Below are positions 1 through 64,000 of a stretch of 64,000 nt of DNA, piece after piece. The stretch comes from an uncultured virus (IMG/VR IMGVR_UViG_3300042863_002994) (lineage: Duplodnaviria > Heunggongvirae > Uroviricota > Caudoviricetes): the IMG/VR virus record IMGVR_UViG_3300042863_002994, one strand, 5' to 3'. The position numbers were made by a program, and so were the translations under genes. Within the stretch, counting starts at the first letter, position 1. Every line of letters starts with the position of its first letter. The notes beneath the pieces are model-generated. The model saw only the letters and a program-made list of their open reading frames with translations, did no database searches and was not told where the DNA came from.

Positions 1-1
1 T

Positions 2-280
2 AATAGTAAAGATTATGATGAATATGAAGATAGTTATAATAAACCAACTAACAGAAATGAAATGATTGAATTAATGAATAGAATACATTTTATATTAAAT
101 GATATTATTGACAAAAATTATATAAACAATAACTTATTTTGTATAGGTGGCACAGAAATAGAAAGTAAAAATAACATATATGAATACTCTTTAAAGGTTA
201 TTGTTGGTAAGAATGGTTTTGATAAGTTAAAAACAAATGTTTATCCAAAAACTGGATGGGGATTATACTTCTCAATATGA
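2..280 (+). CDS. Hypothetical protein, 5'-partial; paralog of 18856..19377
   Basis: Frame is open from base 2; shares TNxNE..I..IL...YCIG...IYE...GWGLYF pattern with 18856..19377. Confidence 0.7.
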   Translation, partial: NSKDYDEYEDSYNKPTNRNEMIELMNRIHFILNDIIDKNYINNNLFCIGGTEIESKNNIYEYSLKVIVGKNGFDKLKTNVYPKTGWGLYFSI

Positions 281-291
281 AATATAAGGAT

Positions 292-300
292 TAATATATA
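292..300 (+). promoter_or_regulatory. Putative late promoter motif TAATATATA (representative copy)
   Basis: Same motif shortly upstream of starts at 4985, 5486, 6878, 6922, 9420, 27380, 54180, 57237 (+) and 30762, 37254, 39147, 44028, 53661, 62641 (-). Confidence 0.65.
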
Positions 301-304
301 GAAA

Positions 305-1207
305 ATGAAATATCTTAAAAAATTCAACGAATCTATAATAGATTGGGAAACTGATAATATAAAATCCTTTTATGAAGAATCGAAATCTCTTATAGATGAA
401 AAGAAATATATATCTAGAAGTGAATTGAATGATATTGGCAAAAAACATGGAGTAGAAGTTGTTGATTATGATACATTTTTCTCAGAACTTCCAGAATCAC
501 ATAAAGAAACTTCTCCACCAGAAGGAATTCCAGTATTTGGATTAGTTAATAGGAAAACTGATAAACCAAGGTTAGTAATACAAAGTGATAAGATCGATAA
601 TAGAATTCTGGATCAAGCTTATCATTATCTAAAACATGAAAATATACACGTAGGTCAAATTTCAAGAAAATCGGATCATATTAAAAAAGGTGAATTTATG
701 GGAGATGTTTCTGATAAAGGATCATACTTCGCAGATAAAGATGAAATTATGGCATTTGCTCAAACAATCTCAGATATGATCATGACCTTTAGACCAAAAA
801 ATATTGAAGAAGCAAAAAAAGAACTTAAATTCAACCATTTGTGGAATGATATTAAAAGGAGCATTGATGATAAAACAAAGAAAAGATATTTAAAATATAT
901 TTACCTTTATCTTGAAAAAGAATTTGAGAAAATGGGAATAAAAGATGAAAGACCTGCTTTTCCTAAAAAATCAAATAGATGTGAAGTTTGTGGAGGTGAT
1001 GGATATCACAAAATGAGTTGTTATGCGCCAAAAACAAAAGATATAAAAGTTGAAATTGAAGATGCTTATTCTAAATTCAAAGAGGGAAAATTAAAAGGTT
1101 CTGAATTCGATAAATTACTTGATAATGTGGTATCATCAGCCTCCACGGTAAGGGCATATCCAGATCTAGTAAATAAACTTAAAGAAATGGATAGATCATT
1201 TTATTAA
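305..1207 (+). CDS. HExxH (zincin-like) protein with N-terminal MKYLKKFNES leader and C-terminal CxxC..H...C motif
   Basis: LKHENIHVGQ followed by DEIMAFA; CEVCGGDGYHKMSC. Confidence 0.6.
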   Translation: MKYLKKFNESIIDWETDNIKSFYEESKSLIDEKKYISRSELNDIGKKHGVEVVDYDTFFSELPESHKETSPPEGIPVFGLVNRKTDKPRLVIQSDKIDNRILDQAYHYLKHENIHVGQISRKSDHIKKGEFMGDVSDKGSYFADKDEIMAFAQTISDMIMTFRPKNIEEAKKELKFNHLWNDIKRSIDDKTKKRYLKYIYLYLEKEFEKMGIKDERPAFPKKSNRCEVCGGDGYHKMSCYAPKTKDIKVEIEDAYSKFKEGKLKGSEFDKLLDNVVSSASTVRAYPDLVNKLKEMDRSFY

Positions 1208-1523
1208 AATTACTTTCTTCTTTTTCCGCTTTTGCCACTTATAACGAACATATTCAATTCCGTTATCATCCCACACTTTATATACAGCATTTACAAAAGG
1301 CTCTAACCAATCTTTACCATCTTCTATTACCCATTCTAATTTTGATTCAATACATTAACCATAACTATAGAATCCTTTGTCACCTCATCAAAATAGTTCA
1401 TCCATTCGTGCCATAGGTCTTTATACTCACCACCGATGACTTTATGATAGTATCTGAAATATTTTTCATCAAGATTCATCTCCTTACAAATCTCTTTTTG
1501 GATATTTCTTTACTTATCATCAT
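1196..1523 (-). pseudogene. Frameshifted small hypothetical gene
   Basis: Protein-like segments in successive frames: IQKEICKEMNLDEKYFRYYHK.. / ESKLEWVIEDGKDWLEPF / VNAVYKVWDDNGIEYVRY. Confidence 0.5.
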
Positions 1524-1890
1524 CAATCATTTTAAAATTTTTATTAAACTCACACATACCCTCAATTACCATATCACATTCACAATTTATGTTTCCTATG
1601 TATTGTACGGTGTGTGAATTATTCTCATCTTTTAGAGTGGCATGGTAGTAATATCCTTTATTCCAGTGAATACAAACTGAATCCAATAGATATATCTTAC
1701 CATTTTCAACTCTTTCGAATCTTTTGTTCAAAAGAGGATGTGAGTCTATTTTTCCGTTATCTCCGAGCCATTGTTCGGTAGCAAAGCAATATTGACCGTT
1801 TGGAAATCTGGTTACATCCCAGATTCCATCTTTTTCATCTTTGCCAGCAGCTCTTCTATATTTAGAATATTGTTCTAAGTTGAAATTCAT
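1510..1890 (-). CDS. Hypothetical protein
   Basis: 126-aa ORF directly after a TATATTTG element (1895-1902). Confidence 0.75.
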   Translation of the reverse strand: MNFNLEQYSKYRRAAGKDEKDGIWDVTRFPNGQYCFATEQWLGDNGKIDSHPLLNKRFERVENGKIYLLDSVCIHWNKGYYYHATLKDENNSHTVQYIGNINCECDMVIEGMCEFNKNFKMIDDDK

Positions 1891-1936
1891 AATACAAATA
1901 TAAGGATTATTTTTCTTAGGTTAATTTGATGGTTTA

Positions 1937-2080
1937 TTAATTTTGCAATTCTCTCATTTCAATGCCTTTTAGTCCTATTGCCAGAAATCTGGATACTTTT
2001 GTCCATTCACGATATTTCATAAGTGATAGTAATGGCAATAATGCTCGTATTTCGACTTCATCGTTACAAAGGCCTACCAT
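1937..2080 (-). CDS. Small hypothetical protein (47 aa, below ORF track cut-off)
   Basis: MVGLCNDEVEIRALL...EMRELQN*; overlaps the stop of 2074..2331. Confidence 0.35.
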   Translation of the reverse strand: MVGLCNDEVEIRALLPLLSLMKYREWTKVSRFLAIGLKGIEMRELQN

Positions 2081-2331
2081 TCTTCTTCTTCCCAATCAGA
2101 GTCCTCATCATCAAAATTTTCCGAATCTGATGGATAAACATCCATTTCTTCAAAAAATTCTAAAAGATCCCATTCTTCGTCTTCTGTTAGTTCAAGGTCT
2201 TCTATTTTAAATTCCCATCCATCGGATTTTTTATAGGATATTTTTCCTACATACTTTAATTCTTCTAATTTTTCAAATAAAGAATCGGTGTCATCACATT
2301 CGTCAAAAATGTAAATTGGTTTAAGTTTCAT
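2074..2331 (-). CDS. Acidic hypothetical protein
   Basis: 85 aa, D/E-rich tail, in operon context. Confidence 0.7.
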   Translation of the reverse strand: MKLKPIYIFDECDDTDSLFEKLEELKYVGKISYKKSDGWEFKIEDLELTEDEEWDLLEFFEEMDVYPSDSENFDDEDSDWEEEEW

Positions 2332-2332
2332 G

Positions 2333-3067
2333 TTAATTGTTTTTAAAAATTTTTATTAATTCTGTTGTTGGTATTCTATTTTCAATCTTATCAGATTTAT
2401 GTTTCCAAACTACTCTTAAAGATCCATTTACTATTCCAATTCCTATTGTGTTTTCTCCAACTGAAATTTTAAATGTACTTTCTTTGAGTTCAATTGGAAT
2501 TATTTCTAGATTTGGATTCTCATCCCAGTTTTCTATATTTCTTAAAAATTGAAAATTTTCCCTTTTTAGGTATTCATCACTCAAAAGTTTTAAAAGATCA
2601 GATTTTTTTTTCATTATTTCATTTTTCCTAACTCCAAATACATCCTTATGTGAAAATCCAAGTGTTATATGCAAATCATGATCTGGAAGTTCATATCTTT
2701 TTCTAACAGATTCTAATTTATCACTTTTACAAACAACAAAATAAGTAGTGTTCTCATTTCTTTTTGCAGTACCTACTCCCATCATTTTAAGATCATCGAT
2801 TGGGAATTTGAAAACTTTATCAAGAGAATTAACAAATTTATCAATTCCCATTTCCTTTGAAAGTCTATTATAATCCATTACGTTCATTATTGTGACATGG
2901 TATGAGCCCCTATCTCTGTTCTGTTGATTTGATATATATTTATCATATTCATCGCCTAAATGATCTTTTAATTCATCCAGGAATTTTTGAATAGTTGATT
3001 GATCTATCTTTATTCCAAGATAGTTGTTTCCAGTAATATCCTTAATATGTGTTATATAGTATGTCAT
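2333..3067 (-). CDS. 2H phosphoesterase family protein
   Basis: Two HxT motifs (YHVTI, LHITLG) with typical spacing. Confidence 0.75.
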   Translation of the reverse strand: MTYYITHIKDITGNNYLGIKIDQSTIQKFLDELKDHLGDEYDKYISNQQNRDRGSYHVTIMNVMDYNRLSKEMGIDKFVNSLDKVFKFPIDDLKMMGVGTAKRNENTTYFVVCKSDKLESVRKRYELPDHDLHITLGFSHKDVFGVRKNEIMKKKSDLLKLLSDEYLKRENFQFLRNIENWDENPNLEIIPIELKESTFKISVGENTIGIGIVNGSLRVVWKHKSDKIENRIPTTELIKIFKNN

Positions 3068-4257
3068 TATTTTTTAAATTCTTCTGATTCTAATCTATTT
3101 ATTTCATCTCCCAATGCCTTTGCCTTGAATCCCAAATCCATAAGTTCTTTAGCAGATACTTTTGGAACAAAATCTATGAATTTAGTTAAATATTTATCAT
3201 TTAACTTAGCAACTCTTATCCAATCAAGTATTTCATCATTGCTTATATGACATCTACTTTTTGCTTTATAAAAATCCATAACTGAATCTGAATTGAAATC
3301 CATCAAAGATATTAAGAATTTAACTTTTCTTGATACATCAATTGGTATCTTCCAAGATTGAACCATTTTATTTTCTAGAGTTTCCAAATTCTCGTTTTTG
3401 AAGATATTCGCAAGATGAGATACAATATAGTTAGAATCAATCATTTTGTTGTTTATAATAGATCCTGGAAATGCTTCTCCCCACATATTATATTCATTAT
3501 AAAACTCTAAGTATCTTTTAAAATCTTTAGATTGTTTAAATGCTTTTTCAAACTCTTCCCAGATCCTTTCTTGTGATACATCATCTTTAGGACCAACTCC
3601 TTTTAGTCGATTATCTCTTTTAATGGCATTAGATGTTTCTTCTTCAATTTCACCGCCAGTTCTCGCGGCAAACCTGAATATCCTGCATATCCTTAAACGA
3701 TCTTCTATGAACCTTTGATTTGCATCACCAACAGCTCTTATTATACCATTTTTAATATCATCTATACCACCAACTAAATCGACAATTTTTTTATTTTGAA
3801 TATCATAGAAAAGAGAATTTATTGTGAGATCACGCCTCATACAATCGTCTTCTATAGTAACATCTGAACCGATTTCTACTTTTTGATCTTCTCCTTTGGT
3901 GTCTCTGCCTTTTGAAATATCTCTGCGATATGTTGCTACTTCATAACCTTCTGGATCATCTTTTGTATAAACTCTAAGAACTCCAAAATTCTTTCCTTGT
4001 TCATCAGAAACATTAAAATCCTTTAATATTTTTTTTGACTCTTCTGGAAGAGCATTTGTAACTAAATCATAATCTTTTGGGGGTATTCCTTTTATGAAAT
4101 CTCTAACGGCACCTCCCACAAGGAATATTTCTTTTCCTGCTTTTATATAAGCATCAGATATCTGGATAATGTCTTTTGGTAGTGGGATCTCTAAAGAAGA
4201 TCTTTTCTCTACCAAGAAATTATTGTAGTTACTAATATATTTTTTACTATTTATCAT
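3067..4257 (-). CDS. cca: CCA tRNA nucleotidyltransferase / poly(A) polymerase family
   Basis: LVGGAVRD..DYDLVT, RRDLTINSL, F.EDRLRI.R.FRFA, SQERIWEE motifs. Confidence 0.9.
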   Translation of the reverse strand: MINSKKYISNYNNFLVEKRSSLEIPLPKDIIQISDAYIKAGKEIFLVGGAVRDFIKGIPPKDYDLVTNALPEESKKILKDFNVSDEQGKNFGVLRVYTKDDPEGYEVATYRRDISKGRDTKGEDQKVEIGSDVTIEDDCMRRDLTINSLFYDIQNKKIVDLVGGIDDIKNGIIRAVGDANQRFIEDRLRICRIFRFAARTGGEIEEETSNAIKRDNRLKGVGPKDDVSQERIWEEFEKAFKQSKDFKRYLEFYNEYNMWGEAFPGSIINNKMIDSNYIVSHLANIFKNENLETLENKMVQSWKIPIDVSRKVKFLISLMDFNSDSVMDFYKAKSRCHISNDEILDWIRVAKLNDKYLTKFIDFVPKVSAKELMDLGFKAKALGDEINRLESEEFKK

Positions 4258-4277
4258 CTTACAAATATACTAAAATT

Positions 4278-4967
4278 TCATTCTTTATATAAATAATTTA
4301 TTGGATAATTCTTAATATCATTGTATATGTTCTCCATAGTATAATCGAATTCTAATGTAAAATCCTCTCTATTAAGTGATTCTCTTATTCTATCATGCAT
4401 AGTAGAATATTTTGGAAATCCTGAACCATAATGGCCTCCTTCCTCAAAACAAGCTAAAAGTTGTTTTTTAAATATCATTGCCGCTCTTCTAGACAAGTTC
4501 CAAACATTTTCCGCCATCTCTAAATATATTCCATTGAACTTCATTTTACCATCAATAATATCATATTTTATTACTGGGTAAGGACCTTGATAACATCCTT
4601 CAAAGTGCGGATCCTTTAGATTTTTATTACAAATCTCAATAGTCTCTTCATCAACTGGTATAATATTCATGTAAAAGTATAAATACAATGTATTGTCTCC
4701 TTCTTTTGCGTCAATTATATTTTCAGAAGTTACATCATCCATAAAATCCAATGCTAAATAAAAATCACCGGAATACATTTTACTAAAATAAAGTTTAGAA
4801 GATCCCCACTCTTGAAATTCATCTTTCAATTTTTTCCAGTTCGAATTAATTGAGTGTTTTTGAATGGCCTCTGCTCTTTTAACATGTCCAATCTTTTTTA
4901 GTTTTCTTGCAGCACTTTGATATGTGCTATATTCTAACTCTTCATTGAATTTTTTTAAGTGTTTCAT
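4278..4967 (-). CDS. Hypothetical protein with MKHLKKFNEE leader
   Basis: 229-aa ORF, leader motif. Confidence 0.75.
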   Translation of the reverse strand: MKHLKKFNEELEYSTYQSAARKLKKIGHVKRAEAIQKHSINSNWKKLKDEFQEWGSSKLYFSKMYSGDFYLALDFMDDVTSENIIDAKEGDNTLYLYFYMNIIPVDEETIEICNKNLKDPHFEGCYQGPYPVIKYDIIDGKMKFNGIYLEMAENVWNLSRRAAMIFKKQLLACFEEGGHYGSGFPKYSTMHDRIRESLNREDFTLEFDYTMENIYNDIKNYPINYLYKE

Positions 4968-4988
4968 AATACTATATATAATTTTAAT

Positions 4989-5589
4989 ATATATAAATTA
5001 TGAAATGGTTAAAAAGATTTAATGAATCAAAAGATTTAAACTTTGAAGAAATTTATGATCAAGAAATAAGATTCATAGAAAATTCCATGACTTATATCGC
5101 AGATGAATATGATTTATCTTATAGAGATGAAGATGTTAATTGGTCAGATCAACAGGATCCTGAGAATTACTACCATATTTTAAATGATGAATATAGGAAA
5201 AGAACAGATAGAAATTTGTATGGATATGAACATATTATAACTATCTATATTATGTTGCATGTCGGAAAATTCAATAGATTAGCTTTAAGAAAATCTGATT
5301 GGAAAATGATACTAAATAATAAATATCCAAACATTATAACAAAAATAGAAAAACTAAAAGATGATGCCACAAAATTTATTGAGAGTAATGGAAATATAGT
5401 TGAAACGCAATTAGAAGTCTATAAATATTATGGTAGTGTTGATGAGCACCTTAAAGTAAGATTGACTTTTGCATTAAAAAGAAATTAATATATAAATTAT
5501 GAAATGGTTAAAAAAATTTAATGAATCAAAAGATTTAAACTTTGAAGAAATTTATGATCAAGAAATAAGATTCATAGAAAATTCAATGA
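4989..5589 (+). repeat. ~102-bp direct repeat (4989-5090 and 5488-5589) covering promoter motif plus first ~30 codons
   Basis: Near-identical sequence (2 mismatches seen) encoding MKWLK[RK]FNESKDLNFEEIYDQEIRFIENSM. Confidence 0.95.
5000..5488 (+). CDS. Hypothetical protein with MKWLKRFNES leader
   Basis: 162-aa ORF. Confidence 0.75.
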   Translation: MKWLKRFNESKDLNFEEIYDQEIRFIENSMTYIADEYDLSYRDEDVNWSDQQDPENYYHILNDEYRKRTDRNLYGYEHIITIYIMLHVGKFNRLALRKSDWKMILNNKYPNIITKIEKLKDDATKFIESNGNIVETQLEVYKYYGSVDEHLKVRLTFALKRN

Positions 5590-6851
5590 TTAATATATCG
5601 GATGACTTTGATATATCTTATATGGAAATACCTCCAAGTACTTGGTCTGAAGAAGAAGATTGTTATTATTTTCATAAGTATATAGACCATCACAAATGGG
5701 TATCTTTGTTGGCAACTATAAGACTAAATGTTGAATTTAGTTACAAAGAAAACTACTTAGAATTAAAAGATAAAATAAATTCTAAACATCCTGGACTTTT
5801 AGAAGAAATCTATGTGATCAAGGAAGATTGTTTAAAATTTTTTACAAAAAATGGCACTAGATCAAAAGTTGATATTAATTTACTATCTTACTCAAAAGAT
5901 TGCGTACTAATAAATATTAGTTTTAAAATAAAACAAAATGAAATATATGATAATTTTGAAAGTAAAAATAGAATCAAGGGAAGTCAACAAAATCTATCAG
6001 AAAGATTCAAATATAAAAACATAACAACAGAAGAAATAAGAGAAACAATTAAAAAAGGAGGATATATCTATGCAACAATAGTTAAAGGATTTCCAAATAA
6101 TGATAAAAATGAACCACTAAAACCAGTTGATATAGATGATGAAGGTCTTATAACCGTTGAATTCAGAGGACAAATATATGAAGTAGATATAGAAGATGTT
6201 GATAAAGTAGATATTTCTACAAATGAGAACACATCATATGGAGATAGAAAAGATTTCTCAGAAATGAAATATATTGATATAGCAAGGCATTTTAGTGGAT
6301 TGAAAAGACAAATGGAATTTGCTTTTTATAATGGCACTTGGGATATACTATCATATCTGGGCAAACCCGATTATTCTTTTTCCGCTTGGCGATCATTTGT
6401 AGATCCTGAGGATATGAAAGAAGTTTATAAAAGATTAGAAGAAATGGAAGAATACTTAATTTCAACCATAGATAAATACAAAGAAATAGAGACGAAAATA
6501 GAAGATATAAATGATCGATCTGCATCATCTGGTGAATTTGAGTATGAATTACTCTGCATCAAACCATACGGCGAATGGAATGAAATAGCTGATGATAAAG
6601 GAAGTATATTCACACAAAATCAAACAGGAATCAAAACACAACTAAGAAGATGGGATGCTCAATTTTGTATTTATATAGATCTGGCAGAAGATATAGAAGG
6701 AACAAATTTTTATAAAAAATCTCACTATGAAAAGATATTTGCAATATCCGAACTACTGAAATGGATAAAGAGAGATTTCCAAGAAATTGAAGTTTTTACA
6801 GCTAGACTAGAAGGAAAAGATAAGGTTATGGTTGTTTTTTCTTGTAAGTAA
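5499..6851 (+). CDS. Multi-domain hypothetical protein with MKWLKKFNES leader
   Basis: 450-aa ORF; N-terminal third is paralogous to 5000..5488. Confidence 0.75.
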   Translation: MKWLKKFNESKDLNFEEIYDQEIRFIENSMINISDDFDISYMEIPPSTWSEEEDCYYFHKYIDHHKWVSLLATIRLNVEFSYKENYLELKDKINSKHPGLLEEIYVIKEDCLKFFTKNGTRSKVDINLLSYSKDCVLINISFKIKQNEIYDNFESKNRIKGSQQNLSERFKYKNITTEEIRETIKKGGYIYATIVKGFPNNDKNEPLKPVDIDDEGLITVEFRGQIYEVDIEDVDKVDISTNENTSYGDRKDFSEMKYIDIARHFSGLKRQMEFAFYNGTWDILSYLGKPDYSFSAWRSFVDPEDMKEVYKRLEEMEEYLISTIDKYKEIETKIEDINDRSASSGEFEYELLCIKPYGEWNEIADDKGSIFTQNQTGIKTQLRRWDAQFCIYIDLAEDIEGTNFYKKSHYEKIFAISELLKWIKRDFQEIEVFTARLEGKDKVMVVFSCK

Positions 6852-6949
6852 GAGATTTAAAAGGAAGGACAAATATTTAATATATAGGATGAAACAATGG
6901 ATTAGGAGGAACAGCCTTTTTTAATATATAAAATTAAAAAAGTAATATT

Positions 6950-7867
6950 ATGTTAATATCTGAATATGTAGAAATAATTTTGACTAATAGAAATTTAAAA
7001 AATTTAGTTAAAAGATATGATTTATCAAAAAATTTAAAAGAGGGTGATATTGTAAAAATATCAATAGATAATCTATCCAAATCTTCTCATTATTATGTGG
7101 TCATAACATGTGATTACTGCAATAAGGAATTAAAAATTCCATTTAAGAGATATAACCTATCAACAAAAATAGTAAATAAATCTGCTTGTTCATCAGTAGA
7201 CTGTTCGAACCAAAAAATAAAAGATGTTTGTCAGGTTAAATATGGTGTTGATAATCCATTCCAATCGGAAAAAGTAAAGATTAAAACAATTGATACTCTT
7301 ATAGGAAAATATGGAGTAAGTCATCCCATGTTTTTAAAGGAGACCAAAGATAAAATAAAAGAAACTTGTTTTATTAAGTATGGAGTCGATAATTATACAA
7401 AAACAGAGGAGTGTAAAGAAAAAACAAAAAAAACTTGTTTAGATAAATACGGAGTTGATCATCAATCCAAGACAACTATGGGACAGGAGATTAGGAAAAT
7501 GACAAGAATTGAAAATGGTCTTCAAATACCAGACCACCTAGTCCCAGAGTATAGGAAATATAGACTCGAAGTTAATAGAATAACAAATAGGATTAAAAAT
7601 AGTATATTGGAAATCTGGGATGGCAATGATTACTATGACGATGAGTATATAAAAGATAACTTCAGTTTAAATCCAAATGACAGAAATTTTCCACATTTTG
7701 ATCATAAAATATCTGTCATTTACGGGTTCAAAAATAACATATCACCTGAATTAATAGGCGATATAGATAACATATGTATAACTAAACAATGGATTAACGG
7801 TATGAAAAGAGAAAAATGTGAAGAAGAGTTTAAGAAAGAATTCATAATCCATCAAATAAAAATATAA
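6950..7867 (+). CDS. Putative homing endonuclease: CxxC domain, KYGV repeats, HNH-like C-terminus
   Basis: CDYC, four KYGV repeats, DHKIS...NICITKQWIN. Confidence 0.65.
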   Translation: MLISEYVEIILTNRNLKNLVKRYDLSKNLKEGDIVKISIDNLSKSSHYYVVITCDYCNKELKIPFKRYNLSTKIVNKSACSSVDCSNQKIKDVCQVKYGVDNPFQSEKVKIKTIDTLIGKYGVSHPMFLKETKDKIKETCFIKYGVDNYTKTEECKEKTKKTCLDKYGVDHQSKTTMGQEIRKMTRIENGLQIPDHLVPEYRKYRLEVNRITNRIKNSILEIWDGNDYYDDEYIKDNFSLNPNDRNFPHFDHKISVIYGFKNNISPELIGDIDNICITKQWINGMKREKCEEEFKKEFIIHQIKI

Positions 7868-7895
7868 AAATATCCCCATTTGGGGATATTTTTTT
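7866..7895. terminator. Bidirectional intrinsic terminator
   Basis: AAAAATATCCCCA-TT-TGGGGATATTTTT between convergent genes. Confidence 0.85.
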
Positions 7896-9345
7896 AGTGA
7901 GTGTTCTCAATGGTAATTTGTTTAGTCTTTCCGTTTGACCTGGTTATCGGACAAGGAACTCCAACTGAAATAATTAGTAGATTTTTCTTCAACCTTGAAG
8001 TGTCAAGACTATCAGTAAATCCGTCTGTAAGAAGTACGCTTGCATAATCATTATAGTTTTCAATGACATACTCGATTGCTGGAGTCATTGCAGTTCCACC
8101 AAGGCCGTGTATCTTCATAGTCTCAAGTTTTCGTTTACTCTTAAAATTTTCTACCCATTTAACTTCTGTATCAGATTGTATAAAATTGATCTCGATGTCG
8201 TTTTGATAAACATAACTCAATACTCTCTCAAACGTGCCAGAACCCGACATGCTACCCGATGTGTCAAGTATGACATTGATCTTAGTCTTTACTTTCCTGT
8301 TACCTTTAAGACCGGATATTCCTTTTCTATTTGGTTTAACAATAGTCTTTTGTTTCTTTGTTCCAAAGATAAGAGTTGATACGGATCTCTTAATTTCTTT
8401 AAGATAGTCTTTTCTTTTCTTTCTTAGTTTATTAAGAGTAGTTTCAATATCACCAGAAGTGAGTCCTCTTGATTCAAGACGATCCATGATATCTCTTACC
8501 ATAGCCTCACGCATTTCCTCTGGTACATCATCTCCCATGTGTTTATCAAGGTATTCTCCTCCATTCTTATCAATGTCATCAAAGATTTGTTCTTTAGACC
8601 AAGTATCAATTGGTTCGCCATTTTTTGAAGGATTTTTACCATAGGGACCATAAGATGGTTTTCCAGTTGAGTCTTTACCACCTTCATTTCCGGTTCCGTT
8701 GCAATCCTGACATGGTTTACCATTTCCACTACCACCACAAGATTGTCCATCACCTTCTCCATCGCCTTCGCCTCCATCTTTTCCCTTACTTTCGCCTTTA
8801 CCCTTTTCTTCTCCTGATCCATCACAAGATTTACATTGATTCTGAGATTTATTGGATTTATCCCATTTTTCTTTTTCTTCTTTGAGCCACTCATAGAGTT
8901 CTTCGAAAATAAGTTTACCTGTATATTCTTTAGGAATAAACAAAGCCATATTTTTACCTTCTTTGGTTTTTGGAATTTCAACGAAGGTATGTGAAATATC
9001 TTCCCAGATAAGATGGTTTATAATCATATCTTGTGCGATATTTGAAAGTCGGTGATCATATTGACCAGCCATTGTTCGCCTTGGGTGATTGAAAAGAAGG
9101 TGGAAATCTTCGTGAAGTGTTATGAAGTTAACTTCTTTTTGTGACATATTCTCAAGGAATGATGGTGAGTAAAAGAAGTTCATACCGCTTGAAGATACGT
9201 TTACTCCACAAGTTCCTACGCTTTCTTGTTCTTTGAAGTTTATGTGAAGATTGAATTCGCCATAATATGGCAGATTCACTTTTGTATCAATCAACATTTC
9301 TTGAATTGAACGTAGTAGTTTTTCGTGAATATTTTTTACAATCAT
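7894..9345 (-). CDS. Putative metallopeptidase (DUF2201-like) plus vWA domain protein
   Basis: LHEDFH..H, NIAQD.IIN; DTSGSMS MIDAS, GGT, LTDG; two CxxCxGxG repeats. Confidence 0.85.
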   Translation of the reverse strand: MIVKNIHEKLLRSIQEMLIDTKVNLPYYGEFNLHINFKEQESVGTCGVNVSSSGMNFFYSPSFLENMSQKEVNFITLHEDFHLLFNHPRRTMAGQYDHRLSNIAQDMIINHLIWEDISHTFVEIPKTKEGKNMALFIPKEYTGKLIFEELYEWLKEEKEKWDKSNKSQNQCKSCDGSGEEKGKGESKGKDGGEGDGEGDGQSCGGSGNGKPCQDCNGTGNEGGKDSTGKPSYGPYGKNPSKNGEPIDTWSKEQIFDDIDKNGGEYLDKHMGDDVPEEMREAMVRDIMDRLESRGLTSGDIETTLNKLRKKRKDYLKEIKRSVSTLIFGTKKQKTIVKPNRKGISGLKGNRKVKTKINVILDTSGSMSGSGTFERVLSYVYQNDIEINFIQSDTEVKWVENFKSKRKLETMKIHGLGGTAMTPAIEYVIENYNDYASVLLTDGFTDSLDTSRLKKNLLIISVGVPCPITRSNGKTKQITIENTH

Positions 9346-9366
9346 TGTTTGCTATTTAATTTTAAA

Positions 9367-9397
9367 CAAATATAGGATAAAAAGTTCTATTTACAAA
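9367..9397 (-). promoter_or_regulatory. Bacteroidota-type sigma promoter (TTTG-19 nt-TATATTTG), representative copy
   Basis: TAnnTTTG also at 1895, 4262, 12293, 14231, 16999, 22631 (-) and 17826, 30791, 32458, 36287, 53695 (+), each shortly upstream of a start codon. Confidence 0.75.
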
Positions 9398-9433
9398 ATT
9401 TTTTAAATAGGGAGAGTTTTAATATATATTATA

Positions 9434-10111
9434 ATGATTTTAGATAAAAAGGTTAAGGTTAAAATAACGAAGAAGAATATTGATCATTATAAAAATTTTT
9501 ATGAGAGCATATCATTAAAAGATGAAATTGAGATAGATACTGAAACTCAATTGCAGAAAGGAAGTAATTTAAAAATAAATGTTTCATGTGATTTGTGTAA
9601 TATACAAAGATATATAAAATATCAGTCTTATGTGAAGAATATTAATTGTTGTGAGAAGTATCAAATTTATACTTGTGATAAGTGTTCTCATATAAAATTG
9701 AAGGAATATAATTTAAATCATTATGGTGTAGAATACTATTCTCAACATCCTGATAGAAATGAAAAAGTTAGATTAACTTCTTTAGAGAGGTTTGGTGTTG
9801 ATCATTATAGTAAAACTGATGAGTATATAGAAAGAAGAGGTAAGACGAATATTGAAAAATTTGGTTTTATTAATCCTTTTATGGATAAAGATATGATTAA
9901 ATCATCTTTTTTTATTAAATATGGTTTTGAGAATCCCTCTCAAGTAGAAGAATTTAGTGAAAAGGCAAAAATTAGCACTAGAGAAAAGAACGAAGAACTC
10001 AAGTATTGGATTCCTCTTAGTCAAAAAACAGACTGGGAAATTTATAAAAATAAAGTTAGAAATCTGACCAGGTTGTCTATTAAAGATATAGAATGGGATG
10101 GTACAGATTTT
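9434..10111 (+). pseudogene. 5' part of KYG-repeat HNH-like endonuclease interrupted by foreign DNA
   Basis: Collinear with 6950..7867 up to WDGTD (WDGND in paralog), then an abrupt change to unrelated sequence. Confidence 0.8.
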
Positions 10112-10167
10112 GTCATAATTGCTGAAACAATAAAAATTGCTCCGAAAATTGTCATTAATTTTTTCAT
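10110..10167 (-). pseudogene. Truncated lipoprotein-like signal peptide (second cassette gene)
   Basis: MKKLMTIFGAIFIVSAIMT, cut at the junction where a lipobox Ser-Cys would be expected. Confidence 0.55.
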
Positions 10168-10342
10168 TCTGTTTTGCGTAGTCGCCACTTTTGTTTGATT
10201 ATGTTCCGTTTTTTAAAGTGGGTTCTGGTCTCCACATTTGTGAATTAAATTATTGTTTGGTCTTAACATATATGTCAATACGAGTCAAAAGTCGGTGGTT
10301 CTCTTGTCTTTGTCATTCCGTTGGTTGTCTTTTTAAACTTGC

Positions 10343-10475
10343 CCATAACGTTTTTGGGCTTGGCGAAGGTGGGGATTAAAAAGTACTAAAGTTCAAATTT
10401 AGCACAAAAGTTAATAGAAAGTACAAATGCTCAATTAAGCACAAAAGCCCCACTTTTGCCAAACCCTTGTTAGCT
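10343..10475 (-). other. attC-like recombination site
   Basis: AGCTAAC just after the HAD stop, then a 19-bp imperfect inverted repeat (GGGTTTGGCAAAAGTGGGG / CCCCACCTTCGCCAAGCCC), then GTTATGG. Confidence 0.8.
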
Positions 10476-10481
10476 GCCGTA

Positions 10482-11156
10482 TTATTTATTAATTCCAAGT
10501 TTGTTTTCTGCATTTTCAAAATTAAAGTTGACCCAGTTTTCAGTATGAACGTCAATACCTTCTTTCTTAAAATCGTCATAATTTTTCAATCCCACTCCAA
10601 TGAATTTTAAATTTAAGTTTTTTGCTGTTTTTAAATCCCAAATTCCATCTCCGATTGAAATAATATTTTCAAATTCGTCAACACAATAATATTTTTTCGC
10701 TTTTTCGATTGCGTCAGATACAATTTCTTCTCTCTTATAAAAATGGTTAGATGAAGCAATAAGTTTCTCGTCATACCAAATTTTTGCTTGTTCTAATTTA
10801 AGAATAGCTGGGTTCAATAACGAGCCTGTCGCAAAAGTCAAAGCGTATTTTTTTTCTTCTTTCAAAAAGTTCACAAATTTGTTAGCCCCATTAATTTCTT
10901 TAACATTTTCTAATGTTTGCATTATTTCAATCATTTTCTGTTCAAAGTCGTTTAACAAATTAAAATCAAACTTTACAGAAAAATTATTTTCGTAGTTTTC
11001 TTTTAAAATGTAACTGTCTGTATGATGCTTATATTCATTCCAGTTTTGATTAATTTTAGTAACTCCAATTTTTTGCATTGAATTTAAATATGCAGTTTTA
11101 TGTTGGTAATCACTTTTTGTCAAGGTTTCGTCAATGTCAAATACAATTAAATTCAT
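10482..11156 (-). CDS. HAD family hydrolase (cassette-borne)
   Basis: Motif I FDIDETL, motif II ATG, motif IV IGDGIWD. Confidence 0.9.
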   Translation of the reverse strand: MNLIVFDIDETLTKSDYQHKTAYLNSMQKIGVTKINQNWNEYKHHTDSYILKENYENNFSVKFDFNLLNDFEQKMIEIMQTLENVKEINGANKFVNFLKEEKKYALTFATGSLLNPAILKLEQAKIWYDEKLIASSNHFYKREEIVSDAIEKAKKYYCVDEFENIISIGDGIWDLKTAKNLNLKFIGVGLKNYDDFKKEGIDVHTENWVNFNFENAENKLGINK

Positions 11157-11179
11157 TTGTGAGTGTGTTTGGTAAATAT

Positions 11180-11257
11180 GGCAGCTAACTTGTTTATATG
11201 TCTGTAACGCCCATTAATTTTACAGACATAACCCATCTAATTTGGTGGGATATGTCT
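11180..11257 (-). other. attI-like site: core GTTAGCT plus three phased TATGTCT/AGACATA boxes
   Basis: AAACAAG^TTAGCTGCC at cassette start; boxes at 11197, 11224 (inverted) and 11251. Confidence 0.5.
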
Positions 11258-11323
11258 ATGTTTTTGATTTACAGGTTGGGAAATTACAGATATTATTCAA
11301 AAACGCCCAGCAGTTTTTGGATG

Positions 11324-11518
11324 TTCATCGGTAGTAACTTCACTTTATCTCATTATGATGATGAGTATCCTACGATAGATCATAAAATATCTATTTATGA
11401 AGGATTTTGTAAAGGAATGGAACCTGAGTTAATATCTTCTATTCAAAATATTTGTTGGACTAAGAGAACTATTAATATAAAAAAGAACAAGAAATCATTT
11501 TATTCAGAAAATATATAA
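11324..11518 (+). pseudogene. 3' part (HNH-like domain) of the interrupted endonuclease
   Basis: NFTL...YPTIDHKISIYEGF...PELIS.I.NICWTK..IN aligns with the C-terminus of 6950..7867. Confidence 0.8.
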
Positions 11519-11521
11519 TAA

Positions 11522-11932
11522 ATGAATCATCTATTATTTTTTAATAACTTCATATCGGAAAGTGTCGACTCTAAACCATTGAATGGAATGATGGCAAATC
11601 ATCTATTAAAGGATTCAGATGCTTTTCCATTTAATAAAAAAGAGATTGAATGGGTAAAGTCTAATATAAATACCAAGGATTTCGATTTGAATATTGATAA
11701 GGAAAATAGTTTTTTTATTTTTTCAAAATCAAAAACACATGGCACTCGTGTTTGGAAACTTAAAGACAAATGGGATAACTCTGATGTTTATTTTTTAAAA
11801 TTAAAAGCAAATTTCGATGAGCATCATCCTTCGGATCCATCTTCTGGTACTTGGTTTGGATCATCTTTTGGTAGAGAATGGGGTCGTAATTGGGAAAAAT
11901 TTAATACAGAAAACATATCAGAAATTTTTTAA
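11522..11932 (+). CDS. Hypothetical protein with MNHLLFFNNFISES leader
   Basis: 136-aa ORF, leader variant. Confidence 0.7.
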   Translation: MNHLLFFNNFISESVDSKPLNGMMANHLLKDSDAFPFNKKEIEWVKSNINTKDFDLNIDKENSFFIFSKSKTHGTRVWKLKDKWDNSDVYFLKLKANFDEHHPSDPSSGTWFGSSFGREWGRNWEKFNTENISEIF

Positions 11933-12270
11933 ACTTCTTTGAATGTAAATTTTGTCATTTCTTTATTGAATATGAAAGTTCCACAGAATCTGTATCTATC
12001 ACAATCTGATTGTACTTCATAATATGTTGTTCCATCATGTTCATATTCGAACAACCAAAAGTCATTATCTTCTATCATTTTATCAACTCTTACATCAACT
12101 CTACCTTTTACGCCAAATTCTTCCCACCAGTTCAGATCATCATTTAATTTCCAGTTGATATAATCTTGCAATTCTTTTAGTTGATTTAAATTTAGATTTA
12201 AGAAACCAACTTCTTTTCCATAACCTAGTTTTAAGAAACTTGGATCAAATTCTGTAAATTGTTTTGTCAT
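11929..12270 (-). CDS. Hypothetical protein
   Basis: 113 aa, TATATTTG upstream. Confidence 0.7.
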   Translation of the reverse strand: MTKQFTEFDPSFLKLGYGKEVGFLNLNLNQLKELQDYINWKLNDDLNWWEEFGVKGRVDVRVDKMIEDNDFWLFEYEHDGTTYYEVQSDCDRYRFCGTFIFNKEMTKFTFKEV

Positions 12271-12414
12271 TTTAAAATTATTTAGTTTTATACAAATATA
12301 GGATAAAAAGTGGAAAAACGGTTGAAGGATAAATTCATCGAAAAGTAAAAACTCTATATGATTTTATCTATTTGTTGATTCCGCCATTCTTCTAGTTCTA
12401 TAAAAAATAAGTTT

Positions 12415-12618
12415 TCATTGTTGGGATTCCAAAAAACGTTTAGATTCCTTATAGTTCTCTATCGGAATATCTGCATAAATAGGTACAATAAGAAATTCGT
12501 TTAAATCATTTCTCGTGCCTAATAGTTCATCATAAGAATAATATCCCTCATAGATTTTACCATAAGTAAAATTACGATACGTAAGTTCTTTTGTGACACA
12601 AACCCATTTATTCATCAA
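12415..12618 (-). CDS. Small hypothetical protein, probably frameshifted before a C-terminal tag
   Basis: Alternate frame continues FWNPNNENLFFIELEEWRNQQIDKII*. Confidence 0.55.
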   Translation of the reverse strand: MMNKWVCVTKELTYRNFTYGKIYEGYYSYDELLGTRNDLNEFLIVPIYADIPIENYKESKRFLESQQ

Positions 12619-12938
12619 TACTCAGTTGTATATTTTATTTCAAATCCGCCATTGTGTGCATCTTCACCGATTTCGAACCAATTTTCTGATCCATCTTCTG
12701 CAGAGTTATAAATTTCTTTCCACTCTGGTTCAATAAGTTTAAAGACTTCTTTCATGGTTTCTGAATCGAGTTCTGATTCAATATCCCAGAGATCGAGTTG
12801 TGAAAGATATTGTATGAAATCTTCTTCGGATTCTCCTTCATAGGGAGTTGGTAGGTTACGGAATTTCTCAGGATTGAGTGTTGCAACTTCTGTCGATCTT
12901 ACTACCTTATAGGTTTCACATTTTCTTACTTTGTACAT
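12615..12938 (-). CDS. Hypothetical protein
   Basis: 107-aa ORF in operon. Confidence 0.7.
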   Translation of the reverse strand: MYKVRKCETYKVVRSTEVATLNPEKFRNLPTPYEGESEEDFIQYLSQLDLWDIESELDSETMKEVFKLIEPEWKEIYNSAEDGSENWFEIGEDAHNGGFEIKYTTEY

Positions 12939-13004
12939 TTTCTTTTACTTAATTGATTATTGATTTTAATTTAAGTTCTCTTATTAATGATTTATCACCT
13001 GCAT

Positions 13005-14216
13005 TTATTTAGATTCGTCATCCATATCATCTTCTTTTTCAAATTCACTTTGATATGAAGGAGAATTGCAAATTTTATCCCACTCAGGACTTTGTTCAAA
13101 TCCCCATTTAATCATCTTATCTACAATTTGGTGCCAATTAAGATCTCCGCGGAATTCAAATTCATTAGGACTTACCATTGAAATCTTACCAAAAGAATTG
13201 AGTTTCATCAATTCATTAAAAGAATCTTTACTAACTTGATATTCGGTATCATTCAAATTATCTTTTCCACAGATTTTTATTGTATAGTATCCTTGTGTTA
13301 CCATATCCAAAACAACATCTTTTTTTAGTCTCAAAGCCTCTGATACTTTACTAACGACAAGTTTCAGATTTTCATCGACTTCAATTCCAGTTTTATTTTC
13401 TGATGAAACGTAGAAAACAACTCCATTTGGATCACACAATGGTTTCATATCATCTAGTCGTGTTCTAAGTACACGTAGATCGACTTTACCTGTTTCAATA
13501 GAATTTTGAGTTGAATTGAATGTAGATTCAAGATTTCTAAGTTCTTTTTCTTTTTTCTCAATTCTATCTTCGAGTTCTTGTATTTTCTCACGATTCATCT
13601 CATTGAATGAATCCATGATCATTTGTTGGGCGATTGATAATTGTGTAGGTTCTTTTACAACTTCTTCTACTGGAACAATAGATTCAGCATTTTCAGTTTT
13701 GAGATCATCATCATCAAAAAGGCAGTCAATAATTGAAAGTGCATTTTCTGATACTACTTTTTCTTCTTCCTCAAAAAGATCAAAGAGTTTTTGTATTGGT
13801 TTTTTTTCTTCTACTTCGATATACATTGGTTTATCATTTTCATCATGAAAGTTAGTTCCACTTAAAATATATTTTTTCATATATCCAATTACTTCTTTTT
13901 CTGAAATCTCATCGGCAATTCGTTGTAACATAGGTTCGTCTGTTTGTGATGTATTCAGTTCTTCTATATCCAATGCCCCATCATCACAAATTGTAACTTT
14001 GAATGTAACTTCCTCTAGCATACCGGATACAGCTTTCCCATCAAGGAAAGCGGTTTTTTGGAAAATCCTTATATTTCCTTTTAGACCTTGTATGAAATTT
14101 AGGAATTTTTTACTTGTTTTGTATTTGCCTAATGTTGGTTCTGATTTTTCAGAATTTTGAGTTGTTTCTTCATTCTCAGATAGTATCTGATCGATTATTG
14201 AGTTTTTATCAGTCAT
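13005..14216 (-). CDS. Coiled-coil hypothetical protein
   Basis: 403 aa, heptad-like central region. Confidence 0.75.
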   Translation of the reverse strand: MTDKNSIIDQILSENEETTQNSEKSEPTLGKYKTSKKFLNFIQGLKGNIRIFQKTAFLDGKAVSGMLEEVTFKVTICDDGALDIEELNTSQTDEPMLQRIADEISEKEVIGYMKKYILSGTNFHDENDKPMYIEVEEKKPIQKLFDLFEEEEKVVSENALSIIDCLFDDDDLKTENAESIVPVEEVVKEPTQLSIAQQMIMDSFNEMNREKIQELEDRIEKKEKELRNLESTFNSTQNSIETGKVDLRVLRTRLDDMKPLCDPNGVVFYVSSENKTGIEVDENLKLVVSKVSEALRLKKDVVLDMVTQGYYTIKICGKDNLNDTEYQVSKDSFNELMKLNSFGKISMVSPNEFEFRGDLNWHQIVDKMIKWGFEQSPEWDKICNSPSYQSEFEKEDDMDDESK

Positions 14217-14244
14217 TTTTTAATTTTTTACAAATATAGATATT

Positions 14245-14583
14245 TTAAAGTATATTATCGAGTTTTATTTCTCTTATTTCTCCTTTTGTTAAAATTTTTG
14301 GAAAATCCATTTGAGAAATATCAAGAATTGTTCCTATATCAACTTTAAGTTCTTTGATAATATCGTTCTCTTCATCATTATCAAGAAAAGATAGTATATT
14401 GTTTATTTCTGTTCTAATAGAATTAAAATTGTGTAAGCATATCACGTTATCCTCATCATGATTATCTACTGATGAAATTGCCAATATATATTTTTCTTTC
14501 TCAGAAAGTTCTTTAATTTTATCCGATATATCATAAACATTAAAATATTTAAAACACTCTTTTAGTTCATTGCTTATCTTCAT
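14245..14583 (-). CDS. Hypothetical protein with C-terminal IREIKLDNIL
   Basis: ORF plus motif. Confidence 0.7.
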   Translation of the reverse strand: MKISNELKECFKYFNVYDISDKIKELSEKEKYILAISSVDNHDEDNVICLHNFNSIRTEINNILSFLDNDEENDIIKELKVDIGTILDISQMDFPKILTKGEIREIKLDNIL

Positions 14584-14830
14584 CTTTTTTTAAAATTTGT
14601 TCTATTTTATATTCTCTTATTTTATTTTTGTTTAATTCAAATATTAATGACATATATTGTTTCAACAATTCTTCTTCTATTCCTAATTCATTGGTGATAT
14701 AATATCTATATCCATCATAATCACCATAATACCATTTTCCTTCAATGAATATATCAAATTTTCCATTAGGAAAGTCTGTGTATCCACTTTTAGTATTTTT
14801 ACAGAAAAATTTTGTACTTATTATTTCCAC
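14567..14830 (-). CDS. Hypothetical protein with C-terminal IREYKIEQIL
   Basis: ORF plus motif. Confidence 0.7.
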   Translation of the reverse strand: MEIISTKFFCKNTKSGYTDFPNGKFDIFIEGKWYYGDYDGYRYYITNELGIEEELLKQYMSLIFELNKNKIREYKIEQILKKDEDKQ

Positions 14831-15118
14831 TTAAAGTCCTAATTTTGAAAGTTGGTATTCTCTGAATTCTATTTTACCCACTGATCCTAGTTCATAAGCT
14901 CTCCTAAAGAAAACATCAAAAATATGATCTTGTTTAAGTTCTTTTGCAACTAAAGCTCTGTTTATTGCTTTATGTTCATCAGTTATTCTATTTGCCTGAG
15001 TTTGTGCAAGTGATATTTGCTTTTCAATATCACTTGTCTTTGATATAATATCTTGTATTCTTTTAAAATTTTTTAGATATTCTGATTTTGTTTGTCCGTT
15101 AAACTCATGTAACATCAT
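14831..15118 (-). CDS. Hypothetical protein with C-terminal FREYQLSKLGL
   Basis: ORF plus motif. Confidence 0.7.
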   Translation of the reverse strand: MMLHEFNGQTKSEYLKNFKRIQDIISKTSDIEKQISLAQTQANRITDEHKAINRALVAKELKQDHIFDVFFRRAYELGSVGKIEFREYQLSKLGL

Positions 15119-15453
15119 GATATAATATTATTATTTATTTCCATTTTTTCTTTAAACCTTAAGGCTTTGAATTTTTTAACTGAATTAAATCCACAAATAT
15201 CCATAATTTCAATTTTATAAAGATCGATTATTCTTTTATGTGTCCAGAAAACATATTCTGCGAGATACTTCTCTTTTGAATTTTCTATATTTCCGATGAA
15301 ATTCTCATTGTCTATTTTAATATCAGGAGAAAGTCTATTAGAAAATCTTCTAGATACATCCAAAAGATTTTGTCGAGTCTCGTAGTAATCCATTTCCTTT
15401 AGTTTATCTATGATTTTTTTATCAATATGACTTCTTATATTTTCTCTTTTCAT
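15115..15453 (-). CDS. Hypothetical protein
   Basis: 112 aa, overlapping start/stop with neighbours. Confidence 0.65.
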   Translation of the reverse strand: MKRENIRSHIDKKIIDKLKEMDYYETRQNLLDVSRRFSNRLSPDIKIDNENFIGNIENSKEKYLAEYVFWTHKRIIDLYKIEIMDICGFNSVKKFKALRFKEKMEINNNIIS

Positions 15454-15797
15454 TTTAAAATATTTTCTATTTTATTATCTCTTACAACTTTTTTAATCCA
15501 ATTTATATCTTTAAAATTAATTCCAATTACTATATCATTTAAAACATAATTATTTATCTCAATTCTTTCTTTCTGAGTTATAATATCGATATTTCTTTTT
15601 TTAAAATGATATTTATTTGATATCTTATCATAAAGCCTTTCTTTGATGTATTTCAATTTCCATATCTCATTTTCTTTTTTATAGAATGTTTTGATCTTCA
15701 ATGTATCATAGAAGATAAATTCATATGTACTTTTAAATACTATATCAATTTCTCTCTCAATAGATATTGTATTATCTGAAACTCTTTCTATTTTCAT
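15450..15797 (-). CDS. Hypothetical protein with C-terminal VRDNKIENIL
   Basis: ORF plus motif. Confidence 0.7.
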   Translation of the reverse strand: MKIERVSDNTISIEREIDIVFKSTYEFIFYDTLKIKTFYKKENEIWKLKYIKERLYDKISNKYHFKKRNIDIITQKERIEINNYVLNDIVIGINFKDINWIKKVVRDNKIENILK

Positions 15798-16371
15798 CTA
15801 TTTTGTTTATAAAAAATCCACATAGACCTATGAAAGCACCACCAAGGTGTGCAATGTGACCGACACCATCTTGTACACCGAATATAATACTAAATATTTC
15901 AATAATAACAAAAAAGGCAATTAATTTTTTTGCTTTAAATGAAAAGAAAGGAAGAAAGATTATAGATAATTCTGCATTAGGATATCTTAGAGCATAATAT
16001 ACCATCAGAGCAAATATGGCTGCTGATGCACCAACAAGAGGAACATTAAAAAAAAGAAGTTGGATGAAAGCTCCAAATACTCCCGATATGAAATATAACC
16101 ATAGAAATTTTTTTTCACCAAGATCATTTTCACATAAAGGGCCAAATGAAAGTAATCCAATCATATTAAAAATAAGATGCGTAAATCCACTATGGATGAA
16201 CATGTAACTTATGAATCTATAAACAGAAAACTCATTTGAATTTATAGGATAAGCCGCAAATAAGAACATTAAATTTGGAATAGCCAAAGTAAATATGAAT
16301 GCAATAATATTTATATAAAATATCTTGCTTACTAAGTTTGTTTTTTCGAACATATAAAATAATTTATACAA
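15772..16371 (-). CDS. Rhomboid family intramembrane serine protease
   Basis: H...HLIFNM, GASAA, HIAHLGG, multiple TM segments; real start may be MFEKTN. Confidence 0.9.
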   Translation of the reverse strand: MYKLFYMFEKTNLVSKIFYINIIAFIFTLAIPNLMFLFAAYPINSNEFSVYRFISYMFIHSGFTHLIFNMIGLLSFGPLCENDLGEKKFLWLYFISGVFGAFIQLLFFNVPLVGASAAIFALMVYYALRYPNAELSIIFLPFFSFKAKKLIAFFVIIEIFSIIFGVQDGVGHIAHLGGAFIGLCGFFINKIDENRKSFR

Positions 16372-16425
16372 AAATAAGAAATAAATTTCAATTAAAATAA
16401 CTAATGGATTTTACAATGTTCACTT

Positions 16426-16977
16426 TCATCGCAGTTTATTTTGCTCAATTATAACTTTCAACTTACTAACGTATGCGGTATCTTCTGCATAGTTTTGACC
16501 TAAATAATTCAAATATTCTGACTCACTATGAATATCATTTAAATATGTGGCGCTATAAAAAGCGTAATCAACGACACAATCACGCCATGTGTTAAAACAA
16601 GCATGTCCTTTATTTTCACCAGTATTGGTTGTTGGTCTAAGCTTAGCGCACTTCATTCCAAAAAAGTTTTTATTCTCCTTAAATATGGTGCTACTAAATC
16701 CACCACTTTCTAGTTCGGCTTGAGCTAAGACAATATGTGGATATTTAATGTTAAGTTGTAATATATATTCACGCAATTTATCACGACTAAATTCATTATC
16801 CTCACGCATTACTATTAGTCTGGCTTCATCAGACATTAGTACAACCTTAAATAACTTTATACCAATGCTGAAAGAAATTATTGAAAAAACTAAACCAGTT
16901 AATAATATTACAAAAAGTATCCATAAACGACTAACTTCTGTGTATTGTAATTTTTTACTATTGAATCTATATATCAT
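16426..16977 (-). CDS. Membrane-anchored glucosaminidase (GH73-like) peptidoglycan hydrolase
   Basis: N-terminal TM; AQAELESG, NFFGMK, YAED..Y. Confidence 0.8.
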   Translation of the reverse strand: MIYRFNSKKLQYTEVSRLWILFVILLTGLVFSIISFSIGIKLFKVVLMSDEARLIVMREDNEFSRDKLREYILQLNIKYPHIVLAQAELESGGFSSTIFKENKNFFGMKCAKLRPTTNTGENKGHACFNTWRDCVVDYAFYSATYLNDIHSESEYLNYLGQNYAEDTAYVSKLKVIIEQNKLR

Positions 16978-17083
16978 GTTTTTTTATTTTTTATGATACA
17001 AATATAGTTAAAATTTTCATATATCGAATAAATTTTTTTTTAAACTATTTAAACTTTTATCGTAATATTTACTATATTTTTAT

Positions 17084-17794
17084 ATGTATATGAGAATAAC
17101 ATTTTTATCCGATACGCATAATAAACACACATCAGTGGATTCTTTCTTAACTGGAGGAGATATTTTAATACATGCGGGCGATTTTATGTCAAGTGGTTAT
17201 AGTTCAGAAGAAGCTGAATCTTTTTTTAGTTGGTATGATTCAATAAAAGGCTATGATACAAAAGTTCTTATATCTGGAAATCATGACAGAATTATGGAGG
17301 ATCGTCAAATTTGGTCAGCTGGTGTATTAAAGGGTTATAAAACAATAGAATATCTTCAAGATAACGAATTGGTGATCTATTATGATGGTCCTAATGGTGA
17401 ATTCCCAGAAGATAACATTCACATATGGGGTTCTCCTTGGCAACCTAAATTTTATAACTGGGCTTTTAACTTAGATCGTGGTGAAGAAATTAAACAAAAG
17501 TGGAATTTGATACCAAAGAATACAGATATCTTAATAACTCACGGACCTCCTTTTGGTAAATTAGACCGCACTTCTTATGGGTTAAATGTTGGTTGTGAAG
17601 ATTTATTGCATAGACTTGCTGATGTAAAACCAAAAATACATGTTTTTGGACATATTCATGAAGGAGCTGGTTATGTATTTGATGGAACTACTCACTTTTT
17701 TAACGCATCAGTTCTTAGTGATAACTATGAATTTAGAAATAAACCAATTACAATTGATTGGAATAGTGATACCAACGAAGTTGAATTTGTTTAA
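17084..17794 (+). CDS. Calcineurin-like metallophosphoesterase
   Basis: DTH, GD, GNHD, THGPP, GHIHE. Confidence 0.9.
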   Translation: MYMRITFLSDTHNKHTSVDSFLTGGDILIHAGDFMSSGYSSEEAESFFSWYDSIKGYDTKVLISGNHDRIMEDRQIWSAGVLKGYKTIEYLQDNELVIYYDGPNGEFPEDNIHIWGSPWQPKFYNWAFNLDRGEEIKQKWNLIPKNTDILITHGPPFGKLDRTSYGLNVGCEDLLHRLADVKPKIHVFGHIHEGAGYVFDGTTHFFNASVLSDNYEFRNKPITIDWNSDTNEVEFV

Positions 17795-17820
17795 ATTCAT
17801 TACAAGTTTGTAATGAATTT
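17793..17820. promoter_or_regulatory. Perfect 13-bp inverted repeat (terminator or operator) upstream of uvsE
   Basis: AAATTCATTACAA-GT-TTGTAATGAATTT. Confidence 0.5.
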
Positions 17821-17852
17821 TTATCTATCTTTGTGTAAATAAAAAATAGAAA

Positions 17853-18776
17853 ATGAATAAATTAGGTTATTGTTGTATCTGCCTTGGTATAAATGAAGGT
17901 AAATCAAAAAAAGATCAAATAATGGTCAACCGAGGTATGATTAAAAAAACTTTTGATGCCAAAGGTTTGCCTTATGTTTCTGAACTAACCATATTGAATC
18001 TACAAGATGCTCTTAAAATTCTTGATTACAATATCAAGAATAATATTCAAGTATATAGAATGAGTTCTGAAATGTTTCCCTGGTTCACTCATTATTCATT
18101 TCAAGATTTGCCTAAGTTCAATACAATAAAATCTCTTCTTCAAAAAATCGGCAAAGTTGTTAAAGAAAATGATTTGAGAGTCGGATTCCATGCTCCACCA
18201 TTCAATGTTCTAGGAAGTGAGAATCCATCTGTTGTTGAGAAGACGATAGACGAGTTGAATAAACACGCAGAACTACTTGATTTGATGGAATTAGATCAAT
18301 CTACTTACTACCCAATAAATATACATATTAATACAACACAACCTACCAGAGAATTGGCTGCAAAAAGATTTTGTGATAATTTCAATTTGCTCTCAGAATC
18401 TTGTAAAAAAAGATTGACCGTTGAGAATGATGATAAGTTATCTCAATATTCTGTTAAGATGCTTTACGATCTTGTTTATTCAAACATTTCTATTCCGATT
18501 GTATTTGACCAGCTGCATTATAAATTAGGACCACAAGATCAAACATTAGAAGAAGCTTTGAAATTGGCCATTTCAACTTGGAAGACAAAACCTCTTACAC
18601 ACATGGCTTCTTCAATTAGAAATGAAGATCCTAAAGGATTAGAGCGAGCTCATGCTGATTATATTTACGAACCTATTGAGACATTTGGTTTAGAATTTGA
18701 TATAGAGATTGAATCAAAAGGAAAAGATCTGGCTCTTATTAAGTATAGAAAAGATTACGGATTGTTACTTAGTTGA
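17853..18776 (+). CDS. uvsE: UV DNA damage endonuclease
   Basis: LGYCC, YRMSSEMFP, RLTVENDD, FDQLH, AHADY, ESKGKD. Confidence 0.9.
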   Translation: MNKLGYCCICLGINEGKSKKDQIMVNRGMIKKTFDAKGLPYVSELTILNLQDALKILDYNIKNNIQVYRMSSEMFPWFTHYSFQDLPKFNTIKSLLQKIGKVVKENDLRVGFHAPPFNVLGSENPSVVEKTIDELNKHAELLDLMELDQSTYYPINIHINTTQPTRELAAKRFCDNFNLLSESCKKRLTVENDDKLSQYSVKMLYDLVYSNISIPIVFDQLHYKLGPQDQTLEEALKLAISTWKTKPLTHMASSIRNEDPKGLERAHADYIYEPIETFGLEFDIEIESKGKDLALIKYRKDYGLLLS

Positions 18777-18855
18777 CCTGGATCTAAAAGTCCTTTTCCA
18801 AATTTTTCAACTCTTTCTGAATACCTTGCCTTGATCCTTACTTAAAGATTCTGCT

Positions 18856-19377
18856 TTATAAATGAAAATATAATCCCCATCCTAAGTCATATTCATTTGT
18901 GTCCTTTTTTTCCCAATTGGAAATATATCGCATCATAAACTCATATATTTTATCTTTTGGTGTTCCTGTAGCACCTATACAATATTCAATATTTTTATTC
19001 AAGTCTTTTAAAATCCAAATAACTCTTGCAAATACATCTATTGATTCATCATTATTAGTTCTGTCATGATAACTATTGTCTAATTCAGAGTTAAATAAGC
19101 TAAATCCAATGTGCCATATATCATCTATAGGTTCCTTTATTAAATCAATTCGATACTCAATATTTGACTTAGAGTTAAACTTTATAAGCACTCTTCTATT
19201 GTTATCTTCTATAATGGAATATGGTGTAACTCTTCCCTCAAAAATCTCTTCTTTAATATTTAAAAATTTAGGCAATCCACCATTTGTATATATTTCATTT
19301 TTCCTATCAAGCCTAGTAGTATTATACTTCTCAGTATATCTCTTATAATCTTCTATACGAACTAATACTTTATTCAT
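18856..19377 (-). CDS. Hypothetical protein (GWGLYF family)
   Basis: Paralog of 2..280. Confidence 0.7.
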   Translation of the reverse strand: MNKVLVRIEDYKRYTEKYNTTRLDRKNEIYTNGGLPKFLNIKEEIFEGRVTPYSIIEDNNRRVLIKFNSKSNIEYRIDLIKEPIDDIWHIGFSLFNSELDNSYHDRTNNDESIDVFARVIWILKDLNKNIEYCIGATGTPKDKIYEFMMRYISNWEKKDTNEYDLGWGLYFHL

Positions 19378-19468
19378 TTTTTATTTTATAATGTTTTTAA
19401 CAAAGTCTTTAAACTTAGTACCTGTAATAAGAGATAGTTTTATTTCTCTTACATTAGACGTATCGACA

Positions 19469-19684
19469 TCATAACACCACCAAATAAATTTCCATTGAAT
19501 CAATTTTAGAATCTCTGATATAAGAAATTATAGAAAAAGATGAATTTATTTCTGGTAACTCATAATGAGAAACTTTAGAAATAATTTCATCTTTAATTCT
19601 TTCTTCTTTGAAAGTGTATCCTAATAGAGTAATTTTTGATTGATTAATTAATTCAAATAAATATTCCGCATTAACGAAACTCAT
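19469..19684 (-). CDS. Small hypothetical protein, probably frameshifted
   Basis: IRDSKIDS motif; shifted frame continues ..YDVDTSNVREIKLSLITG.. to a stop at 19381. Confidence 0.55.
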   Translation of the reverse strand: MSFVNAEYLFELINQSKITLLGYTFKEERIKDEIISKVSHYELPEINSSFSIISYIRDSKIDSMEIYLVVL

Positions 19685-20232
19685 TTTTTCCGTATCTGTG
19701 AGAATGTAAGATCAACTGGAGTGGATCTTCCAAAGATATAAACATCTAACTTTACTTTTTCTTTTTCCTCATCTATTTTTTGAATTATTCCTTTAAATGA
19801 AGAGAAGGCTCCATCAATGACATCTACCTCTTCCCCTATGAAATATATGTCGGACATTTTTTTATCATCGGTTACTTTCTGAGATTTAATTATTTGTTCG
19901 ATTTCTCTTTTTTTCATTGGAGATATAGATCCATCTCTTGTTCTTACAAATCCTGGAGTTCCATCAATTGTTTTAAGAATTCTTGCCATTTCGCCAATTG
20001 CACTTGTTTCTATGAAGATGTATCCGGGATAAAGTGCTTTTTCTTTTAGAATCTTTTTCCCATTTTTTGAAGATAATATCTTTTCAGTTGGCACCATTAT
20101 TTGTGAAACAAGATTTGTCAAATTATTTGATTCAATTTCTTTTATTATTCGTTCTTTTACTTTATTTTCAACGTTATTCATGGTTCTAACCACATACCAA
20201 TTCATTCCTTCTTTTAAAATTTTTTCTTCCAT
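19681..20232 (-). CDS. nusG: Transcription termination/antitermination factor NusG
   Basis: WYVV..E..V, YPGYIF, KOW GEEVDVIDGAFSSF, IFGRSTPV. Confidence 0.95.
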   Translation of the reverse strand: MEEKILKEGMNWYVVRTMNNVENKVKERIIKEIESNNLTNLVSQIMVPTEKILSSKNGKKILKEKALYPGYIFIETSAIGEMARILKTIDGTPGFVRTRDGSISPMKKREIEQIIKSQKVTDDKKMSDIYFIGEEVDVIDGAFSSFKGIIQKIDEEKEKVKLDVYIFGRSTPVDLTFSQIRKK

Positions 20233-20244
20233 TTTTTATTGTGT

Positions 20245-20646
20245 TTATTTGTTTTTAGAATTAAACCATTTAAGTTCTTCTTTTATTATTTCGGGAAAGT
20301 GATCTATTAGATAGATCAAATCTTCTTCTTTATTTATATTCAATTTTGCCATTAAAAGTTTAAAATCTTTTTCCGATATTTCTGTTTTTTCTATTTTTTG
20401 TGATTTTGACCAGAACCATTGTGGATAATTTTTACCATCTTGAAAATAAAACCAAAGATTCATAACAGAAACTGAATCTATATTTTTTATATTACATATC
20501 TCAGAGTATTCTGGATACATTTTAGAAAAAAGTCTATTTACTATAAATGAAAATTCTTCTTTTTGATCATCTGTGACCCATTTCCAATTCTCACGGTTCT
20601 TAAACATGCAGTTTGTTATTTGCAAAAGATTATTATCTATTTTCAT
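20245..20646 (-). CDS. Hypothetical protein, possibly clamp-loader small subunit (gp62-like)
   Basis: FIVNRLFS..N..W pattern next to a replication gene; weak resemblance only. Confidence 0.35.
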   Translation of the reverse strand: MKIDNNLLQITNCMFKNRENWKWVTDDQKEEFSFIVNRLFSKMYPEYSEICNIKNIDSVSVMNLWFYFQDGKNYPQWFWSKSQKIEKTEISEKDFKLLMAKLNINKEEDLIYLIDHFPEIIKEELKWFNSKNK

Positions 20647-20653
20647 TCTTAAT

Positions 20654-21619
20654 TTAAACTGAATAATACACGTTCTTCATTTTTGCAATTATTTCCTCGG
20701 GAATATTTGATAGTCTTAGATCTATTATATGCACATTATTTTTTATACTATCAATTATAAATGGCATTTTATTTCTAGATATTTTCTTTTTTTCTATGAT
20801 AATATCTGCGAAATTTTCATATATATCTGGATCATTTAAATCAGGTTCTCCAAACTCTTCTGAATATTTTATTATTATGGATTGTGCTCCTTTAATTCCT
20901 ATTCCTCTTATATTACCACTCTTATCTCTGCTTTGAAAAACAGATTTTATATTATCTGATATATCCCCTGATATTACTTTTATCATGAAAGAATTTGTAG
21001 GATCAACTTCTTCTATTTCATATTTTACTTCAATAGTCTTAAAAAGGTTTAAAAAATCACTATTATCATTTAAATTGAAAATATCATCATTTGGTAATTT
21101 TTTAATAGAATCAATATACAACTTCCAATTTTTTGGCAAAAATGCTTTTCCGTGATTTTGCATTTCATTTGTCATCAAATTTATAAATCCGTTATTAATG
21201 TCATATCTTATTAGTTGCTTTATATCATGGTCATTTGATATCACCAGATTAGATTCGCCTTTTTTATTTGTAATATCAATTAAAAATGATATCCAATCAT
21301 CACCCTCTACATTAGGACACTCTACAACTTTTACATTTGTGTTTTTTTTGAACTCTGAATATGTATCATATACAAATTGCCAATCTATATCTGAATCCTT
21401 TTTTCTTTTTGCTTTATATTCTTTATATACGTCTTTTCTCCAAGACTTTTCTTTTGAGTCTGAAACAAGATATATTCTCTTAAAGGGAAATATCTTTTTA
21501 TAATTTGAAATTGTGTTCTCAAGAGATGTGTGAAGTGCGCCATACAAAAGATTGTTTTTGTGTAGAGTATAAACCAACTTTGATAAGATATAATTTCCAT
21601 CTATTAATAGATTTAACAT
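20654..21619 (-). CDS. 5'-3' exonuclease / T4 RNase H-like flap nuclease
   Basis: LIDGN, WRK..Y.EYKAKR, EGDD, SNDHD, GD.SDNI, GIG.K. Confidence 0.9.
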   Translation of the reverse strand: MLNLLIDGNYILSKLVYTLHKNNLLYGALHTSLENTISNYKKIFPFKRIYLVSDSKEKSWRKDVYKEYKAKRKKDSDIDWQFVYDTYSEFKKNTNVKVVECPNVEGDDWISFLIDITNKKGESNLVISNDHDIKQLIRYDINNGFINLMTNEMQNHGKAFLPKNWKLYIDSIKKLPNDDIFNLNDNSDFLNLFKTIEVKYEIEEVDPTNSFMIKVISGDISDNIKSVFQSRDKSGNIRGIGIKGAQSIIIKYSEEFGEPDLNDPDIYENFADIIIEKKKISRNKMPFIIDSIKNNVHIIDLRLSNIPEEIIAKMKNVYYSV

Positions 21620-21694
21620 TTATTTACAATATTTTTTTAATTATATTCTTTATTGTAAATTTAGTTGATTTATTAAAAATTAAATATATCTCAC

Positions 21695-21871
21695 TCAGTG
21701 TTTTTGAGAATCTTCTCTATCAAAATCTTCATTGATGATTCCAGCAATTATTAAAGCGAAAAATAATATAACCCATAGTGGCATATCTATCCCACACAAA
21801 AAAAATACCATCCATAATATCAAATAGATTACAAAACTATCAAATGAAAATCCTAAAAATTTTTCTAACAT
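21695..21871 (-). CDS. Small membrane protein (58 aa, not in ORF track)
   Basis: MLEKFLGFSFDSFVIYLILWMVFFLCGIDMPLWVILFFALIIAGII..; two hydrophobic segments. Confidence 0.55.
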   Translation of the reverse strand: MLEKFLGFSFDSFVIYLILWMVFFLCGIDMPLWVILFFALIIAGIINEDFDREDSQKH

Positions 21872-21894
21872 ATCTTATATTTTTTTTACAATAA

Positions 21895-22605
21895 TTAACT
21901 ATTTGCCAATTTAAAAGGTTTTAGAAATTCTCTTAAAAATACGTTTCTTTCGCCACCAATTTTGTCCATCCATTTAACTTTATTTTCTTCATTATCTGAT
22001 TCCCACTTAGATAAGGTTGCTTCATTTGGAATATGATTTATTTCCCATGAATATGGAGTTTTTTCAAAATTAGGATATAGCTTAGTATTAAAAACTCTTT
22101 CATCTGCAATAAATGCTATGGCGGTTATTGTATCATTCAAATCTGGTTCGCGAAATATTGATAATGGAATACCATTATCAATTAATAGTTTTAAGTTGAT
22201 TTGCATTGTACCAAGTCTATCTTTATTTTCATTAGTTGTTCCACCATTTAGTATAATGCTAGTTTTCCAATCTCTGGCCCATTTGATATATTGTTGCAAC
22301 AATTCGGGATTATATCTCACCATCTCACCATATTCAGTTACCGCGTGTTGGAACTGAATACCAGTTTGAATACCACTCAATTGATAATTTACTAATCCAT
22401 ACATTCTAAGTTCTAAAAATTCCTCAACCTTACGTGGTACTGAATTCACTTTGTGTGGGGTAACACTTAGTATTTCTAAAAACTGGGTTTCATTAACTAA
22501 GTTTAAGTGGAATTTAATATAACTATCGTCACCATCATCCCAGAATTTTGGATTATAAGGTCTTACATTATATAATAATGACCATTCGTATGCTGTTTGC
22601 TTCAT
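21895..22605 (-). CDS. Phage PTH2-like peptidyl-tRNA hydrolase family protein
   Basis: IQFQHA, IILNGG, FREPDLN..ITAIAF. Confidence 0.6.
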   Translation of the reverse strand: MKQTAYEWSLLYNVRPYNPKFWDDGDDSYIKFHLNLVNETQFLEILSVTPHKVNSVPRKVEEFLELRMYGLVNYQLSGIQTGIQFQHAVTEYGEMVRYNPELLQQYIKWARDWKTSIILNGGTTNENKDRLGTMQINLKLLIDNGIPLSIFREPDLNDTITAIAFIADERVFNTKLYPNFEKTPYSWEINHIPNEATLSKWESDNEENKVKWMDKIGGERNVFLREFLKPFKLANS

Positions 22606-22656
22606 AGTTGAATTTTTAGTTTATTTTTAACAAATATATAAATAAATTTTAATATT

Positions 22657-23199
22657 TTAATTTAAAATTTGCAATAATCTTATCTCTCTATATAAGTTCG
22701 AAAAATCTTCCCTTATTTCTATACAAAATTCATAATAACTTTGGCTGTTATACCAATCATGAGTTTCTTTCTGAACAACTGAATTTATCTGATCATATTT
22801 TTCTTTTATTAAATCGAAACAATCATAATTTTTACAATATTTAACCATATTTTCGATAAGGTCAAAATTATTTGACTTAAAAGAAAAGTAGAAATCAAAA
22901 TCGACATAATTTCCTAAATAATTTTCTATATTCAATTTGTGAAAGTCTTCATCAATATATTTATATTTAGGATTGGAAAAAATAGGAGATATCAAGTAGA
23001 ACTCATCTTTTTCATCGATAAGTTTTACTATCAAAATCACTTCTTTTCTTATTTGTTTTGATAGATATATGAATAGAGTTTCATTTCTTTCAGCGCATAT
23101 TGGAATCCATACCACTTTCTTATAATAGATAGTGGATTTTGATATTTTCCAATTTGGATTATCAATAAATTTATCTACTAATTTCCCAAATGAATTCAT
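22657..23199 (-). CDS. Hypothetical protein with C-terminal YREIRLLQILN
   Basis: ORF plus motif. Confidence 0.7.
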   Translation of the reverse strand: MNSFGKLVDKFIDNPNWKISKSTIYYKKVVWIPICAERNETLFIYLSKQIRKEVILIVKLIDEKDEFYLISPIFSNPKYKYIDEDFHKLNIENYLGNYVDFDFYFSFKSNNFDLIENMVKYCKNYDCFDLIKEKYDQINSVVQKETHDWYNSQSYYEFCIEIREDFSNLYREIRLLQILN

Positions 23200-23536
23200 C
23201 TATTTCTTTTGAAAATAATTTATTTAAACCTCTTATTAGATTTTGATTATCTTTTTCTCTTAATCCAAAAGTTTGTGATTTCGTCTTCGAATCTCTCCAA
23301 TTATAACCTTTATTGGGAGAATATTTAGATTTATGCCTTGTATCAAACTTTGTTGTAGATGTTTTCTTTAAGTATATATAACTTGTATGTAAGATAAATG
23401 ATGTCCAGTCAATATTATATTGATCTCCATTTGAATTAAAGGTATACCACCAACGAAAAAGATTCAACTTTTTAATTCTTTTTTTATAGATTCTATCAGC
23501 ATGATGTTTTCTTTCATGCCACCCTGGCTTTGACAT
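23171..23536 (-). CDS. Basic hypothetical protein
   Basis: 121-aa ORF. Confidence 0.6.
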   Translation of the reverse strand: MSKPGWHERKHHADRIYKKRIKKLNLFRWWYTFNSNGDQYNIDWTSFILHTSYIYLKKTSTTKFDTRHKSKYSPNKGYNWRDSKTKSQTFGLREKDNQNLIRGLNKLFSKEIDEFIWEISR

Positions 23537-23560
23537 AATTAAAAATTTCTAAAATTTTTT

Positions 23561-24898
23561 CTAGCATTTTTTCAACAATTCTTCTAAATCTTTAATATAC
23601 ATTTCTTTTGTATCCATTTTATCAATTGAATCCAATTCTTCCCTCTTTGATACAATTTCATTTTGTAACTTTTCATACATTTCTTTTGTAAGAGAATATA
23701 TTGGCATTCTTAATAAGTAATCATAAGAATCATCAACTAATTCAAATTTATTTGATTCCAATTTTTTTATTATATCTGATTTAGCAACATTGTTTACTTT
23801 TAATTTACCATCAATTATCAAACTTATGAATTTTATCCTATTTTCTATTATAGTTATTTCCTTTTTAATCTTAATCAACATCAATTCCTTTCTTTTTTCA
23901 TAAAACGTTAATCGAAAATTAATAAAATATTCAAATATCTCATTTATAGAAGAAAATAATCTTAATTTTCCCCTATGATCCAAAGCAGTTAAATTTTCAG
24001 TTTGAGATTCTTCTAATTTTAAAAGCTTTATAATATCATCCTGTGATAAATTATCCAATTCGCCTCTTTTAAACTTAATAACATAGTTTATACTATCCTT
24101 ACAATTATCATCATAAGATGATATCTTATTTTCCTCTACCAGTTTATCAAGATGCAATTCATACTTTTCATAAGTCATTGATGGTGGAAGTTCAGTTATT
24201 ATTAATGTATTTGAATTCTTTATTGTAAACTTTCCCCTTATGATCCATCTTAAAGGATTTTCCTTATCTTCTATCCAATCTCCAGTGAATGAATTAAGAT
24301 AGGGATTTATAATAGATATTTTTTTACCATCAAGAATTTTTTGACAATTTTTTATAACATCTTTTATATTTCTATTAAGTATGTTTGCTGCAAACCCAAC
24401 TGCTATTCCCTGAGTTCCATTTACTAATATCATCGGTATAACAGGAAGAAAATGATAAGGCTCTATTTCTTCACCTTCTTCTATCTTATAGTCCAATAGA
24501 TCACTATCTTTATAAATCATATTAAAATATTTAGATAGTTTAGTACCGATATATCTTGGTGCACCAGATTCAGTAGATCTTAAAGATCCGAATTGTCCAT
24601 CCTCTTCTAAAAGTGGTGCATTATTTTTAAATTTCTGAGCTAAGTTTATTATAGCATTATCCAAACTAGTACTGCCATGATGATAGAAACTTTCAGATGC
24701 CACTTTACCAGATAACTGGAACACCTTTAAAGTCTTTTCATTTCCTGTTTTCCAAGTTCTTGATGCAACATGAATTATTTTTCTTTGGCTTATTTTTAAG
24801 CCATCTATTGCTGATGCAATAGCTCTGCTTTCAATCGAGTAAAATGCAAATTCTTTATATTCATTTGATAAAAATTCAGTTATTGTTTTATTTCTCAT
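23561..24898 (-). CDS. Type II DNA topoisomerase, breakage-reunion subunit (T4 gp52/GyrA-like)
   Basis: DGLK.SQRK, YHHGS, GQFGS, APRYI catalytic Tyr, LVNG..GIAVGFA. Confidence 0.95.
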   Translation of the reverse strand: MRNKTITEFLSNEYKEFAFYSIESRAIASAIDGLKISQRKIIHVASRTWKTGNEKTLKVFQLSGKVASESFYHHGSTSLDNAIINLAQKFKNNAPLLEEDGQFGSLRSTESGAPRYIGTKLSKYFNMIYKDSDLLDYKIEEGEEIEPYHFLPVIPMILVNGTQGIAVGFAANILNRNIKDVIKNCQKILDGKKISIINPYLNSFTGDWIEDKENPLRWIIRGKFTIKNSNTLIITELPPSMTYEKYELHLDKLVEENKISSYDDNCKDSINYVIKFKRGELDNLSQDDIIKLLKLEESQTENLTALDHRGKLRLFSSINEIFEYFINFRLTFYEKRKELMLIKIKKEITIIENRIKFISLIIDGKLKVNNVAKSDIIKKLESNKFELVDDSYDYLLRMPIYSLTKEMYEKLQNEIVSKREELDSIDKMDTKEMYIKDLEELLKKC

Positions 24899-24949
24899 TC
24901 AGGTAAAAATTTTCTTTCTATATATACTAAAAAATTTCCTTTACATTAA

Positions 24950-26791
24950 ATGAAAAAAATAGAAGAAAAATATAAAGTACTTAATCATATCGATCACATA
25001 CTTCTTAGGCCGCAGACCTATTTGGGATCAAATAAACCACATACACAAATAAAATGGATTCACATAGATAATAAAATGATTAAAAAGGAAGTGACATATG
25101 TGCCTTCTTTCTTAAAGATATTCGATGAGTTAATAACAAATTCTGTAGATGAAAGTAAAAGAAATTTAAAATTAAATAAAATAGAAGTTAATGTAGATAA
25201 GAAATCTGGAATAATATATGTCAGAGATAATGGTGGAATTCCTGTTGTTATACACAAAGAACATGGGAAATATGTTCCTGAAGTCATTTTCGGAAATTTA
25301 ATGTCTGGAAGTAATTATAACGATGATGAATCAAGAATCGGTGCTGGAACCAATGGATATGGCGCAAAATTGACGAATGTTTTCTCAAAACAATTTATCA
25401 TATCAACTTGTGATGGTAAAAAACATTTTACTCAAACCTTCACCAACAATATGAGAGAAAGAGACGAACCAGTAATTAAAAATAGTAAAATAAATTTTAC
25501 ACAAATTTCATATTTACCTGACTATGAAAAATTTGGATTAAATGGAATTGATGATGATCATTTTTTACTTATCAAAAAAAGAGTTATAGATATCGCTGGA
25601 TGCAACTCAAATTTAAGTATTTATTTTAATGGAGAAATTATTGATATTAAAAGCTTTGAAGATTATATGAATCTCTATAAAGCATCATCAATATATCAAA
25701 CAAACAAAGAAAATACTTGGTCTTTTGGAATTACAAGTTCAGAAGAAGGATTTCAACAAGTAAGCTTTGCAAATTCAACTGATACCTATGATGGAGGCAC
25801 ACATTTAGATTACATAACAAATCAAATATTATCAAAAATAAGAGAATTCATAAAGAAAAAATGGAAAACAGACGTTAAGCCTTCTGAAATAAAAAATCAC
25901 ATTTTCATATTCTTAAACTCAACTATTGTGAATCCTGCATTCTCATCACAAACAAAAGAAAAATTAATAACAGAAGTAAAGGATTTTGGATTTGATTTTG
26001 AGATTTCTGATAAAACAATGAATCTAATACTAAAATCAGATATAATATCATCTATATCCGATTGGCTAGAGAAAAAGAAAGTCGCAGATGACAATAAACT
26101 TACAAGACAATTAAATAAACAGATATCAAATGTAAAAGTTGATAAACTAATAGATGCCAAAGGCAAAGATCGTTGGAAATGTTCTATAGGTATATATGAG
26201 GGTGATTCAGCTGCGGGATCCTTTAGAAAATATAGAGACTCTACTACAATGGGCGCATTCGCCCTAAAAGGTAAATTCATAAACGTATCTGATATAAGCA
26301 ATGTTAAATTGGCTTCAAATAAAGAAGCAGTTGATCTTATGTCAGCAATTGGTTTAAAATTAGGAGGAGGTATAAATCTAAAAGATTTAAGGTATGGTAG
26401 GATATTGATTTATACTGATGCTGATACTGATGGTAACCATATAGCATCACTTCTTATAAATTTCTTTTATGCTTATTGGCCTGAACTATTTGAAAGAAAT
26501 ATGATTTATAAAGTTGAAACACCGATTGTAGTAGCAGAAGAAAGAAAGAATAAGAAAAATAAAAAAATGTTTTATTCTCAAACTGAATACGATAATTGGG
26601 TAAATAAAATAAATACTCAAAATTGGGAAATAAAATATAAAAAAGGATTGGCAGCATTGGTTGATGACGAATACAATGAAATAATAAATAATCCTAAACT
26701 ACTTTCCATAACTAAAGATGATCTCTCAAGAGAAAGTCTGAATATATGGTTTGGAAAAGATTCCGATCTACGAAAAAAGGAATTGATCTAA
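24950..26791 (+). CDS. Type II DNA topoisomerase, ATPase-TOPRIM subunit (gp39+60/GyrB-like)
   Basis: HILLRP.TY, E.ITNSVD, GTNGYGAK, EGDSA, LKGK, DADTDG.HI, KGL. Confidence 0.95.
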   Translation: MKKIEEKYKVLNHIDHILLRPQTYLGSNKPHTQIKWIHIDNKMIKKEVTYVPSFLKIFDELITNSVDESKRNLKLNKIEVNVDKKSGIIYVRDNGGIPVVIHKEHGKYVPEVIFGNLMSGSNYNDDESRIGAGTNGYGAKLTNVFSKQFIISTCDGKKHFTQTFTNNMRERDEPVIKNSKINFTQISYLPDYEKFGLNGIDDDHFLLIKKRVIDIAGCNSNLSIYFNGEIIDIKSFEDYMNLYKASSIYQTNKENTWSFGITSSEEGFQQVSFANSTDTYDGGTHLDYITNQILSKIREFIKKKWKTDVKPSEIKNHIFIFLNSTIVNPAFSSQTKEKLITEVKDFGFDFEISDKTMNLILKSDIISSISDWLEKKKVADDNKLTRQLNKQISNVKVDKLIDAKGKDRWKCSIGIYEGDSAAGSFRKYRDSTTMGAFALKGKFINVSDISNVKLASNKEAVDLMSAIGLKLGGGINLKDLRYGRILIYTDADTDGNHIASLLINFFYAYWPELFERNMIYKVETPIVVAEERKNKKNKKMFYSQTEYDNWVNKINTQNWEIKYKKGLAALVDDEYNEIINNPKLLSITKDDLSRESLNIWFGKDSDLRKKELI

Positions 26792-26843
26792 ACTGATGAA
26801 GGTATGGTGGATGACAGGATCATTCCAATATTTCGAGAACTAA

Positions 26844-26882
26844 AAACCCGACTTTCTTTTAAAAAGTCGGGTTTAATTTTTT
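26844..26882. terminator. Intrinsic terminator between convergent genes
   Basis: AAACCCGACTTT-loop-AAAGTCGGGTTT followed by a T-rich tail. Confidence 0.8.
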
Positions 26883-26909
26883 ATTTTGGGGTTCTATCTA
26901 AATGTTTAA

Positions 26910-27326
26910 TTATGAAAACTCCACTACTTCAATTTCAAAAACCATATTTTTTCCCGATAGTGGATGGTTAGCATCTATCACAACGGTTTCTTCATTTATC
27001 GAAACAACTGTAACATTGAATGGTTGTCCATCTTGTCCGACTCCTTGAAGTTGAGCACCTTCTTCAACATCCAAAGGTACTTGATTTCTAGGAACGGTCA
27101 TTATAAGTTCTTCTCTTACTGGACCATAACCTTGTTCTGGGTTTATAATAACTTCTGTTTTATCACCAACTTGTAGTCCGATTACAGCATTTTCAAATCC
27201 TGGTATTACTTGACCAGATCCAACTTCAAATTCAATTGGTTGGCGACCAACAGATGAGTCAAATATTTGATTATCTTCTAATTTTCCTGTATAGTGTACT
27301 TTAACGGTATTTCCTTTTTGTATCAT
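26910..27326 (-). CDS. slyD: FKBP-type peptidyl-prolyl isomerase (SlyD/SlpA-like)
   Basis: VHYTG..FDSS, GQVIPGFE, DANHPLSGK. Confidence 0.9.
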   Translation of the reverse strand: MIQKGNTVKVHYTGKLEDNQIFDSSVGRQPIEFEVGSGQVIPGFENAVIGLQVGDKTEVIINPEQGYGPVREELIMTVPRNQVPLDVEEGAQLQGVGQDGQPFNVTVVSINEETVVIDANHPLSGKNMVFEIEVVEFS

Positions 27327-27392
27327 ATTTATGTATATTTTTTGGTTATAGTATTTTTTAAATAATAAGTTTATGATTTTAATATATAATAT

Positions 27393-27803
27393 ATGAAATT
27401 ATTCAGATATAAATATTTTATAAAAGAATCGAAGATAAATGGCTCAGAATTTAATGAGATAAGATCGCTTATAACTGAAATTGAAGATGAATTTGATCTT
27501 TATGAGGCTTCAAATCCAAGAGATATAAAATTAAATGAATATATTCTTGTTAAATCGGATTTTTTTGAACCATTTTATCACGATAAGTTTGATTTATCAT
27601 TCATAGTCAATTTAAATGATAGATATCCAAATAGGAAAACATTGAAAAGGTTCGATGAGATAAAATCTTATATTTTAGATAAAATAGTACCTATAATAGA
27701 GAAAATGGGATATAAAGTAAAAGCAGAGATTTTAGAAAGTAAAGTTGATTCTTGGAAATTTGTTCCCACTGGAATAAGATTGGATATCACGGAATCAGAT
27801 TAA
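27393..27803 (+). CDS. Hypothetical protein with MKLFRYKYFIKES leader
   Basis: ORF plus leader. Confidence 0.7.
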   Translation: MKLFRYKYFIKESKINGSEFNEIRSLITEIEDEFDLYEASNPRDIKLNEYILVKSDFFEPFYHDKFDLSFIVNLNDRYPNRKTLKRFDEIKSYILDKIVPIIEKMGYKVKAEILESKVDSWKFVPTGIRLDITESD

Positions 27804-28100
27804 TTTGTTTAGATTTCTTTCTCTAAGTCTAATAGATCTCATTTTTTCTAATTCATTATCATTGAATTTACCAACACTCATCATATAATCTTTGTGGTAT
27901 ATCAATCTGCCGTTTTTATAGTTCGCATCAATACAATCATCGCATATTCCTATGGAGAATAGATCTCCATCATTTATTGATCCATATCCAACAGACATCT
28001 CTTCAACTACACCATTATTCCAAAGAATCATTCCTTCTCCTACTTCGAGCGATTCTATTGATATGCCACAACATATGCAGTTAATGAAATCAAAATTCAT
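27795..28100 (-). CDS. Zn-finger-like hypothetical protein with C-terminal LRERNLNKLI
   Basis: CICC..CDDC plus motif. Confidence 0.65.
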   Translation of the reverse strand: MNFDFINCICCGISIESLEVGEGMILWNNGVVEEMSVGYGSINDGDLFSIGICDDCIDANYKNGRLIYHKDYMMSVGKFNDNELEKMRSIRLRERNLNKLI

Positions 28101-28102
28101 AT

Positions 28103-28363
28103 TTAATCTATTAAAAATTCAAGTTTCTTAAATCTATCATCTGTATCAAAAAAAACGATTGATACTTTCTCAAGAGACTTTATTGATTTGGCTTCACCAA
28201 CTATCTCATCAATTAGAACATCATTTTTATAATCTATATCTATAGATGGTTCTTCTCCAAGAAATTTTCTCATATCTCGTTTAATATCAGATAGTTTCCA
28301 ATCGTCTCTTTTGAAGTCAATATTTGAAATATATTCTCTTATAGCGGATTCTTTTAGTGTCAT
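28103..28363 (-). CDS. Hypothetical protein
   Basis: 86-aa ORF. Confidence 0.65.
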   Translation of the reverse strand: MTLKESAIREYISNIDFKRDDWKLSDIKRDMRKFLGEEPSIDIDYKNDVLIDEIVGEAKSIKSLEKVSIVFFDTDDRFKKLEFLID

Positions 28364-28451
28364 AAATGTTTTTTATTTTATATATAATATTGACAATATG
28401 TTGTTTATGAAAACTAAATAAATAAAATATCATATAAAAAATAAAAAATAT

Positions 28452-28670
28452 ATGAATCCTAAAAATTACTATCTTGATATTGATAAGATTAACTCTATGT
28501 ATAAAGAACAGAAAGAAGAGAGAAGTCGAATACATGAATACTATAGAGATATGGTTTATGCTTACTCTGATGGTAGAAAAGATGTTTTTGAAAACTTCTT
28601 CAATACTTTATTAAATGCTGGATTTCTAAAAAATATAAGAGATGAAAAATTAGATCAAATCCTATCATGA
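28452..28670 (+). CDS. Hypothetical protein with C-terminal IRDEKLDQILS
   Basis: ORF plus motif. Confidence 0.7.
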   Translation: MNPKNYYLDIDKINSMYKEQKEERSRIHEYYRDMVYAYSDGRKDVFENFFNTLLNAGFLKNIRDEKLDQILS

Positions 28671-28936
28671 CAATAAGCGCTTCTATAATTGATTACATAG
28701 GAAAATATGAAGGTGGAATATTAGTATCTGTTGGAATTATGTATGATAATAATTTTTACGAAGGAATATTTTATTATACTGAGAATAAAATGATCATAAC
28801 TATTGATAATAAATTGAAAGAAAAAATTGGCGATATAGAATTATATGATGAATATATTCCATTTATGGAATCGATAATAAATAAATTAGAACCATTCAAT
28901 GAGATTAATGATAAGTTAGAAGATTTTAAATTTTAA
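28667..28936 (+). CDS. Hypothetical protein
   Basis: 89 aa, ATGA overlap. Confidence 0.65.
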   Translation: MTISASIIDYIGKYEGGILVSVGIMYDNNFYEGIFYYTENKMIITIDNKLKEKIGDIELYDEYIPFMESIINKLEPFNEINDKLEDFKF

Positions 28937-28945
28937 TTATTACAA

Positions 28946-29743
28946 TTAAAAACGAATTTTATATCCTTCAATTTCTTCAATTTCTGGAACTTTTAGACCT
29001 AGATCCAGAAAAACTTGTTCAAGTCTTTGTAAAATAATTAAATTGCCGTCTCTAATTACATCATGTTCGTTTAGGAATTCAATAACTTCATCCCATTTTT
29101 CATAAGGAAATAATTTGAATATCTGATATACTGTATTTCCTTCTACCTCAAATCTTCCTAACCAACCATCTTTAACTCCTTTAACATCTCTTAGTTGATT
29201 ATTATTACAATAAATTGCGCCGGAAATGCTTCCAGAAATTCCTTCTAAACTTATTAATTGATTATCACTACAGGAAAAATCACCACCAATTGATTTGGGA
29301 GAACCCTCTAAACTCTTTAATTGATTATCGCTACAATAAAAATTACCACTAACTAAAAGTGGAGCGACTGATAAACTATTTAATTGATTATAACTACAAT
29401 AAAAATTGCCACCAACTGAAAGGGGAGCACCTGATAAACTCTTTAATTCATTACTATAACAAGAAAAATCACCACCAACTGAAAGGGGAGCGCCTGATAA
29501 ACTTTTTAATTGATTCCTATGACAAGAAAAATCACCACTTACCTTTCCAAATTTTAAGGGAAGTTTAGTTAATCTGTTTCTATGTAAATTAACATCTCCA
29601 TCAACATCAATAGTTGAGTCTTCATTAATGGTATAATTCTTTATACCAAATTTCTTGCACTTTCGTTTGATAACACCTGTGTAGTCGATATCTTCTTTGG
29701 ATTCTTTAATAAAATTTTTATATCTAAATAATTTCTTACTCAT
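28946..29743 (-). CDS. Leucine-rich-repeat-like protein (22-aa repeats) with KLFRYKNFIKES leader
   Basis: About 6 repeats of NQLKSL.GAP.SVGG.F.C, visible as 66-bp DNA repeats. Confidence 0.8.
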   Translation of the reverse strand: MSKKLFRYKNFIKESKEDIDYTGVIKRKCKKFGIKNYTINEDSTIDVDGDVNLHRNRLTKLPLKFGKVSGDFSCHRNQLKSLSGAPLSVGGDFSCYSNELKSLSGAPLSVGGNFYCSYNQLNSLSVAPLLVSGNFYCSDNQLKSLEGSPKSIGGDFSCSDNQLISLEGISGSISGAIYCNNNQLRDVKGVKDGWLGRFEVEGNTVYQIFKLFPYEKWDEVIEFLNEHDVIRDGNLIILQRLEQVFLDLGLKVPEIEEIEGYKIRF

Positions 29744-30743
29744 GTTTCACTTTAATTTGAGAATCATTAAATGAGTAGTTTGATATCCATAGATCATAAG
29801 GAGTCTGATAAGAAAATTGGTTTGAAAAGGTCACAGATGATCTTATATTGGTAAATCCTGTTGAAAATATATTATGTACATAGAATCCACTATCTGGCAA
29901 ATTGCCGAATATTGATGGATAAGCAAATGTAAAATGTGAACCAGTTGCAAAATACATCTCTTCTGAAAATACAAAGTCAGTTGTTAATTCAGAAAAGCTC
30001 AATCCCAATATTGCAGTATCATCTATAAAGGTAGAAACCGCAAAAATCGAAGAGGTTGAAGAAGGTGTAAATCCACCAATAGATGATAAATCAATTGGTC
30101 CATAATATTTTCTATGTTTAAATTCTAATGAGGCAGTTGCACTGAATGTCAATGAGTCTAATGTTGAAAAACTCATTGTTACTGTATTCAATTCTACTAT
30201 ACTTGCAGAAGTTGAGAATGTAGGAGTAAAGTTATTTGTAGTACTACCTGATTCTGGATCACTACCAGTTGTAGAATAATCATTAAGAGGTGTACTAGGA
30301 CTTATAAATGATATTGTTGCAGATAAAGGAGATGATCCAACATCAATGATAAAGTTAACTGCGGTTGGAGTTGTTTGTCCGAATTCCAACTCAGTATTTG
30401 TTAATTCAATCAATTGTACATTTGGTGGAACATAAGGTAAGAGCAATGTATCAAGAAAATCTTGAAAAGATATTCCAGAGAATGTTGAACCTGATGATAT
30501 TCCACCTACGCCAATCGTTGATGGGGTTCCCAACGTATATGAGAATGATTGTGTAAGTGATTGAGAAGCAACTGTTTGTATTTGATTATAAAGTGTCCAT
30601 ATGGAATCTCGCACATCTTTTGCGTCAATCTCATTATTTGTATTGTCTGATAATCTTTGAAGTAATTGAGATATATCAGTCTCATATTGAGAGAACCAAC
30701 TCGGAAATGAACCGGTACCTATATCTGGAGATCCTAATGCCAT
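29736..30743 (-). CDS. Probable virion structural protein (S/T-rich)
   Basis: S/T/G-rich beta-type composition, TAATATATA upstream. Confidence 0.55.
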   Translation of the reverse strand: MALGSPDIGTGSFPSWFSQYETDISQLLQRLSDNTNNEIDAKDVRDSIWTLYNQIQTVASQSLTQSFSYTLGTPSTIGVGGISSGSTFSGISFQDFLDTLLLPYVPPNVQLIELTNTELEFGQTTPTAVNFIIDVGSSPLSATISFISPSTPLNDYSTTGSDPESGSTTNNFTPTFSTSASIVELNTVTMSFSTLDSLTFSATASLEFKHRKYYGPIDLSSIGGFTPSSTSSIFAVSTFIDDTAILGLSFSELTTDFVFSEEMYFATGSHFTFAYPSIFGNLPDSGFYVHNIFSTGFTNIRSSVTFSNQFSYQTPYDLWISNYSFNDSQIKVKHE

Positions 30744-30816
30744 TGTAAAAAATATTTTTCTTATATATTAATTTTATAATCTTATTTACCTATATTTGTA
30801 AAAAAATAAAATAGCT

Positions 30817-31677
30817 ATGATAAGAAGATCTTTTAGGAATTATAATCGGGAAGAATTGAATGAGAAAATAAATTCAATTGACATAACACGACAATCTAAT
30901 CAAGTAATAACCAAATATTTTGGAAGAGTTATAAAGGTATCAAATGTATCAGATATCTATGAGGTATTTGATATCAATTCATATTTAAATTCCAAACTTG
31001 ATCAAATTGAAAGCAACTTTTCAATATCAAAATATGATTTAACAGTTAAAGGAGGCATTCAATCACTGACTCTTATATCAGACCCCGTTGATATAAATGG
31101 CAATGAATTTCATAAATCTTTTTTTATTCTAAACTCAACTGATAGAAGTAGAAAACTTAGTTTTGATTTAGGACTTTTCTCAAAGAGTAAGAACTTTTTC
31201 ACAATACATTCTTCAAATATAGGTCTTTCTAAAAGGCATCTGAGAGGAGTAACAAAAGCTGCTGAAGAATCCACACAAAATATAAATGTAGAAACTTTTG
31301 ATCAACAGATCAATGATATAAGTTCATTGGTTAATCATAAAGTGAAATTATCTAATATCCGTGATATTATTGTTGATGAAAATCTTAAAGTAAATCACAG
31401 CAAGTTTGATTCATTCAAATGGAATATATTGAATTTTCAATCTGAGGGTAGAGTTCAATTATCCAATGATCAAAAGATGATGTTGAGAATGCCTTCTGAA
31501 AAACTTCAAATAACTGGAGAAAATGATTTTTATATTGATGCTTTTTTTGCTTTCCAGACTTATCTAAGGATATTTTCAAATCAAGATTCTCACCTGATTA
31601 AAAAAGAAACTGAGAAAATAATGAAAATAACTCAATGTTCAATAAGAAACAATCAATTGGAGTTACTTGGAATATGA
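30817..31677 (+). CDS. Hypothetical protein (possibly DUF932-like) with C-terminal IRNNQLELLGI
   Basis: ILNSTDRS motif, H downstream; family call weak. Confidence 0.6.
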   Translation: MIRRSFRNYNREELNEKINSIDITRQSNQVITKYFGRVIKVSNVSDIYEVFDINSYLNSKLDQIESNFSISKYDLTVKGGIQSLTLISDPVDINGNEFHKSFFILNSTDRSRKLSFDLGLFSKSKNFFTIHSSNIGLSKRHLRGVTKAAEESTQNINVETFDQQINDISSLVNHKVKLSNIRDIIVDENLKVNHSKFDSFKWNILNFQSEGRVQLSNDQKMMLRMPSEKLQITGENDFYIDAFFAFQTYLRIFSNQDSHLIKKETEKIMKITQCSIRNNQLELLGI

Positions 31678-32012
31678 ACAATTCAAATGGTTACTTTATA
31701 TTTAATGGAAAAGAGTTTAATTTCATTCAATCGCGAAGTAGGTGCACAATGAAATCGAAAGAAGATTATAGATCTTTTAATTTTTTATTATCAGATGAAT
31801 ATAAAGAAGATATAAAAGAACTATTAGACATATCAGATGAAATAGTAGTATTTTTTAAAGATAAAAGTAAAAGAACATCTGTTTTAAATTCAATGATATC
31901 AATTATATATGAGGAAACTACCATATATGGAATGTTTGAAGTGAAGTTCAGAACGAATATACCAATAGAAGAAATAAGAGAAATAAAATTAAAAAAACTA
32001 ATAAATGACTGA
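31635..32012 (+). CDS. Hypothetical protein with C-terminal IREIKLKKLI
   Basis: ORF plus motif; likely start at MNNSNG. Confidence 0.65.
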   Translation: MFNKKQSIGVTWNMNNSNGYFIFNGKEFNFIQSRSRCTMKSKEDYRSFNFLLSDEYKEDIKELLDISDEIVVFFKDKSKRTSVLNSMISIIYEETTIYGMFEVKFRTNIPIEEIREIKLKKLIND

Positions 32013-32433
32013 TTCAGGATTCATAAATTTTCCATTTCATCAACCTCACATCTTATCTATAAACAATGGTATCACATATTGCTATCTAATATCAATAGAT
32101 GTTGGAGATAATCTACCATCTTTGAATTTTAATATAGATTCAACATCATATACAGATGATGTGACTCCTAAGAAAATAACAGATACAAGTAAGATGTCTC
32201 TTAGTGATGCTATAAGTGCAATGAAAAATGTTGAACCTCTTATGATGGATCTTAATATAGTATCTGCAATTCTAATTGGTTCAACAGATCATATTTTCAA
32301 TAAAAAATCTGATATAAACCCATGGAACTGTTCTTTTTCAGATCTAACAACATCTGGTAAAGATCTATATTACTCAATAAAAAAGTTGCATTATGATAAA
32401 GAAATAAAAATAATAACAATAACTAAAATTTAA
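32005..32433 (+). CDS. Hypothetical protein
   Basis: 142-aa ORF. Confidence 0.65.
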   Translation: MTDSGFINFPFHQPHILSINNGITYCYLISIDVGDNLPSLNFNIDSTSYTDDVTPKKITDTSKMSLSDAISAMKNVEPLMMDLNIVSAILIGSTDHIFNKKSDINPWNCSFSDLTTSGKDLYYSIKKLHYDKEIKIITITKI

Positions 32434-32488
32434 CTTTTAAAATCAAAAATCAATATTTATATTTGTAAGGATAAATCGAAAACAATAC

Positions 32489-33751
32489 ATGAACAGAGAA
32501 AGAAAAACATCAGACATCTTTATATCAGAAGATTTTAGGAAAATACTTAATATTTTCAAGGATCAATCTACAATTGCTAAACTTCTTCTAAAACGTAGAA
32601 TTGGTAAAGAACTTCTACAGGCAGATCATATCAACTTTATTGATATATCAAAAACAGAAATGGATAAGATCTCCTATCTTACACAAGATAGAATTTCACA
32701 GATTTCACAATCTGATGTACATGATTTCTGGACAACTTCTAGGCGTTATAAATCTAAACCTGGTGCCTTTATCAACAAAATATTTAAAAATGTGGCAGGA
32801 ACCGAGGTTGAAAAATTTGCCACACTTTGGAAAACATTCTCTGTTGAGAAAAACTTCAAATTTAAAGTTATTAGTGGAGAAGACATTCGTAAATATTATT
32901 TGTCGGATAAACACTACTCAGATACAGGAACACTTGATTCTTCTTGTATGAAACACACAAAGTGTCAAAAATATCTCAACCTATATGTGGAAAATACCGC
33001 GGTTAAGATGTTGATAATGACTTTTGGTGATACAGATCAGATGATGGGTAGAGCACTTCTCTGGGAAACCATGGATGGCAAAAAGGTTATGGATCGAATC
33101 TATACTGTAAATGATGAAGAATATATGAACCATTTTATTAAATGGTCAGATGATAATGGATATTATTCAAAAAAATTCCAAAATTTCCGATCAGCGGTAC
33201 AATGGAAAAAAGGTTCTAATGAACATGACTTTGAATTGAAAGTTAAATTAGATAAACATGAATTTAATTACTATCCTTACTTTGATACATTTAAATTCTT
33301 GGATTTACAAGAGGGTGTTATTTCAAATGTTTGCCAAGATATAAATAACAGTTCCAGATTCAAGTGTCTTGTTTCTCCTTCTGGTGGATGGGAGAGTTCC
33401 AGCTTTCTTATAATTGATCATATTGATAGAGAATATTACTACAATGGTGATATGTCACAAGTTGTGAATGATTCGGGTGAATGTGTTTGGTTATATCGTG
33501 GAAATTGTAATTATTCAGATTTGTATGATACATATATTATACCATCGGAATCCATATTTTCAGAAGAAATAAGAGATTATATCTATAAAAATGATTCAAG
33601 AAATAATCAGGTATTAATTAATGAAAAAATTGAACTTATCAATAAAGAAAAAACATTTAATTTAAATCATTGGACCCATGTCGTTAGACAACGGATTCGT
33701 AACATAGAACAAGACCATCATCCACCAATAGCAGAACAAGAAAATGATTGA
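32489..33751 (+). CDS. Phage hypothetical protein (SCM...GRALLW...DRIY...PYFDT pattern)
   Basis: 420-aa ORF, TATATTTG upstream. Confidence 0.7.
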   Translation: MNRERKTSDIFISEDFRKILNIFKDQSTIAKLLLKRRIGKELLQADHINFIDISKTEMDKISYLTQDRISQISQSDVHDFWTTSRRYKSKPGAFINKIFKNVAGTEVEKFATLWKTFSVEKNFKFKVISGEDIRKYYLSDKHYSDTGTLDSSCMKHTKCQKYLNLYVENTAVKMLIMTFGDTDQMMGRALLWETMDGKKVMDRIYTVNDEEYMNHFIKWSDDNGYYSKKFQNFRSAVQWKKGSNEHDFELKVKLDKHEFNYYPYFDTFKFLDLQEGVISNVCQDINNSSRFKCLVSPSGGWESSSFLIIDHIDREYYYNGDMSQVVNDSGECVWLYRGNCNYSDLYDTYIIPSESIFSEEIRDYIYKNDSRNNQVLINEKIELINKEKTFNLNHWTHVVRQRIRNIEQDHHPPIAEQEND

Positions 33752-34133
33752 AGAAAAACTTAAAAATTGGAAAAAGGAACTAAAAAAAATATCACTTGAC
33801 ACAACATTCAGGGGAGATTCAAGTTCAATTTTCGTGAAAGGTCCTTATATTGTTGGATATGATGAATATAGTGACTTGAGCTTTAGAATTTCAAATTCAA
33901 CTGATGGATTTAATTTTTTTATCGAAAGATCTGGTAGTACTATGATAGATTCAAATATTGATATTGAAAAAAGTGATAAAGTATTCATCATTTATAAAAA
34001 CATTTTGAAGGATATAATTGATTTTGAGAGATCAATTTCAAATAAAATTCAACACTTTCCAAATCTTCCAAAAAAAGATGAAAGAGATATATTGATATCA
34101 GAAATTCTAAAGGAAATTAAAGAAAATCTTTGA
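33744..34133 (+). CDS. Hypothetical protein with ERDILISEIL near C-terminus
   Basis: ORF plus motif variant. Confidence 0.65.
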   Translation: MIEEKLKNWKKELKKISLDTTFRGDSSSIFVKGPYIVGYDEYSDLSFRISNSTDGFNFFIERSGSTMIDSNIDIEKSDKVFIIYKNILKDIIDFERSISNKIQHFPNLPKKDERDILISEILKEIKENL

Positions 34134-34162
34134 ACTAATTTAAAAAACTACATATAAATAGT

Positions 34163-34903
34163 ATGGTAGTTGATTTTATAGATAGATTCGAAGTATTCTC
34201 AGATCCAAATTTTGTTTTTAATCCTATTCAACATAAATACACATACAACGGAGTAAAGTATATATCGGTAACACAATTTTTAAAAAATTTCCATGAAGAG
34301 TTTGATACTGATTTTTGGTCTAAGCGAAAATCCGATGAAAGAGGAATTGATCAAGAAATTATATTAAAAGAATGGAAAGATAAAAATGATTACGCAAATT
34401 ATGTTGGAACAGAAACCCATAACTGGGTGGAGAATTACTTTAATAGAGTATATCAAGAACTTCCAACCAATTTAGATGTTATTGATAGAATAAATAAATT
34501 CAATAAAATATATGCAACTCATCTTTGTAAATTAGAACCTATAAAATTTGAATTAAGGATATTTTCTAAGAAGTATCCTATTGCTGGCACAATAGACTCA
34601 ATATTTCTCTATAATGACAAATTATTCATAATCGATTGGAAAACGAATTCGGATTTTAAAGATGATGATCATCCAAAGGGAAAATATCAAAAACTATTAG
34701 AACCATTTGATGAATATTATCAAAATCATTTAAATGAATATTCTATACAAATAAGTTTTTATGCTATGATATTAGAAGAATGGGGATTTGATGTTAGAGG
34801 AGGATATTTAGTACATTTTGGACCAGATACTGATGCCAAAATATATAAAACTATAGATTTTAGAGATAAATTAAAAAACTACATAAAAGATTATAAATTT
34901 TAA
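34163..34903 (+). CDS. PD-(D/E)XK exonuclease (Cas4/lambda-exo-like)
   Basis: SVT, GT.TH, E.RI, AGTID, IDWKT, Y..Q...YA. Confidence 0.85.
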   Translation: MVVDFIDRFEVFSDPNFVFNPIQHKYTYNGVKYISVTQFLKNFHEEFDTDFWSKRKSDERGIDQEIILKEWKDKNDYANYVGTETHNWVENYFNRVYQELPTNLDVIDRINKFNKIYATHLCKLEPIKFELRIFSKKYPIAGTIDSIFLYNDKLFIIDWKTNSDFKDDDHPKGKYQKLLEPFDEYYQNHLNEYSIQISFYAMILEEWGFDVRGGYLVHFGPDTDAKIYKTIDFRDKLKNYIKDYKF

Positions 34904-34918
34904 AAAATAAAAATAAAA

Positions 34919-35377
34919 ATGACAATTTACACATTAGATTTCGAGGAGTGTTTGAAAAATTTCAAAGAATACCATATTTCTTTGAAAAAGGTGAATGAGG
35001 AAAAAGAAAAATTCACAAAAGAAGTTGAGAATATCAAAAAAGAAATGGAAAGCATCATAAATCAATCAAGATCATTCCTATTGGATGATGCAACAAAAAA
35101 ATCATCAGCAATGAAATTCCAAGAACTTCAAGAAAAAGCAATAAGACTTGAATCTGATTTCAGATCAACCATTGTTGATATGCAAAATTCAGAAGTTGAG
35201 AAAAATTTCAATTCGCTCAATGAAATAATTAATAAATGGGCAGATCAATTAGATATTGATATTATTCTTAATAAAACTCAAGTAATTTTTTCAAAAATAT
35301 CATTTGATGTGACTTCTGAATTTATTCAGATTATGAAAGATCGTGAGATATATGAAGAATTCAGTGAGAAATACTAA
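34919..35377 (+). CDS. OmpH/Skp-like coiled-coil protein without signal peptide
   Basis: I..LD.E.CL, long helices, DIILNK..V.F...DVT.E pattern. Confidence 0.6.
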   Translation: MTIYTLDFEECLKNFKEYHISLKKVNEEKEKFTKEVENIKKEMESIINQSRSFLLDDATKKSSAMKFQELQEKAIRLESDFRSTIVDMQNSEVEKNFNSLNEIINKWADQLDIDIILNKTQVIFSKISFDVTSEFIQIMKDREIYEEFSEKY

Positions 35378-36249
35378 TGAAAAAATTATCTTCTCAAGTT
35401 GGCCAAACGCCCTTAATTAAAATCACAGAAAGAATCTTCGCAAAGTTTGAAGGTCAAAATCCAAGTGGTTCAATAAAAGATAGAATGGCGTCCTACATAA
35501 TAAATAACGCTGAAGAAAATAATCTTATTAAAAAAGGTGATACTATCATAGAAGCAACATCCGGTAACTCAGGAATTGCCTTTGCTTTCTTAGCAGCAGA
35601 AAGAGGTTATAAATGTATTATCATTATGCCGGCTAATATGAGTGAAGAAAGAAAACAAGTGTTGAGACTTTATGGTGCAGAACTTATTGAAGTACCAGAT
35701 GGTAAATTTGATGATGCAATTGCTTTAAGAGATAAAATGGCCGAAGAGAATGGTTACTTTAATCCTAATCAATTTCATAATCCACTAAATATACAAGCTC
35801 ATTATGAGGGAACTGGTGTTGAGATTCTACACCAACATACAGAGAAAATTGCATCATTTGTAGATGGAACAGGAACTGGAGGTACTCTTATGGGCATCTC
35901 TCGTCTTTTAAAGATGTATCATCCGTGGATGAAAGTGGTTGCTGTTGAGCCATCAGAATCTCCAGTTATGTCAGGTGGTCAACCAGGAATTCACGGAATT
36001 CAAGGAATTGGAGATGGTTCTAAATTCTTAGTTAATCTAAAAGAAGTTGATGATATTATAATTATATCAACAGAAGAAGCTAAAGAAAGAGCTAGGAGAC
36101 TTGCTAAAGAACAAGGTTTATTTGTAGGTATTAGTTCAGGGGCTAATATTTTAGCATCAGAAATATTGTTAGAAAAATACCCAGATATGGAAGGAAACAT
36201 CATTACTATATTGTGCGATAGAGGAGAAAGATATCTTTCTTGTTTATAA
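35377..36249 (+). CDS. cysK: Cysteine synthase (PLP-dependent)
   Basis: GQTPL, NPSGSIKDR, EATSGNSG, GTGGT, IQGIG, D.GERYLS. Confidence 0.95.
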   Translation: MKKLSSQVGQTPLIKITERIFAKFEGQNPSGSIKDRMASYIINNAEENNLIKKGDTIIEATSGNSGIAFAFLAAERGYKCIIIMPANMSEERKQVLRLYGAELIEVPDGKFDDAIALRDKMAEENGYFNPNQFHNPLNIQAHYEGTGVEILHQHTEKIASFVDGTGTGGTLMGISRLLKMYHPWMKVVAVEPSESPVMSGGQPGIHGIQGIGDGSKFLVNLKEVDDIIIISTEEAKERARRLAKEQGLFVGISSGANILASEILLEKYPDMEGNIITILCDRGERYLSCL

Positions 36250-36298
36250 TGAATCACTTAAAATCTTATTAATAAGATATAATTCGTATATTTGTAAA

Positions 36299-36748
36299 AT
36301 GAAAACTATATACATTGATATGGACGGGGTTCTTGCTGCTTTTAAATCGGCATCAGATCGTGATAAAATTTATTTTCCCGAACAGAAATATCCACAATCA
36401 CAAATTGGATTCTTTCTCAATTTGAAACCAATTGAAGATTCATTAGAGAGTTTTGTAGAACTGGAAAAATATTTCAATGTTTGGATTCTAACAAGACCAT
36501 CCGTTCAAAATCCACTCTGTTATACAGAGAAAGCACTTTGGGTTAAAAATCATCTTGGAATTGATGTTCAAAGAAGAACAATAATGGCAACTGATAAGTC
36601 TCTTTTAAAAGGAGATTATCTTATTGATGATGACACCAAACATGGTCAAACTGAGTTTGAAGGTGAGCACATCCATTTTGGAAATGCACCATTTGAAGAT
36701 TGGAAAAAAGTGGTTGAGTATATTCTAAAAAAAGAAAATATTAGTTAA
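36299..36748 (+). CDS. 5'(3')-deoxyribonucleotidase (HAD, NT5C-like)
   Basis: IDMDGVL, EKALW, K.LL.GDYLIDD. Confidence 0.85.
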   Translation: MKTIYIDMDGVLAAFKSASDRDKIYFPEQKYPQSQIGFFLNLKPIEDSLESFVELEKYFNVWILTRPSVQNPLCYTEKALWVKNHLGIDVQRRTIMATDKSLLKGDYLIDDDTKHGQTEFEGEHIHFGNAPFEDWKKVVEYILKKENIS

Positions 36749-36980
36749 ACTTTTTAACCAATTCTTTTTCTCGTTCTCTTCTCTTTTTAATGATCTCATC
36801 ATCAAAAAGTTCTGATCCAACTCGACCTTCTCTTCTTCTATGCGTTTTATTAATTTCTTTTATCGCTGCAATATAAGATTCTGAATCTGGTCCATATACC
36901 CTATCTGATATTTCTTGTATGAAAAGTTTATCAATTCTTCCACTTTCCCATTCTTCGTTGAATTTTTTTATTTTATTCAT
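36741..36980 (-). CDS. Small protein with MNKIKKFNEE leader
   Basis: ORF plus leader. Confidence 0.7.
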   Translation of the reverse strand: MNKIKKFNEEWESGRIDKLFIQEISDRVYGPDSESYIAAIKEINKTHRRREGRVGSELFDDEIIKKRREREKELVKKFN

Positions 36981-36992
36981 TTTTTCTATTTT

Positions 36993-37226
36993 TTATTTTA
37001 ATCTTTCTAATATTGATTTTAATGTATTTTCACGATCAGATGACATTTTATTCATTCCTCTCGCTGAAAATTTATCTACACTATTCTTAATAAGCCGTAA
37101 AATCATTGTTATCTCATAAGAAGATAACTGAACAGATTGAGTTTCATATTTTTTATCAATCAATTCTTCCATCGTTAATGATTTTTTTGGTCTTTCGAAA
37201 AATGATTCGAATTTTTTTATTTGCAT
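36993..37226 (-). CDS. Small protein with MQIKKFES leader
   Basis: ORF plus leader. Confidence 0.7.
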   Translation of the reverse strand: MQIKKFESFFERPKKSLTMEELIDKKYETQSVQLSSYEITMILRLIKNSVDKFSARGMNKMSSDRENTLKSILERLK

Positions 37227-37299
37227 AAACTTTTTATTTTATTTGTAATACTATATATATTATACTAAAAATGAAAAAATTGTAATATAAAATTTAACT

Positions 37300-38103
37300 T
37301 CAAATCAGATATTCAAATGCCTGATCATAAAGATTAATGAGATTTCTATCATATGTTAATGTAAAATTCCAAGTAGAAAAAGAAGCACTCATTGTAGAAC
37401 CTATTTTATCAACAATAAGGTAGGTTTTTTTATTATCTGAATCTTGTTGAAAGGCTGAGTCGGTATAAGCCAATCCATTTACTACATTTATAAATTCATC
37501 TACTTCTCTTATTGTTCCTACTTTTATATTATTGACGTGATTACTACCAGTTCCAGTAACATCAACTTTTAAAACATTACCACCTCTTATATAAGGCAGT
37601 GCTGTTGCTGAGGGATCGCCGCCAGTAACTTGTACAAAAGAAGCAGTAGAATAATCTTTTCCTTGTTTTAAAACATCTATTCTTATTATTCCCCTATTTT
37701 CATCATTTGAAATAACAACTCTTAATTCACCACCATCTCCATTTCCAACGGGGTCTATTACTTCTGCATAAGGATCAGAATCCTCTCTATATACATCCAG
37801 TCCTATTCGATATAAAGAATTATCTTTGAGTAATCTTTCAACTCCATCTTGTAAAATACTTCTAGTATTGAACATTATTTGATTCCAACTAGCTCTTTTA
37901 ATATTTGTTACTGAGAAATATTTTGTATAATCAAAATCATATTTTATGAATAAGACCTGAGTCAATACACCATACTGCTTATTTATAATTAGATTATCTA
38001 TATAATCGTAATATTCTTGGAAATTATCCCTGCCCTTTTTTGCAATCTTATCTATTTTCTGATAAGTTTTATCTAAATCTTTTTTAAATGATCTCCAAGC
38101 CAT
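37300..38103 (-). CDS. Probable virion structural protein
   Basis: I.V...G..Y...V.VTGG...ATA...GG.V..V.V...GS beta-repeat of the kind seen in tail proteins; late-type motif upstream. Confidence 0.55.
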   Translation of the reverse strand: MAWRSFKKDLDKTYQKIDKIAKKGRDNFQEYYDYIDNLIINKQYGVLTQVLFIKYDFDYTKYFSVTNIKRASWNQIMFNTRSILQDGVERLLKDNSLYRIGLDVYREDSDPYAEVIDPVGNGDGGELRVVISNDENRGIIRIDVLKQGKDYSTASFVQVTGGDPSATALPYIRGGNVLKVDVTGTGSNHVNNIKVGTIREVDEFINVVNGLAYTDSAFQQDSDNKKTYLIVDKIGSTMSASFSTWNFTLTYDRNLINLYDQAFEYLI

Positions 38104-38125
38104 TCTCTATATATTTAAAATCTTA

Positions 38126-39121
38126 TTATCCCAAAGCATCAGTTACTTTCTTCATTGTGTTTTCATCGTCAATCTTGGCGATTATCTTTGGAAGAACCTC
38201 AGCAACTTTTTTCATTTTATCAGAACCTTTCAAAGGAGTAAGTTCTTTAGCTATTACCGCATCAGGAGTTTCTGTTTGTGCCACACCTGGTATAACATCT
38301 GCCATTTTCTTTTCAAAATCTTCTTTTTCGCCGTCAAAAAAAAGACCATCTGGAGTTACTTTTAATACTTTTAATTTTCCTATATTATCTGGTTGTTCTT
38401 CAGGTTTTTTGTTTACATCATAGGATTTTGTTTTATATCTCACTTCTTTACCAACTAAATCTTCTTTCTTATCAACACCATAGCTTTTCAATAATGTTGC
38501 TTCATCTCCGGCAGAACCACTACTTTCAATTTTATTTTCAGTTTTATATTTTTCTGTTGCATCTTTAATTGATTTCTCATCATTTATCTTCTTTTTAAAT
38601 CCATCGACAATGGCTTTAATTTCAGCGATTCTAGCTTGTTTTTTAGCATTTAAGTCTTTTGCAGCTGCAAACTTTTTATCATAATCTTCTTTTAGACGAT
38701 TCATTTCATCTTTAAACATTCCAAAAAGAACACGACCACCAATTAAGGAGTCCTGAACAGCACCTTCGAATATTTTTGATTCTTTAACCGTTTTTATCTC
38801 TTTATCAAATTCAGCCATTTTTTCATCAATTTGCTTTCTAAAGGCATCAACCATCTGATTAATTTCACCTTCATCCTTAGCCTTATTAATATTATCAGTA
38901 TTGGATTTTAATATAACATCAATCGCAACAATAAATTTGGTCTTAACCTGTTCAAATTTCAATCCTTTTTTGAAATCATCTTTTAGAGATTTAAAAGGTG
39001 CCATCAAACCTCCAACAAAGTTTTTTAAAGCCCCTGTAGCAGATTTGAGAATGTCACCAATAAACTCTTCATTTACTTTTTCGGAATTCCTATGTGATTC
39101 AAAAGTTTTTATCCATTTCAT
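38126..39121 (-). CDS. Helical K/E-rich protein with MKWIKTFES leader (putative internal head protein)
   Basis: Leader plus internal VNEE, VKES, IFEG sites. Confidence 0.65.
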   Translation of the reverse strand: MKWIKTFESHRNSEKVNEEFIGDILKSATGALKNFVGGLMAPFKSLKDDFKKGLKFEQVKTKFIVAIDVILKSNTDNINKAKDEGEINQMVDAFRKQIDEKMAEFDKEIKTVKESKIFEGAVQDSLIGGRVLFGMFKDEMNRLKEDYDKKFAAAKDLNAKKQARIAEIKAIVDGFKKKINDEKSIKDATEKYKTENKIESSGSAGDEATLLKSYGVDKKEDLVGKEVRYKTKSYDVNKKPEEQPDNIGKLKVLKVTPDGLFFDGEKEDFEKKMADVIPGVAQTETPDAVIAKELTPLKGSDKMKKVAEVLPKIIAKIDDENTMKKVTDALG

Positions 39122-39164
39122 GTTTTTTTGATTATTTTTTATATTCTATATATTAAGTTATATT

Positions 39165-40130
39165 TCAGAATTTTCTATTTTTCAAGTGTTCTAAAAAATT
39201 GAAAGAATTATCTTTATTTATTCTCACCATATCTTTATTTATTTCAATTTCTTTTAGATCTGATATTGATTTATTTTTTTCAAAAAAATGTTCAGCAGCA
39301 TCTTTTCCAAATTCTGAATGTACGGTTATAGATTCAATTCCTCTTAGTCTGAAAAATCTTTTTAAAATCATTCCATTTTTCATACCGACACTATCATTAT
39401 CTACCATTATAACTATTTTAGAAGGCTTCTTTTCTATTAATTTCAATAATTGAATTCCTGACCACATTGCAGATGATGGAGTAACTGAATTTACTCCCAT
39501 TTCTTTTAGTGCCATTGCATCAAATATTCCTTCTGAAATCCAAACCTCACTACCTTCTCTTAATCCATCTAATCCCCAAACTGGAACATCCGGTACGGCA
39601 AGAGTATATTTTAATTTACCAACGTCTGTTATTCTTCTTATCGAACAATTTGTCAATATACCATTTTCAAATAAGGGTTGGCATATTCCACCTTCTTCAA
39701 TTCCATCCTTTAGTATATTTCTTAATATTGGATGGCAAGTTGCTCCTAATCTTATAAGGTCTTTTTCTTTTTTAATGTTTGATAATCCGAATATTGACCA
39801 TTTTCTCAATACACTCTCTGGCATTTTTCTCTTTTCTAAAAATTCTCTTTCAACATCTGAAAACTTCATTATTGATAACTTAACAAGTTCAGTTAATTCT
39901 ATTATATCATTTTTTGTTACTTTAACATCATCTCCAATATTATTAAGTTCGGATGCGTTAATTTCAACAAAATTATCGAGATCATCATGTAAAGATTTTA
40001 TCCAATCAAATTGTTCTTCTATTTGTTGGAGTAAAATTAAATCCATATCTTTGCTAACATGATTGAGTATCATTTTTGATGATCGATTGTTATATAATAT
40101 GAATGCCAATTCTTTTTTGTTAAATTCCAT
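39165..40130 (-). CDS. TOPRIM-domain primase-like protein
   Basis: FLEKR, KY, SEGIFDA, DND.VG, KD. Confidence 0.75.
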   Translation of the reverse strand: MEFNKKELAFILYNNRSSKMILNHVSKDMDLILLQQIEEQFDWIKSLHDDLDNFVEINASELNNIGDDVKVTKNDIIELTELVKLSIMKFSDVEREFLEKRKMPESVLRKWSIFGLSNIKKEKDLIRLGATCHPILRNILKDGIEEGGICQPLFENGILTNCSIRRITDVGKLKYTLAVPDVPVWGLDGLREGSEVWISEGIFDAMALKEMGVNSVTPSSAMWSGIQLLKLIEKKPSKIVIMVDNDSVGMKNGMILKRFFRLRGIESITVHSEFGKDAAEHFFEKNKSISDLKEIEINKDMVRINKDNSFNFLEHLKNRKF

Positions 40131-40150
40131 AACTTATTTATTAAAAATAT

Positions 40151-40744
40151 ATGTTACCATTACAAATTGCACTAACTGGGAATGAAGGAAGTGGACTTCA
40201 TGATGTAGGAAGTTATTTTAAAAAAAATGGTGTTGAAGTATTTAATGCTGATATTCAATTAAAATGGATTTTAAACTATGATGAATATATAATAAGCTTA
40301 GTTAAAAGAAAGTTTGGAGAAGGATCTGTTACAAGTGGATTCCTTAATCCACTTTATTTCAATAATGATTCTAGGTTTGATGATCTTATAGATATTGTAG
40401 AGTTTAAACTTTTTGATCAACTAAGTAAATTTCGATTTAAAAGCAGAGATAAATGTTATATTATATTTTTATCATCTTTGTTACATGAGAGAAACTGGAT
40501 AAATAGATTTGATATGACGGTGATGGTCACAAGATCTACTGATGAGAGGATTGAATCTTTTTATAAGAATTCTGAGTATTCAATTTCTCAAGCAAAAATG
40601 ATATTTTCAAACGAAATGAGTCAATCAGATAAAAGTATAAATTCCGAATTCGTTCTTGATAATCTCTCAAAATCTATGATAGATAGTCAAGTAAAAAACA
40701 TAGATTCGCAAATTGTAAATTATTATTTAAAAACAAGAAATTAA
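40151..40744 (+). CDS. coaE: Dephospho-CoA kinase-like protein
   Basis: IALTG..GSG, NAD, LLHE, R..; P-loop Lys appears degenerate. Confidence 0.65.
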   Translation: MLPLQIALTGNEGSGLHDVGSYFKKNGVEVFNADIQLKWILNYDEYIISLVKRKFGEGSVTSGFLNPLYFNNDSRFDDLIDIVEFKLFDQLSKFRFKSRDKCYIIFLSSLLHERNWINRFDMTVMVTRSTDERIESFYKNSEYSISQAKMIFSNEMSQSDKSINSEFVLDNLSKSMIDSQVKNIDSQIVNYYLKTRN

Positions 40745-41230
40745 ATGTCAACACATAAAGTGAAAATAAAAGTAATTCATGTTGATAATTGGAAGCACCT
40801 TCAATTTGTTAAAGTTATAAAAGAACATACCGGATTAGGATTAAAAGATGCCAAAGATTTATCGGATGATATTAAAATTATTTATGATAGATCTTATAAT
40901 AAATGGGTCGAACTTGATATAATTACTGATGCCTATTCTTTAAAAAAAGATATATCTTATCAAGGATTTCGAGTTGAAATAATTGATCAAACAGAAGAAA
41001 GGAATTTAAAACTTATGTCAATAGGACTTGGTGATAAATCCGATTTAATAGAATCAATATCCAAGGAACTATCAATCGAATTGTATAGTAAAGTAAAAAA
41101 TGAGTTATCAAATGATTTGGATAGTATATTTAAATCTTATTTTGAAAAACTATTGATTGATTTCAGTGATGAGAAACTAATAGAAATTTTAAATAAAAGA
41201 ATGAGTGGCAAATGCTTGCATACACTCTAA
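40745..41230 (+). CDS. Protein with ribosomal L7/L12 C-terminal-like domain
   Basis: VKVIKEHTGLGLKDAKDL. Confidence 0.7.
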   Translation: MSTHKVKIKVIHVDNWKHLQFVKVIKEHTGLGLKDAKDLSDDIKIIYDRSYNKWVELDIITDAYSLKKDISYQGFRVEIIDQTEERNLKLMSIGLGDKSDLIESISKELSIELYSKVKNELSNDLDSIFKSYFEKLLIDFSDEKLIEILNKRMSGKCLHTL

Positions 41231-41407
41231 ATCTTCTGAGGTAAAATTCGGAGGAGAACCTAATGATTACCATATGTTCTGGGTACAAGAAGTAATGATT
41301 TCTTTATTCGGATATATCATAGTAAATTCAGAAGGAAATATATGACCTAGATGTAGGCACTTCCGGGCGAAATTCCCACTTATCAGATATTCTCAAAATA
41401 TTAGATT

Positions 41408-41437
41408 AAAAAAAAGTCCCAAATTGGGACTTTTTTT
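41408..41437. terminator. Bidirectional intrinsic terminator
   Basis: AAAAAAAGTCCCAA-A-TTGGGACTTTTTTT. Confidence 0.85.
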
Positions 41438-41440
41438 ATT

Positions 41441-42529
41441 TTATGCCGTTAAAAATATCTTTCTACTCTGTCTATCAATCGCGAGTATCTTTACATTTAC
41501 TTCTTGTCCGGGACTAAACTTTTTATTTATTTTTTCTAATTCAGAGGTGTGTATAAGACCCATTGTATCTTCATCTAGTGATATTAGTGTTCCAAAGTTT
41601 TTAGTATCTCTGGCGGTTCCTATGAGTACTTCACCGACTTTAATGTTGTCCCAAAGAGATTCACGCATTATCTGAGTGAGTATTATTTTCTTTTTTATAA
41701 TTTCTTTTACATAGAATTCAATCCTTGTTCCTGGTTTGATATCATTGATTACATCTCTGTATGATTCCACTATGTTTGCCTTGTGTATCATTCCGGTGAG
41801 ACATTCATTGAATTCAACGAATACTCCAAATGGTGTGGTTCCTGTAACATGTCCTTCATAAAGGTTTCCTTCTATGATTTCATCCATAGCAGAGGGAATC
41901 AAAGTGTGTAGATACTTTCTTCTACTTATTATATAAGTTCCTTCTTGTTCAGAGTAATTATCAACCATAGCAGTTAATTTTTGACCAACAATTGATTCTG
42001 GGTCGTGTAGTTTATTTATACCTGCTAATGTATTTGGCATGAATCCAGAAAGTGTAATTCCATTATAGAAAACATCAACATCATATCCTGCTGGGTTCAT
42101 ACTTCTTACATATATACTAACAACAGAATCATCTATATTTATTAATTCATCATGTGCTTTTGTTTCATATAGTTGTGAAATAGATCCTCTAACAAAAAAA
42201 GATAATTTATCAATTGAGGAGATAATAACATCTATCGTTTCTCCAACATTTGTATTTTTTAAATATTTGTTTTCTAATGGTCTATTTTCAACATAGATAT
42301 CATCTTTTAGACCAGGATAATTGAAGATGTGAAATCCACTTGTTAATCCTTGATACTTTGCGTTAAGAACTTTACCTTCTACCATAGGTTCGATATTCAT
42401 CGAACTTATTAGTTTAAGAAGTTTTTGGTCTTCAGGATTGTTTGATACTTTTCTGTTTTTGTTTTTTATTTTGGACTCTTCGATTTCAAGTTCATTCCAA
42501 AAATTTTCATCATTTAAATTTTCATTCAT
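41441..42529 (-). CDS. Ribosomal protein S1-like multi-S1-domain protein
   Basis: GFMP..L, G.V.GTTPFGVFVEF..GMIH, NFG.LI.L..GLIH.SEL, G.EV.VKIL.ID. Confidence 0.85.
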   Translation of the reverse strand: MNENLNDENFWNELEIEESKIKNKNRKVSNNPEDQKLLKLISSMNIEPMVEGKVLNAKYQGLTSGFHIFNYPGLKDDIYVENRPLENKYLKNTNVGETIDVIISSIDKLSFFVRGSISQLYETKAHDELINIDDSVVSIYVRSMNPAGYDVDVFYNGITLSGFMPNTLAGINKLHDPESIVGQKLTAMVDNYSEQEGTYIISRRKYLHTLIPSAMDEIIEGNLYEGHVTGTTPFGVFVEFNECLTGMIHKANIVESYRDVINDIKPGTRIEFYVKEIIKKKIILTQIMRESLWDNIKVGEVLIGTARDTKNFGTLISLDEDTMGLIHTSELEKINKKFSPGQEVNVKILAIDRQSRKIFLTA

Positions 42530-42559
42530 TTTTATAGTTTTTAAAGGTTAGTGTTTATA

Positions 42560-42922
42560 TTATAATTTTTTGATTTTGTTTAATTTCATGTAATCTCTTA
42601 TTTTACAAGATTCTTCATAATTTTCATTTTTTATTGATTCTTCTAATTTTTTATTTAATTCTATTTCTAATTCTTCTTTTGATTTTAATTTTGTTTTCTT
42701 CTCGATAATATCATTTAATGACTGATAATAATCCTTCATTTCTGTTAAATTTTTAAAAAAAGGAATATCTAATTCAGTGGGTTCATTTAATTTTACCGAA
42801 TTTTTCAATTTATCTAAAAATCTTTTATTTATAGCCTCTGATTCAATTAAAAATTCATAAAGATGATTAGGTCTGTTTTTAAATAATTTAAGAAGTATTA
42901 AAAAATTTTCATTTTTATCCAT
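42560..42922 (-). CDS. Protein with C-terminal UVR (UvrB/C) motif
   Basis: LEESIKNENYEESCKIRD. Confidence 0.7.
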   Translation of the reverse strand: MDKNENFLILLKLFKNRPNHLYEFLIESEAINKRFLDKLKNSVKLNEPTELDIPFFKNLTEMKDYYQSLNDIIEKKTKLKSKEELEIELNKKLEESIKNENYEESCKIRDYMKLNKIKKL

Positions 42923-42930
42923 ACACTAAT

Positions 42931-43656
42931 TTATATTTTTTCGTAAAAAAGTTTAAAATAATAATCAAAACAAAATTCAGAAGCACTCTTTTCCTGAGAA
43001 AATGTTAAAACGGTTTTTGAAAAATCAAATTCAGTCATTGTTTGAAATGATCTTAACTTATTAGATTCATTTACTATATCCGATATAAGCATAGAAGATC
43101 TAAACTGATTTGTTTCACTTGCCCAAAGTGAGTTGAACCTAAGTGAGTTTTGATTTTGGATCGGAACATAATTTAAGAATAATTCTATTTTTGATAGTTT
43201 ATATCTATCAAGTACGTTCTTTATAACATACTCTTTTATTGCAAAACTAACATCACCACTTTTAACCATTGAATTTCTTACTCCTTCAAATGTTCTCCAT
43301 CTTTTCAAAGTAGCAAAAATATAATTTATCAAAATTGTTCTTAAATCTATTTCAATTATCCACCTTGTTTTATTTAATTTCTGAGATTCGGTTTGAGACT
43401 CATCTATTTTTAATACGTGATTCAAAAGTTTATCAGTTGATGATGAATAACTTATAAAAGGTAGTGAACTCTCAACAATAAGATCCAACTGCTCACCATC
43501 GGCAGTTTGAAAGTAAACCAAACTTTTATCGTGAATCTCCAAAATATCCTCAATCTCAAGCATCTTAGAAGCAAATACAGAGCTTTCTTCTTGCATATTG
43601 AAAGTTCCCCATATTGGTGAATAATTGAATTCAGGACTAATATAAGTTCTTCTCAT
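42931..43656 (-). CDS. Probable virion structural protein
   Basis: In structural cluster; no enzyme motif. Confidence 0.55.
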   Translation of the reverse strand: MRRTYISPEFNYSPIWGTFNMQEESSVFASKMLEIEDILEIHDKSLVYFQTADGEQLDLIVESSLPFISYSSSTDKLLNHVLKIDESQTESQKLNKTRWIIEIDLRTILINYIFATLKRWRTFEGVRNSMVKSGDVSFAIKEYVIKNVLDRYKLSKIELFLNYVPIQNQNSLRFNSLWASETNQFRSSMLISDIVNESNKLRSFQTMTEFDFSKTVLTFSQEKSASEFCFDYYFKLFYEKI

Positions 43657-44021
43657 TAGATGGTATTTAGTTTTTTTACAATCTGTTGAACATAAAGAGT
43701 TTGATAAATATTCTGAAGTGTAGGAACCGCAGAAAAATTTGGCTTTCTTACTTCAAAGTGATATTCATGATCCCAAGTTGATTTAAAAATAAAATAATCA
43801 ATCACCATATATCCAAATTCATCCAACATAGGATAAATAGAATCAAATGTATCATTGTTTCTTAATTTCAATATATTCTCTTCTCTGTTTACTTTACTTA
43901 TTACCCTTTGTTTCATGACTCCGAATAAAGAAAGTGATGTATCAAAGACATAATTCCCACTTCTTAACTTTGAAGTTTGAATAGGTTTCTGAGTATAAAT
44001 GGTTTGAGTAAATACTGACAT
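43656..44021 (-). CDS. Probable structural protein or detached C-terminal domain
   Basis: Own TAATATATA motif at 44028-44036. Confidence 0.55.
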   Translation of the reverse strand: MSVFTQTIYTQKPIQTSKLRSGNYVFDTSLSLFGVMKQRVISKVNREENILKLRNNDTFDSIYPMLDEFGYMVIDYFIFKSTWDHEYHFEVRKPNFSAVPTLQNIYQTLYVQQIVKKLNTI

Positions 44022-44089
44022 TGATAATATATATTAAAATTCTAATGCTTATACTATGATCGGAATAATTGGTATGAAATATATTTAGG

Positions 44090-44632
44090 TTAGGAGTATT
44101 GAAATGTACAATATCCCTGTGATAGTTTTATTTGCTTAGAAATTAATGAACTTAACGGGGTATTAGTTTTTGGTTCATATGGTGGTGATATAGTAAGACT
44201 ATCATTTAATGTAAATGATCCTATTGGATAATTATTTACATTATTTATAGTATTTGTATAATAAGCAAGTATACCATAATCATTTTGTGAATTTTGTGAT
44301 GCTATTCCGTTAGAATTAGTCCAGTTTCTTACTTGTAAGAACCAGATAGTGCCTTGATTTGGAGAATTTTGTATTAGTCTGATTGGAAATGTATCCTCAT
44401 TTGAAGCAAAAGTTCTCATAAAACCTCTCCATTCCCATATTGGTTCATAAGAGTTTGTAAAATTATTCCAAGTATATTTTGTGTTATCTGGATTGACCAC
44501 TAATATATCATCAATCACTGGTTTTATATACAGATTCAAATTTGAAGAATACTGTGGAATACCTTTGGTAGATGTAGTTCCCAAACAAAAATTTTCACAA
44601 CAAGGTTCTTTTACAGATGATGGTATCGACAT
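44090..44632 (-). CDS. Cys-bounded beta-rich module protein
   Basis: Composition resembles the terminal modules of 44649..50465. Confidence 0.55.
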   Translation of the reverse strand: MSIPSSVKEPCCENFCLGTTSTKGIPQYSSNLNLYIKPVIDDILVVNPDNTKYTWNNFTNSYEPIWEWRGFMRTFASNEDTFPIRLIQNSPNQGTIWFLQVRNWTNSNGIASQNSQNDYGILAYYTNTINNVNNYPIGSFTLNDSLTISPPYEPKTNTPLSSLISKQIKLSQGYCTFQYS

Positions 44633-44648
44633 ATTTTATTATTATTTT

Positions 44649-47600
44649 TTAGCATGAACTTGAAGTATTTATATTATAGTAACGTGGATATGGTCCACCA
44701 ACTCTTGTGTACACTCCCCAACTAGAAGAAATTGGTACTGGAAGTAATTCAGGCATCACTGATATCGAAGTCTCTGATGTGCCACCCGTGAATTGTGGTA
44801 ATGTAGTACTTGAGTCTTCGGAGAAGATAGTCCATACTCCGTTTATAAGTCTAATAGAATATTTTCTAAGTATAAATCCTTCTACTTGTTCATATCCGAT
44901 GTAAGCATTTTCATTTGGAGTCCATATAAGATTTATTTTTAATACAGGGTTTATACGACGAATCTCAGTAATACTCATACATAAACTCTGTAAAAATAAC
45001 GGACTAGTTTCACTACATACTCCTTCTGATACAACAAATGATTCATTATATCCAGAATCGATGAATCCATCCTTATAAGTCCCTGTTAGTAAACTACTCG
45101 ATGCAACTACCGTTTCATCTTGTTTTACATTCCAAGTACCATTCTCATAAACAATAACATAATCTATGTTATTGAAACTTCCTTCATAGCTACCATCCTC
45201 TTGTAAATAAAAAGTGGAATATCCATTAATAACACTTGTACCACTTGAATTAAGGATATATTGCACACATATTCCTTCTATTGGAATATCCTCAATTACT
45301 GGAACTGGTGATCTATTAACTATATAACTTTCCTGATTACATTCAATTACTAATCCCCTTTCGAGTAATTCTTTAAACAATAACTCAGGATAATCGGATT
45401 GTTGTACTAAATTTAAAAAGGTTGTAAATAAATTCGGAGATCCATATTGTCCAATTCCAAAAATATCCGCTTGTTGTGCAGGTGTTCCTGATAAATTCGC
45501 TATAACTGTTGTGAATTCGGCGTTATTATTAACTGTTCCAGTGAACCATAAATTAAATTGATCATTTGAAGGTGTTGCAACTGCATGTTTCATAACATCA
45601 CAAACTAGAGGATCTTCACCAATATATTCATCATAAAGATTCTTAAAAGTCTCATTTCCTAATCCATTCTCTGTGTATTGTAAAAATCCAAGTAATTGAG
45701 GTCCACAATACGGACAACATAGATTCGCAGTTGATTTTTCAATGATGAATGGCTCTGAATCAATAGCTGATAAGATATCATCAGCAACATAATTATATTG
45801 AGAGAAGAAATATTCCAATATCGATTGACAAGGAGATTCGTCAATGACCGATATTCTTATATCACAAGGTTTAGGATAACTCATAGAAAGAACCCAATAA
45901 CCATCAGCCATTCTTGGGTATATATTCTCGTTGCCTGGTTCTAATATCTCAAATTCAAAATCAACTTCTGAAAAAATTTCCTCTGATTCAATAACAGTAA
46001 TTATCTGATCATAAAAATCTGTTACCTCAGGTTCGCCATCATCTTCTGGTAATTCTAAAACAACATCTTTTATAACTGAATTATCTGAATCTGAGAGACT
46101 TAAAGTTATAGATTGAGTAGTTCCAAATGATGCTGTTCCTAACCAAACTATTAATTGTATATTACACAAAGCATCAGAATCATAAAGTTGTGCATTATTA
46201 AACAATTCTATTTCATAGAATATCGGCATATAATATCCTGAGTGTCTATGTAATTTTGAACTTATCTGATCTTTTTGTGAATTATAGTTTATGGATATCC
46301 CAGGTTCGCCTTTTACATTGTCTATTATTGTTCCTAATGGCAATTCATTATAAAAATCTATTTTTTCTAAGTTATCTATATTACCATTTACTAAGAATCT
46401 ATTTGATTTAAGGACATTCTTATCAACCGTTGATAATGAATATCTAAGTGTATCATCTCTAAGATCAAATTCATCTGGTTCTTCAACAATCAACATATAA
46501 GGAAGTTCATTTATCTTATTATTGAAGTTATATTTCTTGAATGTTCCATCTTCTTCAATCACAACATAAGTTGTGAAATCAGCAAATCCATATAAAGTAT
46601 CAAGATCATTTATTTGTTGAATTATATTTGCCGCTGTTAATCTCTTATTTGTTTCAACATAAAGTTCATCTCTTTCAATATTTTTTGTTTCATCAAGAAC
46701 TTTTGGATTTGTACTATGAATAGTATTATCATTTATTGAAATATTTACAAGTACATTTTTCCACTTTTTATTTATATAAATAGTTATTCCATTATCTAGT
46801 GTCAAATCTCCCTTACACACATCTGGTGCAGTCTTAGGAGGAAAAACATTAAGAAAGAAATCTTCTTTATTAAAAGCTTCGGAATATAAAGTTGTTTTAA
46901 ATTGTGAAGAACAATCCTTATTTATTTTATTATATTCCCATGTAAGTTCAAACTCTGAATGATCTTTTTTAGCACCATTTAAATATAAATTAAATATATC
47001 TAAGTCAACTATTTGATTATTTTTATTTGTTAAATACCAATTTTCTCCTTCTGGAAATTCTTCTATGAGACCTTCTATATTTTCTGAGGTAACTTCATAC
47101 GCAACACCTCCTCTAAAACAAAGAGATTTACAATCCGAATTATTTTCACCAGGATTATATTGGCAATAGTAAAAACTATCATTCATTATTATCATTGGAT
47201 TGATAAGTGAAGAATATTTGAAATCTGTATCAGGAACAAATGAATATACTCTTGACCATACGGGTTCTGATTCTCCTGGTATATCATCAATACTTGATTG
47301 TGTAAGTGATTGATAGAGTGTGTTATTATATACCACATATTCGCCTGTATTGTAAACTGAGACATTTCTATCCCATAATTCTATTTTTTCCCATGCTTTA
47401 TTTGTAACTGAACTTTCAGGAACTTCTCTCCAGAATATGTCACCAGAAGAAGATCCAGATTTTCTATTATTAACTTGTGGTCTAATTCCAGGTGTAACTG
47501 GGAATATACATTCAAAATATCTATTTTCATAGTTTACCGGAGGGGAAGAAACAGTATATCCAAAAGTTGGATTCCAAAAATCAACTAAAGGTGGAGTGAA

Positions 47601-50465
47601 GTTTGATGTTTTTTTATAATATTCTCCAAAATGATAAACCCACTCATTTGTTAAATATCCAATATAGTTATTTGACCATAACATAAAATAAGTTGGATAG
47701 GTTATTGCATTCGGTGAGTTTTCTATAAATTCAAATGGTAATGTGAATGGATCTTGATTTGGATCAGAAACCGTTGCACCAGTTACAATTTCGAAAATCT
47801 GATCTTCATAAATAACAAGATCTCCAGGTGTATATGAACGGTCCCATTCCCATTTCTTTATAACTTTCCATTGCATTTTATTTCTCCATATTCCTTCTGT
47901 TACATCATTATTACCTAACCAAGGCTCATTCAAAATAACTCCATATCCTCCTAAATTCAGTAATCCAACTCCAATAACAGGTTGTAGAGATTGTTGATAA
48001 GTAAGATTATCATATGGATAGAATTGATCTAATTCAACAAGATCTCCTACTTGTACATTTGATGGTGTTGAGGAGAATCCACTTAAAAGTGATAAAGAAG
48101 AAAGATTGTATTTTTCGTCTATGAAATAGTCCCAATAGTATGGATTATATAATTGATTATCATCATATACCATAAAATCATTTGAAGAAAGTAAAACAGA
48201 GAATTTATAATCTTGGAAAAAATTAGAAGAAAATAAATTTATATTTTCAATATTTAAAGAATTTGATTTAATATTATCAACTTCAAATAATCTCCATTTC
48301 AATCCTCTAAAAACTGTTGTATTTGGAATAACCCTATCACCAGCTTCAAAATAAGAATACTTTTTCCTATTTTGTATCAATTCACCATCTAAGAATGAAG
48401 CTGTTTTTGAAAACAAAATATCAAAATAATCAAAATCATAAGAATAAGTAGTTCCTAATTGTGAAAAAGTTCCTAATTCCAAATACTTATCAAGTTCAAA
48501 ACGGAAAGAAGTATCTTGTACATTTAAATAGTTTTGTTCAACGTGTAATGAATGATAAAGGTGAGAAGTAGTTCCTGAATTTAAGGTATAAAAGTAATCT
48601 AAATTTCTAGATGGTCTATCTGGTATAATATTTCTTGTATCGCAAGTTAAATTCCACTCACCTTCTACATCGTTATTATTTAGCATATAAGGATAATCAT
48701 AAGCAGAAGTTGAATTTTGATATCCCCATCTACAATAGATAGGATTTTTTCTCCAAAGATCTGTTAGTTTGTTTCCTTCTACTCTGAATGTTTCTAAATT
48801 TGCAGTATAATCGGATGCAACTGGAACAAATTCTGTTTTTCCTTTGAAAATAAAATCGTCAAAATCCTGTGGTAATGATTTGCTTCTCAAATCTGTTAAA
48901 TACATTTTAGGTTCTTCTGTTCTTGTTAGATCATCTCTCTTCTCATATTCGTGTCTTGCAAATTCAGTATCTATTATATTTGTGTCAAAATCTTTTACAT
49001 CTGAGAATCTTAGTCTATAAATCTTCCAATTTTTTGGTAGATTTGTTTTTGAAATTAAAAGATTCCAAGAAAATGAATATCCTTCTTTTTCGGAATTTGT
49101 GAAATATGCAAAACTATTATCCTCAGAGAATTTAAATCCATAATCCGTATTAAGTTTCAATATATTATTTTCCTCTATGATATTGTGAAAAACTCCGTTT
49201 ATTTCTATAAGATTCACATCAGCAAAATCGAAATCATTTATTGTATATGGAGATCCTAATAAATTTACAATTTCATTTTGTGTATTTATATAACAAGTTC
49301 TGATATTCAGAAAAGATTCTTTATTACTAAGATCAATATCAGATACTATTTTATATTTAGTTATAATAGGATTTTTTATTTCCTCAATAGTTAATCTTTT
49401 ATATCTATCATCTTTTGATCTAACAACAGATCTTTGAGATTCTTCTTCAATTTTTATTACTTTATAGAAGTTGCCTAGATACTCAACCCACATATCAATA
49501 TCATCTCTCCATCCATCGATGAATGGTACATCAAATGAAAGTGATTTCAATATATTCCCACTTTCTATTATAACATCTACATACAATTTAGGCATTTTGT
49601 AAGGAGTAATAGAATCAATAATCTCAATATCATTCAAGTAGAAGCCAGAATATCTATTAATCGACCACTTTCTTAAAGTCTGTGGAGTAGCAGGTTCATC
49701 ATCAAATAAATAGTTGAAGTTTATGATATGTGGGAAAACAACCTTATTTATTTTATATCCATCTAAGAAAAATTTCTCAAAATCAAAAAGGGTATTTTCA
49801 TTTTCAAGATTCTCTTCAAGGTAAAATGGTTTTGAAGTATATCCACCACTATCATAATCGATTCCAATCCATCTCGTGAATTCAAGTTTTTTGAAATCTA
49901 CATCAAGTGGCGCAACTGGAAAACTTGAATTGCTGGTAAAATTGGTATCTATCCATTCGCCTAAGGTCGAATTTCTTGTTAGATCAAATATTTTAACTGT
50001 CTTGAATTTATTTAAAAATTCTGTTTTAAAGTTTTCCTTGGTCATTTTTATTAAACCAGGACCATCTACTCTGAATATTATAAAATATTTTGGTAGATGG
50101 TGTTTAAAAACATAAAGTGGTGCAAAATATTCATATTCTTCTTTATAATCTTTATTATTTGAAATATTTCTTGCTCCAGATAAATAGATATCATCATATT
50201 GATTTGCAAAATCCAATGACATATCAAAATTATCATTCTCATATTTAATTGAAAATGATATATCAACTGGAACATTTTTGAAAAGAAATGGTACCAGTTC
50301 ATCATAATAACTACTCTTATTGAATTGGATCTTCTTAAATCTATCCGCTGATAGTTCATCAACAGAATCGATCGTTTCTATAAATAGATTATATTCTGAA
50401 TCAATTACAACTTTAACGTTAGCGGAAAGTCCGGTATGTGTTCTTAATATTCCGAAACTTTCCAT
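44649..50465 (-). CDS. Giant virion (baseplate/tail-like) protein with CBM5/12-like repeats
   Basis: 1938 aa; W.....Y..G..V.Y repeats at about 47240-47860. Confidence 0.65.
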   Translation of the reverse strand: MESFGILRTHTGLSANVKVVIDSEYNLFIETIDSVDELSADRFKKIQFNKSSYYDELVPFLFKNVPVDISFSIKYENDNFDMSLDFANQYDDIYLSGARNISNNKDYKEEYEYFAPLYVFKHHLPKYFIIFRVDGPGLIKMTKENFKTEFLNKFKTVKIFDLTRNSTLGEWIDTNFTSNSSFPVAPLDVDFKKLEFTRWIGIDYDSGGYTSKPFYLEENLENENTLFDFEKFFLDGYKINKVVFPHIINFNYLFDDEPATPQTLRKWSINRYSGFYLNDIEIIDSITPYKMPKLYVDVIIESGNILKSLSFDVPFIDGWRDDIDMWVEYLGNFYKVIKIEEESQRSVVRSKDDRYKRLTIEEIKNPIITKYKIVSDIDLSNKESFLNIRTCYINTQNEIVNLLGSPYTINDFDFADVNLIEINGVFHNIIEENNILKLNTDYGFKFSEDNSFAYFTNSEKEGYSFSWNLLISKTNLPKNWKIYRLRFSDVKDFDTNIIDTEFARHEYEKRDDLTRTEEPKMYLTDLRSKSLPQDFDDFIFKGKTEFVPVASDYTANLETFRVEGNKLTDLWRKNPIYCRWGYQNSTSAYDYPYMLNNNDVEGEWNLTCDTRNIIPDRPSRNLDYFYTLNSGTTSHLYHSLHVEQNYLNVQDTSFRFELDKYLELGTFSQLGTTYSYDFDYFDILFSKTASFLDGELIQNRKKYSYFEAGDRVIPNTTVFRGLKWRLFEVDNIKSNSLNIENINLFSSNFFQDYKFSVLLSSNDFMVYDDNQLYNPYYWDYFIDEKYNLSSLSLLSGFSSTPSNVQVGDLVELDQFYPYDNLTYQQSLQPVIGVGLLNLGGYGVILNEPWLGNNDVTEGIWRNKMQWKVIKKWEWDRSYTPGDLVIYEDQIFEIVTGATVSDPNQDPFTLPFEFIENSPNAITYPTYFMLWSNNYIGYLTNEWVYHFGEYYKKTSNFTPPLVDFWNPTFGYTVSSPPVNYENRYFECIFPVTPGIRPQVNNRKSGSSSGDIFWREVPESSVTNKAWEKIELWDRNVSVYNTGEYVVYNNTLYQSLTQSSIDDIPGESEPVWSRVYSFVPDTDFKYSSLINPMIIMNDSFYYCQYNPGENNSDCKSLCFRGGVAYEVTSENIEGLIEEFPEGENWYLTNKNNQIVDLDIFNLYLNGAKKDHSEFELTWEYNKINKDCSSQFKTTLYSEAFNKEDFFLNVFPPKTAPDVCKGDLTLDNGITIYINKKWKNVLVNISINDNTIHSTNPKVLDETKNIERDELYVETNKRLTAANIIQQINDLDTLYGFADFTTYVVIEEDGTFKKYNFNNKINELPYMLIVEEPDEFDLRDDTLRYSLSTVDKNVLKSNRFLVNGNIDNLEKIDFYNELPLGTIIDNVKGEPGISINYNSQKDQISSKLHRHSGYYMPIFYEIELFNNAQLYDSDALCNIQLIVWLGTASFGTTQSITLSLSDSDNSVIKDVVLELPEDDGEPEVTDFYDQIITVIESEEIFSEVDFEFEILEPGNENIYPRMADGYWVLSMSYPKPCDIRISVIDESPCQSILEYFFSQYNYVADDILSAIDSEPFIIEKSTANLCCPYCGPQLLGFLQYTENGLGNETFKNLYDEYIGEDPLVCDVMKHAVATPSNDQFNLWFTGTVNNNAEFTTVIANLSGTPAQQADIFGIGQYGSPNLFTTFLNLVQQSDYPELLFKELLERGLVIECNQESYIVNRSPVPVIEDIPIEGICVQYILNSSGTSVINGYSTFYLQEDGSYEGSFNNIDYVIVYENGTWNVKQDETVVASSSLLTGTYKDGFIDSGYNESFVVSEGVCSETSPLFLQSLCMSITEIRRINPVLKINLIWTPNENAYIGYEQVEGFILRKYSIRLINGVWTIFSEDSSTTLPQFTGGTSETSISVMPELLPVPISSSWGVYTRVGGPYPRYYNINTSSSC

Positions 50466-53400
50466 TATTTAACTATTGTTGTGTAATTTTTTTGTTTTGC
50501 TGCAAAAGTTACCTTATTCCTATTCATATTAAACACAAGAGTAAAAACAAATGGTTTATTCTCTGATTCATTTTCTAAAAGGAATTTTAACTTTTTAATG
50601 TGCTTAACTGTTTGAGTAGATTTATTTAGATTAACATATTCATAATTTAATCCAGTTTGTGTATTATCCAGAGCATTCATTTTGAAATAGATGTTTATTG
50701 GAACTACCAATTCTCCGCCACCATCATATGTTTTTACTTTATCTTGATTTGTTTCAACAATATCATCTAATTCTCTTATTACTGGATGAATTGATGTTAG
50801 AAACTTCGTTGTTGATCCAACCGATACTACATCATCAATCCATTTATTATTATCAAGCAATGATGAATTTGATGAAACAAAATTAAGAGGTTGGTTCTCA
50901 GAGTATCCAAGATTATATTCATCAAGTGATAAAATATTTGTCAATGAATTTGAGTTATTAGAAACAAAAGAATTTCCTACATTTTCAGATAGTCTTGTAA
51001 CAACATTTGTTTGTGATGTAACTGCTTCATAATTAACTTGCCAAAGAAACTGGTTATTAACTTGTGTTTTGCTGACTCCAGAAACATCTGTGAATATAAG
51101 TTCATCTTGATTATTTGCCCAGAAAGTCTGTGGAACTCCAATATTATAAACATCAGGATTGTTGGCATATGTTCTACCAGAAAGTAATCCAAGTACAGAC
51201 TCGCTTGATTTATTTCGAATTCTCATAGCAAAATCTTTTATCACATAAATATTATTGGCATATACTCTACCAACCGGAACTCCTGTTCCAGAAAATGTTT
51301 CTAAAAATTCCTCACACTCTATATTGAATGTTGTTACAGAATTATTACCAATAATAAATTCTTGATTATTTCTTATTATAATAATCTCAAGTTCTCCTTT
51401 AGCTCTTTTTATTTTCTCTTCAAGTGATCTTATTCTACTTTCAAGAGATTGTAAGTATTCAAAAAGATCCAATGAAACTCCATTTGCATCTTTGAATCCT
51501 GAAAGAATACTATTTGAAGTGTGTAAATAAGTTTTATTATTTATTACAGTAGTTTCAGATAAGTGAGTATCTAAACCTCTGGCGGATAACTCATTTTCCA
51601 TTCTTACTCTTAGATCTTCTTTATCAGCTTCTTTAAGTATAAAATCATTATCATTTAAAACATCATTTAGATTATCCGGGAATTCAATAGTTAATATTTC
51701 AGACCAATCTGATTCAACAGGGGATTCTGGATATCCAACTTCTGATATGGATTTTATTTTTATTTCAACTCTTTCTCCGGTACTTATTGATATATCCAAT
51801 TGATTTATATTTGGAGTATCTGCATCAGATACATCTTCAATTTGCCAGAAATATTCACCAGTCGATTTATCAAAGAAACGTTTCCTAACATCAGTTTTAA
51901 ATTCATTCCAATTTGAAAAAGCCGCAGTTTTCTCTACATTATTCTCTGATATGTTGAATGATTCAACAGATGGTTCTTTGCCATCTTTTGATGTGTATCT
52001 ATATTGTACTCTGAATTGAATTACTTCTTGTGGAGTTGTGCCTCTTGTAACAACCGCTTCTGGTATATTCCAAAACCCTCTAAGTCGGAACTTTGGTTCT
52101 GCTTTTGTTTGGTTCTGTCTGGAAAGATCAATAATTTCTTGAACTGTTGATGAGTAGAGTTTTGATTTTGAAGATCTTTTTGTATTTAAAGATTCAATCT
52201 CTAATTCAAACTTCTTTCTTTCGGCAACAGATGTGAATTTTGTTACTTTAATTTTTTTATTTCTATCTTCAATTGCTTCTTGAATCTGTCTTATTTCATT
52301 CTTCAAAGTAACAGAATAATTATGTTTATTTTTTACAAGGTTTGCATCAGGAGAATCGGTCAAATGTCTATTTATCTGAACAACTTTAAAATTATCTGGA
52401 TTCAAACTAACCAAGTTTGGAGTACCAGCTAAAGAATTTGGTTTTTTCTTAGCAACAAGATCTTTTAAAACATCACCATAATCATATACTTGCTCGACAT
52501 AGAATTGTTCCATAGTCTGACCATTGGTATTGTCTGTTGATGAAACTATCAGATCGTTTGTGTAATATCCAGTTCCTCTTGACCAATCCCTTGAAACAAG
52601 ATTGTTATCCGCATTTACAGGTTTTACAAAAACAACATTTCTCTCATTATATCCTACTGATATTCTAAGTCTTTTAGTGTATATCACCGGTGAGTAAACC
52701 TTAAGGGTTCCTATTCCAACAGCAATAGGTTGAAGTCCCTCAACTCTTTCGAACCTTACACGAGGATTTGATTCTGATAAAGAAACTTCAATAACTTTAT
52801 ATCGGGTATTTGATATTTCCTGATTTATTATCAATTCACTACCAACGGATAGTTGTTTAACCTCAAGTGATTCATTTACAAGGTAATCCAATGTGTTCAA
52901 GTGATACCATAATTTTCTATTCAAAGTATCTTCTTCAATTCTTATCACATTGAAAACTCCATCATAGAGTAATGTATTTGGTTGAAGATCAAACATTTGT
53001 TCATCATATTTTGGATTTAAAGGTTCTACCAAACCAGGAGTTGTGTTATGCCAGTTTACAAATTCTTGTATGTCAATGTCTATTTTTTCTCTGAATAGTC
53101 TATTGAATGAGTCTAAAGCTGATTGTCCTAGCGGGGTCAAACTACCATCTGTATTTCTTGAAAAATCGACAATATATCTCCTTATTAAACATTTTCTAAC
53201 ATTATTCTCTATCTTGTCGGATAAATCAAATTCAATTTTTAGTATAGGATTGAGTAATCCATCAAAAAACCAATTTTTCTCTGTTTTAAATTGTCTAACT
53301 ACATTTAACTCTGTTATAGGATTAGGTTCTCTATTGAGATCAACTGTTATTATCTTTTTGAATTGATTCTGTGATGTTGTTTGTATAAGAGCTCCTGTGG

Positions 53401-53638
53401 TATCAATTGAATAAAGTGAATTTATAGAATTGTTCAACCTCTCGATTTCACTTTTAAGATAAGTGAATGATGGCAGTGAATAAGTATTCAAAACACCGTT
53501 TGAATCAAATATCCTTACCTCAACAGATGGATTTGTCGTAGTTGACAATGAGTTGATTTTTGATAATATTTCTACAATATTTGTATTAAAGGAAGCTACT
53601 TGCTCAGCTACTGATGCAAAGGATGATTGGATTGCCAT
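50465..53638 (-). CDS. Large virion structural protein with coiled coils
   Basis: 1057 aa, TAATATATA upstream, translationally coupled to the next gene. Confidence 0.6.
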   Translation of the reverse strand: MAIQSSFASVAEQVASFNTNIVEILSKINSLSTTTNPSVEVRIFDSNGVLNTYSLPSFTYLKSEIERLNNSINSLYSIDTTGALIQTTSQNQFKKIITVDLNREPNPITELNVVRQFKTEKNWFFDGLLNPILKIEFDLSDKIENNVRKCLIRRYIVDFSRNTDGSLTPLGQSALDSFNRLFREKIDIDIQEFVNWHNTTPGLVEPLNPKYDEQMFDLQPNTLLYDGVFNVIRIEEDTLNRKLWYHLNTLDYLVNESLEVKQLSVGSELIINQEISNTRYKVIEVSLSESNPRVRFERVEGLQPIAVGIGTLKVYSPVIYTKRLRISVGYNERNVVFVKPVNADNNLVSRDWSRGTGYYTNDLIVSSTDNTNGQTMEQFYVEQVYDYGDVLKDLVAKKKPNSLAGTPNLVSLNPDNFKVVQINRHLTDSPDANLVKNKHNYSVTLKNEIRQIQEAIEDRNKKIKVTKFTSVAERKKFELEIESLNTKRSSKSKLYSSTVQEIIDLSRQNQTKAEPKFRLRGFWNIPEAVVTRGTTPQEVIQFRVQYRYTSKDGKEPSVESFNISENNVEKTAAFSNWNEFKTDVRKRFFDKSTGEYFWQIEDVSDADTPNINQLDISISTGERVEIKIKSISEVGYPESPVESDWSEILTIEFPDNLNDVLNDNDFILKEADKEDLRVRMENELSARGLDTHLSETTVINNKTYLHTSNSILSGFKDANGVSLDLFEYLQSLESRIRSLEEKIKRAKGELEIIIIRNNQEFIIGNNSVTTFNIECEEFLETFSGTGVPVGRVYANNIYVIKDFAMRIRNKSSESVLGLLSGRTYANNPDVYNIGVPQTFWANNQDELIFTDVSGVSKTQVNNQFLWQVNYEAVTSQTNVVTRLSENVGNSFVSNNSNSLTNILSLDEYNLGYSENQPLNFVSSNSSLLDNNKWIDDVVSVGSTTKFLTSIHPVIRELDDIVETNQDKVKTYDGGGELVVPINIYFKMNALDNTQTGLNYEYVNLNKSTQTVKHIKKLKFLLENESENKPFVFTLVFNMNRNKVTFAAKQKNYTTIVK

Positions 53639-53706
53639 ATATTAAAAATAAATTTTTATTTATATATTAATAAACGTGGTTTCGTTATTTTTTTTATATT
53701 TGCATA

Positions 53707-54078
53707 ATGAACATATTTGAGAAATCTGAATGGAGATTATCCAAAACAAGGAATAGAGGTTTTAAAATTGATAAAAAATTTCATAGAACTATATTTAAGT
53801 TCTATCATTTTTCAATTTCTGAAGAAATAATAATATGTCAATATCCAGATAGTAGTGAGCCAGTTCTTTACTATTGTAGATTTTTTTCAATTGAAGAAGA
53901 AGAATTTTTTAATCCTATTATTTATAGGATTATATACAGGATTTCAACAAAATTTATATTTAAATCGCCCAATGCAGAACCAGCAAAGTCCTCGAAATTT
54001 ATTTATAAATATAGATTTTTAAGAGAATTTATTCCGGATATTAAGAGAAATGATATATTAGAAGAATTGGGGATATGA
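53707..54078 (+). CDS. Hypothetical protein with C-terminal KRNDILEELGI
   Basis: ORF plus motif, TATATTTG upstream. Confidence 0.65.
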   Translation: MNIFEKSEWRLSKTRNRGFKIDKKFHRTIFKFYHFSISEEIIICQYPDSSEPVLYYCRFFSIEEEEFFNPIIYRIIYRISTKFIFKSPNAEPAKSSKFIYKYRFLREFIPDIKRNDILEELGI

Positions 54079-54207
54079 ATATTTTAAAAAATTATATCAT
54101 AAAGGATCATGGTTTTTCATGAAAATGTTTCTATGTTGAGAAAAGATACTTTGAGATATTATTTTCCACTTTTGGAACATAATATATAAAAGAAAAAATA
54201 AATTACT

Positions 54208-54621
54208 ATGAAATACCTTAAAAAATTTGAGAATTTTAACTCTGATGAAGAGTATGATAATGAAGAGTATGATAATGGAGAAGAAGATGTCTTTAGTGAC
54301 ATGGATGGAACTTGTGAACCATGTGATTCTGATGAGGATGAGGATGAAGAAGAATACATTGAGCTTCCAGAAGAACCAATGTATGGATCGATAACATTAG
54401 AGAAGAAAAAATCTACTTATAAAAAATCCGGACTAAAGAATCCAGAAAAAGCAGATCTTGATAAAGATAAGAAAATTTCTCCGTATGAAAAGAAAAGAGG
54501 AAAAGCAATTCAAGATTCTATGGAAGATCAAGAAGAAGAAAAGGGTAAAGGACTTACTGCAAAACAAAAGAAACTTCCAGAAGGATTGAGAAAAGCTATT
54601 GAGAAAAGAATGAAAAAGTGA
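54208..54621 (+). CDS. Acidic/basic bipartite protein with MKYLKKFENF leader
   Basis: D/E-rich first half, K-rich second half. Confidence 0.75.
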   Translation: MKYLKKFENFNSDEEYDNEEYDNGEEDVFSDMDGTCEPCDSDEDEDEEEYIELPEEPMYGSITLEKKKSTYKKSGLKNPEKADLDKDKKISPYEKKRGKAIQDSMEDQEEEKGKGLTAKQKKLPEGLRKAIEKRMKK

Positions 54622-55409
54622 TGAGAATTAAAAGGTTTATAGAATCCTTAGAAAATGATGAAATAAAAATAAAAAACTATCTTATAGATTTTGAAGATAG
54701 AACAGACTTTGAATTTGAAATTTCAGTTTCAAATAATTTTATAAATATTAAAGGATCTACAGATAAATTACAAGTTGAAAAAATTGTATTTATGAATGAG
54801 ATTATCAATTTACTATCTTTGATAAAAAATCTTGGATATAAAAATTTAGATCGATTTAATGTTATATCTTTATTGCCTGGTAAATGTCAAGTGCAACTTC
54901 AGTTTGTTGATGAATTGGAACAGGAAATAAAAGTTCCAGATATTAACTCATTTATAGAATTTAAATCATTTATAGAAACAACTTTGGCATTAAAATTTAT
55001 GGAATGGGATAGCGAATTATACATACCAAATAATTCACCAGATAGAGATTTAATGATTGAATTTGCTGATGGACATTTTATAATATCGGGACCTCCTTAT
55101 AGTATAAATTGGAATATTTTTAAACCAGAATTTAAAAAATTCTTGGAACCTCTTATAATCAAAGATAAAGAGCGTCTAGCACATACATATTATGATATAG
55201 ATGGTAGTATGTATAAACACATGCCCTCCTGGGCCGCAGTTAAAGATGATGATGGTAAAGAAGTATCAAAAGAAGAAATAAAACTTTTACAAAAATCCTA
55301 TAAAGAAAAGCTTTTCAAATTTGATAAAAGTGGTGCAAAGATTATTGTTAAAATATATGAATTTTTAAAAGATAAAAGTTTTGACGATACATTGTATCTT
55401 TCTAATTAA
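54618..55409 (+). CDS. Hypothetical protein with MRIKRFIES leader
   Basis: ORF plus leader. Confidence 0.7.
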   Translation: MMRIKRFIESLENDEIKIKNYLIDFEDRTDFEFEISVSNNFINIKGSTDKLQVEKIVFMNEIINLLSLIKNLGYKNLDRFNVISLLPGKCQVQLQFVDELEQEIKVPDINSFIEFKSFIETTLALKFMEWDSELYIPNNSPDRDLMIEFADGHFIISGPPYSINWNIFKPEFKKFLEPLIIKDKERLAHTYYDIDGSMYKHMPSWAAVKDDDGKEVSKEEIKLLQKSYKEKLFKFDKSGAKIIVKIYEFLKDKSFDDTLYLSN

Positions 55410-57066
55410 CTTTTGCATTAACTTTTTTAATTGATTCATGAAACCATTTCGGAAAAAGATGTGATGAATATTTTAAAAGATCAGCAAAAGATCCATCTAT
55501 AATAATAGTATCACCCCAATCAGAATTTGATCTTATTATTCTTCCAGTCATTTGACATATCTCTGATATGGTTCTATAATTATACCAATCTGAATTCATT
55601 TTTTGTCTTAATTTATTTTTCTGGGAAGCAAGAGAAGGATAAGGAACTTTTGCAATTATTTGAAACCTTGCAAAGTCATCATCCAATGAAACTCCGGTAC
55701 TCATAGAAGGTGATACTATGACACTTGATTGTTTAGTATCAAAATGTGCTTTTAGAACTTCATCTTTATTTGATGAGTCGTGATAAACAAGTCTTGAATT
55801 TTTGACATCTCTAGATATCCAACTAGCCAATTCAAATGAATTTGTATGTATAAGTCCTTTTTTATCTGAGTATTTATTAAGTATTTTATTTATAAAAGGT
55901 ATATAATTCCTAAATGTTTCTTCTTTGTTCTTAAATGACATCTTTCCAAGTGGCATATAATAAATAGGTCGATTTTTAACATCAAATGGTGAATCGATTG
56001 AATAATAAACTGTTTTATCTATATCCAATCCATTTAGTTGGCAAAATAGATTCTTGTCCAATATTGTTCCAGACATTAAGAAAACCATATCATAATTTGA
56101 GAAAATGTATTTATCGAGGTAATCTGATGCCCATATAGGCTCTAATGAAAGCTCTTTTTGTTTTGTCTTTTCATTCCAACTCGATTCAAGTACCCAGTTA
56201 TCTGGATTTGATTTATGTTCTTTTAAGAAGACCTCTATTTTTGATTGATATTTTTTAAGATCAGATATGATTGTCATTAATTTTGAATCTGCATTTTTCT
56301 GATTCAGAATTTTAGATATTTTGTTATCTCTTTTGTCATTTTTAACATTTCTATCGAATGACATAGAACGATCTATCTCTCCTATTGTTTCTGCGCATTT
56401 TCTTTCAAGTTCCTCAAGAAAAGAAACATACTCTGAAATTGTTTTAACTTTTTTAAGATCCGATATTATTCCTTTTTCATCCGAGAATTTAAGTCTTTTT
56501 ACAATGTTTTCAGTTATTTTTATAGATATGAAATCGGACATGACATCATCAAGTATATGAGCTTCGTCAACTATAAGAACTTTAGATCCGCGCATCTTCA
56601 AAAGTTCTGGCATATAAAGAGTATATAGTATATAAAGATAAAAGTTAGTAAGTGATATATTACCATTAATAAAAGATTCTTTAGCACCTGAATATGGACA
56701 TGATTCACATTTAGTTTTATTCAATTTATTGAATTCCTGTCCTTCTGAACAAGAGCAGCTATATTGAGAACACTCATAATTTTCCTTACCCTTTAGATCA
56801 TTTATAGAATTGTATGTATTTACATATTGATCCTGAAGTATTTTTGAATTGGTTATTATATCAACTCTTGAACCTTTGGATACATTTTTCTTATACCAAT
56901 CTGCTATCATAAGAGCAAGGTGACTTTTTCCAACTCCGGTTGGAAGATTAAGTAAGAATATTTTTGATTCTTTATTTTTATTCCATTCTTCATTAATGAA
57001 TTTTATACAATCTTCTTGTTCTTTTCTAGGAAAATATTTGTCAAGATCTTTTTTAAGTGAGCTCAT
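55402..57066 (-). CDS. DinG/XPD-like SF2 helicase
   Basis: PTGVGKS, LKGKENY.C, Cys cluster, DEAH, SGT, GVSL, Q.TGRIIR. Confidence 0.9.
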   Translation of the reverse strand: MSSLKKDLDKYFPRKEQEDCIKFINEEWNKNKESKIFLLNLPTGVGKSHLALMIADWYKKNVSKGSRVDIITNSKILQDQYVNTYNSINDLKGKENYECSQYSCSCSEGQEFNKLNKTKCESCPYSGAKESFINGNISLTNFYLYILYTLYMPELLKMRGSKVLIVDEAHILDDVMSDFISIKITENIVKRLKFSDEKGIISDLKKVKTISEYVSFLEELERKCAETIGEIDRSMSFDRNVKNDKRDNKISKILNQKNADSKLMTIISDLKKYQSKIEVFLKEHKSNPDNWVLESSWNEKTKQKELSLEPIWASDYLDKYIFSNYDMVFLMSGTILDKNLFCQLNGLDIDKTVYYSIDSPFDVKNRPIYYMPLGKMSFKNKEETFRNYIPFINKILNKYSDKKGLIHTNSFELASWISRDVKNSRLVYHDSSNKDEVLKAHFDTKQSSVIVSPSMSTGVSLDDDFARFQIIAKVPYPSLASQKNKLRQKMNSDWYNYRTISEICQMTGRIIRSNSDWGDTIIIDGSFADLLKYSSHLFPKWFHESIKKVNAKVN

Positions 57067-57249
57067 ATTATTTATATGAAAAATGAAAATATAGTTTAAT
57101 ACATATTTATGAAAAAATCCAAAGCAGGTTATAATAATTTATAACTTTATACTTTTTTCAAAGCATCTTAAATAAGTTGGTGAGTTAGATTTGTCATTGA
57201 CAAAATAAAAATGAGGAAGGATATAGAATTCATTTTTAATATATAAAGA

Positions 57250-58200
57250 ATGAAATTACTCCGTTATAAAAACTTTATTAAAGAATCTATTGAAGAAGTT
57301 GATACTCTTCTGAAAAATGTAGATTCGCCACTCAATGTCGCAAAATTGCAAGATTTAAGATTAGAATTTAAGAAAGTCATAATTGATTCCACATCCCATT
57401 CTAGTAGTTTTTCTTCATTAGCATCTTCTAATAGTGATCCTGATAAAGATTTCAATGAAATTCAAAATGAGCTTGATTTGTTGGGGTTTAATTTTGATTA
57501 TATTGAAAAATTATTTTCAAAAGAAGTTGATAAAGTACTTGGTGATTTTAAATCATTTATCGAAGGGTATGTTTACGGAAATAGTTTAGATCAGATGAAT
57601 GGTATAGTTGATATTTATCTTTTTATGTTAAATAAAAAATTAAATCTAAACACTAAAGTTTATTTAGGTGGAGAAGGTTGGTCAGATATGATAAATACTC
57701 CTGATACTGGATATCCAGGTGAAGAAATAATACTTAAGTACGCATATGGATACCACAGAACAAAATATGGTAAATTACTACTTTCTCAGGTACATATGAC
57801 ACCAGAAGATTTTGAAGAAGAAGCATTTTATCATTTAAAAAGAGCTCTTACTGAGGAATTGACATATTACTATGAAACAAAAGAATTGCCAAGATATTTA
57901 TCAATTAAAAAATTACATTTTGGTTTACCATCAATTACAATAGAACCAGATGATTTCAGAGAATTATTAGATAAGAGTTTAATATCAACTGAAAATTCTC
58001 TAGTATTTAATATTCTTGATTTTCTTGATGAATTATTTGAAAACTATGAAGATAAATATGATGAAGGAAAAGAAATCGTAATGGGTATTATAGAAAAATG
58101 GATATCACATACACTCAATAATGCCTTTAGGATACTAAAAACTCTTGATAAGATAGAATTAGTTGAAAATTCCGTACCAGTCAGACATTTAGGTGGATAA
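57250..58200 (+). CDS. Hypothetical protein with MKLLRYKNFIKES leader
   Basis: ORF plus leader. Confidence 0.75.
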   Translation: MKLLRYKNFIKESIEEVDTLLKNVDSPLNVAKLQDLRLEFKKVIIDSTSHSSSFSSLASSNSDPDKDFNEIQNELDLLGFNFDYIEKLFSKEVDKVLGDFKSFIEGYVYGNSLDQMNGIVDIYLFMLNKKLNLNTKVYLGGEGWSDMINTPDTGYPGEEIILKYAYGYHRTKYGKLLLSQVHMTPEDFEEEAFYHLKRALTEELTYYYETKELPRYLSIKKLHFGLPSITIEPDDFRELLDKSLISTENSLVFNILDFLDELFENYEDKYDEGKEIVMGIIEKWISHTLNNAFRILKTLDKIELVENSVPVRHLGG

Positions 58201-58212
58201 AAACATGTAACA

Positions 58213-59349
58213 TCATGATATATTATATAATAATATAGAATTTAAATCTCTATAATCCTTATCAATTATAAACATAAAGTTATAACCATTTTTTATAGAA
58301 TATTCCTTTTTTGATAGATTTTTATCTAACTCATAGTTATATGTATAACTAGATTTTACCTCAATAATTAAATTGTATTCAGGTAAGTAAAAATCAGGAT
58401 GGTAATAATGACTTTTATCATTTAAAAAATATTGTATGGATTCAATTTTTTCGATCTTTAATTTATCATAATATTTTTCTAAAAAGTCAAGCTCATAGGT
58501 TCCTTGGTAATACAAATCGGTGTTATTATATTTTTTGGATTTTAGTCCTGATTTTTGTTGTTTATCGTGTATTATTTGACATTGATTATGTGATGTATAT
58601 CCATATTTATCTATACAACTATTAATTGTTTTTTCTCTCCATTCATCTGTTTGTGTATAATGATCAACACCATACTTTAGATTACAGGTAGTCTTTCTAT
58701 TTTCCAAAATTTTATCGAGTTCTTCTTTTGTCCTATTTTTCCAAATTTCACTAATTCTTTCTTTCCACTCATTTGTTTGCGAATTATTAATAAACCCAAA
58801 ATTTTCTAATTTTGTTTTAACTCTTTTCTCTTTAACTATTTCACAATATGAAGGATTCTCAACTCCATATCTTTCTAAACATGTTTCTATTGATTTTATT
58901 TTATACTCATCTGTTTTTGTATAGCAATCAACACCATATTTTTCTAAACAAGTTTCTTTTCGATTGTTAAGTATTAAAATTTTTTCATCTTCTGTTTTAT
59001 TTTCCCACTTTTCTTTAACCATCTTTTTATTAGATTCTAATTGAGAATTACAAACAACACCGTATTTTTCTAAATTTGTTCTTCTAACTTTTACATTGTT
59101 ACATTTTTTACAACAATAGATATCTGTTTCATTTTTTGTAAATTTTAAATAACTTCGGTATTCCATTCTACAAATAGAAAAACAAGAATCACATTCAACA
59201 TCTACCAAAACATGACTACCATCTGATAGATCTTTTGCAAAAATCTCATTAAATCCTATCTTTAAATCATAATAAGATTTTAATTTCTTTCTAAAGTGAA
59301 ATATATTTCTATTTGAAACCTCTATTAAAACTTTTTTAGTTATTATCAT
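58213..59349 (-). CDS. Putative homing endonuclease: KYGV repeats plus PD-(D/E)XK domain
   Basis: CDSC/CKKC, 5-6 [KR]YG repeats, YHPDFYLPEYNLIIEVKS. Confidence 0.7.
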   Translation of the reverse strand: MIITKKVLIEVSNRNIFHFRKKLKSYYDLKIGFNEIFAKDLSDGSHVLVDVECDSCFSICRMEYRSYLKFTKNETDIYCCKKCNNVKVRRTNLEKYGVVCNSQLESNKKMVKEKWENKTEDEKILILNNRKETCLEKYGVDCYTKTDEYKIKSIETCLERYGVENPSYCEIVKEKRVKTKLENFGFINNSQTNEWKERISEIWKNRTKEELDKILENRKTTCNLKYGVDHYTQTDEWREKTINSCIDKYGYTSHNQCQIIHDKQQKSGLKSKKYNNTDLYYQGTYELDFLEKYYDKLKIEKIESIQYFLNDKSHYYHPDFYLPEYNLIIEVKSSYTYNYELDKNLSKKEYSIKNGYNFMFIIDKDYRDLNSILLYNIS

Positions 59350-59424
59350 ATAGTATATATAAAGAATGTATTACTCCCTTCTCACTTTTTTACTACTTTT
59401 TCAAAAAAAAAAAATATAATTTTT

Positions 59425-59589
59425 ATGCCTAAAATACCTGAAGATAAGAGAAAAGTAAAAATATCTATAAGCATAGATAGTGAATCAAATAGTAAGTTAG
59501 AAAAACTTACTATCGATAAAAAATTCTATAAAAAATCAAGATTAATTGATTTTATAATTAAAAAATATTTAGAAGAAAATGATAATTAA
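59425..59589 (+). CDS. Ribbon-helix-helix-like small DNA-binding protein (54 aa, not in ORF track)
   Basis: KVKISISID....L......KSRLIDFIIKKYL. Confidence 0.6.
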   Translation: MPKIPEDKRKVKISISIDSESNSKLEKLTIDKKFYKKSRLIDFIIKKYLEENDN

Positions 59590-60685
59590 TTTAAAAAGCG
59601 AAAATGAACTTTCTGGTTTCTATATAGTCTATGAGGGCTCTACAAACCTTGAAAATAAAGGAAATTTTGGGATCTCACATTTACTAGAGCACCTCATGAC
59701 AAAAAATTTTGATCATCTTTTAGATGATTTTGATAGAGATGCGATTTCATGGAATGCCTATACCGACTATAATTTAATAAATTTTTATTTCACTGGATTG
59801 GAATCTAAATTATCTAAATATCGTGAAAAGATTATTGAATTAATGTCTAACTTTAATGTCACTAAAGAACAATTTGAAATTGAGAGAAATATCGTTCTCT
59901 CTGAATATGAAGATGTTTTCAATGATCAATCACAAAGTCACTATCTTAATTTGTATAGAAAATTATTCAATGATTATGATCCAATAGGTTTAAGAGAGGA
60001 TTTAGAGAAACTAACATTTATTGATTGTTTGAATTTCTATGAGAAACAATATATGAATCCAAGTAAAGTAATTAATGTATCGAAAAATTTTAAATTCAAA
60101 TCTAATGATATTGATTTTATAAATCGTGATATAGTAAAGAATTTGAATTATGGTAATCATGATGTACCACTTGAATTAGGAAACCAATTCAAAGATAAAA
60201 CATCTGTTATACTTTTATCACCGGTTGTCAATGAAAATTGGAATTATGTTAACTTTATTAATGCAATGTTATCTATGGGATTGAAATCTCCTTTATATAG
60301 CGAAATAAGAGAAAAATTAGGATTGGTTTATTTTATACATTGTTATCAAAGTAGAATGAATAAAGATGGATTGGTTAATATATCTACATTAACAAATAAT
60401 AAAAATGTAAATCAACTCTTGGATGGATTGAAAAAAGTTTTAAAAGATAAAGACAAGATATTCACAAAAGAAAGATTCAATATAGTAAAGGATTATTATT
60501 CTATACGTAAACAGAAAGAAGAGATATTAAGATATGATAATATCAATTCACATTTGATTCCAGATGGATGGAGCACTTATGATATTTTAGATAAAGTAAA
60601 AATTAAAGATCTCTTAGATATATATGATCAATATTATAATTTTGATAATTTTTACATATCAAGTGATAAAAAAGAATTCAAGTAA
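59579..60685 (+). CDS. M16 family (insulinase-like) zinc peptidase
   Basis: GISHLLEHL (HxxEH), NAYT, E.ER..V..E, LY.EIREKLGLVY. Confidence 0.9.
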   Translation: MIINLKSENELSGFYIVYEGSTNLENKGNFGISHLLEHLMTKNFDHLLDDFDRDAISWNAYTDYNLINFYFTGLESKLSKYREKIIELMSNFNVTKEQFEIERNIVLSEYEDVFNDQSQSHYLNLYRKLFNDYDPIGLREDLEKLTFIDCLNFYEKQYMNPSKVINVSKNFKFKSNDIDFINRDIVKNLNYGNHDVPLELGNQFKDKTSVILLSPVVNENWNYVNFINAMLSMGLKSPLYSEIREKLGLVYFIHCYQSRMNKDGLVNISTLTNNKNVNQLLDGLKKVLKDKDKIFTKERFNIVKDYYSIRKQKEEILRYDNINSHLIPDGWSTYDILDKVKIKDLLDIYDQYYNFDNFYISSDKKEFK

Positions 60686-61173
60686 TGGATCCATTTCTTT
60701 GTGGTAAGTTCAAATCAAATAGAAATGTTGTCAATACTTATGATATTTTATGTAGTACGGTAAATGCTCTACCAGATATAAAAGTAGCTGATATTGGTAT
60801 TTATGATAATAAAATTATATTATTTTTAAATATAACAATGGATAAGACAACTAAAGAACAAGGACTTTTCTTTTTAATAAGATGTTTAGACAGAAGATAT
60901 TTCAGATACGAAATTGAACTTAAAGTTACTTGTATGGATTTAAAATGGGAAAATGGCAATTTACCAATTGTTTATGAATTGCATATAGAAAATGAAAAAT
61001 ACGCTACAATTAAAGAAAAGGTAGATGCTTTTATTAAAAATATGAATGAACATATCAATCACAAAAATTTTATAGATTCATATGATATAGATTTATCAAG
61101 ATTTAAAATAAGAACCTTAAATGATGTTCGTGATGAAAAAATAAAAGAAATATTAGATGACAATAGTGATTGA
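60685..61173 (+). CDS. Hypothetical protein with C-terminal VRDEKIKEIL
   Basis: ORF plus motif. Confidence 0.7.
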   Translation: MDPFLCGKFKSNRNVVNTYDILCSTVNALPDIKVADIGIYDNKIILFLNITMDKTTKEQGLFFLIRCLDRRYFRYEIELKVTCMDLKWENGNLPIVYELHIENEKYATIKEKVDAFIKNMNEHINHKNFIDSYDIDLSRFKIRTLNDVRDEKIKEILDDNSD

Positions 61174-61372
61174 TGAAAAATATGATATACTTTTCAATGA
61201 AAATATTAACTTTAAAGAATTAATCGATTCTCATTTAGAGAGATATACGTGGGAACTTGTGCTTGGGTTGCAGCCATATACACCAGAGATCAGAGAACGT
61301 ATCAATTCAGAAATAGATATTTTTCTAAAACCATATTTGAGAAATAAGAAAATTGAATTTTTATTAGATTGA
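61157..61372 (+). CDS. Small protein with C-terminal LRNKKIEFLL
   Basis: ORF plus motif. Confidence 0.65.
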   Translation: MTIVIDEKYDILFNENINFKELIDSHLERYTWELVLGLQPYTPEIRERINSEIDIFLKPYLRNKKIEFLLD

Positions 61373-62085
61373 TAAATTATATTGGTTCAAAATCAAGATT
61401 AAAAGATTTTATAATTCCTGAATGTCCTATTAATCCAGATTATTGGATTGAACCATTCGGTGGAATGATGTCTTTTTATTTTGAATTGGATTTAAAAGAT
61501 TATAAAAGAACAAAATTTATTTATAATGATATAAATAAATTAAATTCTGATCTGTTTATATGTTTAAAGGATAGTAATTTTATAAAAGAATTTAAAAATA
61601 AAAAAATCGATTATAATGATTATTTAAAATCCTTTGATTTCATAAATTCACAAAGTATTGAAGAAAGATCTATAAATTGGTTGATAATTCTAACTTGTAC
61701 AAGTCCAAGGAATATTTCAGATAAAAGGTTTATAGGAACCGAAACATTTGATTTTTTGAAAAAAAGAATATCTTTATATGAAGAACATATTTTAAGATTG
61801 GAAATTCATAATAAAGACTATAAAGATATAATTACTTATTATGATAAATTTGATGATTCTTTTTTTTATTTAGATCCTCCTTATGTAGGATATGAAAAAT
61901 ATTACAAAAACTCAGATTTTAATGAACACTATGAATTATCAAAAATTATAAATAATATGAGATCAAATTGGGTTTTGAGTTATTATGATTTTCCAAATAT
62001 GAAGGAATGGTATGGAAATCATAAAATAAAAAGCAAAAAGTGGAAAATGTCAACAGAATATTTGATAATCAATAGTTCTTCTTAA
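61369..62085 (+). CDS. dam: DNA adenine methyltransferase (D12 class)
   Basis: NYIGSK, EPFGG, YNDIN, YLDPPY. Confidence 0.9.
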   Translation: MINYIGSKSRLKDFIIPECPINPDYWIEPFGGMMSFYFELDLKDYKRTKFIYNDINKLNSDLFICLKDSNFIKEFKNKKIDYNDYLKSFDFINSQSIEERSINWLIILTCTSPRNISDKRFIGTETFDFLKKRISLYEEHILRLEIHNKDYKDIITYYDKFDDSFFYLDPPYVGYEKYYKNSDFNEHYELSKIINNMRSNWVLSYYDFPNMKEWYGNHKIKSKKWKMSTEYLIINSSS

Positions 62086-62620
62086 CCCAATCAATAAGTT
62101 TAAGTATATTTTTAGAGTTGGTTGGATAATTATCCATTATAGATTCTAAAAATTTCAACCTACCTTCTTTATATAGATTTCCATATTCTTTATATTCTTC
62201 GCCTATTCCCCTTTCCCATTCAAGTAGTTCTTCAAAATCTCCTTTTACAACACCCATATCCATTTCGCAGAAAATTTCTGATAATTTACTTTTAGGTTCA
62301 TGTGTCTTGGTATCTAAGATAATTTGTTTTATCTCTAAAATATCAAGATTTGTTTTATCTAAAGAAGAATCCATTAAAAACTTTGCGGACATTTCTTCAT
62401 TTTGATTACTCATTGGATCATAAACAATATCATGAAAAAGTGCAGATATAACTAACTTTTCATATTCTTTTTGGGAAAGATCACTTTTTCTCTCATTTAT
62501 TTTATTTAAAAGGTCTAAAAGATGATTTTGTGAATGATAGTGTCTATGAGATTCATTCCACATGTTAAGTATTAGATTATAATCTATTTTGATTCCCCAT
62601 TTATTTAATATTTCTTGCAT
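62069..62620 (-). CDS. HD-superfamily phosphohydrolase
   Basis: RHYHS..H, ALFHDIVYDP, NEE.SA, ILDTKTH. Confidence 0.85.
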   Translation of the reverse strand: MQEILNKWGIKIDYNLILNMWNESHRHYHSQNHLLDLLNKINERKSDLSQKEYEKLVISALFHDIVYDPMSNQNEEMSAKFLMDSSLDKTNLDILEIKQIILDTKTHEPKSKLSEIFCEMDMGVVKGDFEELLEWERGIGEEYKEYGNLYKEGRLKFLESIMDNYPTNSKNILKLIDWVKKNY

Positions 62621-62646
62621 TTCTTGTTTTTTAATTTACTTATATA

Positions 62647-63900
62647 TTAAAATGTAATTGTGTTTGGATCTTCCTTACCCAGTATGTATGAAACTTTCCT
62701 TGAATTTCTAACTACTTCTTTTCTAACAGAAAGTTCCAATAAAAGTAGATCGTCTTCGTCTAAATTAGAAAAATCTAATTCTTTTAAATTTGATTTTTCC
62801 AATAAAGCAATTGCAATTGATTCATCGTGTTTGAATTTATCCATTAAAGTTTTAATCATTCTTATTTGTTCTGATAGCTTAAGATCTTTAAGATTGGTAT
62901 ATGATTTTGGAGCATTATTTATTATCCTACTAATAAGTTCTATATCTTCTAAATCTATAGTGCAGTCGATATAATCTTTTGAAGAAAAAACAATTTTAAG
63001 TTTTTTCCAAATAGTTTCGTAGTACTCATTGCCTTTAATATTTCTTATCCAGAAAAGCAATTCACTTGTGTAGTATATATTTGAAGTATCGGATTCAACC
63101 GATTCTGATATTGTTAGAATAGGATTTAATTGAAACAATTCAATATCAGGCAATTCATTATTATTGAATATTTCATTCATCTTGCCTAATATTTTTATTT
63201 CAAAATGATTTTCAAGAATATTCGAATATTTTCTAAAAATTGTCAAATACTTTTCCGTGAAATATTTTTTATTAATATCTCTGAATTGTCTTGATATGGC
63301 AATTGAACAAATTTCTATTTCAAGATTTGATAAGTTACAATTTAGTTCATCTTTCTTTTTTACTAGTCTAATAACTGAATGTGCTGGCGAAAGTAAATTT
63401 ACTAGCTTTAGATCAGATGTCATTAAAAATTCTTCAAAATCTTTTGTCCAATAGAATTTATCTTCTTCTATAGAATATCCTATTTGAGTACAATTGATAT
63501 CAAAAGACTCAATTATTATCTTCAAATCATTTCTAGATGACTTATAATATATTTTATTAAAAATTCCTTCATTTTCACATTTGTTTATCCTATAATAATC
63601 TTTACAAACTAAAGATGTTGATAATCCATTATAATGAATATTAACAGATTTATCTGTTGAAAGATAAGTTAATTTCTCACTTTTTTCACTATTCCATAGT
63701 GATGGCACATTATCCGACTTTTTATACTCACCATCATATATGAAAACATCAATATCATTTATTATAGCTTTATTATTTGATACAAATTCCCATATTAGAT
63801 TTGCGAGTGCACCACCTGCAATAAATCCACTCTTGGGGAATGGTCTATATGTTTCTCTAAGATGATTTATTGCAGTTCTTCCTAATTCTTCTATATTCAT
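62647..63900 (-). CDS. Pol-beta-fold nucleotidyltransferase-like protein
   Basis: FIAGGA..DIDVF, FDINCTQ. Confidence 0.65.
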   Translation of the reverse strand: MNIEELGRTAINHLRETYRPFPKSGFIAGGALANLIWEFVSNNKAIINDIDVFIYDGEYKKSDNVPSLWNSEKSEKLTYLSTDKSVNIHYNGLSTSLVCKDYYRINKCENEGIFNKIYYKSSRNDLKIIIESFDINCTQIGYSIEEDKFYWTKDFEEFLMTSDLKLVNLLSPAHSVIRLVKKKDELNCNLSNLEIEICSIAISRQFRDINKKYFTEKYLTIFRKYSNILENHFEIKILGKMNEIFNNNELPDIELFQLNPILTISESVESDTSNIYYTSELLFWIRNIKGNEYYETIWKKLKIVFSSKDYIDCTIDLEDIELISRIINNAPKSYTNLKDLKLSEQIRMIKTLMDKFKHDESIAIALLEKSNLKELDFSNLDEDDLLLLELSVRKEVVRNSRKVSYILGKEDPNTITF

Positions 63901-64000
63901 ATTTTTTCTTCTATTTCTTTTTTTGTTAATTCGTATAGATACTTTTGAATTTGTAAATATAAGTAAAATATCTGAATAGAAAAAAATAAAAGTTTTATAT

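Follow-up and report, generated by a model that had tools for sequence, protein, structure and literature searches.

A probable platform-end fragment of a Bacteroidota integron-like system inside a homing-endonuclease gene of a huge lake phage

The stretch of uncultured-virus DNA analyzed here (64,000 nt, referred to as the window) contains about 1.2 kb that is organized like a piece of a gene cassette array, which raises the questions of what this DNA is, whether it truly belongs to the phage, and by which route it was acquired. A first-pass annotation, prepared from the sequence alone, had placed a Bacteroidota-style integron cassette array fragment inside a phage gene at approximately positions 10110 to 11326, and direct inspection of the sequence found all of its elements at the positions given. 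In our analysis, the foreign DNA corresponds to window positions 10112-11325, and the gene that it interrupts in the huge phage encodes a DUF7487 homing endonuclease. Along the minus strand, the order is the last 10 codons of a Xer-like array integrase gene, an attI site, an 840-nt cassette made up of a HAD gene and its attC site, and 237 nt from the start of a second cassette (Table 1); one full cassette and both recombination sites are present, and the recombinase is absent. It is very likely that this segment represents a platform-end fragment of a Bacteroidota integron-like gene-capture system, that it is situated in antisense orientation within a homing-endonuclease gene dispensable to this huge lake phage, and that it was captured by non-site-specific recombination.

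Table 1. Features of the insert and of the interrupted phage gene (window positions; the caret marks the crossover)
Feature	Position	Strand	Basis
N-terminal part of DUF7487 homing-endonuclease gene, 226 codons	9434..10111	+	Pfam DUF7487, PHROGs, paralog
Truncated 5' part of cassette 2	10112..10348	-	Starts TTATGGGC after crossover; cut at phage junction
attC of cassette 1	10343..10478	-	R'', L'', loop, L', spacer, R'; model R1, covariation, fold energies
R' G^TTATGG	10349-10343	-	Sequence
attC spacer AAAAAC	between L' and R'	-	Sequence
L' arm, 19 nt	10374-10356	-	Pairs with L''
attC loop, ~73 nt	between L'' and L'	-	Sequence
L'' arm, 19 nt	10466-10448	-	16/19 positions complementary to L'
R'' GGCAGCTAAC	10478-10469	-	Sequence; 3' of HAD stop
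Complete gene cassette 1, 840 nt	10349..11188	-	TT after attI crossover to G of attC R' core; identical ends in L002 and L003
Intact HAD-superfamily phosphatase gene, 224 aa, cargo of cassette 1	10482..11156	-	Pfam HAD_2 and Hydrolase
attI site	11189..11292	-	Structured ~100 nt, core and fold
3' remnant of Xer-like array integrase gene (NIQKLLGVFE and stop)	11293..11325	-	TAA at 11295-11293
C-terminal part of DUF7487 homing-endonuclease gene	11324..11518	+	Paralog alignment, same frame

The interrupted gene matches Pfam DUF7487 (PF24308; 3.9e-18, 66.6 bits against a cut-off of 27) and the PHROGs homing-endonuclease families phrog_12131 and phrog_3339 (3.2e-11). A paralog in the window (6950..7867) aligns with both halves in the same frame, its residues 42-228 corresponding to positions 9551-10111 and its residues 233-289 to positions 11324-11494 (47% identity, E value of 7e-10), with about four residues unaccounted for between the halves; this paralog is the only match of the C-terminal 64 amino acids of the gene. 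The location within a phage gene is thus upheld by the in-frame split and by the Pfam and PHROGs matches, and the limits proposed for the insert coincide with the points at which the paralog halves end (10111) and resume (11324). At present, the N-terminal reading frame runs into the insert and stops at position 10198, and the C-terminal part can be reached only via an open reading frame (11198..11518) that starts inside attI. A search of IMG/VR with the N-terminal part yielded no uninterrupted ortholog, and for this reason the junctions are placed to within about 3 nt on the left side and about 2 nt on the right side; LR756502 has an intact syntenic DUF7487 gene, but its C-terminal domain is different. 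In blastn comparisons, the window is 70 to 75% identical to uncultured phages of 635 to 642 kb, and the genes it carries are those expected of a huge phage.

The junctions between phage and insert are real. Contigs with 0 differences bridge position 10111 in two of four lake metagenome runs, none of them marked as a possible source of the window, and position 11325 in all four, and 23 runs from 23 studies contain at least 60% of the sampled words of the stretch. The first-pass annotation had proposed mapping reads over the two junctions; assembled contigs from the four runs were used here, and independent contigs bridge both. A misjoining of bacterial reads into a phage contig has in its favor that the attC region is a high-copy repeat (depth of 57 to 811 in the runs, compared with 3 to 6 over the remaining insert) and that such repeats can mislead assemblers; however, the junctions are situated 240 and 850 nt away from the repeat, the in-frame split of one gene would need two precise joins, and the stretch is contained in as many as 23 runs. 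Because independent contigs from the four lake runs bridge both junctions, we conclude that the insert is not a chimera, the probability of such an artifact being close to negligible.

Cassette 1 constitutes a separate mobile unit with G^TT at its two ends. Copies of it are found in the window, in an array of Albibacterium (L002), and in a metagenome contig (L003); each measures 843 nt when counted from G to TT, all boundaries are G^TT, and the flanks are unrelated. It is because one 840-nt unit has these boundaries in three unrelated contexts that it is identified as a gene cassette. The Albibacterium array with this copy is situated next to a Xer-like integrase gene, and BLASTN against that genome aligned exactly window positions 11189-10347 (query 138-980) at 77% identity, from G^TT to G^TT, the homology ending at 10347; agreement of this kind is much greater than chance would produce. 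The cassette start, G^TTAGCTGCC at position 11189, is complementary to R'' at 10 of 10 nt, or over 15 nt if one mismatch is allowed, and this pairing is kept by compensatory change, with TTAGCTGCC/GGCAGCTAA in the window and TTAGCTGAC/GTCAGCTAA in Albibacterium; four other Albibacterium cassettes also obey the complementarity rule. The earlier description of an integrated 840-bp cassette of the circular type is borne out by the three copies with G^TT ends and by the retained complementarity between start and R''.

The HAD protein encoded by the cassette scores 38.1 bits on PF13419 and 39.7 bits on PF00702 (cut-offs of 23.8 and 26.4, respectively), and 275 homologs were collected, the closest, encoded on a 2,025-nt contig, with 93% identity. 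Across 121 sequences, 73 positions show conservation of 95% or more, among them those of DxDxT, TGS, and GDGxWD; since the protein has the majority residue at every one of these positions, the gene is regarded as intact.

Cassette 1 has an attC site of a family in which the stem covaries and its pairing is best on the strand antisense to the genes. The three mismatches in the stem of the window copy are T.G, A.C, and A.C on the minus strand and A.C, G.T, and G.T on the plus strand, and strand-wise comparison therefore confirms the initial observation that two of the three become G.T pairs on the latter. The plus strand has a fold energy of -20.0 kcal/mol (z of -2.1), compared with -15.5 kcal/mol (z of -0.3) for the minus strand, and model R1, whose training set includes the window copy, gives 165 bits on the plus strand and 26.6 bits on the minus strand; it is thus the plus strand of the window that represents the folding (bottom) strand. 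Across the family, 12 of the 19 stem pairs covary and 95.8% of cells are paired, a value reached in none of 500 shuffles and standing against 44 to 59% in slid controls. One pair is G.T in 20 of 20 sequences, and the bottom strand has 48 G.T pairs and 16 mismatches, whereas the top strand has 5 and 59. Through this G.T asymmetry and covariation, the argument for bottom-strand folding, originally made for the single site, generalizes to the family, and by analogy with integrons, attC would recombine as a folded bottom strand.

Consensus attC cores are RYYYAAC for R'' and GTTRRRY for R', with the crossover at G^TT. In the present family, AAC and GTT are invariant (20 of 20 members), and the degenerate positions of the window cores (GTTATGG for R', AGCTAAC for R'') depart slightly from the consensus, as had been noticed at first sight. 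The family consensus stem has no bulged extrahelical bases; in their place, one C.A mismatch and two G.T pairs are conserved. With model R1 and filters off, no second attC was found in the 64-kb window, all other matches having E values of at least 0.2. A scan of positions 9000-12500 against 4227 Rfam families (E ≤ 10), suggested earlier with repeats such as Flavo-1 in mind, gave no Flavo-1, repeat, or attC-like match; the sole match was a subthreshold DUF805 motif in cassette 2. The motif TAnnTTTG, a Bacteroidota promoter element of the -7 type, is present in the attC loop of the window and of a few other members, and the idea of a promoter in the loop was dropped because the motif is missing from most of the 20 aligned sites.

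The hairpin lies directly past a stop codon, and its loop sequence is unusually conserved across genomes, both of which would suit a mere terminator or REP-like repeat whose flanking complementarity is coincidental. Against this stand the mobility with exact G^TT ends in three contexts, the complementarity of start and R'' held by compensatory change, the conserved G.T pairs on the strand antisense to the genes, and the same-strand arrays beside a recombinase with attI, and we consider such an origin of the hairpin extremely improbable.

The proposal that the fragment comprises the start of an array is borne out by the 135 nt upstream of cassette 1, which hold the integrase 3' remnant and an attI of a type that 26 of 30 Bacteroidota loci have 70 to 116 nt past the stop codon of the integrase. 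The site has three AGACATA/TATGTCT arms and a CCCA..TGGG hairpin (fold z of -3.3 for the region) and ends with AGACATATAAACAAG at the crossover G (position 11189), the junction reading ...ATATAAACAAG^TT. Its core matches without difference the verified junction between attI and the first cassette in G124, conforms to ATA[AT][AGT]NNAG^TT[AG] of the 26 loci, and is located 107 nt past the stop codon of the remnant integrase; in 15 of the 26 attI-bearing loci, an exact 9-mer complement of the cassette start is found downstream (first cassettes). The remnant comprises only 10 codons, of which about 5 are identical to the C termini of the array-integrase family (ending in NIQQIKSPFDDL and NIQKIKSPFDDL before the stop); this peptide match is short and weak alone, and the position of the remnant relative to attI agrees with the family loci. 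At the opposite end of the insert, cassette 2 begins with a leader of about 180 nt containing a DUF805-RNA-like hairpin (10240-10170), followed by a signal-peptide-like open reading frame (ATG at 10167, MKKLMT...) that is cut after 19 codons at the junction (10111 ± 3). The DUF805 RNA motif (RF03081) matches the leader with 35.1 bits (E value of 6.8e-4) and falls short of its gathering score of 51.1; the leader fits the first hairpin, but nonpairing positions occur in the second.

In bacterial genomes, the attC family is arrayed beside Xer-like recombinases with a conserved attI. When the insert was searched against Bacteroidota genomes, as the first-pass annotation had advised, 72 of 401 sampled genomes matched, and 85 of 104 places among the matches listed fall on attC. 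Four of five genomes searched have same-strand clusters of 11, 27, 24, and 22 attC sites (the fifth has 2), and a recombinase gene adjoins the arrays in four of the five. The array recombinase is about 280 to 303 amino acids long and lacks the IntI-specific extra domain. The Albibacterium enzyme scores 184.7 bits on TIGR02249 (cut-off of 265), in two stretches skipping about 75 profile positions, and in the alignment with IntI4 (2a3v), recombinase residues 203-277 correspond to chain residues 244-318. The best matches are to XerA (NF040815, 201 bits; PDB 5hxy, 3.6e-34), the scores being below the curated cut-offs of all Xer and IntI models. Similar to XerA, XerC, and XerD in length and domain layout, it differs from them in adjoining cassette arrays with attI and not a dif-type site.

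Sedentary chromosomal integrons, among them the group whose integrase has the same orientation as the cassettes, resemble the Bacteroidota system in their promoterless single-gene cassettes bounded by G^TT, the complementarity of each cassette start to its own R'', the imperfect hairpin sites pairing best on the bottom strand, the same-strand arrays adjoining a tyrosine recombinase with a proximal attI, and the occurrence of one cassette in different arrays. Unlike theirs, the Bacteroidota recombinase has no IntI-specific domain, a domain thought to be essential for integron integrases, and the attC sites have conserved mismatches in place of bulged bases, a sequence-conserved loop, and R cores that are off consensus. 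Because of the recombinase, we call the system integron-like and not a classical integron, which qualifies the initial designation. Integrons are stated to be almost absent from Bacteroidota in passages of PMC9024848 and bioRxiv 10.1101/2024.07.02.601686.

The insert ends inside an integrase codon on one side and within codon 19-20 of cassette 2 on the opposite side, neither end being at G^TT. As both ends cut coding sequence and not crossover points, the capture was non-site-specific and not a cassette insertion, and it was probably driven by illegitimate or microhomology-driven recombination rather than by an integrase. Integron integrases are known to use secondary sites, and related huge phages without an integrase have attC clusters, so that the integrase itself might be thought to have placed the insert, a secondary site of the phage gene having recombined with either attC or attI; besides the position of the ends, however, no excised circle could combine a truncated cassette with the 3' end of an integrase gene, and the in-frame gene halves, with about four residues missing relative to the paralog, leave no room for later trimming, which makes this route very unlikely. 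A direct repeat (10087-10111 and 11270-11294, 72%) was considered as a target duplication and dropped; the likeness is attributed to chance because the second copy belongs to the outer stem of attI. Consistent with the initial annotation, no recombinase was found among the 69 open reading frames of at least 100 amino acids in the window, and no integrase was detected in three related complete huge-phage genomes (E ≤ 1e-5); as the window covers 64 kb of the phage, an integrase gene might still lie elsewhere in its genome.

Of the earlier proposal that a phage had picked up part of a host array, the array start inside a phage gene stands; as to the donor, this may have been either a bacterium or another phage. 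Derivation from an integron-like platform carried by another phage or an ancestor, and not from a bacterial chromosome, is a tangible if lesser possibility, to which several observations point: more than 126 viral contigs of IMG/VR contain the 21-nt L'-R' motif, 78 of the IMG/VR loci listed have a total of 220 sites according to model R1 (up to 8 sites per 6 kb), integrase homologs of 37 to 38% identity lie beside two IMG/VR arrays, and the huge phages LR756502 and LR745206 have clusters of 3 to 4 and 2 to 3 attC-family sites, respectively. On the other hand, the nearest copies of the HAD cassette for which context is available come from bacteria or are unassigned, the HAD query from the window found no close relative in IMG/VR, INPHARED contains no record matching the insert, bacterial loci have the identical attI core, and some IMG/VR contigs may be misassigned bacterial DNA. 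None of the three HAD loci found in genome and metagenome scans has the integrase, attI, HAD, and DUF805-like-leader cassette in this order. Base composition does not discriminate between origins, the GC content being 30.6% in the insert and 27.9% in the window and the GC3 of the HAD gene being 0.25 both in the phage and in Albibacterium.

Integron fragments and CALINs in phage genomes have been published (Qi, Rajabal, Ghaly, Tetu, and Gillings 2023, PMC9892861); the general idea is therefore not new, and the fragment in the window is small. Illegitimate recombination is also proposed there as a capture route. Compared with the phages described there, ours shares integron pieces without an integrase, the closest parallel being chromosomal-integron fragments in Vibrio phages; its fragment differs in consisting of attI and a single attC, in coming from a Xer-type Bacteroidota system, in residing in a huge phage, in interrupting a homing-endonuclease gene, and in having an integrase remnant that marks the platform end. 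With only attI and one attC, it falls outside the two-attC definition of a CALIN.

In the donor system, the recombinase would act in the manner of integron integrases, exchanging attI and the bottom strand of a folded attC at G^TT, and a platform-end piece of the array would then have entered the phage gene by illegitimate or microhomology-driven recombination. In the phage, attI and attC appear intact and flank the HAD gene in direct orientation; a cognate integrase from an infected cell could excise the 840-nt circle or load new cassettes at attI, and the HAD gene may be transcribed together with the adjacent minus-strand phage genes. A search prompted by the first-pass annotation found no excised 840-bp circle, empty site, or other cassette at attI among the assembled contigs of the four runs, in which rare variants are lost; the joints listed come from attC variants of other organisms. 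That the attI-cassette-attC segment is a live docking site, at which the Xer-like integrase of a Bacteroidota host swaps cassettes during infection and from which huge phages shuttle them between hosts, seems to us unlikely on balance; the hosts concerned would be those of an integron-like system not described in the literature searched.

The presence of one cassette with base-exact boundaries in a bacterial array, an environmental array, and a huge phage is direct evidence of cross-replicon gene movement by the Bacteroidota system. The phage copy, with attI, cassette, and attC and no enzyme, provides a simple natural substrate with which to ask whether a Xer-like recombinase performs attI x attC recombination; moreover, the fragment points to a Bacteroidota host for this uncultured huge phage and to one route by which huge phages gain accessory genes. 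Like morons and auxiliary metabolic genes acquired by illegitimate capture, the insert is a foreign block with an intact metabolic-type gene, a dispensable location, and non-site-specific ends. It differs from them in carrying two apparently intact recombination sites, and the block could therefore stay recombinationally active given the right enzyme.

The 10112-11325 insert is genuine: a huge phage carries a well-bounded fragment of an integron-like platform. Over the flank, the window is 70 to 75% identical to 635- to 642-kb uncultured phages, and its gene content consists of typical huge-phage functions; no tyrosine recombinase was found among the 69 window open reading frames (ORFs) of at least 100 amino acids, in line with the first-pass annotation, which had described a capture without an integrase. 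The plus-strand ORF from 9434 encodes a DUF7487 homing endonuclease (PHROGs phrog_12131 and phrog_3339). Its paralog at 6950..7867 aligns on either side of the insert in a shared frame (residues 42 to 228 with 9551-10111, residues 233 to 289 with 11324-11494); therefore, about 1.2 kb of foreign DNA interrupts one gene, and the proposed position inside a phage gene holds. In the related phage LR756502, an uninterrupted 559-amino-acid DUF7487 gene occupies the syntenic position. That both gene halves are still open suggests a fairly recent event. An ORF at 11198-11518 (+), whose ATG lies within attI, is in frame with the C-terminal endonuclease part, and a 106-amino-acid protein with this domain could still be made from it. 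Three DUF7487 paralogs are found in 64 kb (6950-7867 [+], 9434-11518 [+], and 58216-59349 [-]), the third of which differs in its C-terminal nuclease region.

At least 60% of the sampled words of window 9700-11700 were found in 23 lake/freshwater runs from 23 studies. Contigs of four of the lake runs (X5, X10, X16, and X23), none flagged as a possible source, were aligned to the window. With 0 differences, junction 10111 is bridged in X10 (9896-10359) and X5 (9705-10235), and junction 11325 in X5 (10381-11632), X16 (10700-11376), X23 (11212-11362), and X10 (11165-11356), which rules out an assembly artefact. The mapping first suggested for both junctions (~10110 and ~11326) is thus answered by assembled contigs instead of raw reads, a kind of evidence that says nothing on evenness of depth. 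Lake-run depth was 57 to 811 over 10311-10411 versus about 3 to 6 over the remaining insert (HAD gene and attI), and foreign lake contigs end at 10346/10347 and 10472, the two attC core sites.

Elements of the insert (^, crossover point and cassette boundary)
Feature	Position	Strand	Basis
Integrase remnant NIQKLLGVFE*	11325-11293	-	Position, attI core, and weak peptide match
Cassette 1 start G^TTAGCTGCC	11189	-	Sequence reading
HAD ORF, 224 codons	11156..10482	-	Pfam HAD_2 and Hydrolase matches
GGCAGCTAAC, after HAD stop codon	10478-10469	-	Sequence reading
Two 19-nt stem arms	10466-10448 and 10374-10356	-	16/19 positions complementary
AAAAAC, then G^TTATGG	10349	-	Sequence reading
Cassette 2: ~180-nt leader, then ATG opening MKKLMTIFGAIFIVSAIMT	ATG 10167	-	Sequence reading

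Every element that had been named on the minus strand was recovered in place. The repeat search extends the complementarity between the cassette 1 start and the post-stop sequence to 15 nt with one mismatch. The three stem mismatches read T.G, A.C, and A.C on the minus strand and A.C, G.T, and G.T on the plus strand, and the attC folds at -20.0 kcal/mol (z -2.1) on the plus strand versus -15.5 (z -0.3) on the minus strand, as expected from the bottom-strand folding first proposed. The cassette 2 leader (10170-10240, -) contains a DUF805-RNA-like hairpin, to which five Bacteroidota genomes have 30- to 45-nt matches (87 to 100% identity) at six places in total; in lake contigs, attC ends are joined to this hairpin via differing spacers. 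The motif may represent a leader that cassettes carry recurrently.

The array start that the first-pass annotation had guessed at finds support in the 135 nt upstream of cassette 1, which, on sequence grounds, are an integrase remnant plus attI; the reading rests on position and core combined, since the peptide match alone is weak. In the window, AGACATATAAACAAG^TTAGCTGCC lies 107 nt beyond the remnant. In one Bacteroidota genome, the corresponding GCGCATATAAACAAG^TTGGCAGC is found 96 nt after the start of the stop codon of a 303-amino-acid recombinase (41% identical to that of Albibacterium, co-oriented with the array, ending ..NIQQIKSPFDDL*), and R'' of its first cassette, one of the two attC core sites, is GCTGCCAAC. 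Integrase homologs at an E value of ≤1e-45 occur in 138 of 401 genomes; among the 30 best integrase loci of these 138 genomes, 26 carry the core ATA[AT][AGT]NNAG^TT[AG] 70 to 116 nt after the integrase stop codon, and 15 of the 26 have, 332 to 1,228 nt downstream, a 9-mer exactly complementary to the cassette start (chance expectation, ~0.005 per locus). The attI region of the window is strongly structured (fold z -3.3), with a likeness to the central CCCA..TGGG hairpin found in other attI sites.

The HAD protein has 275 homologs (best identity, 93%), and the named ones belong to Bacteroidota, except one labelled Paracoccus. The cassette recurs in an array of Albibacterium sp. RHL897 and, between other neighbors, in a metagenome contig; it measures 843 nt counting G..TT in all three copies, whose likeness starts and stops exactly at G^TT. 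By BLASTN, the whole insert matches the Albibacterium genome over query 138-980 only (window 11189-10347). The Albibacterium copy starts with G^TTAGCTGAC and ends with GTCAGCTAAC, the stem, and GAAACG^TT. A compensatory change (TTAGCTGCC/GGCAGCTAA in the window versus TTAGCTGAC/GTCAGCTAA in Albibacterium) keeps the start complementary to R'', two more stem pairs differ on both sides in the alignment, and four other Albibacterium cassettes keep the start/R'' rule. Three copies with exact ends and different neighbors bear out the original cassette reading and mark the HAD unit as a discrete mobile cassette, with base-exact evidence for movement between bacterial array, environmental array, and phage. 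The Albibacterium array (L002, 4256-10860) also contains an ORF-less mini-cassette of ~140 to 175 nt (start TTGAGCGG, own R'' CCGCTCAAC, GC-rich stem, end GGCTACG^TT) 5 to 6 times, alternating with gene cassettes, and its cargo includes ArsR/MerT and the GmrSD restriction enzyme. In another HAD cassette copy (L004, 350-2199), homology ends right after R'' (GTCAGCTAAC), where an element with an IS91-family Y2 transposase and, on the opposite strand, a tyrosine recombinase begins; this is an insertion into the attC.

The insert is matched by 72 of 401 sampled Bacteroidota genomes, and among the matches listed, 85 of 104 places fall on the attC (query 838-1031). In a bottom-strand alignment of 20 family members, 12 of the 19 stem pairs are changed on both sides. 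Paired cells amount to 95.8%, versus 44 to 59% in slid controls and with 0 of 500 shuffles as high; since members were picked by likeness to the window attC and the structure was taken from them, these controls carry the weight, not the raw percentages. All 20 members have G.T at one pair, and at a second pair 15 have G.T and 5 have G-C. The bottom strand has 316 Watson-Crick pairs, 48 G.T pairs, and 16 mismatches, the top strand 316, 5, and 59, an asymmetry that speaks for a fold formed by the strand opposite to the genes, as in attC sites. In five genomes searched with a covariance model of the family (R1), the site counts are 11, 2, 27, 24, and 22, most of the sites being clustered on the same strand; in the window, the model detects a single site. 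The ~70-nt loop (10375-10447), with two 15- to 20-nt direct repeats, has a conserved sequence even between distant genomes, whereas loops of classical attC sites are variable; the family also differs from these in having no bulged extrahelical bases.

The system is integron-like in every sequence feature tested, but its recombinase falls below the curated cut-offs of integron-integrase models and aligns with them as two separate stretches that leave out the IntI-specific domain; structure alignment with IntI4 (2a3v) likewise skips this domain in the array recombinase. On its predicted domain content, the system fails one defining integron feature, an IntI-type integrase with the IntI-specific domain. 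One source speaks of only one complete integron in Bacteroidetes (PMC9024848), and a 2024 bioRxiv preprint (10.1101/2024.07.02.601686) places Bacteroidota among clades previously without integrons; the searchable literature yielded nothing relevant on attC-like sites or integron-like arrays in Bacteroidota. Phage-borne integron fragments, attC sites, and CALINs are already described in PMC9892861.

The insert breaks off within an integrase codon on one side and within codon 19-20 of the cassette 2 ORF on the other. Because neither end is at G^TT, and an integrase-made circle could hold neither end piece, we favor non-site-specific over integrase-made capture: a random 1.2-kb stretch of the platform would have been taken up by non-site-specific recombination and tolerated since a selfish, dispensable gene was struck. 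Illegitimate recombination is also named by Qi et al. (PMC9892861) as a route of integron pieces into phages. The donor was possibly a host chromosome, possibly another phage. Consistent with a phage donor, the 21-nt L'-R' motif (stem arm and core site) is present on more than 126 IMG/VR contigs, R1 gives 220 sites in 78 of these loci, an integrase homolog lies near two of them, and two related huge phages, LR756502 and LR745206, have clusters of 3 to 4 and 2 to 3 sites, respectively; the complete genomes of these two phages contain no integrase homolog at an E value of ≤1e-5. Within their clusters (L186, 1795-2961, and L187, 2004-2965, in published ~640-kb relatives), the sites are separated by short ORFs that lie on the bottom strand, the reverse of the arrangement in bacterial arrays; the cluster of LR756502 is located roughly 20 kb away from the syntenic locus.

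The fragment is of use chiefly as a clean natural substrate and as a base-exact record of cassette movement. By sequence, attI and attC are intact in the phage copy and in direct orientation; were an infected cell to supply a cognate integrase, the 840-nt cassette could be cut out or further cassettes added. The assembled contigs of the four runs, in which rare forms could be missed, contained no excised form, empty site, or alternative arrangement. The HAD gene is intact and has the orientation of most neighboring phage genes; among 121 sequences, 73 positions show conservation of at least 95%, and its product has the majority residue at each of them. Cell-like genes are numerous at 15775-16371, 26913-27326, 34919-36246, 40151-41227, and 41444-42529 (rhomboid, FKBP, OmpH-like, PALP enzyme, CoaE, L7/L12-like fragment, and S1-domain protein), and NusG and both type II topoisomerase subunits are also encoded in this part of the window.

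What the first reader, a model, noticed from the sequence alone, without database searches (positions are those of the whole stretch)
12355..19500. The C-terminal tag sits just out of frame behind several genes
Seen: (a) For 12415..12618, removing one base from the 6-nt run at 12431-12436 gives ..FWNPNNENLFFIELEEWRNQQIDKII*. (b) For 13005..14216, one extra A at TCT AAA TAA gives ..ESKINAGDKSLIRELKLKSIIN* (stop 12949). (c) For 19469..19684, a +1 shift gives ..YDVDTSNVREIKLSLITG..* (stop 19381). Weaker cases lie at 1937..2080 (MRELQ/INK) and ~41335-41409 (GRNSHLSDIL). The 5.8-kb and 3.2-kb genes are intact, which argues against uniform indel error. Inference: the tag is switched off by slippage mutations, added by ribosomal frameshifting, or lost in decaying accessory genes.
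Basis: partly seen in the sequence, partly recalled or inferred. Interest (0 to 1): 0.7.

Follow-up and report, generated by a model that had tools for sequence, protein, structure and literature searches.

The report
Leftover tags from broken phage genes
In a huge lake bacteriophage, three copies of a short peptide that ends many of its proteins lie out of frame because this strain lacks DNA that close relatives still carry (two single bases in one gene, longer stretches in two others), so they are likely leftovers of ordinary gene decay and not an on/off switch.

Summary
The out-of-frame tags are real DNA, but they arose three different ways and most likely are decay, not a switch. Contigs of several lake runs match the window without gaps. 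(a) A relative has one more T in each of two T runs; this puts the tag in frame (87-aa P0080). (b) Two runs carry about 1.5 kb more exactly in front of the tag; the window gene is a cut 530-aa untagged allele joined to someone else's 3' end. (c) The 71-aa ORF is the first 63 codons of a 155-199-aa gene (35 of 35 longer homologs) joined to foreign DNA; its 'tag' scores weakly. The two weak cases fail. No conserved shift site or stimulator was found; 67 of 70 cluster mates of intact tagged genes keep the tag in frame; an untagged gene nearby is also broken. The scan reported the tag itself before on other genomes; my paper searches found no description. Value: natural tagged and untagged allele pairs for testing the tag.

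The parts
12415..12615 (-). Site (a): 66-aa 5' part of an 87-aa tagged small protein, ended early by a frameshift
   Evidence: Cluster mate P0080 (87 aa, one substitution in the shared part) continues to the tag; distant homolog P0076 (89 aa) also ends in the tag
12431..12436 (-). First T6 run; T7 in run X19
   Evidence: table 4 (one A put in behind 12430, contig depth 11.8)
12402..12407 (-). Second T6 run, downstream of the new stop; T7 in run X19
   Evidence: table 4 (one A put in behind 12401)
12354..12401 (-). Orphan 3' end of gene (a) with the tag (R codon 12381-12383, stop 12354-12356), 14.9 bits
14231..14238 (-). TATATTTG box (TAnnTTTG type) 14 nt before the 403-aa gene; likely a host-polymerase promoter
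   Evidence: consensus in PMC7641319 passages
13005..14216 (-). Site (b): 403-aa core of a modular family (other alleles 405, 530-531, 576-581 aa); tail matches the 530-aa untagged allele up to the junction; TAA is GAA in L001
13001..13002 (-). Deletion junction; X17 has 1523 letters in place of 13002-13026, and two X19 contigs end at 13001 and 13027 with 275 and 1246 unlike letters
   Evidence: tables 5 and 8
12949..13001 (-). Orphan 3' end with the tag (18.8 bits), stop 10 nt before the next start codon; likely from a deleted downstream gene
19469..19684 (-). Site (c): codons 1-63 of a 155-199-aa conserved gene, cut inside its internal tag-like motif (IRDSKIDS), plus 8 foreign codons
19381..19503 (-). 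Foreign stretch with weak tag-like peptide (7.9 bits); 19418-19503 is replaced by 66 other letters in X17 and X19, so the 'tag' is absent there
14245..15797 (-). Four neighbouring genes with the tag in frame (14245..14583, 14567..14830, 14831..15118, 15450..15797), for comparison
9434..11518 (+). Control: untagged DUF7487 gene split by a 1.2-kb insert that X17 lacks

Best explanation
The three out-of-frame tags are 3' ends cut off from their reading frames by DNA losses in this strain of a huge phage, likely ordinary decay and tail shuffling of accessory genes, and they would not be translated to any useful extent. Steps: (1, shown) the phage ends many small unrelated proteins in an R-x-x-K-[IL]-x-x-[IL]-[LIG] peptide. 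(2, shown) At (a) the strain has one T less in each of two T7 runs than an intact allele. (3, shown) At (b) it lacks about 1.5 kb in front of the tag, and at (c) it lacks codons 64 onward of the gene. (4, inferred) The 3' ends survive because a deletion that spares the last 50-110 nt leaves the next gene's start region intact: the orphan stops lie 10 nt (b) and 3 nt (c) before the next ATG, and a promoter box follows (a). (5, inferred) The tag only makes such leftovers visible; untagged genes break too but leave no recognisable mark. (6, inferred, not tested here) The tag is likely a helical docking label for one shared partner, and these proteins have simply lost it.
For: Intact allele of (a): X19 indels and protein P0080, in the same register as distant P0076. 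Second loss at (a) lies behind the new stop, as in stepwise decay. (b): 1523-letter joint in X17, matching contig ends in X19; 2 of 9 members of the 530-aa cluster carry the window's exact tail DDMDDESKE and go on for about 127 residues without a tag; 16 of 39 homologs are tagged, always at the end of a different, about 180-aa domain whose tag in the closest alleles reads LRDQKIEDIIK; a later G-to-T stop shortens the junk tail seen in L001. (c): 35 of 35 longer homologs continue past the break; a second broken allele, P0078, ends differently. Independent case in the same family: L019 has an internal deletion that leaves the family's own tag out of frame, with a stop in the tag frame. 67 of 70 listed cluster mates of 12 intact tagged genes keep the tag in frame. 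An untagged gene 2 kb away is split by an insert, and untagged small genes show changed C-termini among cluster mates.
Against: The broken alleles are the commoner ones in the collection (66-aa form on 21 contigs, 87-aa form on 1), which drift in one lake population can give but selection for tag loss could too. The break at (a) occurs on two backgrounds (P0079 and P0081), which fits an old break or a recurrent slip. Only contigs were laid, so minority alleles and RNA-level shifts could not be seen. The 1.5 kb missing at (b) could not be read; its net length (1498, 1 mod 3) would put the tag in frame with the 403-aa gene if the stretch were one open frame, so the owner of tag (b) is inferred. 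The two T6 runs at (a) form U_UUU_UUG and U_UUU_UUA in the frames needed.
Confidence: 0.8

Rival explanations
1. Site (a) is a reversible contingency locus: slippage in short T runs turns the tag on and off within the population.
For: Both lesions are in homopolymers; intact and broken alleles coexist in lake samples; loss of one more T in the first run would restore the frame with nine changed residues; the locus has three very different alleles in three strains.
Against: Runs are only 6-7 nt and common (46 T6+ and 15 T7+ runs in the 80 genes); going back to the natural allele needs two events; explains neither (b) nor (c); no listed protein has the one-base-repair form (3 of 3 cluster members).
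Confidence: 0.09
2. Tag loss is selected: the phage tunes where a protein goes by swapping tagged, untagged or no tail onto a core, and the window's alleles are adaptive tagless variants.
For: The 403-aa family keeps at least four tail classes that all diverge right after EFEKED among close relatives; the short gene keeps its promoter box and an intact 403-codon frame; short forms recur in distant relatives.
Against: In (b) a whole domain goes with the tag, so the tag need not be what is selected; (c) is a fragment; no frequency series or fitness data. This can be true alongside the best explanation.
Confidence: 0.15
3. The tag is added by programmed ribosomal frameshifting or transcriptional slippage, giving tagged and untagged products from one gene.
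For: At (a) two successive -1 shifts on U_UUU_UUG and U_UUU_UUA would rebuild nearly the P0080 sequence (frames).
Against: No ortholog keeps a shift site, the test that PMC3711429 (section 9, part 1) sets for programmed shifts; that paper gives homopolymers of eight or more as the usual slippage sites; 255 in-frame X_XXY_YYZ heptamers occur in the 80 genes; fold z-scores 0.37, -0.46, 0.18, 0.04; no heptamer at (b); L019 has a stop in the tag frame.
Confidence: 0.04
4. The frameshifts are assembly or consensus errors.
For: Site (a) lies in homopolymers; contig depths are low (about 3 to 6).
Against: Gap-free contigs from runs not marked as possible sources match the window; exact products on 11-21 contigs from NCBI, JGI, Logan and ENA.
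Confidence: 0.01

Closest known systems
Pseudogene-type frame transitions and gene remnants (class 'pseudogene' in PMC3711429, Table 1; section 9 part 1 read)
   Same: Frame break confined to one lineage, no conserved shift site, intact orthologs exist, secondary lesions follow.
   Different: Here in a huge phage, and visible only because a shared terminal peptide marks the orphan ends; two of three are deletion junctions, not point frameshifts.
Programmed -1 ribosomal frameshifting in bacteria (dnaX type; PMC3711429 section 9, PMC4066793 abstract)
   Same: Site (a) has X_XXY_YYZ heptamers in the needed frames.
   Different: Not conserved, no stimulator, two shifts needed; absent at (b).
Homopolymer phase variation (contingency loci; recalled, class listed in PMC3711429 Table 1)
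   Same: Site (a) varies by single bases in mononucleotide runs between strains.
   Different: Runs of 6-7 nt, two lesions, no within-sample mixture shown.
T4 capsid-targeting sequence of internal proteins (recalled; named by earlier scan notes)
   Same: A short peptide shared by unrelated phage proteins.
   Different: That signal is N-terminal and has a known role; this one is C-terminal with no known reader. Four window genes with an N-terminal MKxLKxFNE start score far below the C-terminal tag threshold.
Mahaphage-like huge phages of Bacteroidetes (PMC7162821, passages read)
   Same: The 403-aa protein hits two uncultured phage records of 642 and 635 kb at 38-39%; TAnnTTTG boxes before 15 of 80 genes and Shine-Dalgarno-like words before 1 of 80 point to a Bacteroidota host.
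   Different: No terminase or capsid tree was made; I did not check that those two records belong to that paper; the contig is about 19% complete.

Membership tests
Pseudogene or gene remnant | Intact ortholog exists in close relatives | tested here: met
   P0080 for (a), P0222 and P0229 for (b), P0040-P0042 for (c)
Pseudogene or gene remnant | Break not conserved across orthologs | tested here: met
Pseudogene or gene remnant | Secondary lesions after the first | tested here: met
   Second T loss at (a); GAA to TAA at (b); stop in tag frame in L019
Pseudogene or gene remnant | No functional product | not testable with these tools
   No RNA or protein data; the 403-aa core may well be functional, as short alleles recur
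Programmed ribosomal frameshift | Shift site of seven or more nucleotides conserved among orthologs | tested here: not met
   Orthologs are continuous or broken elsewhere
Programmed ribosomal frameshift | Slippery heptamer in the right phase | tested here: inconclusive
   Present twice at (a), absent at (b); 255 such heptamers in 80 genes
Programmed ribosomal frameshift | Stimulatory structure downstream | tested here: not met
   Four folds, z from -0.46 to 0.37
Programmed ribosomal frameshift | Trans-frame product | not testable with these tools
Homopolymer phase variation | Repeat tract at the break | tested here: inconclusive
   T6/T7 runs at (a) only; none at (b) or (c)
Homopolymer phase variation | ON and OFF alleles mixed within one population, reversible | not testable with these tools
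   Only contigs were available; they drop rare variants
Mahaphage clade | Placement in the large-terminase or capsid tree | not tested
   Only protein similarity and promoter type

The most novel reading that the evidence does not exclude
These huge phages use the C-terminal tag as a removable address module: populations hold tagged and untagged alleles of the same protein, made by slippage in T runs just upstream of the tag and by tail exchange at a fixed junction, and selection flips them to reroute proteins without changing the core.
Probability: 0.12. Interest if true: 0.75.

Novelty: new member of a known kind. Interest (0 to 1): 0.28.

Why it matters
As decay it is ordinary, and it warns against reading orphan motif copies as recoding: one-base repairs made by eye gave the wrong protein at all three sites. 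It still gives two useful things. The tag is kept in frame in 67 of 70 close alleles of intact genes yet can be lost in viable strains, so it matters per gene but not every tagged gene is essential. And nature supplies matched pairs (P0080 against the 66-aa form; 581-, 530- and 403-aa alleles of one core) for finding the tag's unknown partner.

Tried and rejected
Owner of tag (b) not found: exact or degenerate patterns gave 0 hits in viral contigs and genome contigs; blastn against phages gave only two short chance hits; the one relative of the next gene (L033) is distant and has an untagged upstream gene. Close relatives absent from viral contigs and genome contigs. Peptide (c) had three hits at E 7-9 in phages. 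PHROGs named none of the three site proteins; Pfam named none of P0080, P0001, P0040 or the 403-aa protein, and gave P0003 one sub-cutoff hit. The Atlas put P0080 near unnamed viral clusters at 0.92 with a low recognition value, a lead only. No Rfam match in 9300-20600, no tRNA in the window. The first blast of the control gene used the wrong strand and was redone; the first scoring of case 1937..2080 used a wrong slice and was redone. In one search the count of 3 'orphans' includes the in-frame GTG-start gene 14567..14830; the true count at 14 bits is 2. The idea that tag DNA is a recombination hot spot was considered, since two alleles of (c) break inside the internal motif, but the DNA after each break is not the rest of a tag, so in-register tag-to-tag recombination is rejected. 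The L003/L004 150-nt difference also orphans a tag but may be an assembly artefact and is not counted as support. No structure or complex job was sent. Paper searches for the tag: 0 papers, 0 for phage homopolymer phase variation with five terms, 1 unrelated each; five terms searched in PMC7162821 main text showed no such motif. Supplements were not read, and subscription papers are not held.
Full report
Context. The window is bases 1-64000 of a 71,441-base linear virus record, about 19% complete, 23-32% GC, held by lake-water metagenomes (19 of 24 listed runs hold half or more of the words). It encodes a two-subunit topoisomerase II, a NusG-like antiterminator, a tRNA nucleotidyltransferase and a helicase, and S1, L7/L12-like, FKBP, rhomboid and UvdE domains. 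A close relative lies on a 411,816-base contig. The 403-aa protein hits two uncultured phage records of 642 and 635 kb. TAnnTTTG boxes stand before 15 of 80 genes against 4 on the other strand and 3% of coding 60-mers, and Shine-Dalgarno-like words before 1 of 80. The box is the -7 element of Flavobacterium and Bacteroides (PMC7641319, two passages). A huge phage of Bacteroidota is the likely source (inferred; PMC7162821 passages place the largest genomes in Mahaphage with Bacteroidetes hosts).

The tag. Twelve of the 80 ATG-start genes, plus one GTG-start gene, end in a peptide scoring 7 bits or more on a profile trained outside the window. Consensus: [KLI]-x-x-x-R-[DEN]-x-K-[IL]-x-x-[IL]-[LIG], mostly 0-2 residues before the stop. 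In 28 related loci (505 kb; four of 32 left out as duplicates or near-self) 145 in-frame and 7 orphan copies score 14 or more (the in-frame count is circular for L002-L025, which trained the profile, and L003 and L004 are near-identical). Among listed cluster mates of 12 intact tagged window genes, 67 of 70 keep the tag in frame, two of them with one substitution (two clusters were listed only to 15 members).

Observation. The three frame relations are as written. They are the three best out-of-frame hits behind the 80 genes: 18.8, 14.9 and 7.9 bits, next -3.3; shuffles give 0.137 hits at 7.9 and 0.007 at 14.9. The weak cases score -5.3 and -5.9. Seven runs not marked as possible sources were laid as contigs, X17 twice. 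Gap-free, difference-free contigs bridge (a) in X8 and X10, (b) in X8, X10, X13, X16 and X18, and (c) in X10. These runs may be one sampling campaign. The exact products occur on 21, 11 and 15 contigs. Consensus error is very unlikely.

Site (a). X19 has one more base in each of two runs, 12431-12436 and 12402-12407. That is +2 and puts the tag in frame. The protein collection holds this allele: P0080, 87 aa, ending RFFGIPTMKTYFFIELEEWRNQQIDKII. The distant homolog P0076 ends RRYGAAYRKIPYFVTLEEWRESKINEIIEDED, in the same register without gaps, so the two-T7 state is likely ancestral. The window spreads this tail over three frames. One run lies behind the new stop. X17 has another divergent allele and X19 an in-frame swap of the middle (118 for 85 letters), so the gene is highly variable.

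Site (b). X17 has 1523 letters in place of 13002-13026; two X19 contigs end at 13001 and 13027 with 275 and 1246 unlike letters. The family has a core of about 400 aa and several tails: a tagged domain of about 180 aa (576-581 aa in close alleles, tag LRDQKIEDIIK), an untagged domain of about 130 aa (530-531 aa), or none (403-409 aa). Sixteen of 39 homologs are tagged (only 221-706 aa were searched). The window's end, DDMDDESK, matches 530-aa alleles P0222 and P0229, which go on EMMEEAKEE. L001 has the same junction with GAA where the window has TAA, and the tag is still out of frame. So a deletion cut a 530-type gene and joined it to a 53-nt 3' end; a stop followed. The 3' end is likely from a separate downstream gene: its tag differs from that of the close 581-aa alleles, X17 diverges where the 581- and 405-aa types do, and a gene of about 160 aa that follows the family in 10 of 14 relatives shown (judged by position and ends) has no match in the contig (four queries, best E 0.2). 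Against this, 1523 minus 25 is 1 mod 3, so a single 921-codon frame in X17 is possible, one chance in three by luck; I could not read the stretch. L019 shows the same outcome independently: most of the family's tagged domain is gone, its tag is out of frame, and the tag frame has a stop where homologs have PEGT.

Site (c). All 35 longer homologs (155-199 aa; only 126 aa or more were searched) run through an internal tag-like motif, IRDSKIDSIL in the closest, and on into a conserved domain. The window matches residues 1-64 only, and the rest is nowhere in the contig. Full-length alleles share their longest-contig sizes (3,331 and 16,623) with alleles of the neighbouring 173-aa gene, a hint that they sit at the same place. 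So (c) is a fragment joined to foreign DNA that may or may not be an old tag.

Controls. A DUF7487 gene is split by a 1.2-kb insert that X17 lacks: residues 1-221 and 226-283 of a relative match 9434-10111 and 11324-11497. Among 49 listed members of five untagged clusters several have changed C-termini, for example 108 against 112 aa, the short form on 28 contigs. This is not a rate comparison, but breakage is not special to tagged genes.

Mechanism. Slippage at (a) and deletions at (b) and (c) cut the tags off (shown by allele comparison). The ends likely persist because they abut the next gene's start: 10 nt at (b), 3 nt at (c), a promoter box after (a) (the reason is inferred). Recoding fails the test of a conserved shift site (PMC3711429 section 9 part 1); that section gives eight or more identical bases as usual for transcriptional slippage, and PMC1088944 section 6 says the harmful run length differs among genomes. 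The (a) runs do form U_UUU_UUG and U_UUU_UUA, so a trace of double-shift product is possible, but such heptamers number 255 in these genes and nothing folds downstream. PMC4066793 was seen as abstract only; my term search in it found nothing. What the tag does was not tested; a helical docking label for one shared partner is my inference and also that of earlier scan notes.

Novelty. The scan's index holds 75 findings in at least 64 genomes for the words searched, and of the eight shown six describe this or a like C-terminal tag. A search for out-of-frame or orphan copies found none with all words, and no look-alike windows. Paper searches found no description of the tag; supplements were not read. 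The out-of-frame copies are a new instance of ordinary gene decay. Verdict: observation mostly right, decay supported, switch or recoding unlikely; interest 0.28.

Noticed in passing
window 10111-11322: A 1.2-kb insert absent from X17 splits a DUF7487 gene. It holds a HAD hydrolase (10482..11156, -) between inverted GTTAGCTGCC / GGCAGCTAAC ends and a 140-nt imperfect palindrome; the bin draws 49-195x depth from other contigs. It looks like a captured piece of a host gene-cassette array (cassette likeness recalled, not tested).
   Followed up: partly
window, upstream of 15 of 80 genes (e.g. 12293-12300, 14231-14238): TATATTTG-type boxes and almost no Shine-Dalgarno words point to a Bacteroidota host.
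   Followed up: yes
window 13005-14216 and homologs P0001-P0039: Unnamed 400-aa core family with interchangeable tails that diverge right after EFEKED among close strains; no Pfam or PHROG name.
   Followed up: partly
window 19493-19520, 40745..41230, 55402..57066, 3067..4257: Tag-like peptides inside proteins (the 165-aa family, the L7/L12-like protein, the helicase at 21.3 bits, the nucleotidyltransferase at 15.0 bits): the motif is not always terminal.
   Followed up: no
window 305, 4278-4967, 5000, 5499 and others: A second, N-terminal motif MKxLKxFNE starts several genes; four checked have no C-terminal tag.
   Followed up: no
L010 8900-9267: The homolog of the tagged 95-aa gene matches only at its last 30 residues, behind an ORF with repeats like those of homing endonucleases (likeness recalled); the gene seems split by an insertion.
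   Followed up: no
L003 7108-7257 versus L004: Two loci identical but for one base and a 150-nt stretch whose loss orphans a tag; real deletion or assembly artefact.
   Followed up: partly
L026-L032: In distant relatives the full-length gene (c) sits between a thioredoxin-like and an SmpB-like gene (names by eye), not behind NusG as in the window.
   Followed up: no
genome 63901-71441: One open frame of at least 2,487 codons begins just past the window and runs off the contig end.
   Followed up: no
window 41205-41409 (+): Two overlapping short frames after the 161-aa gene may be another decayed small gene; no tag support.
   Followed up: partly
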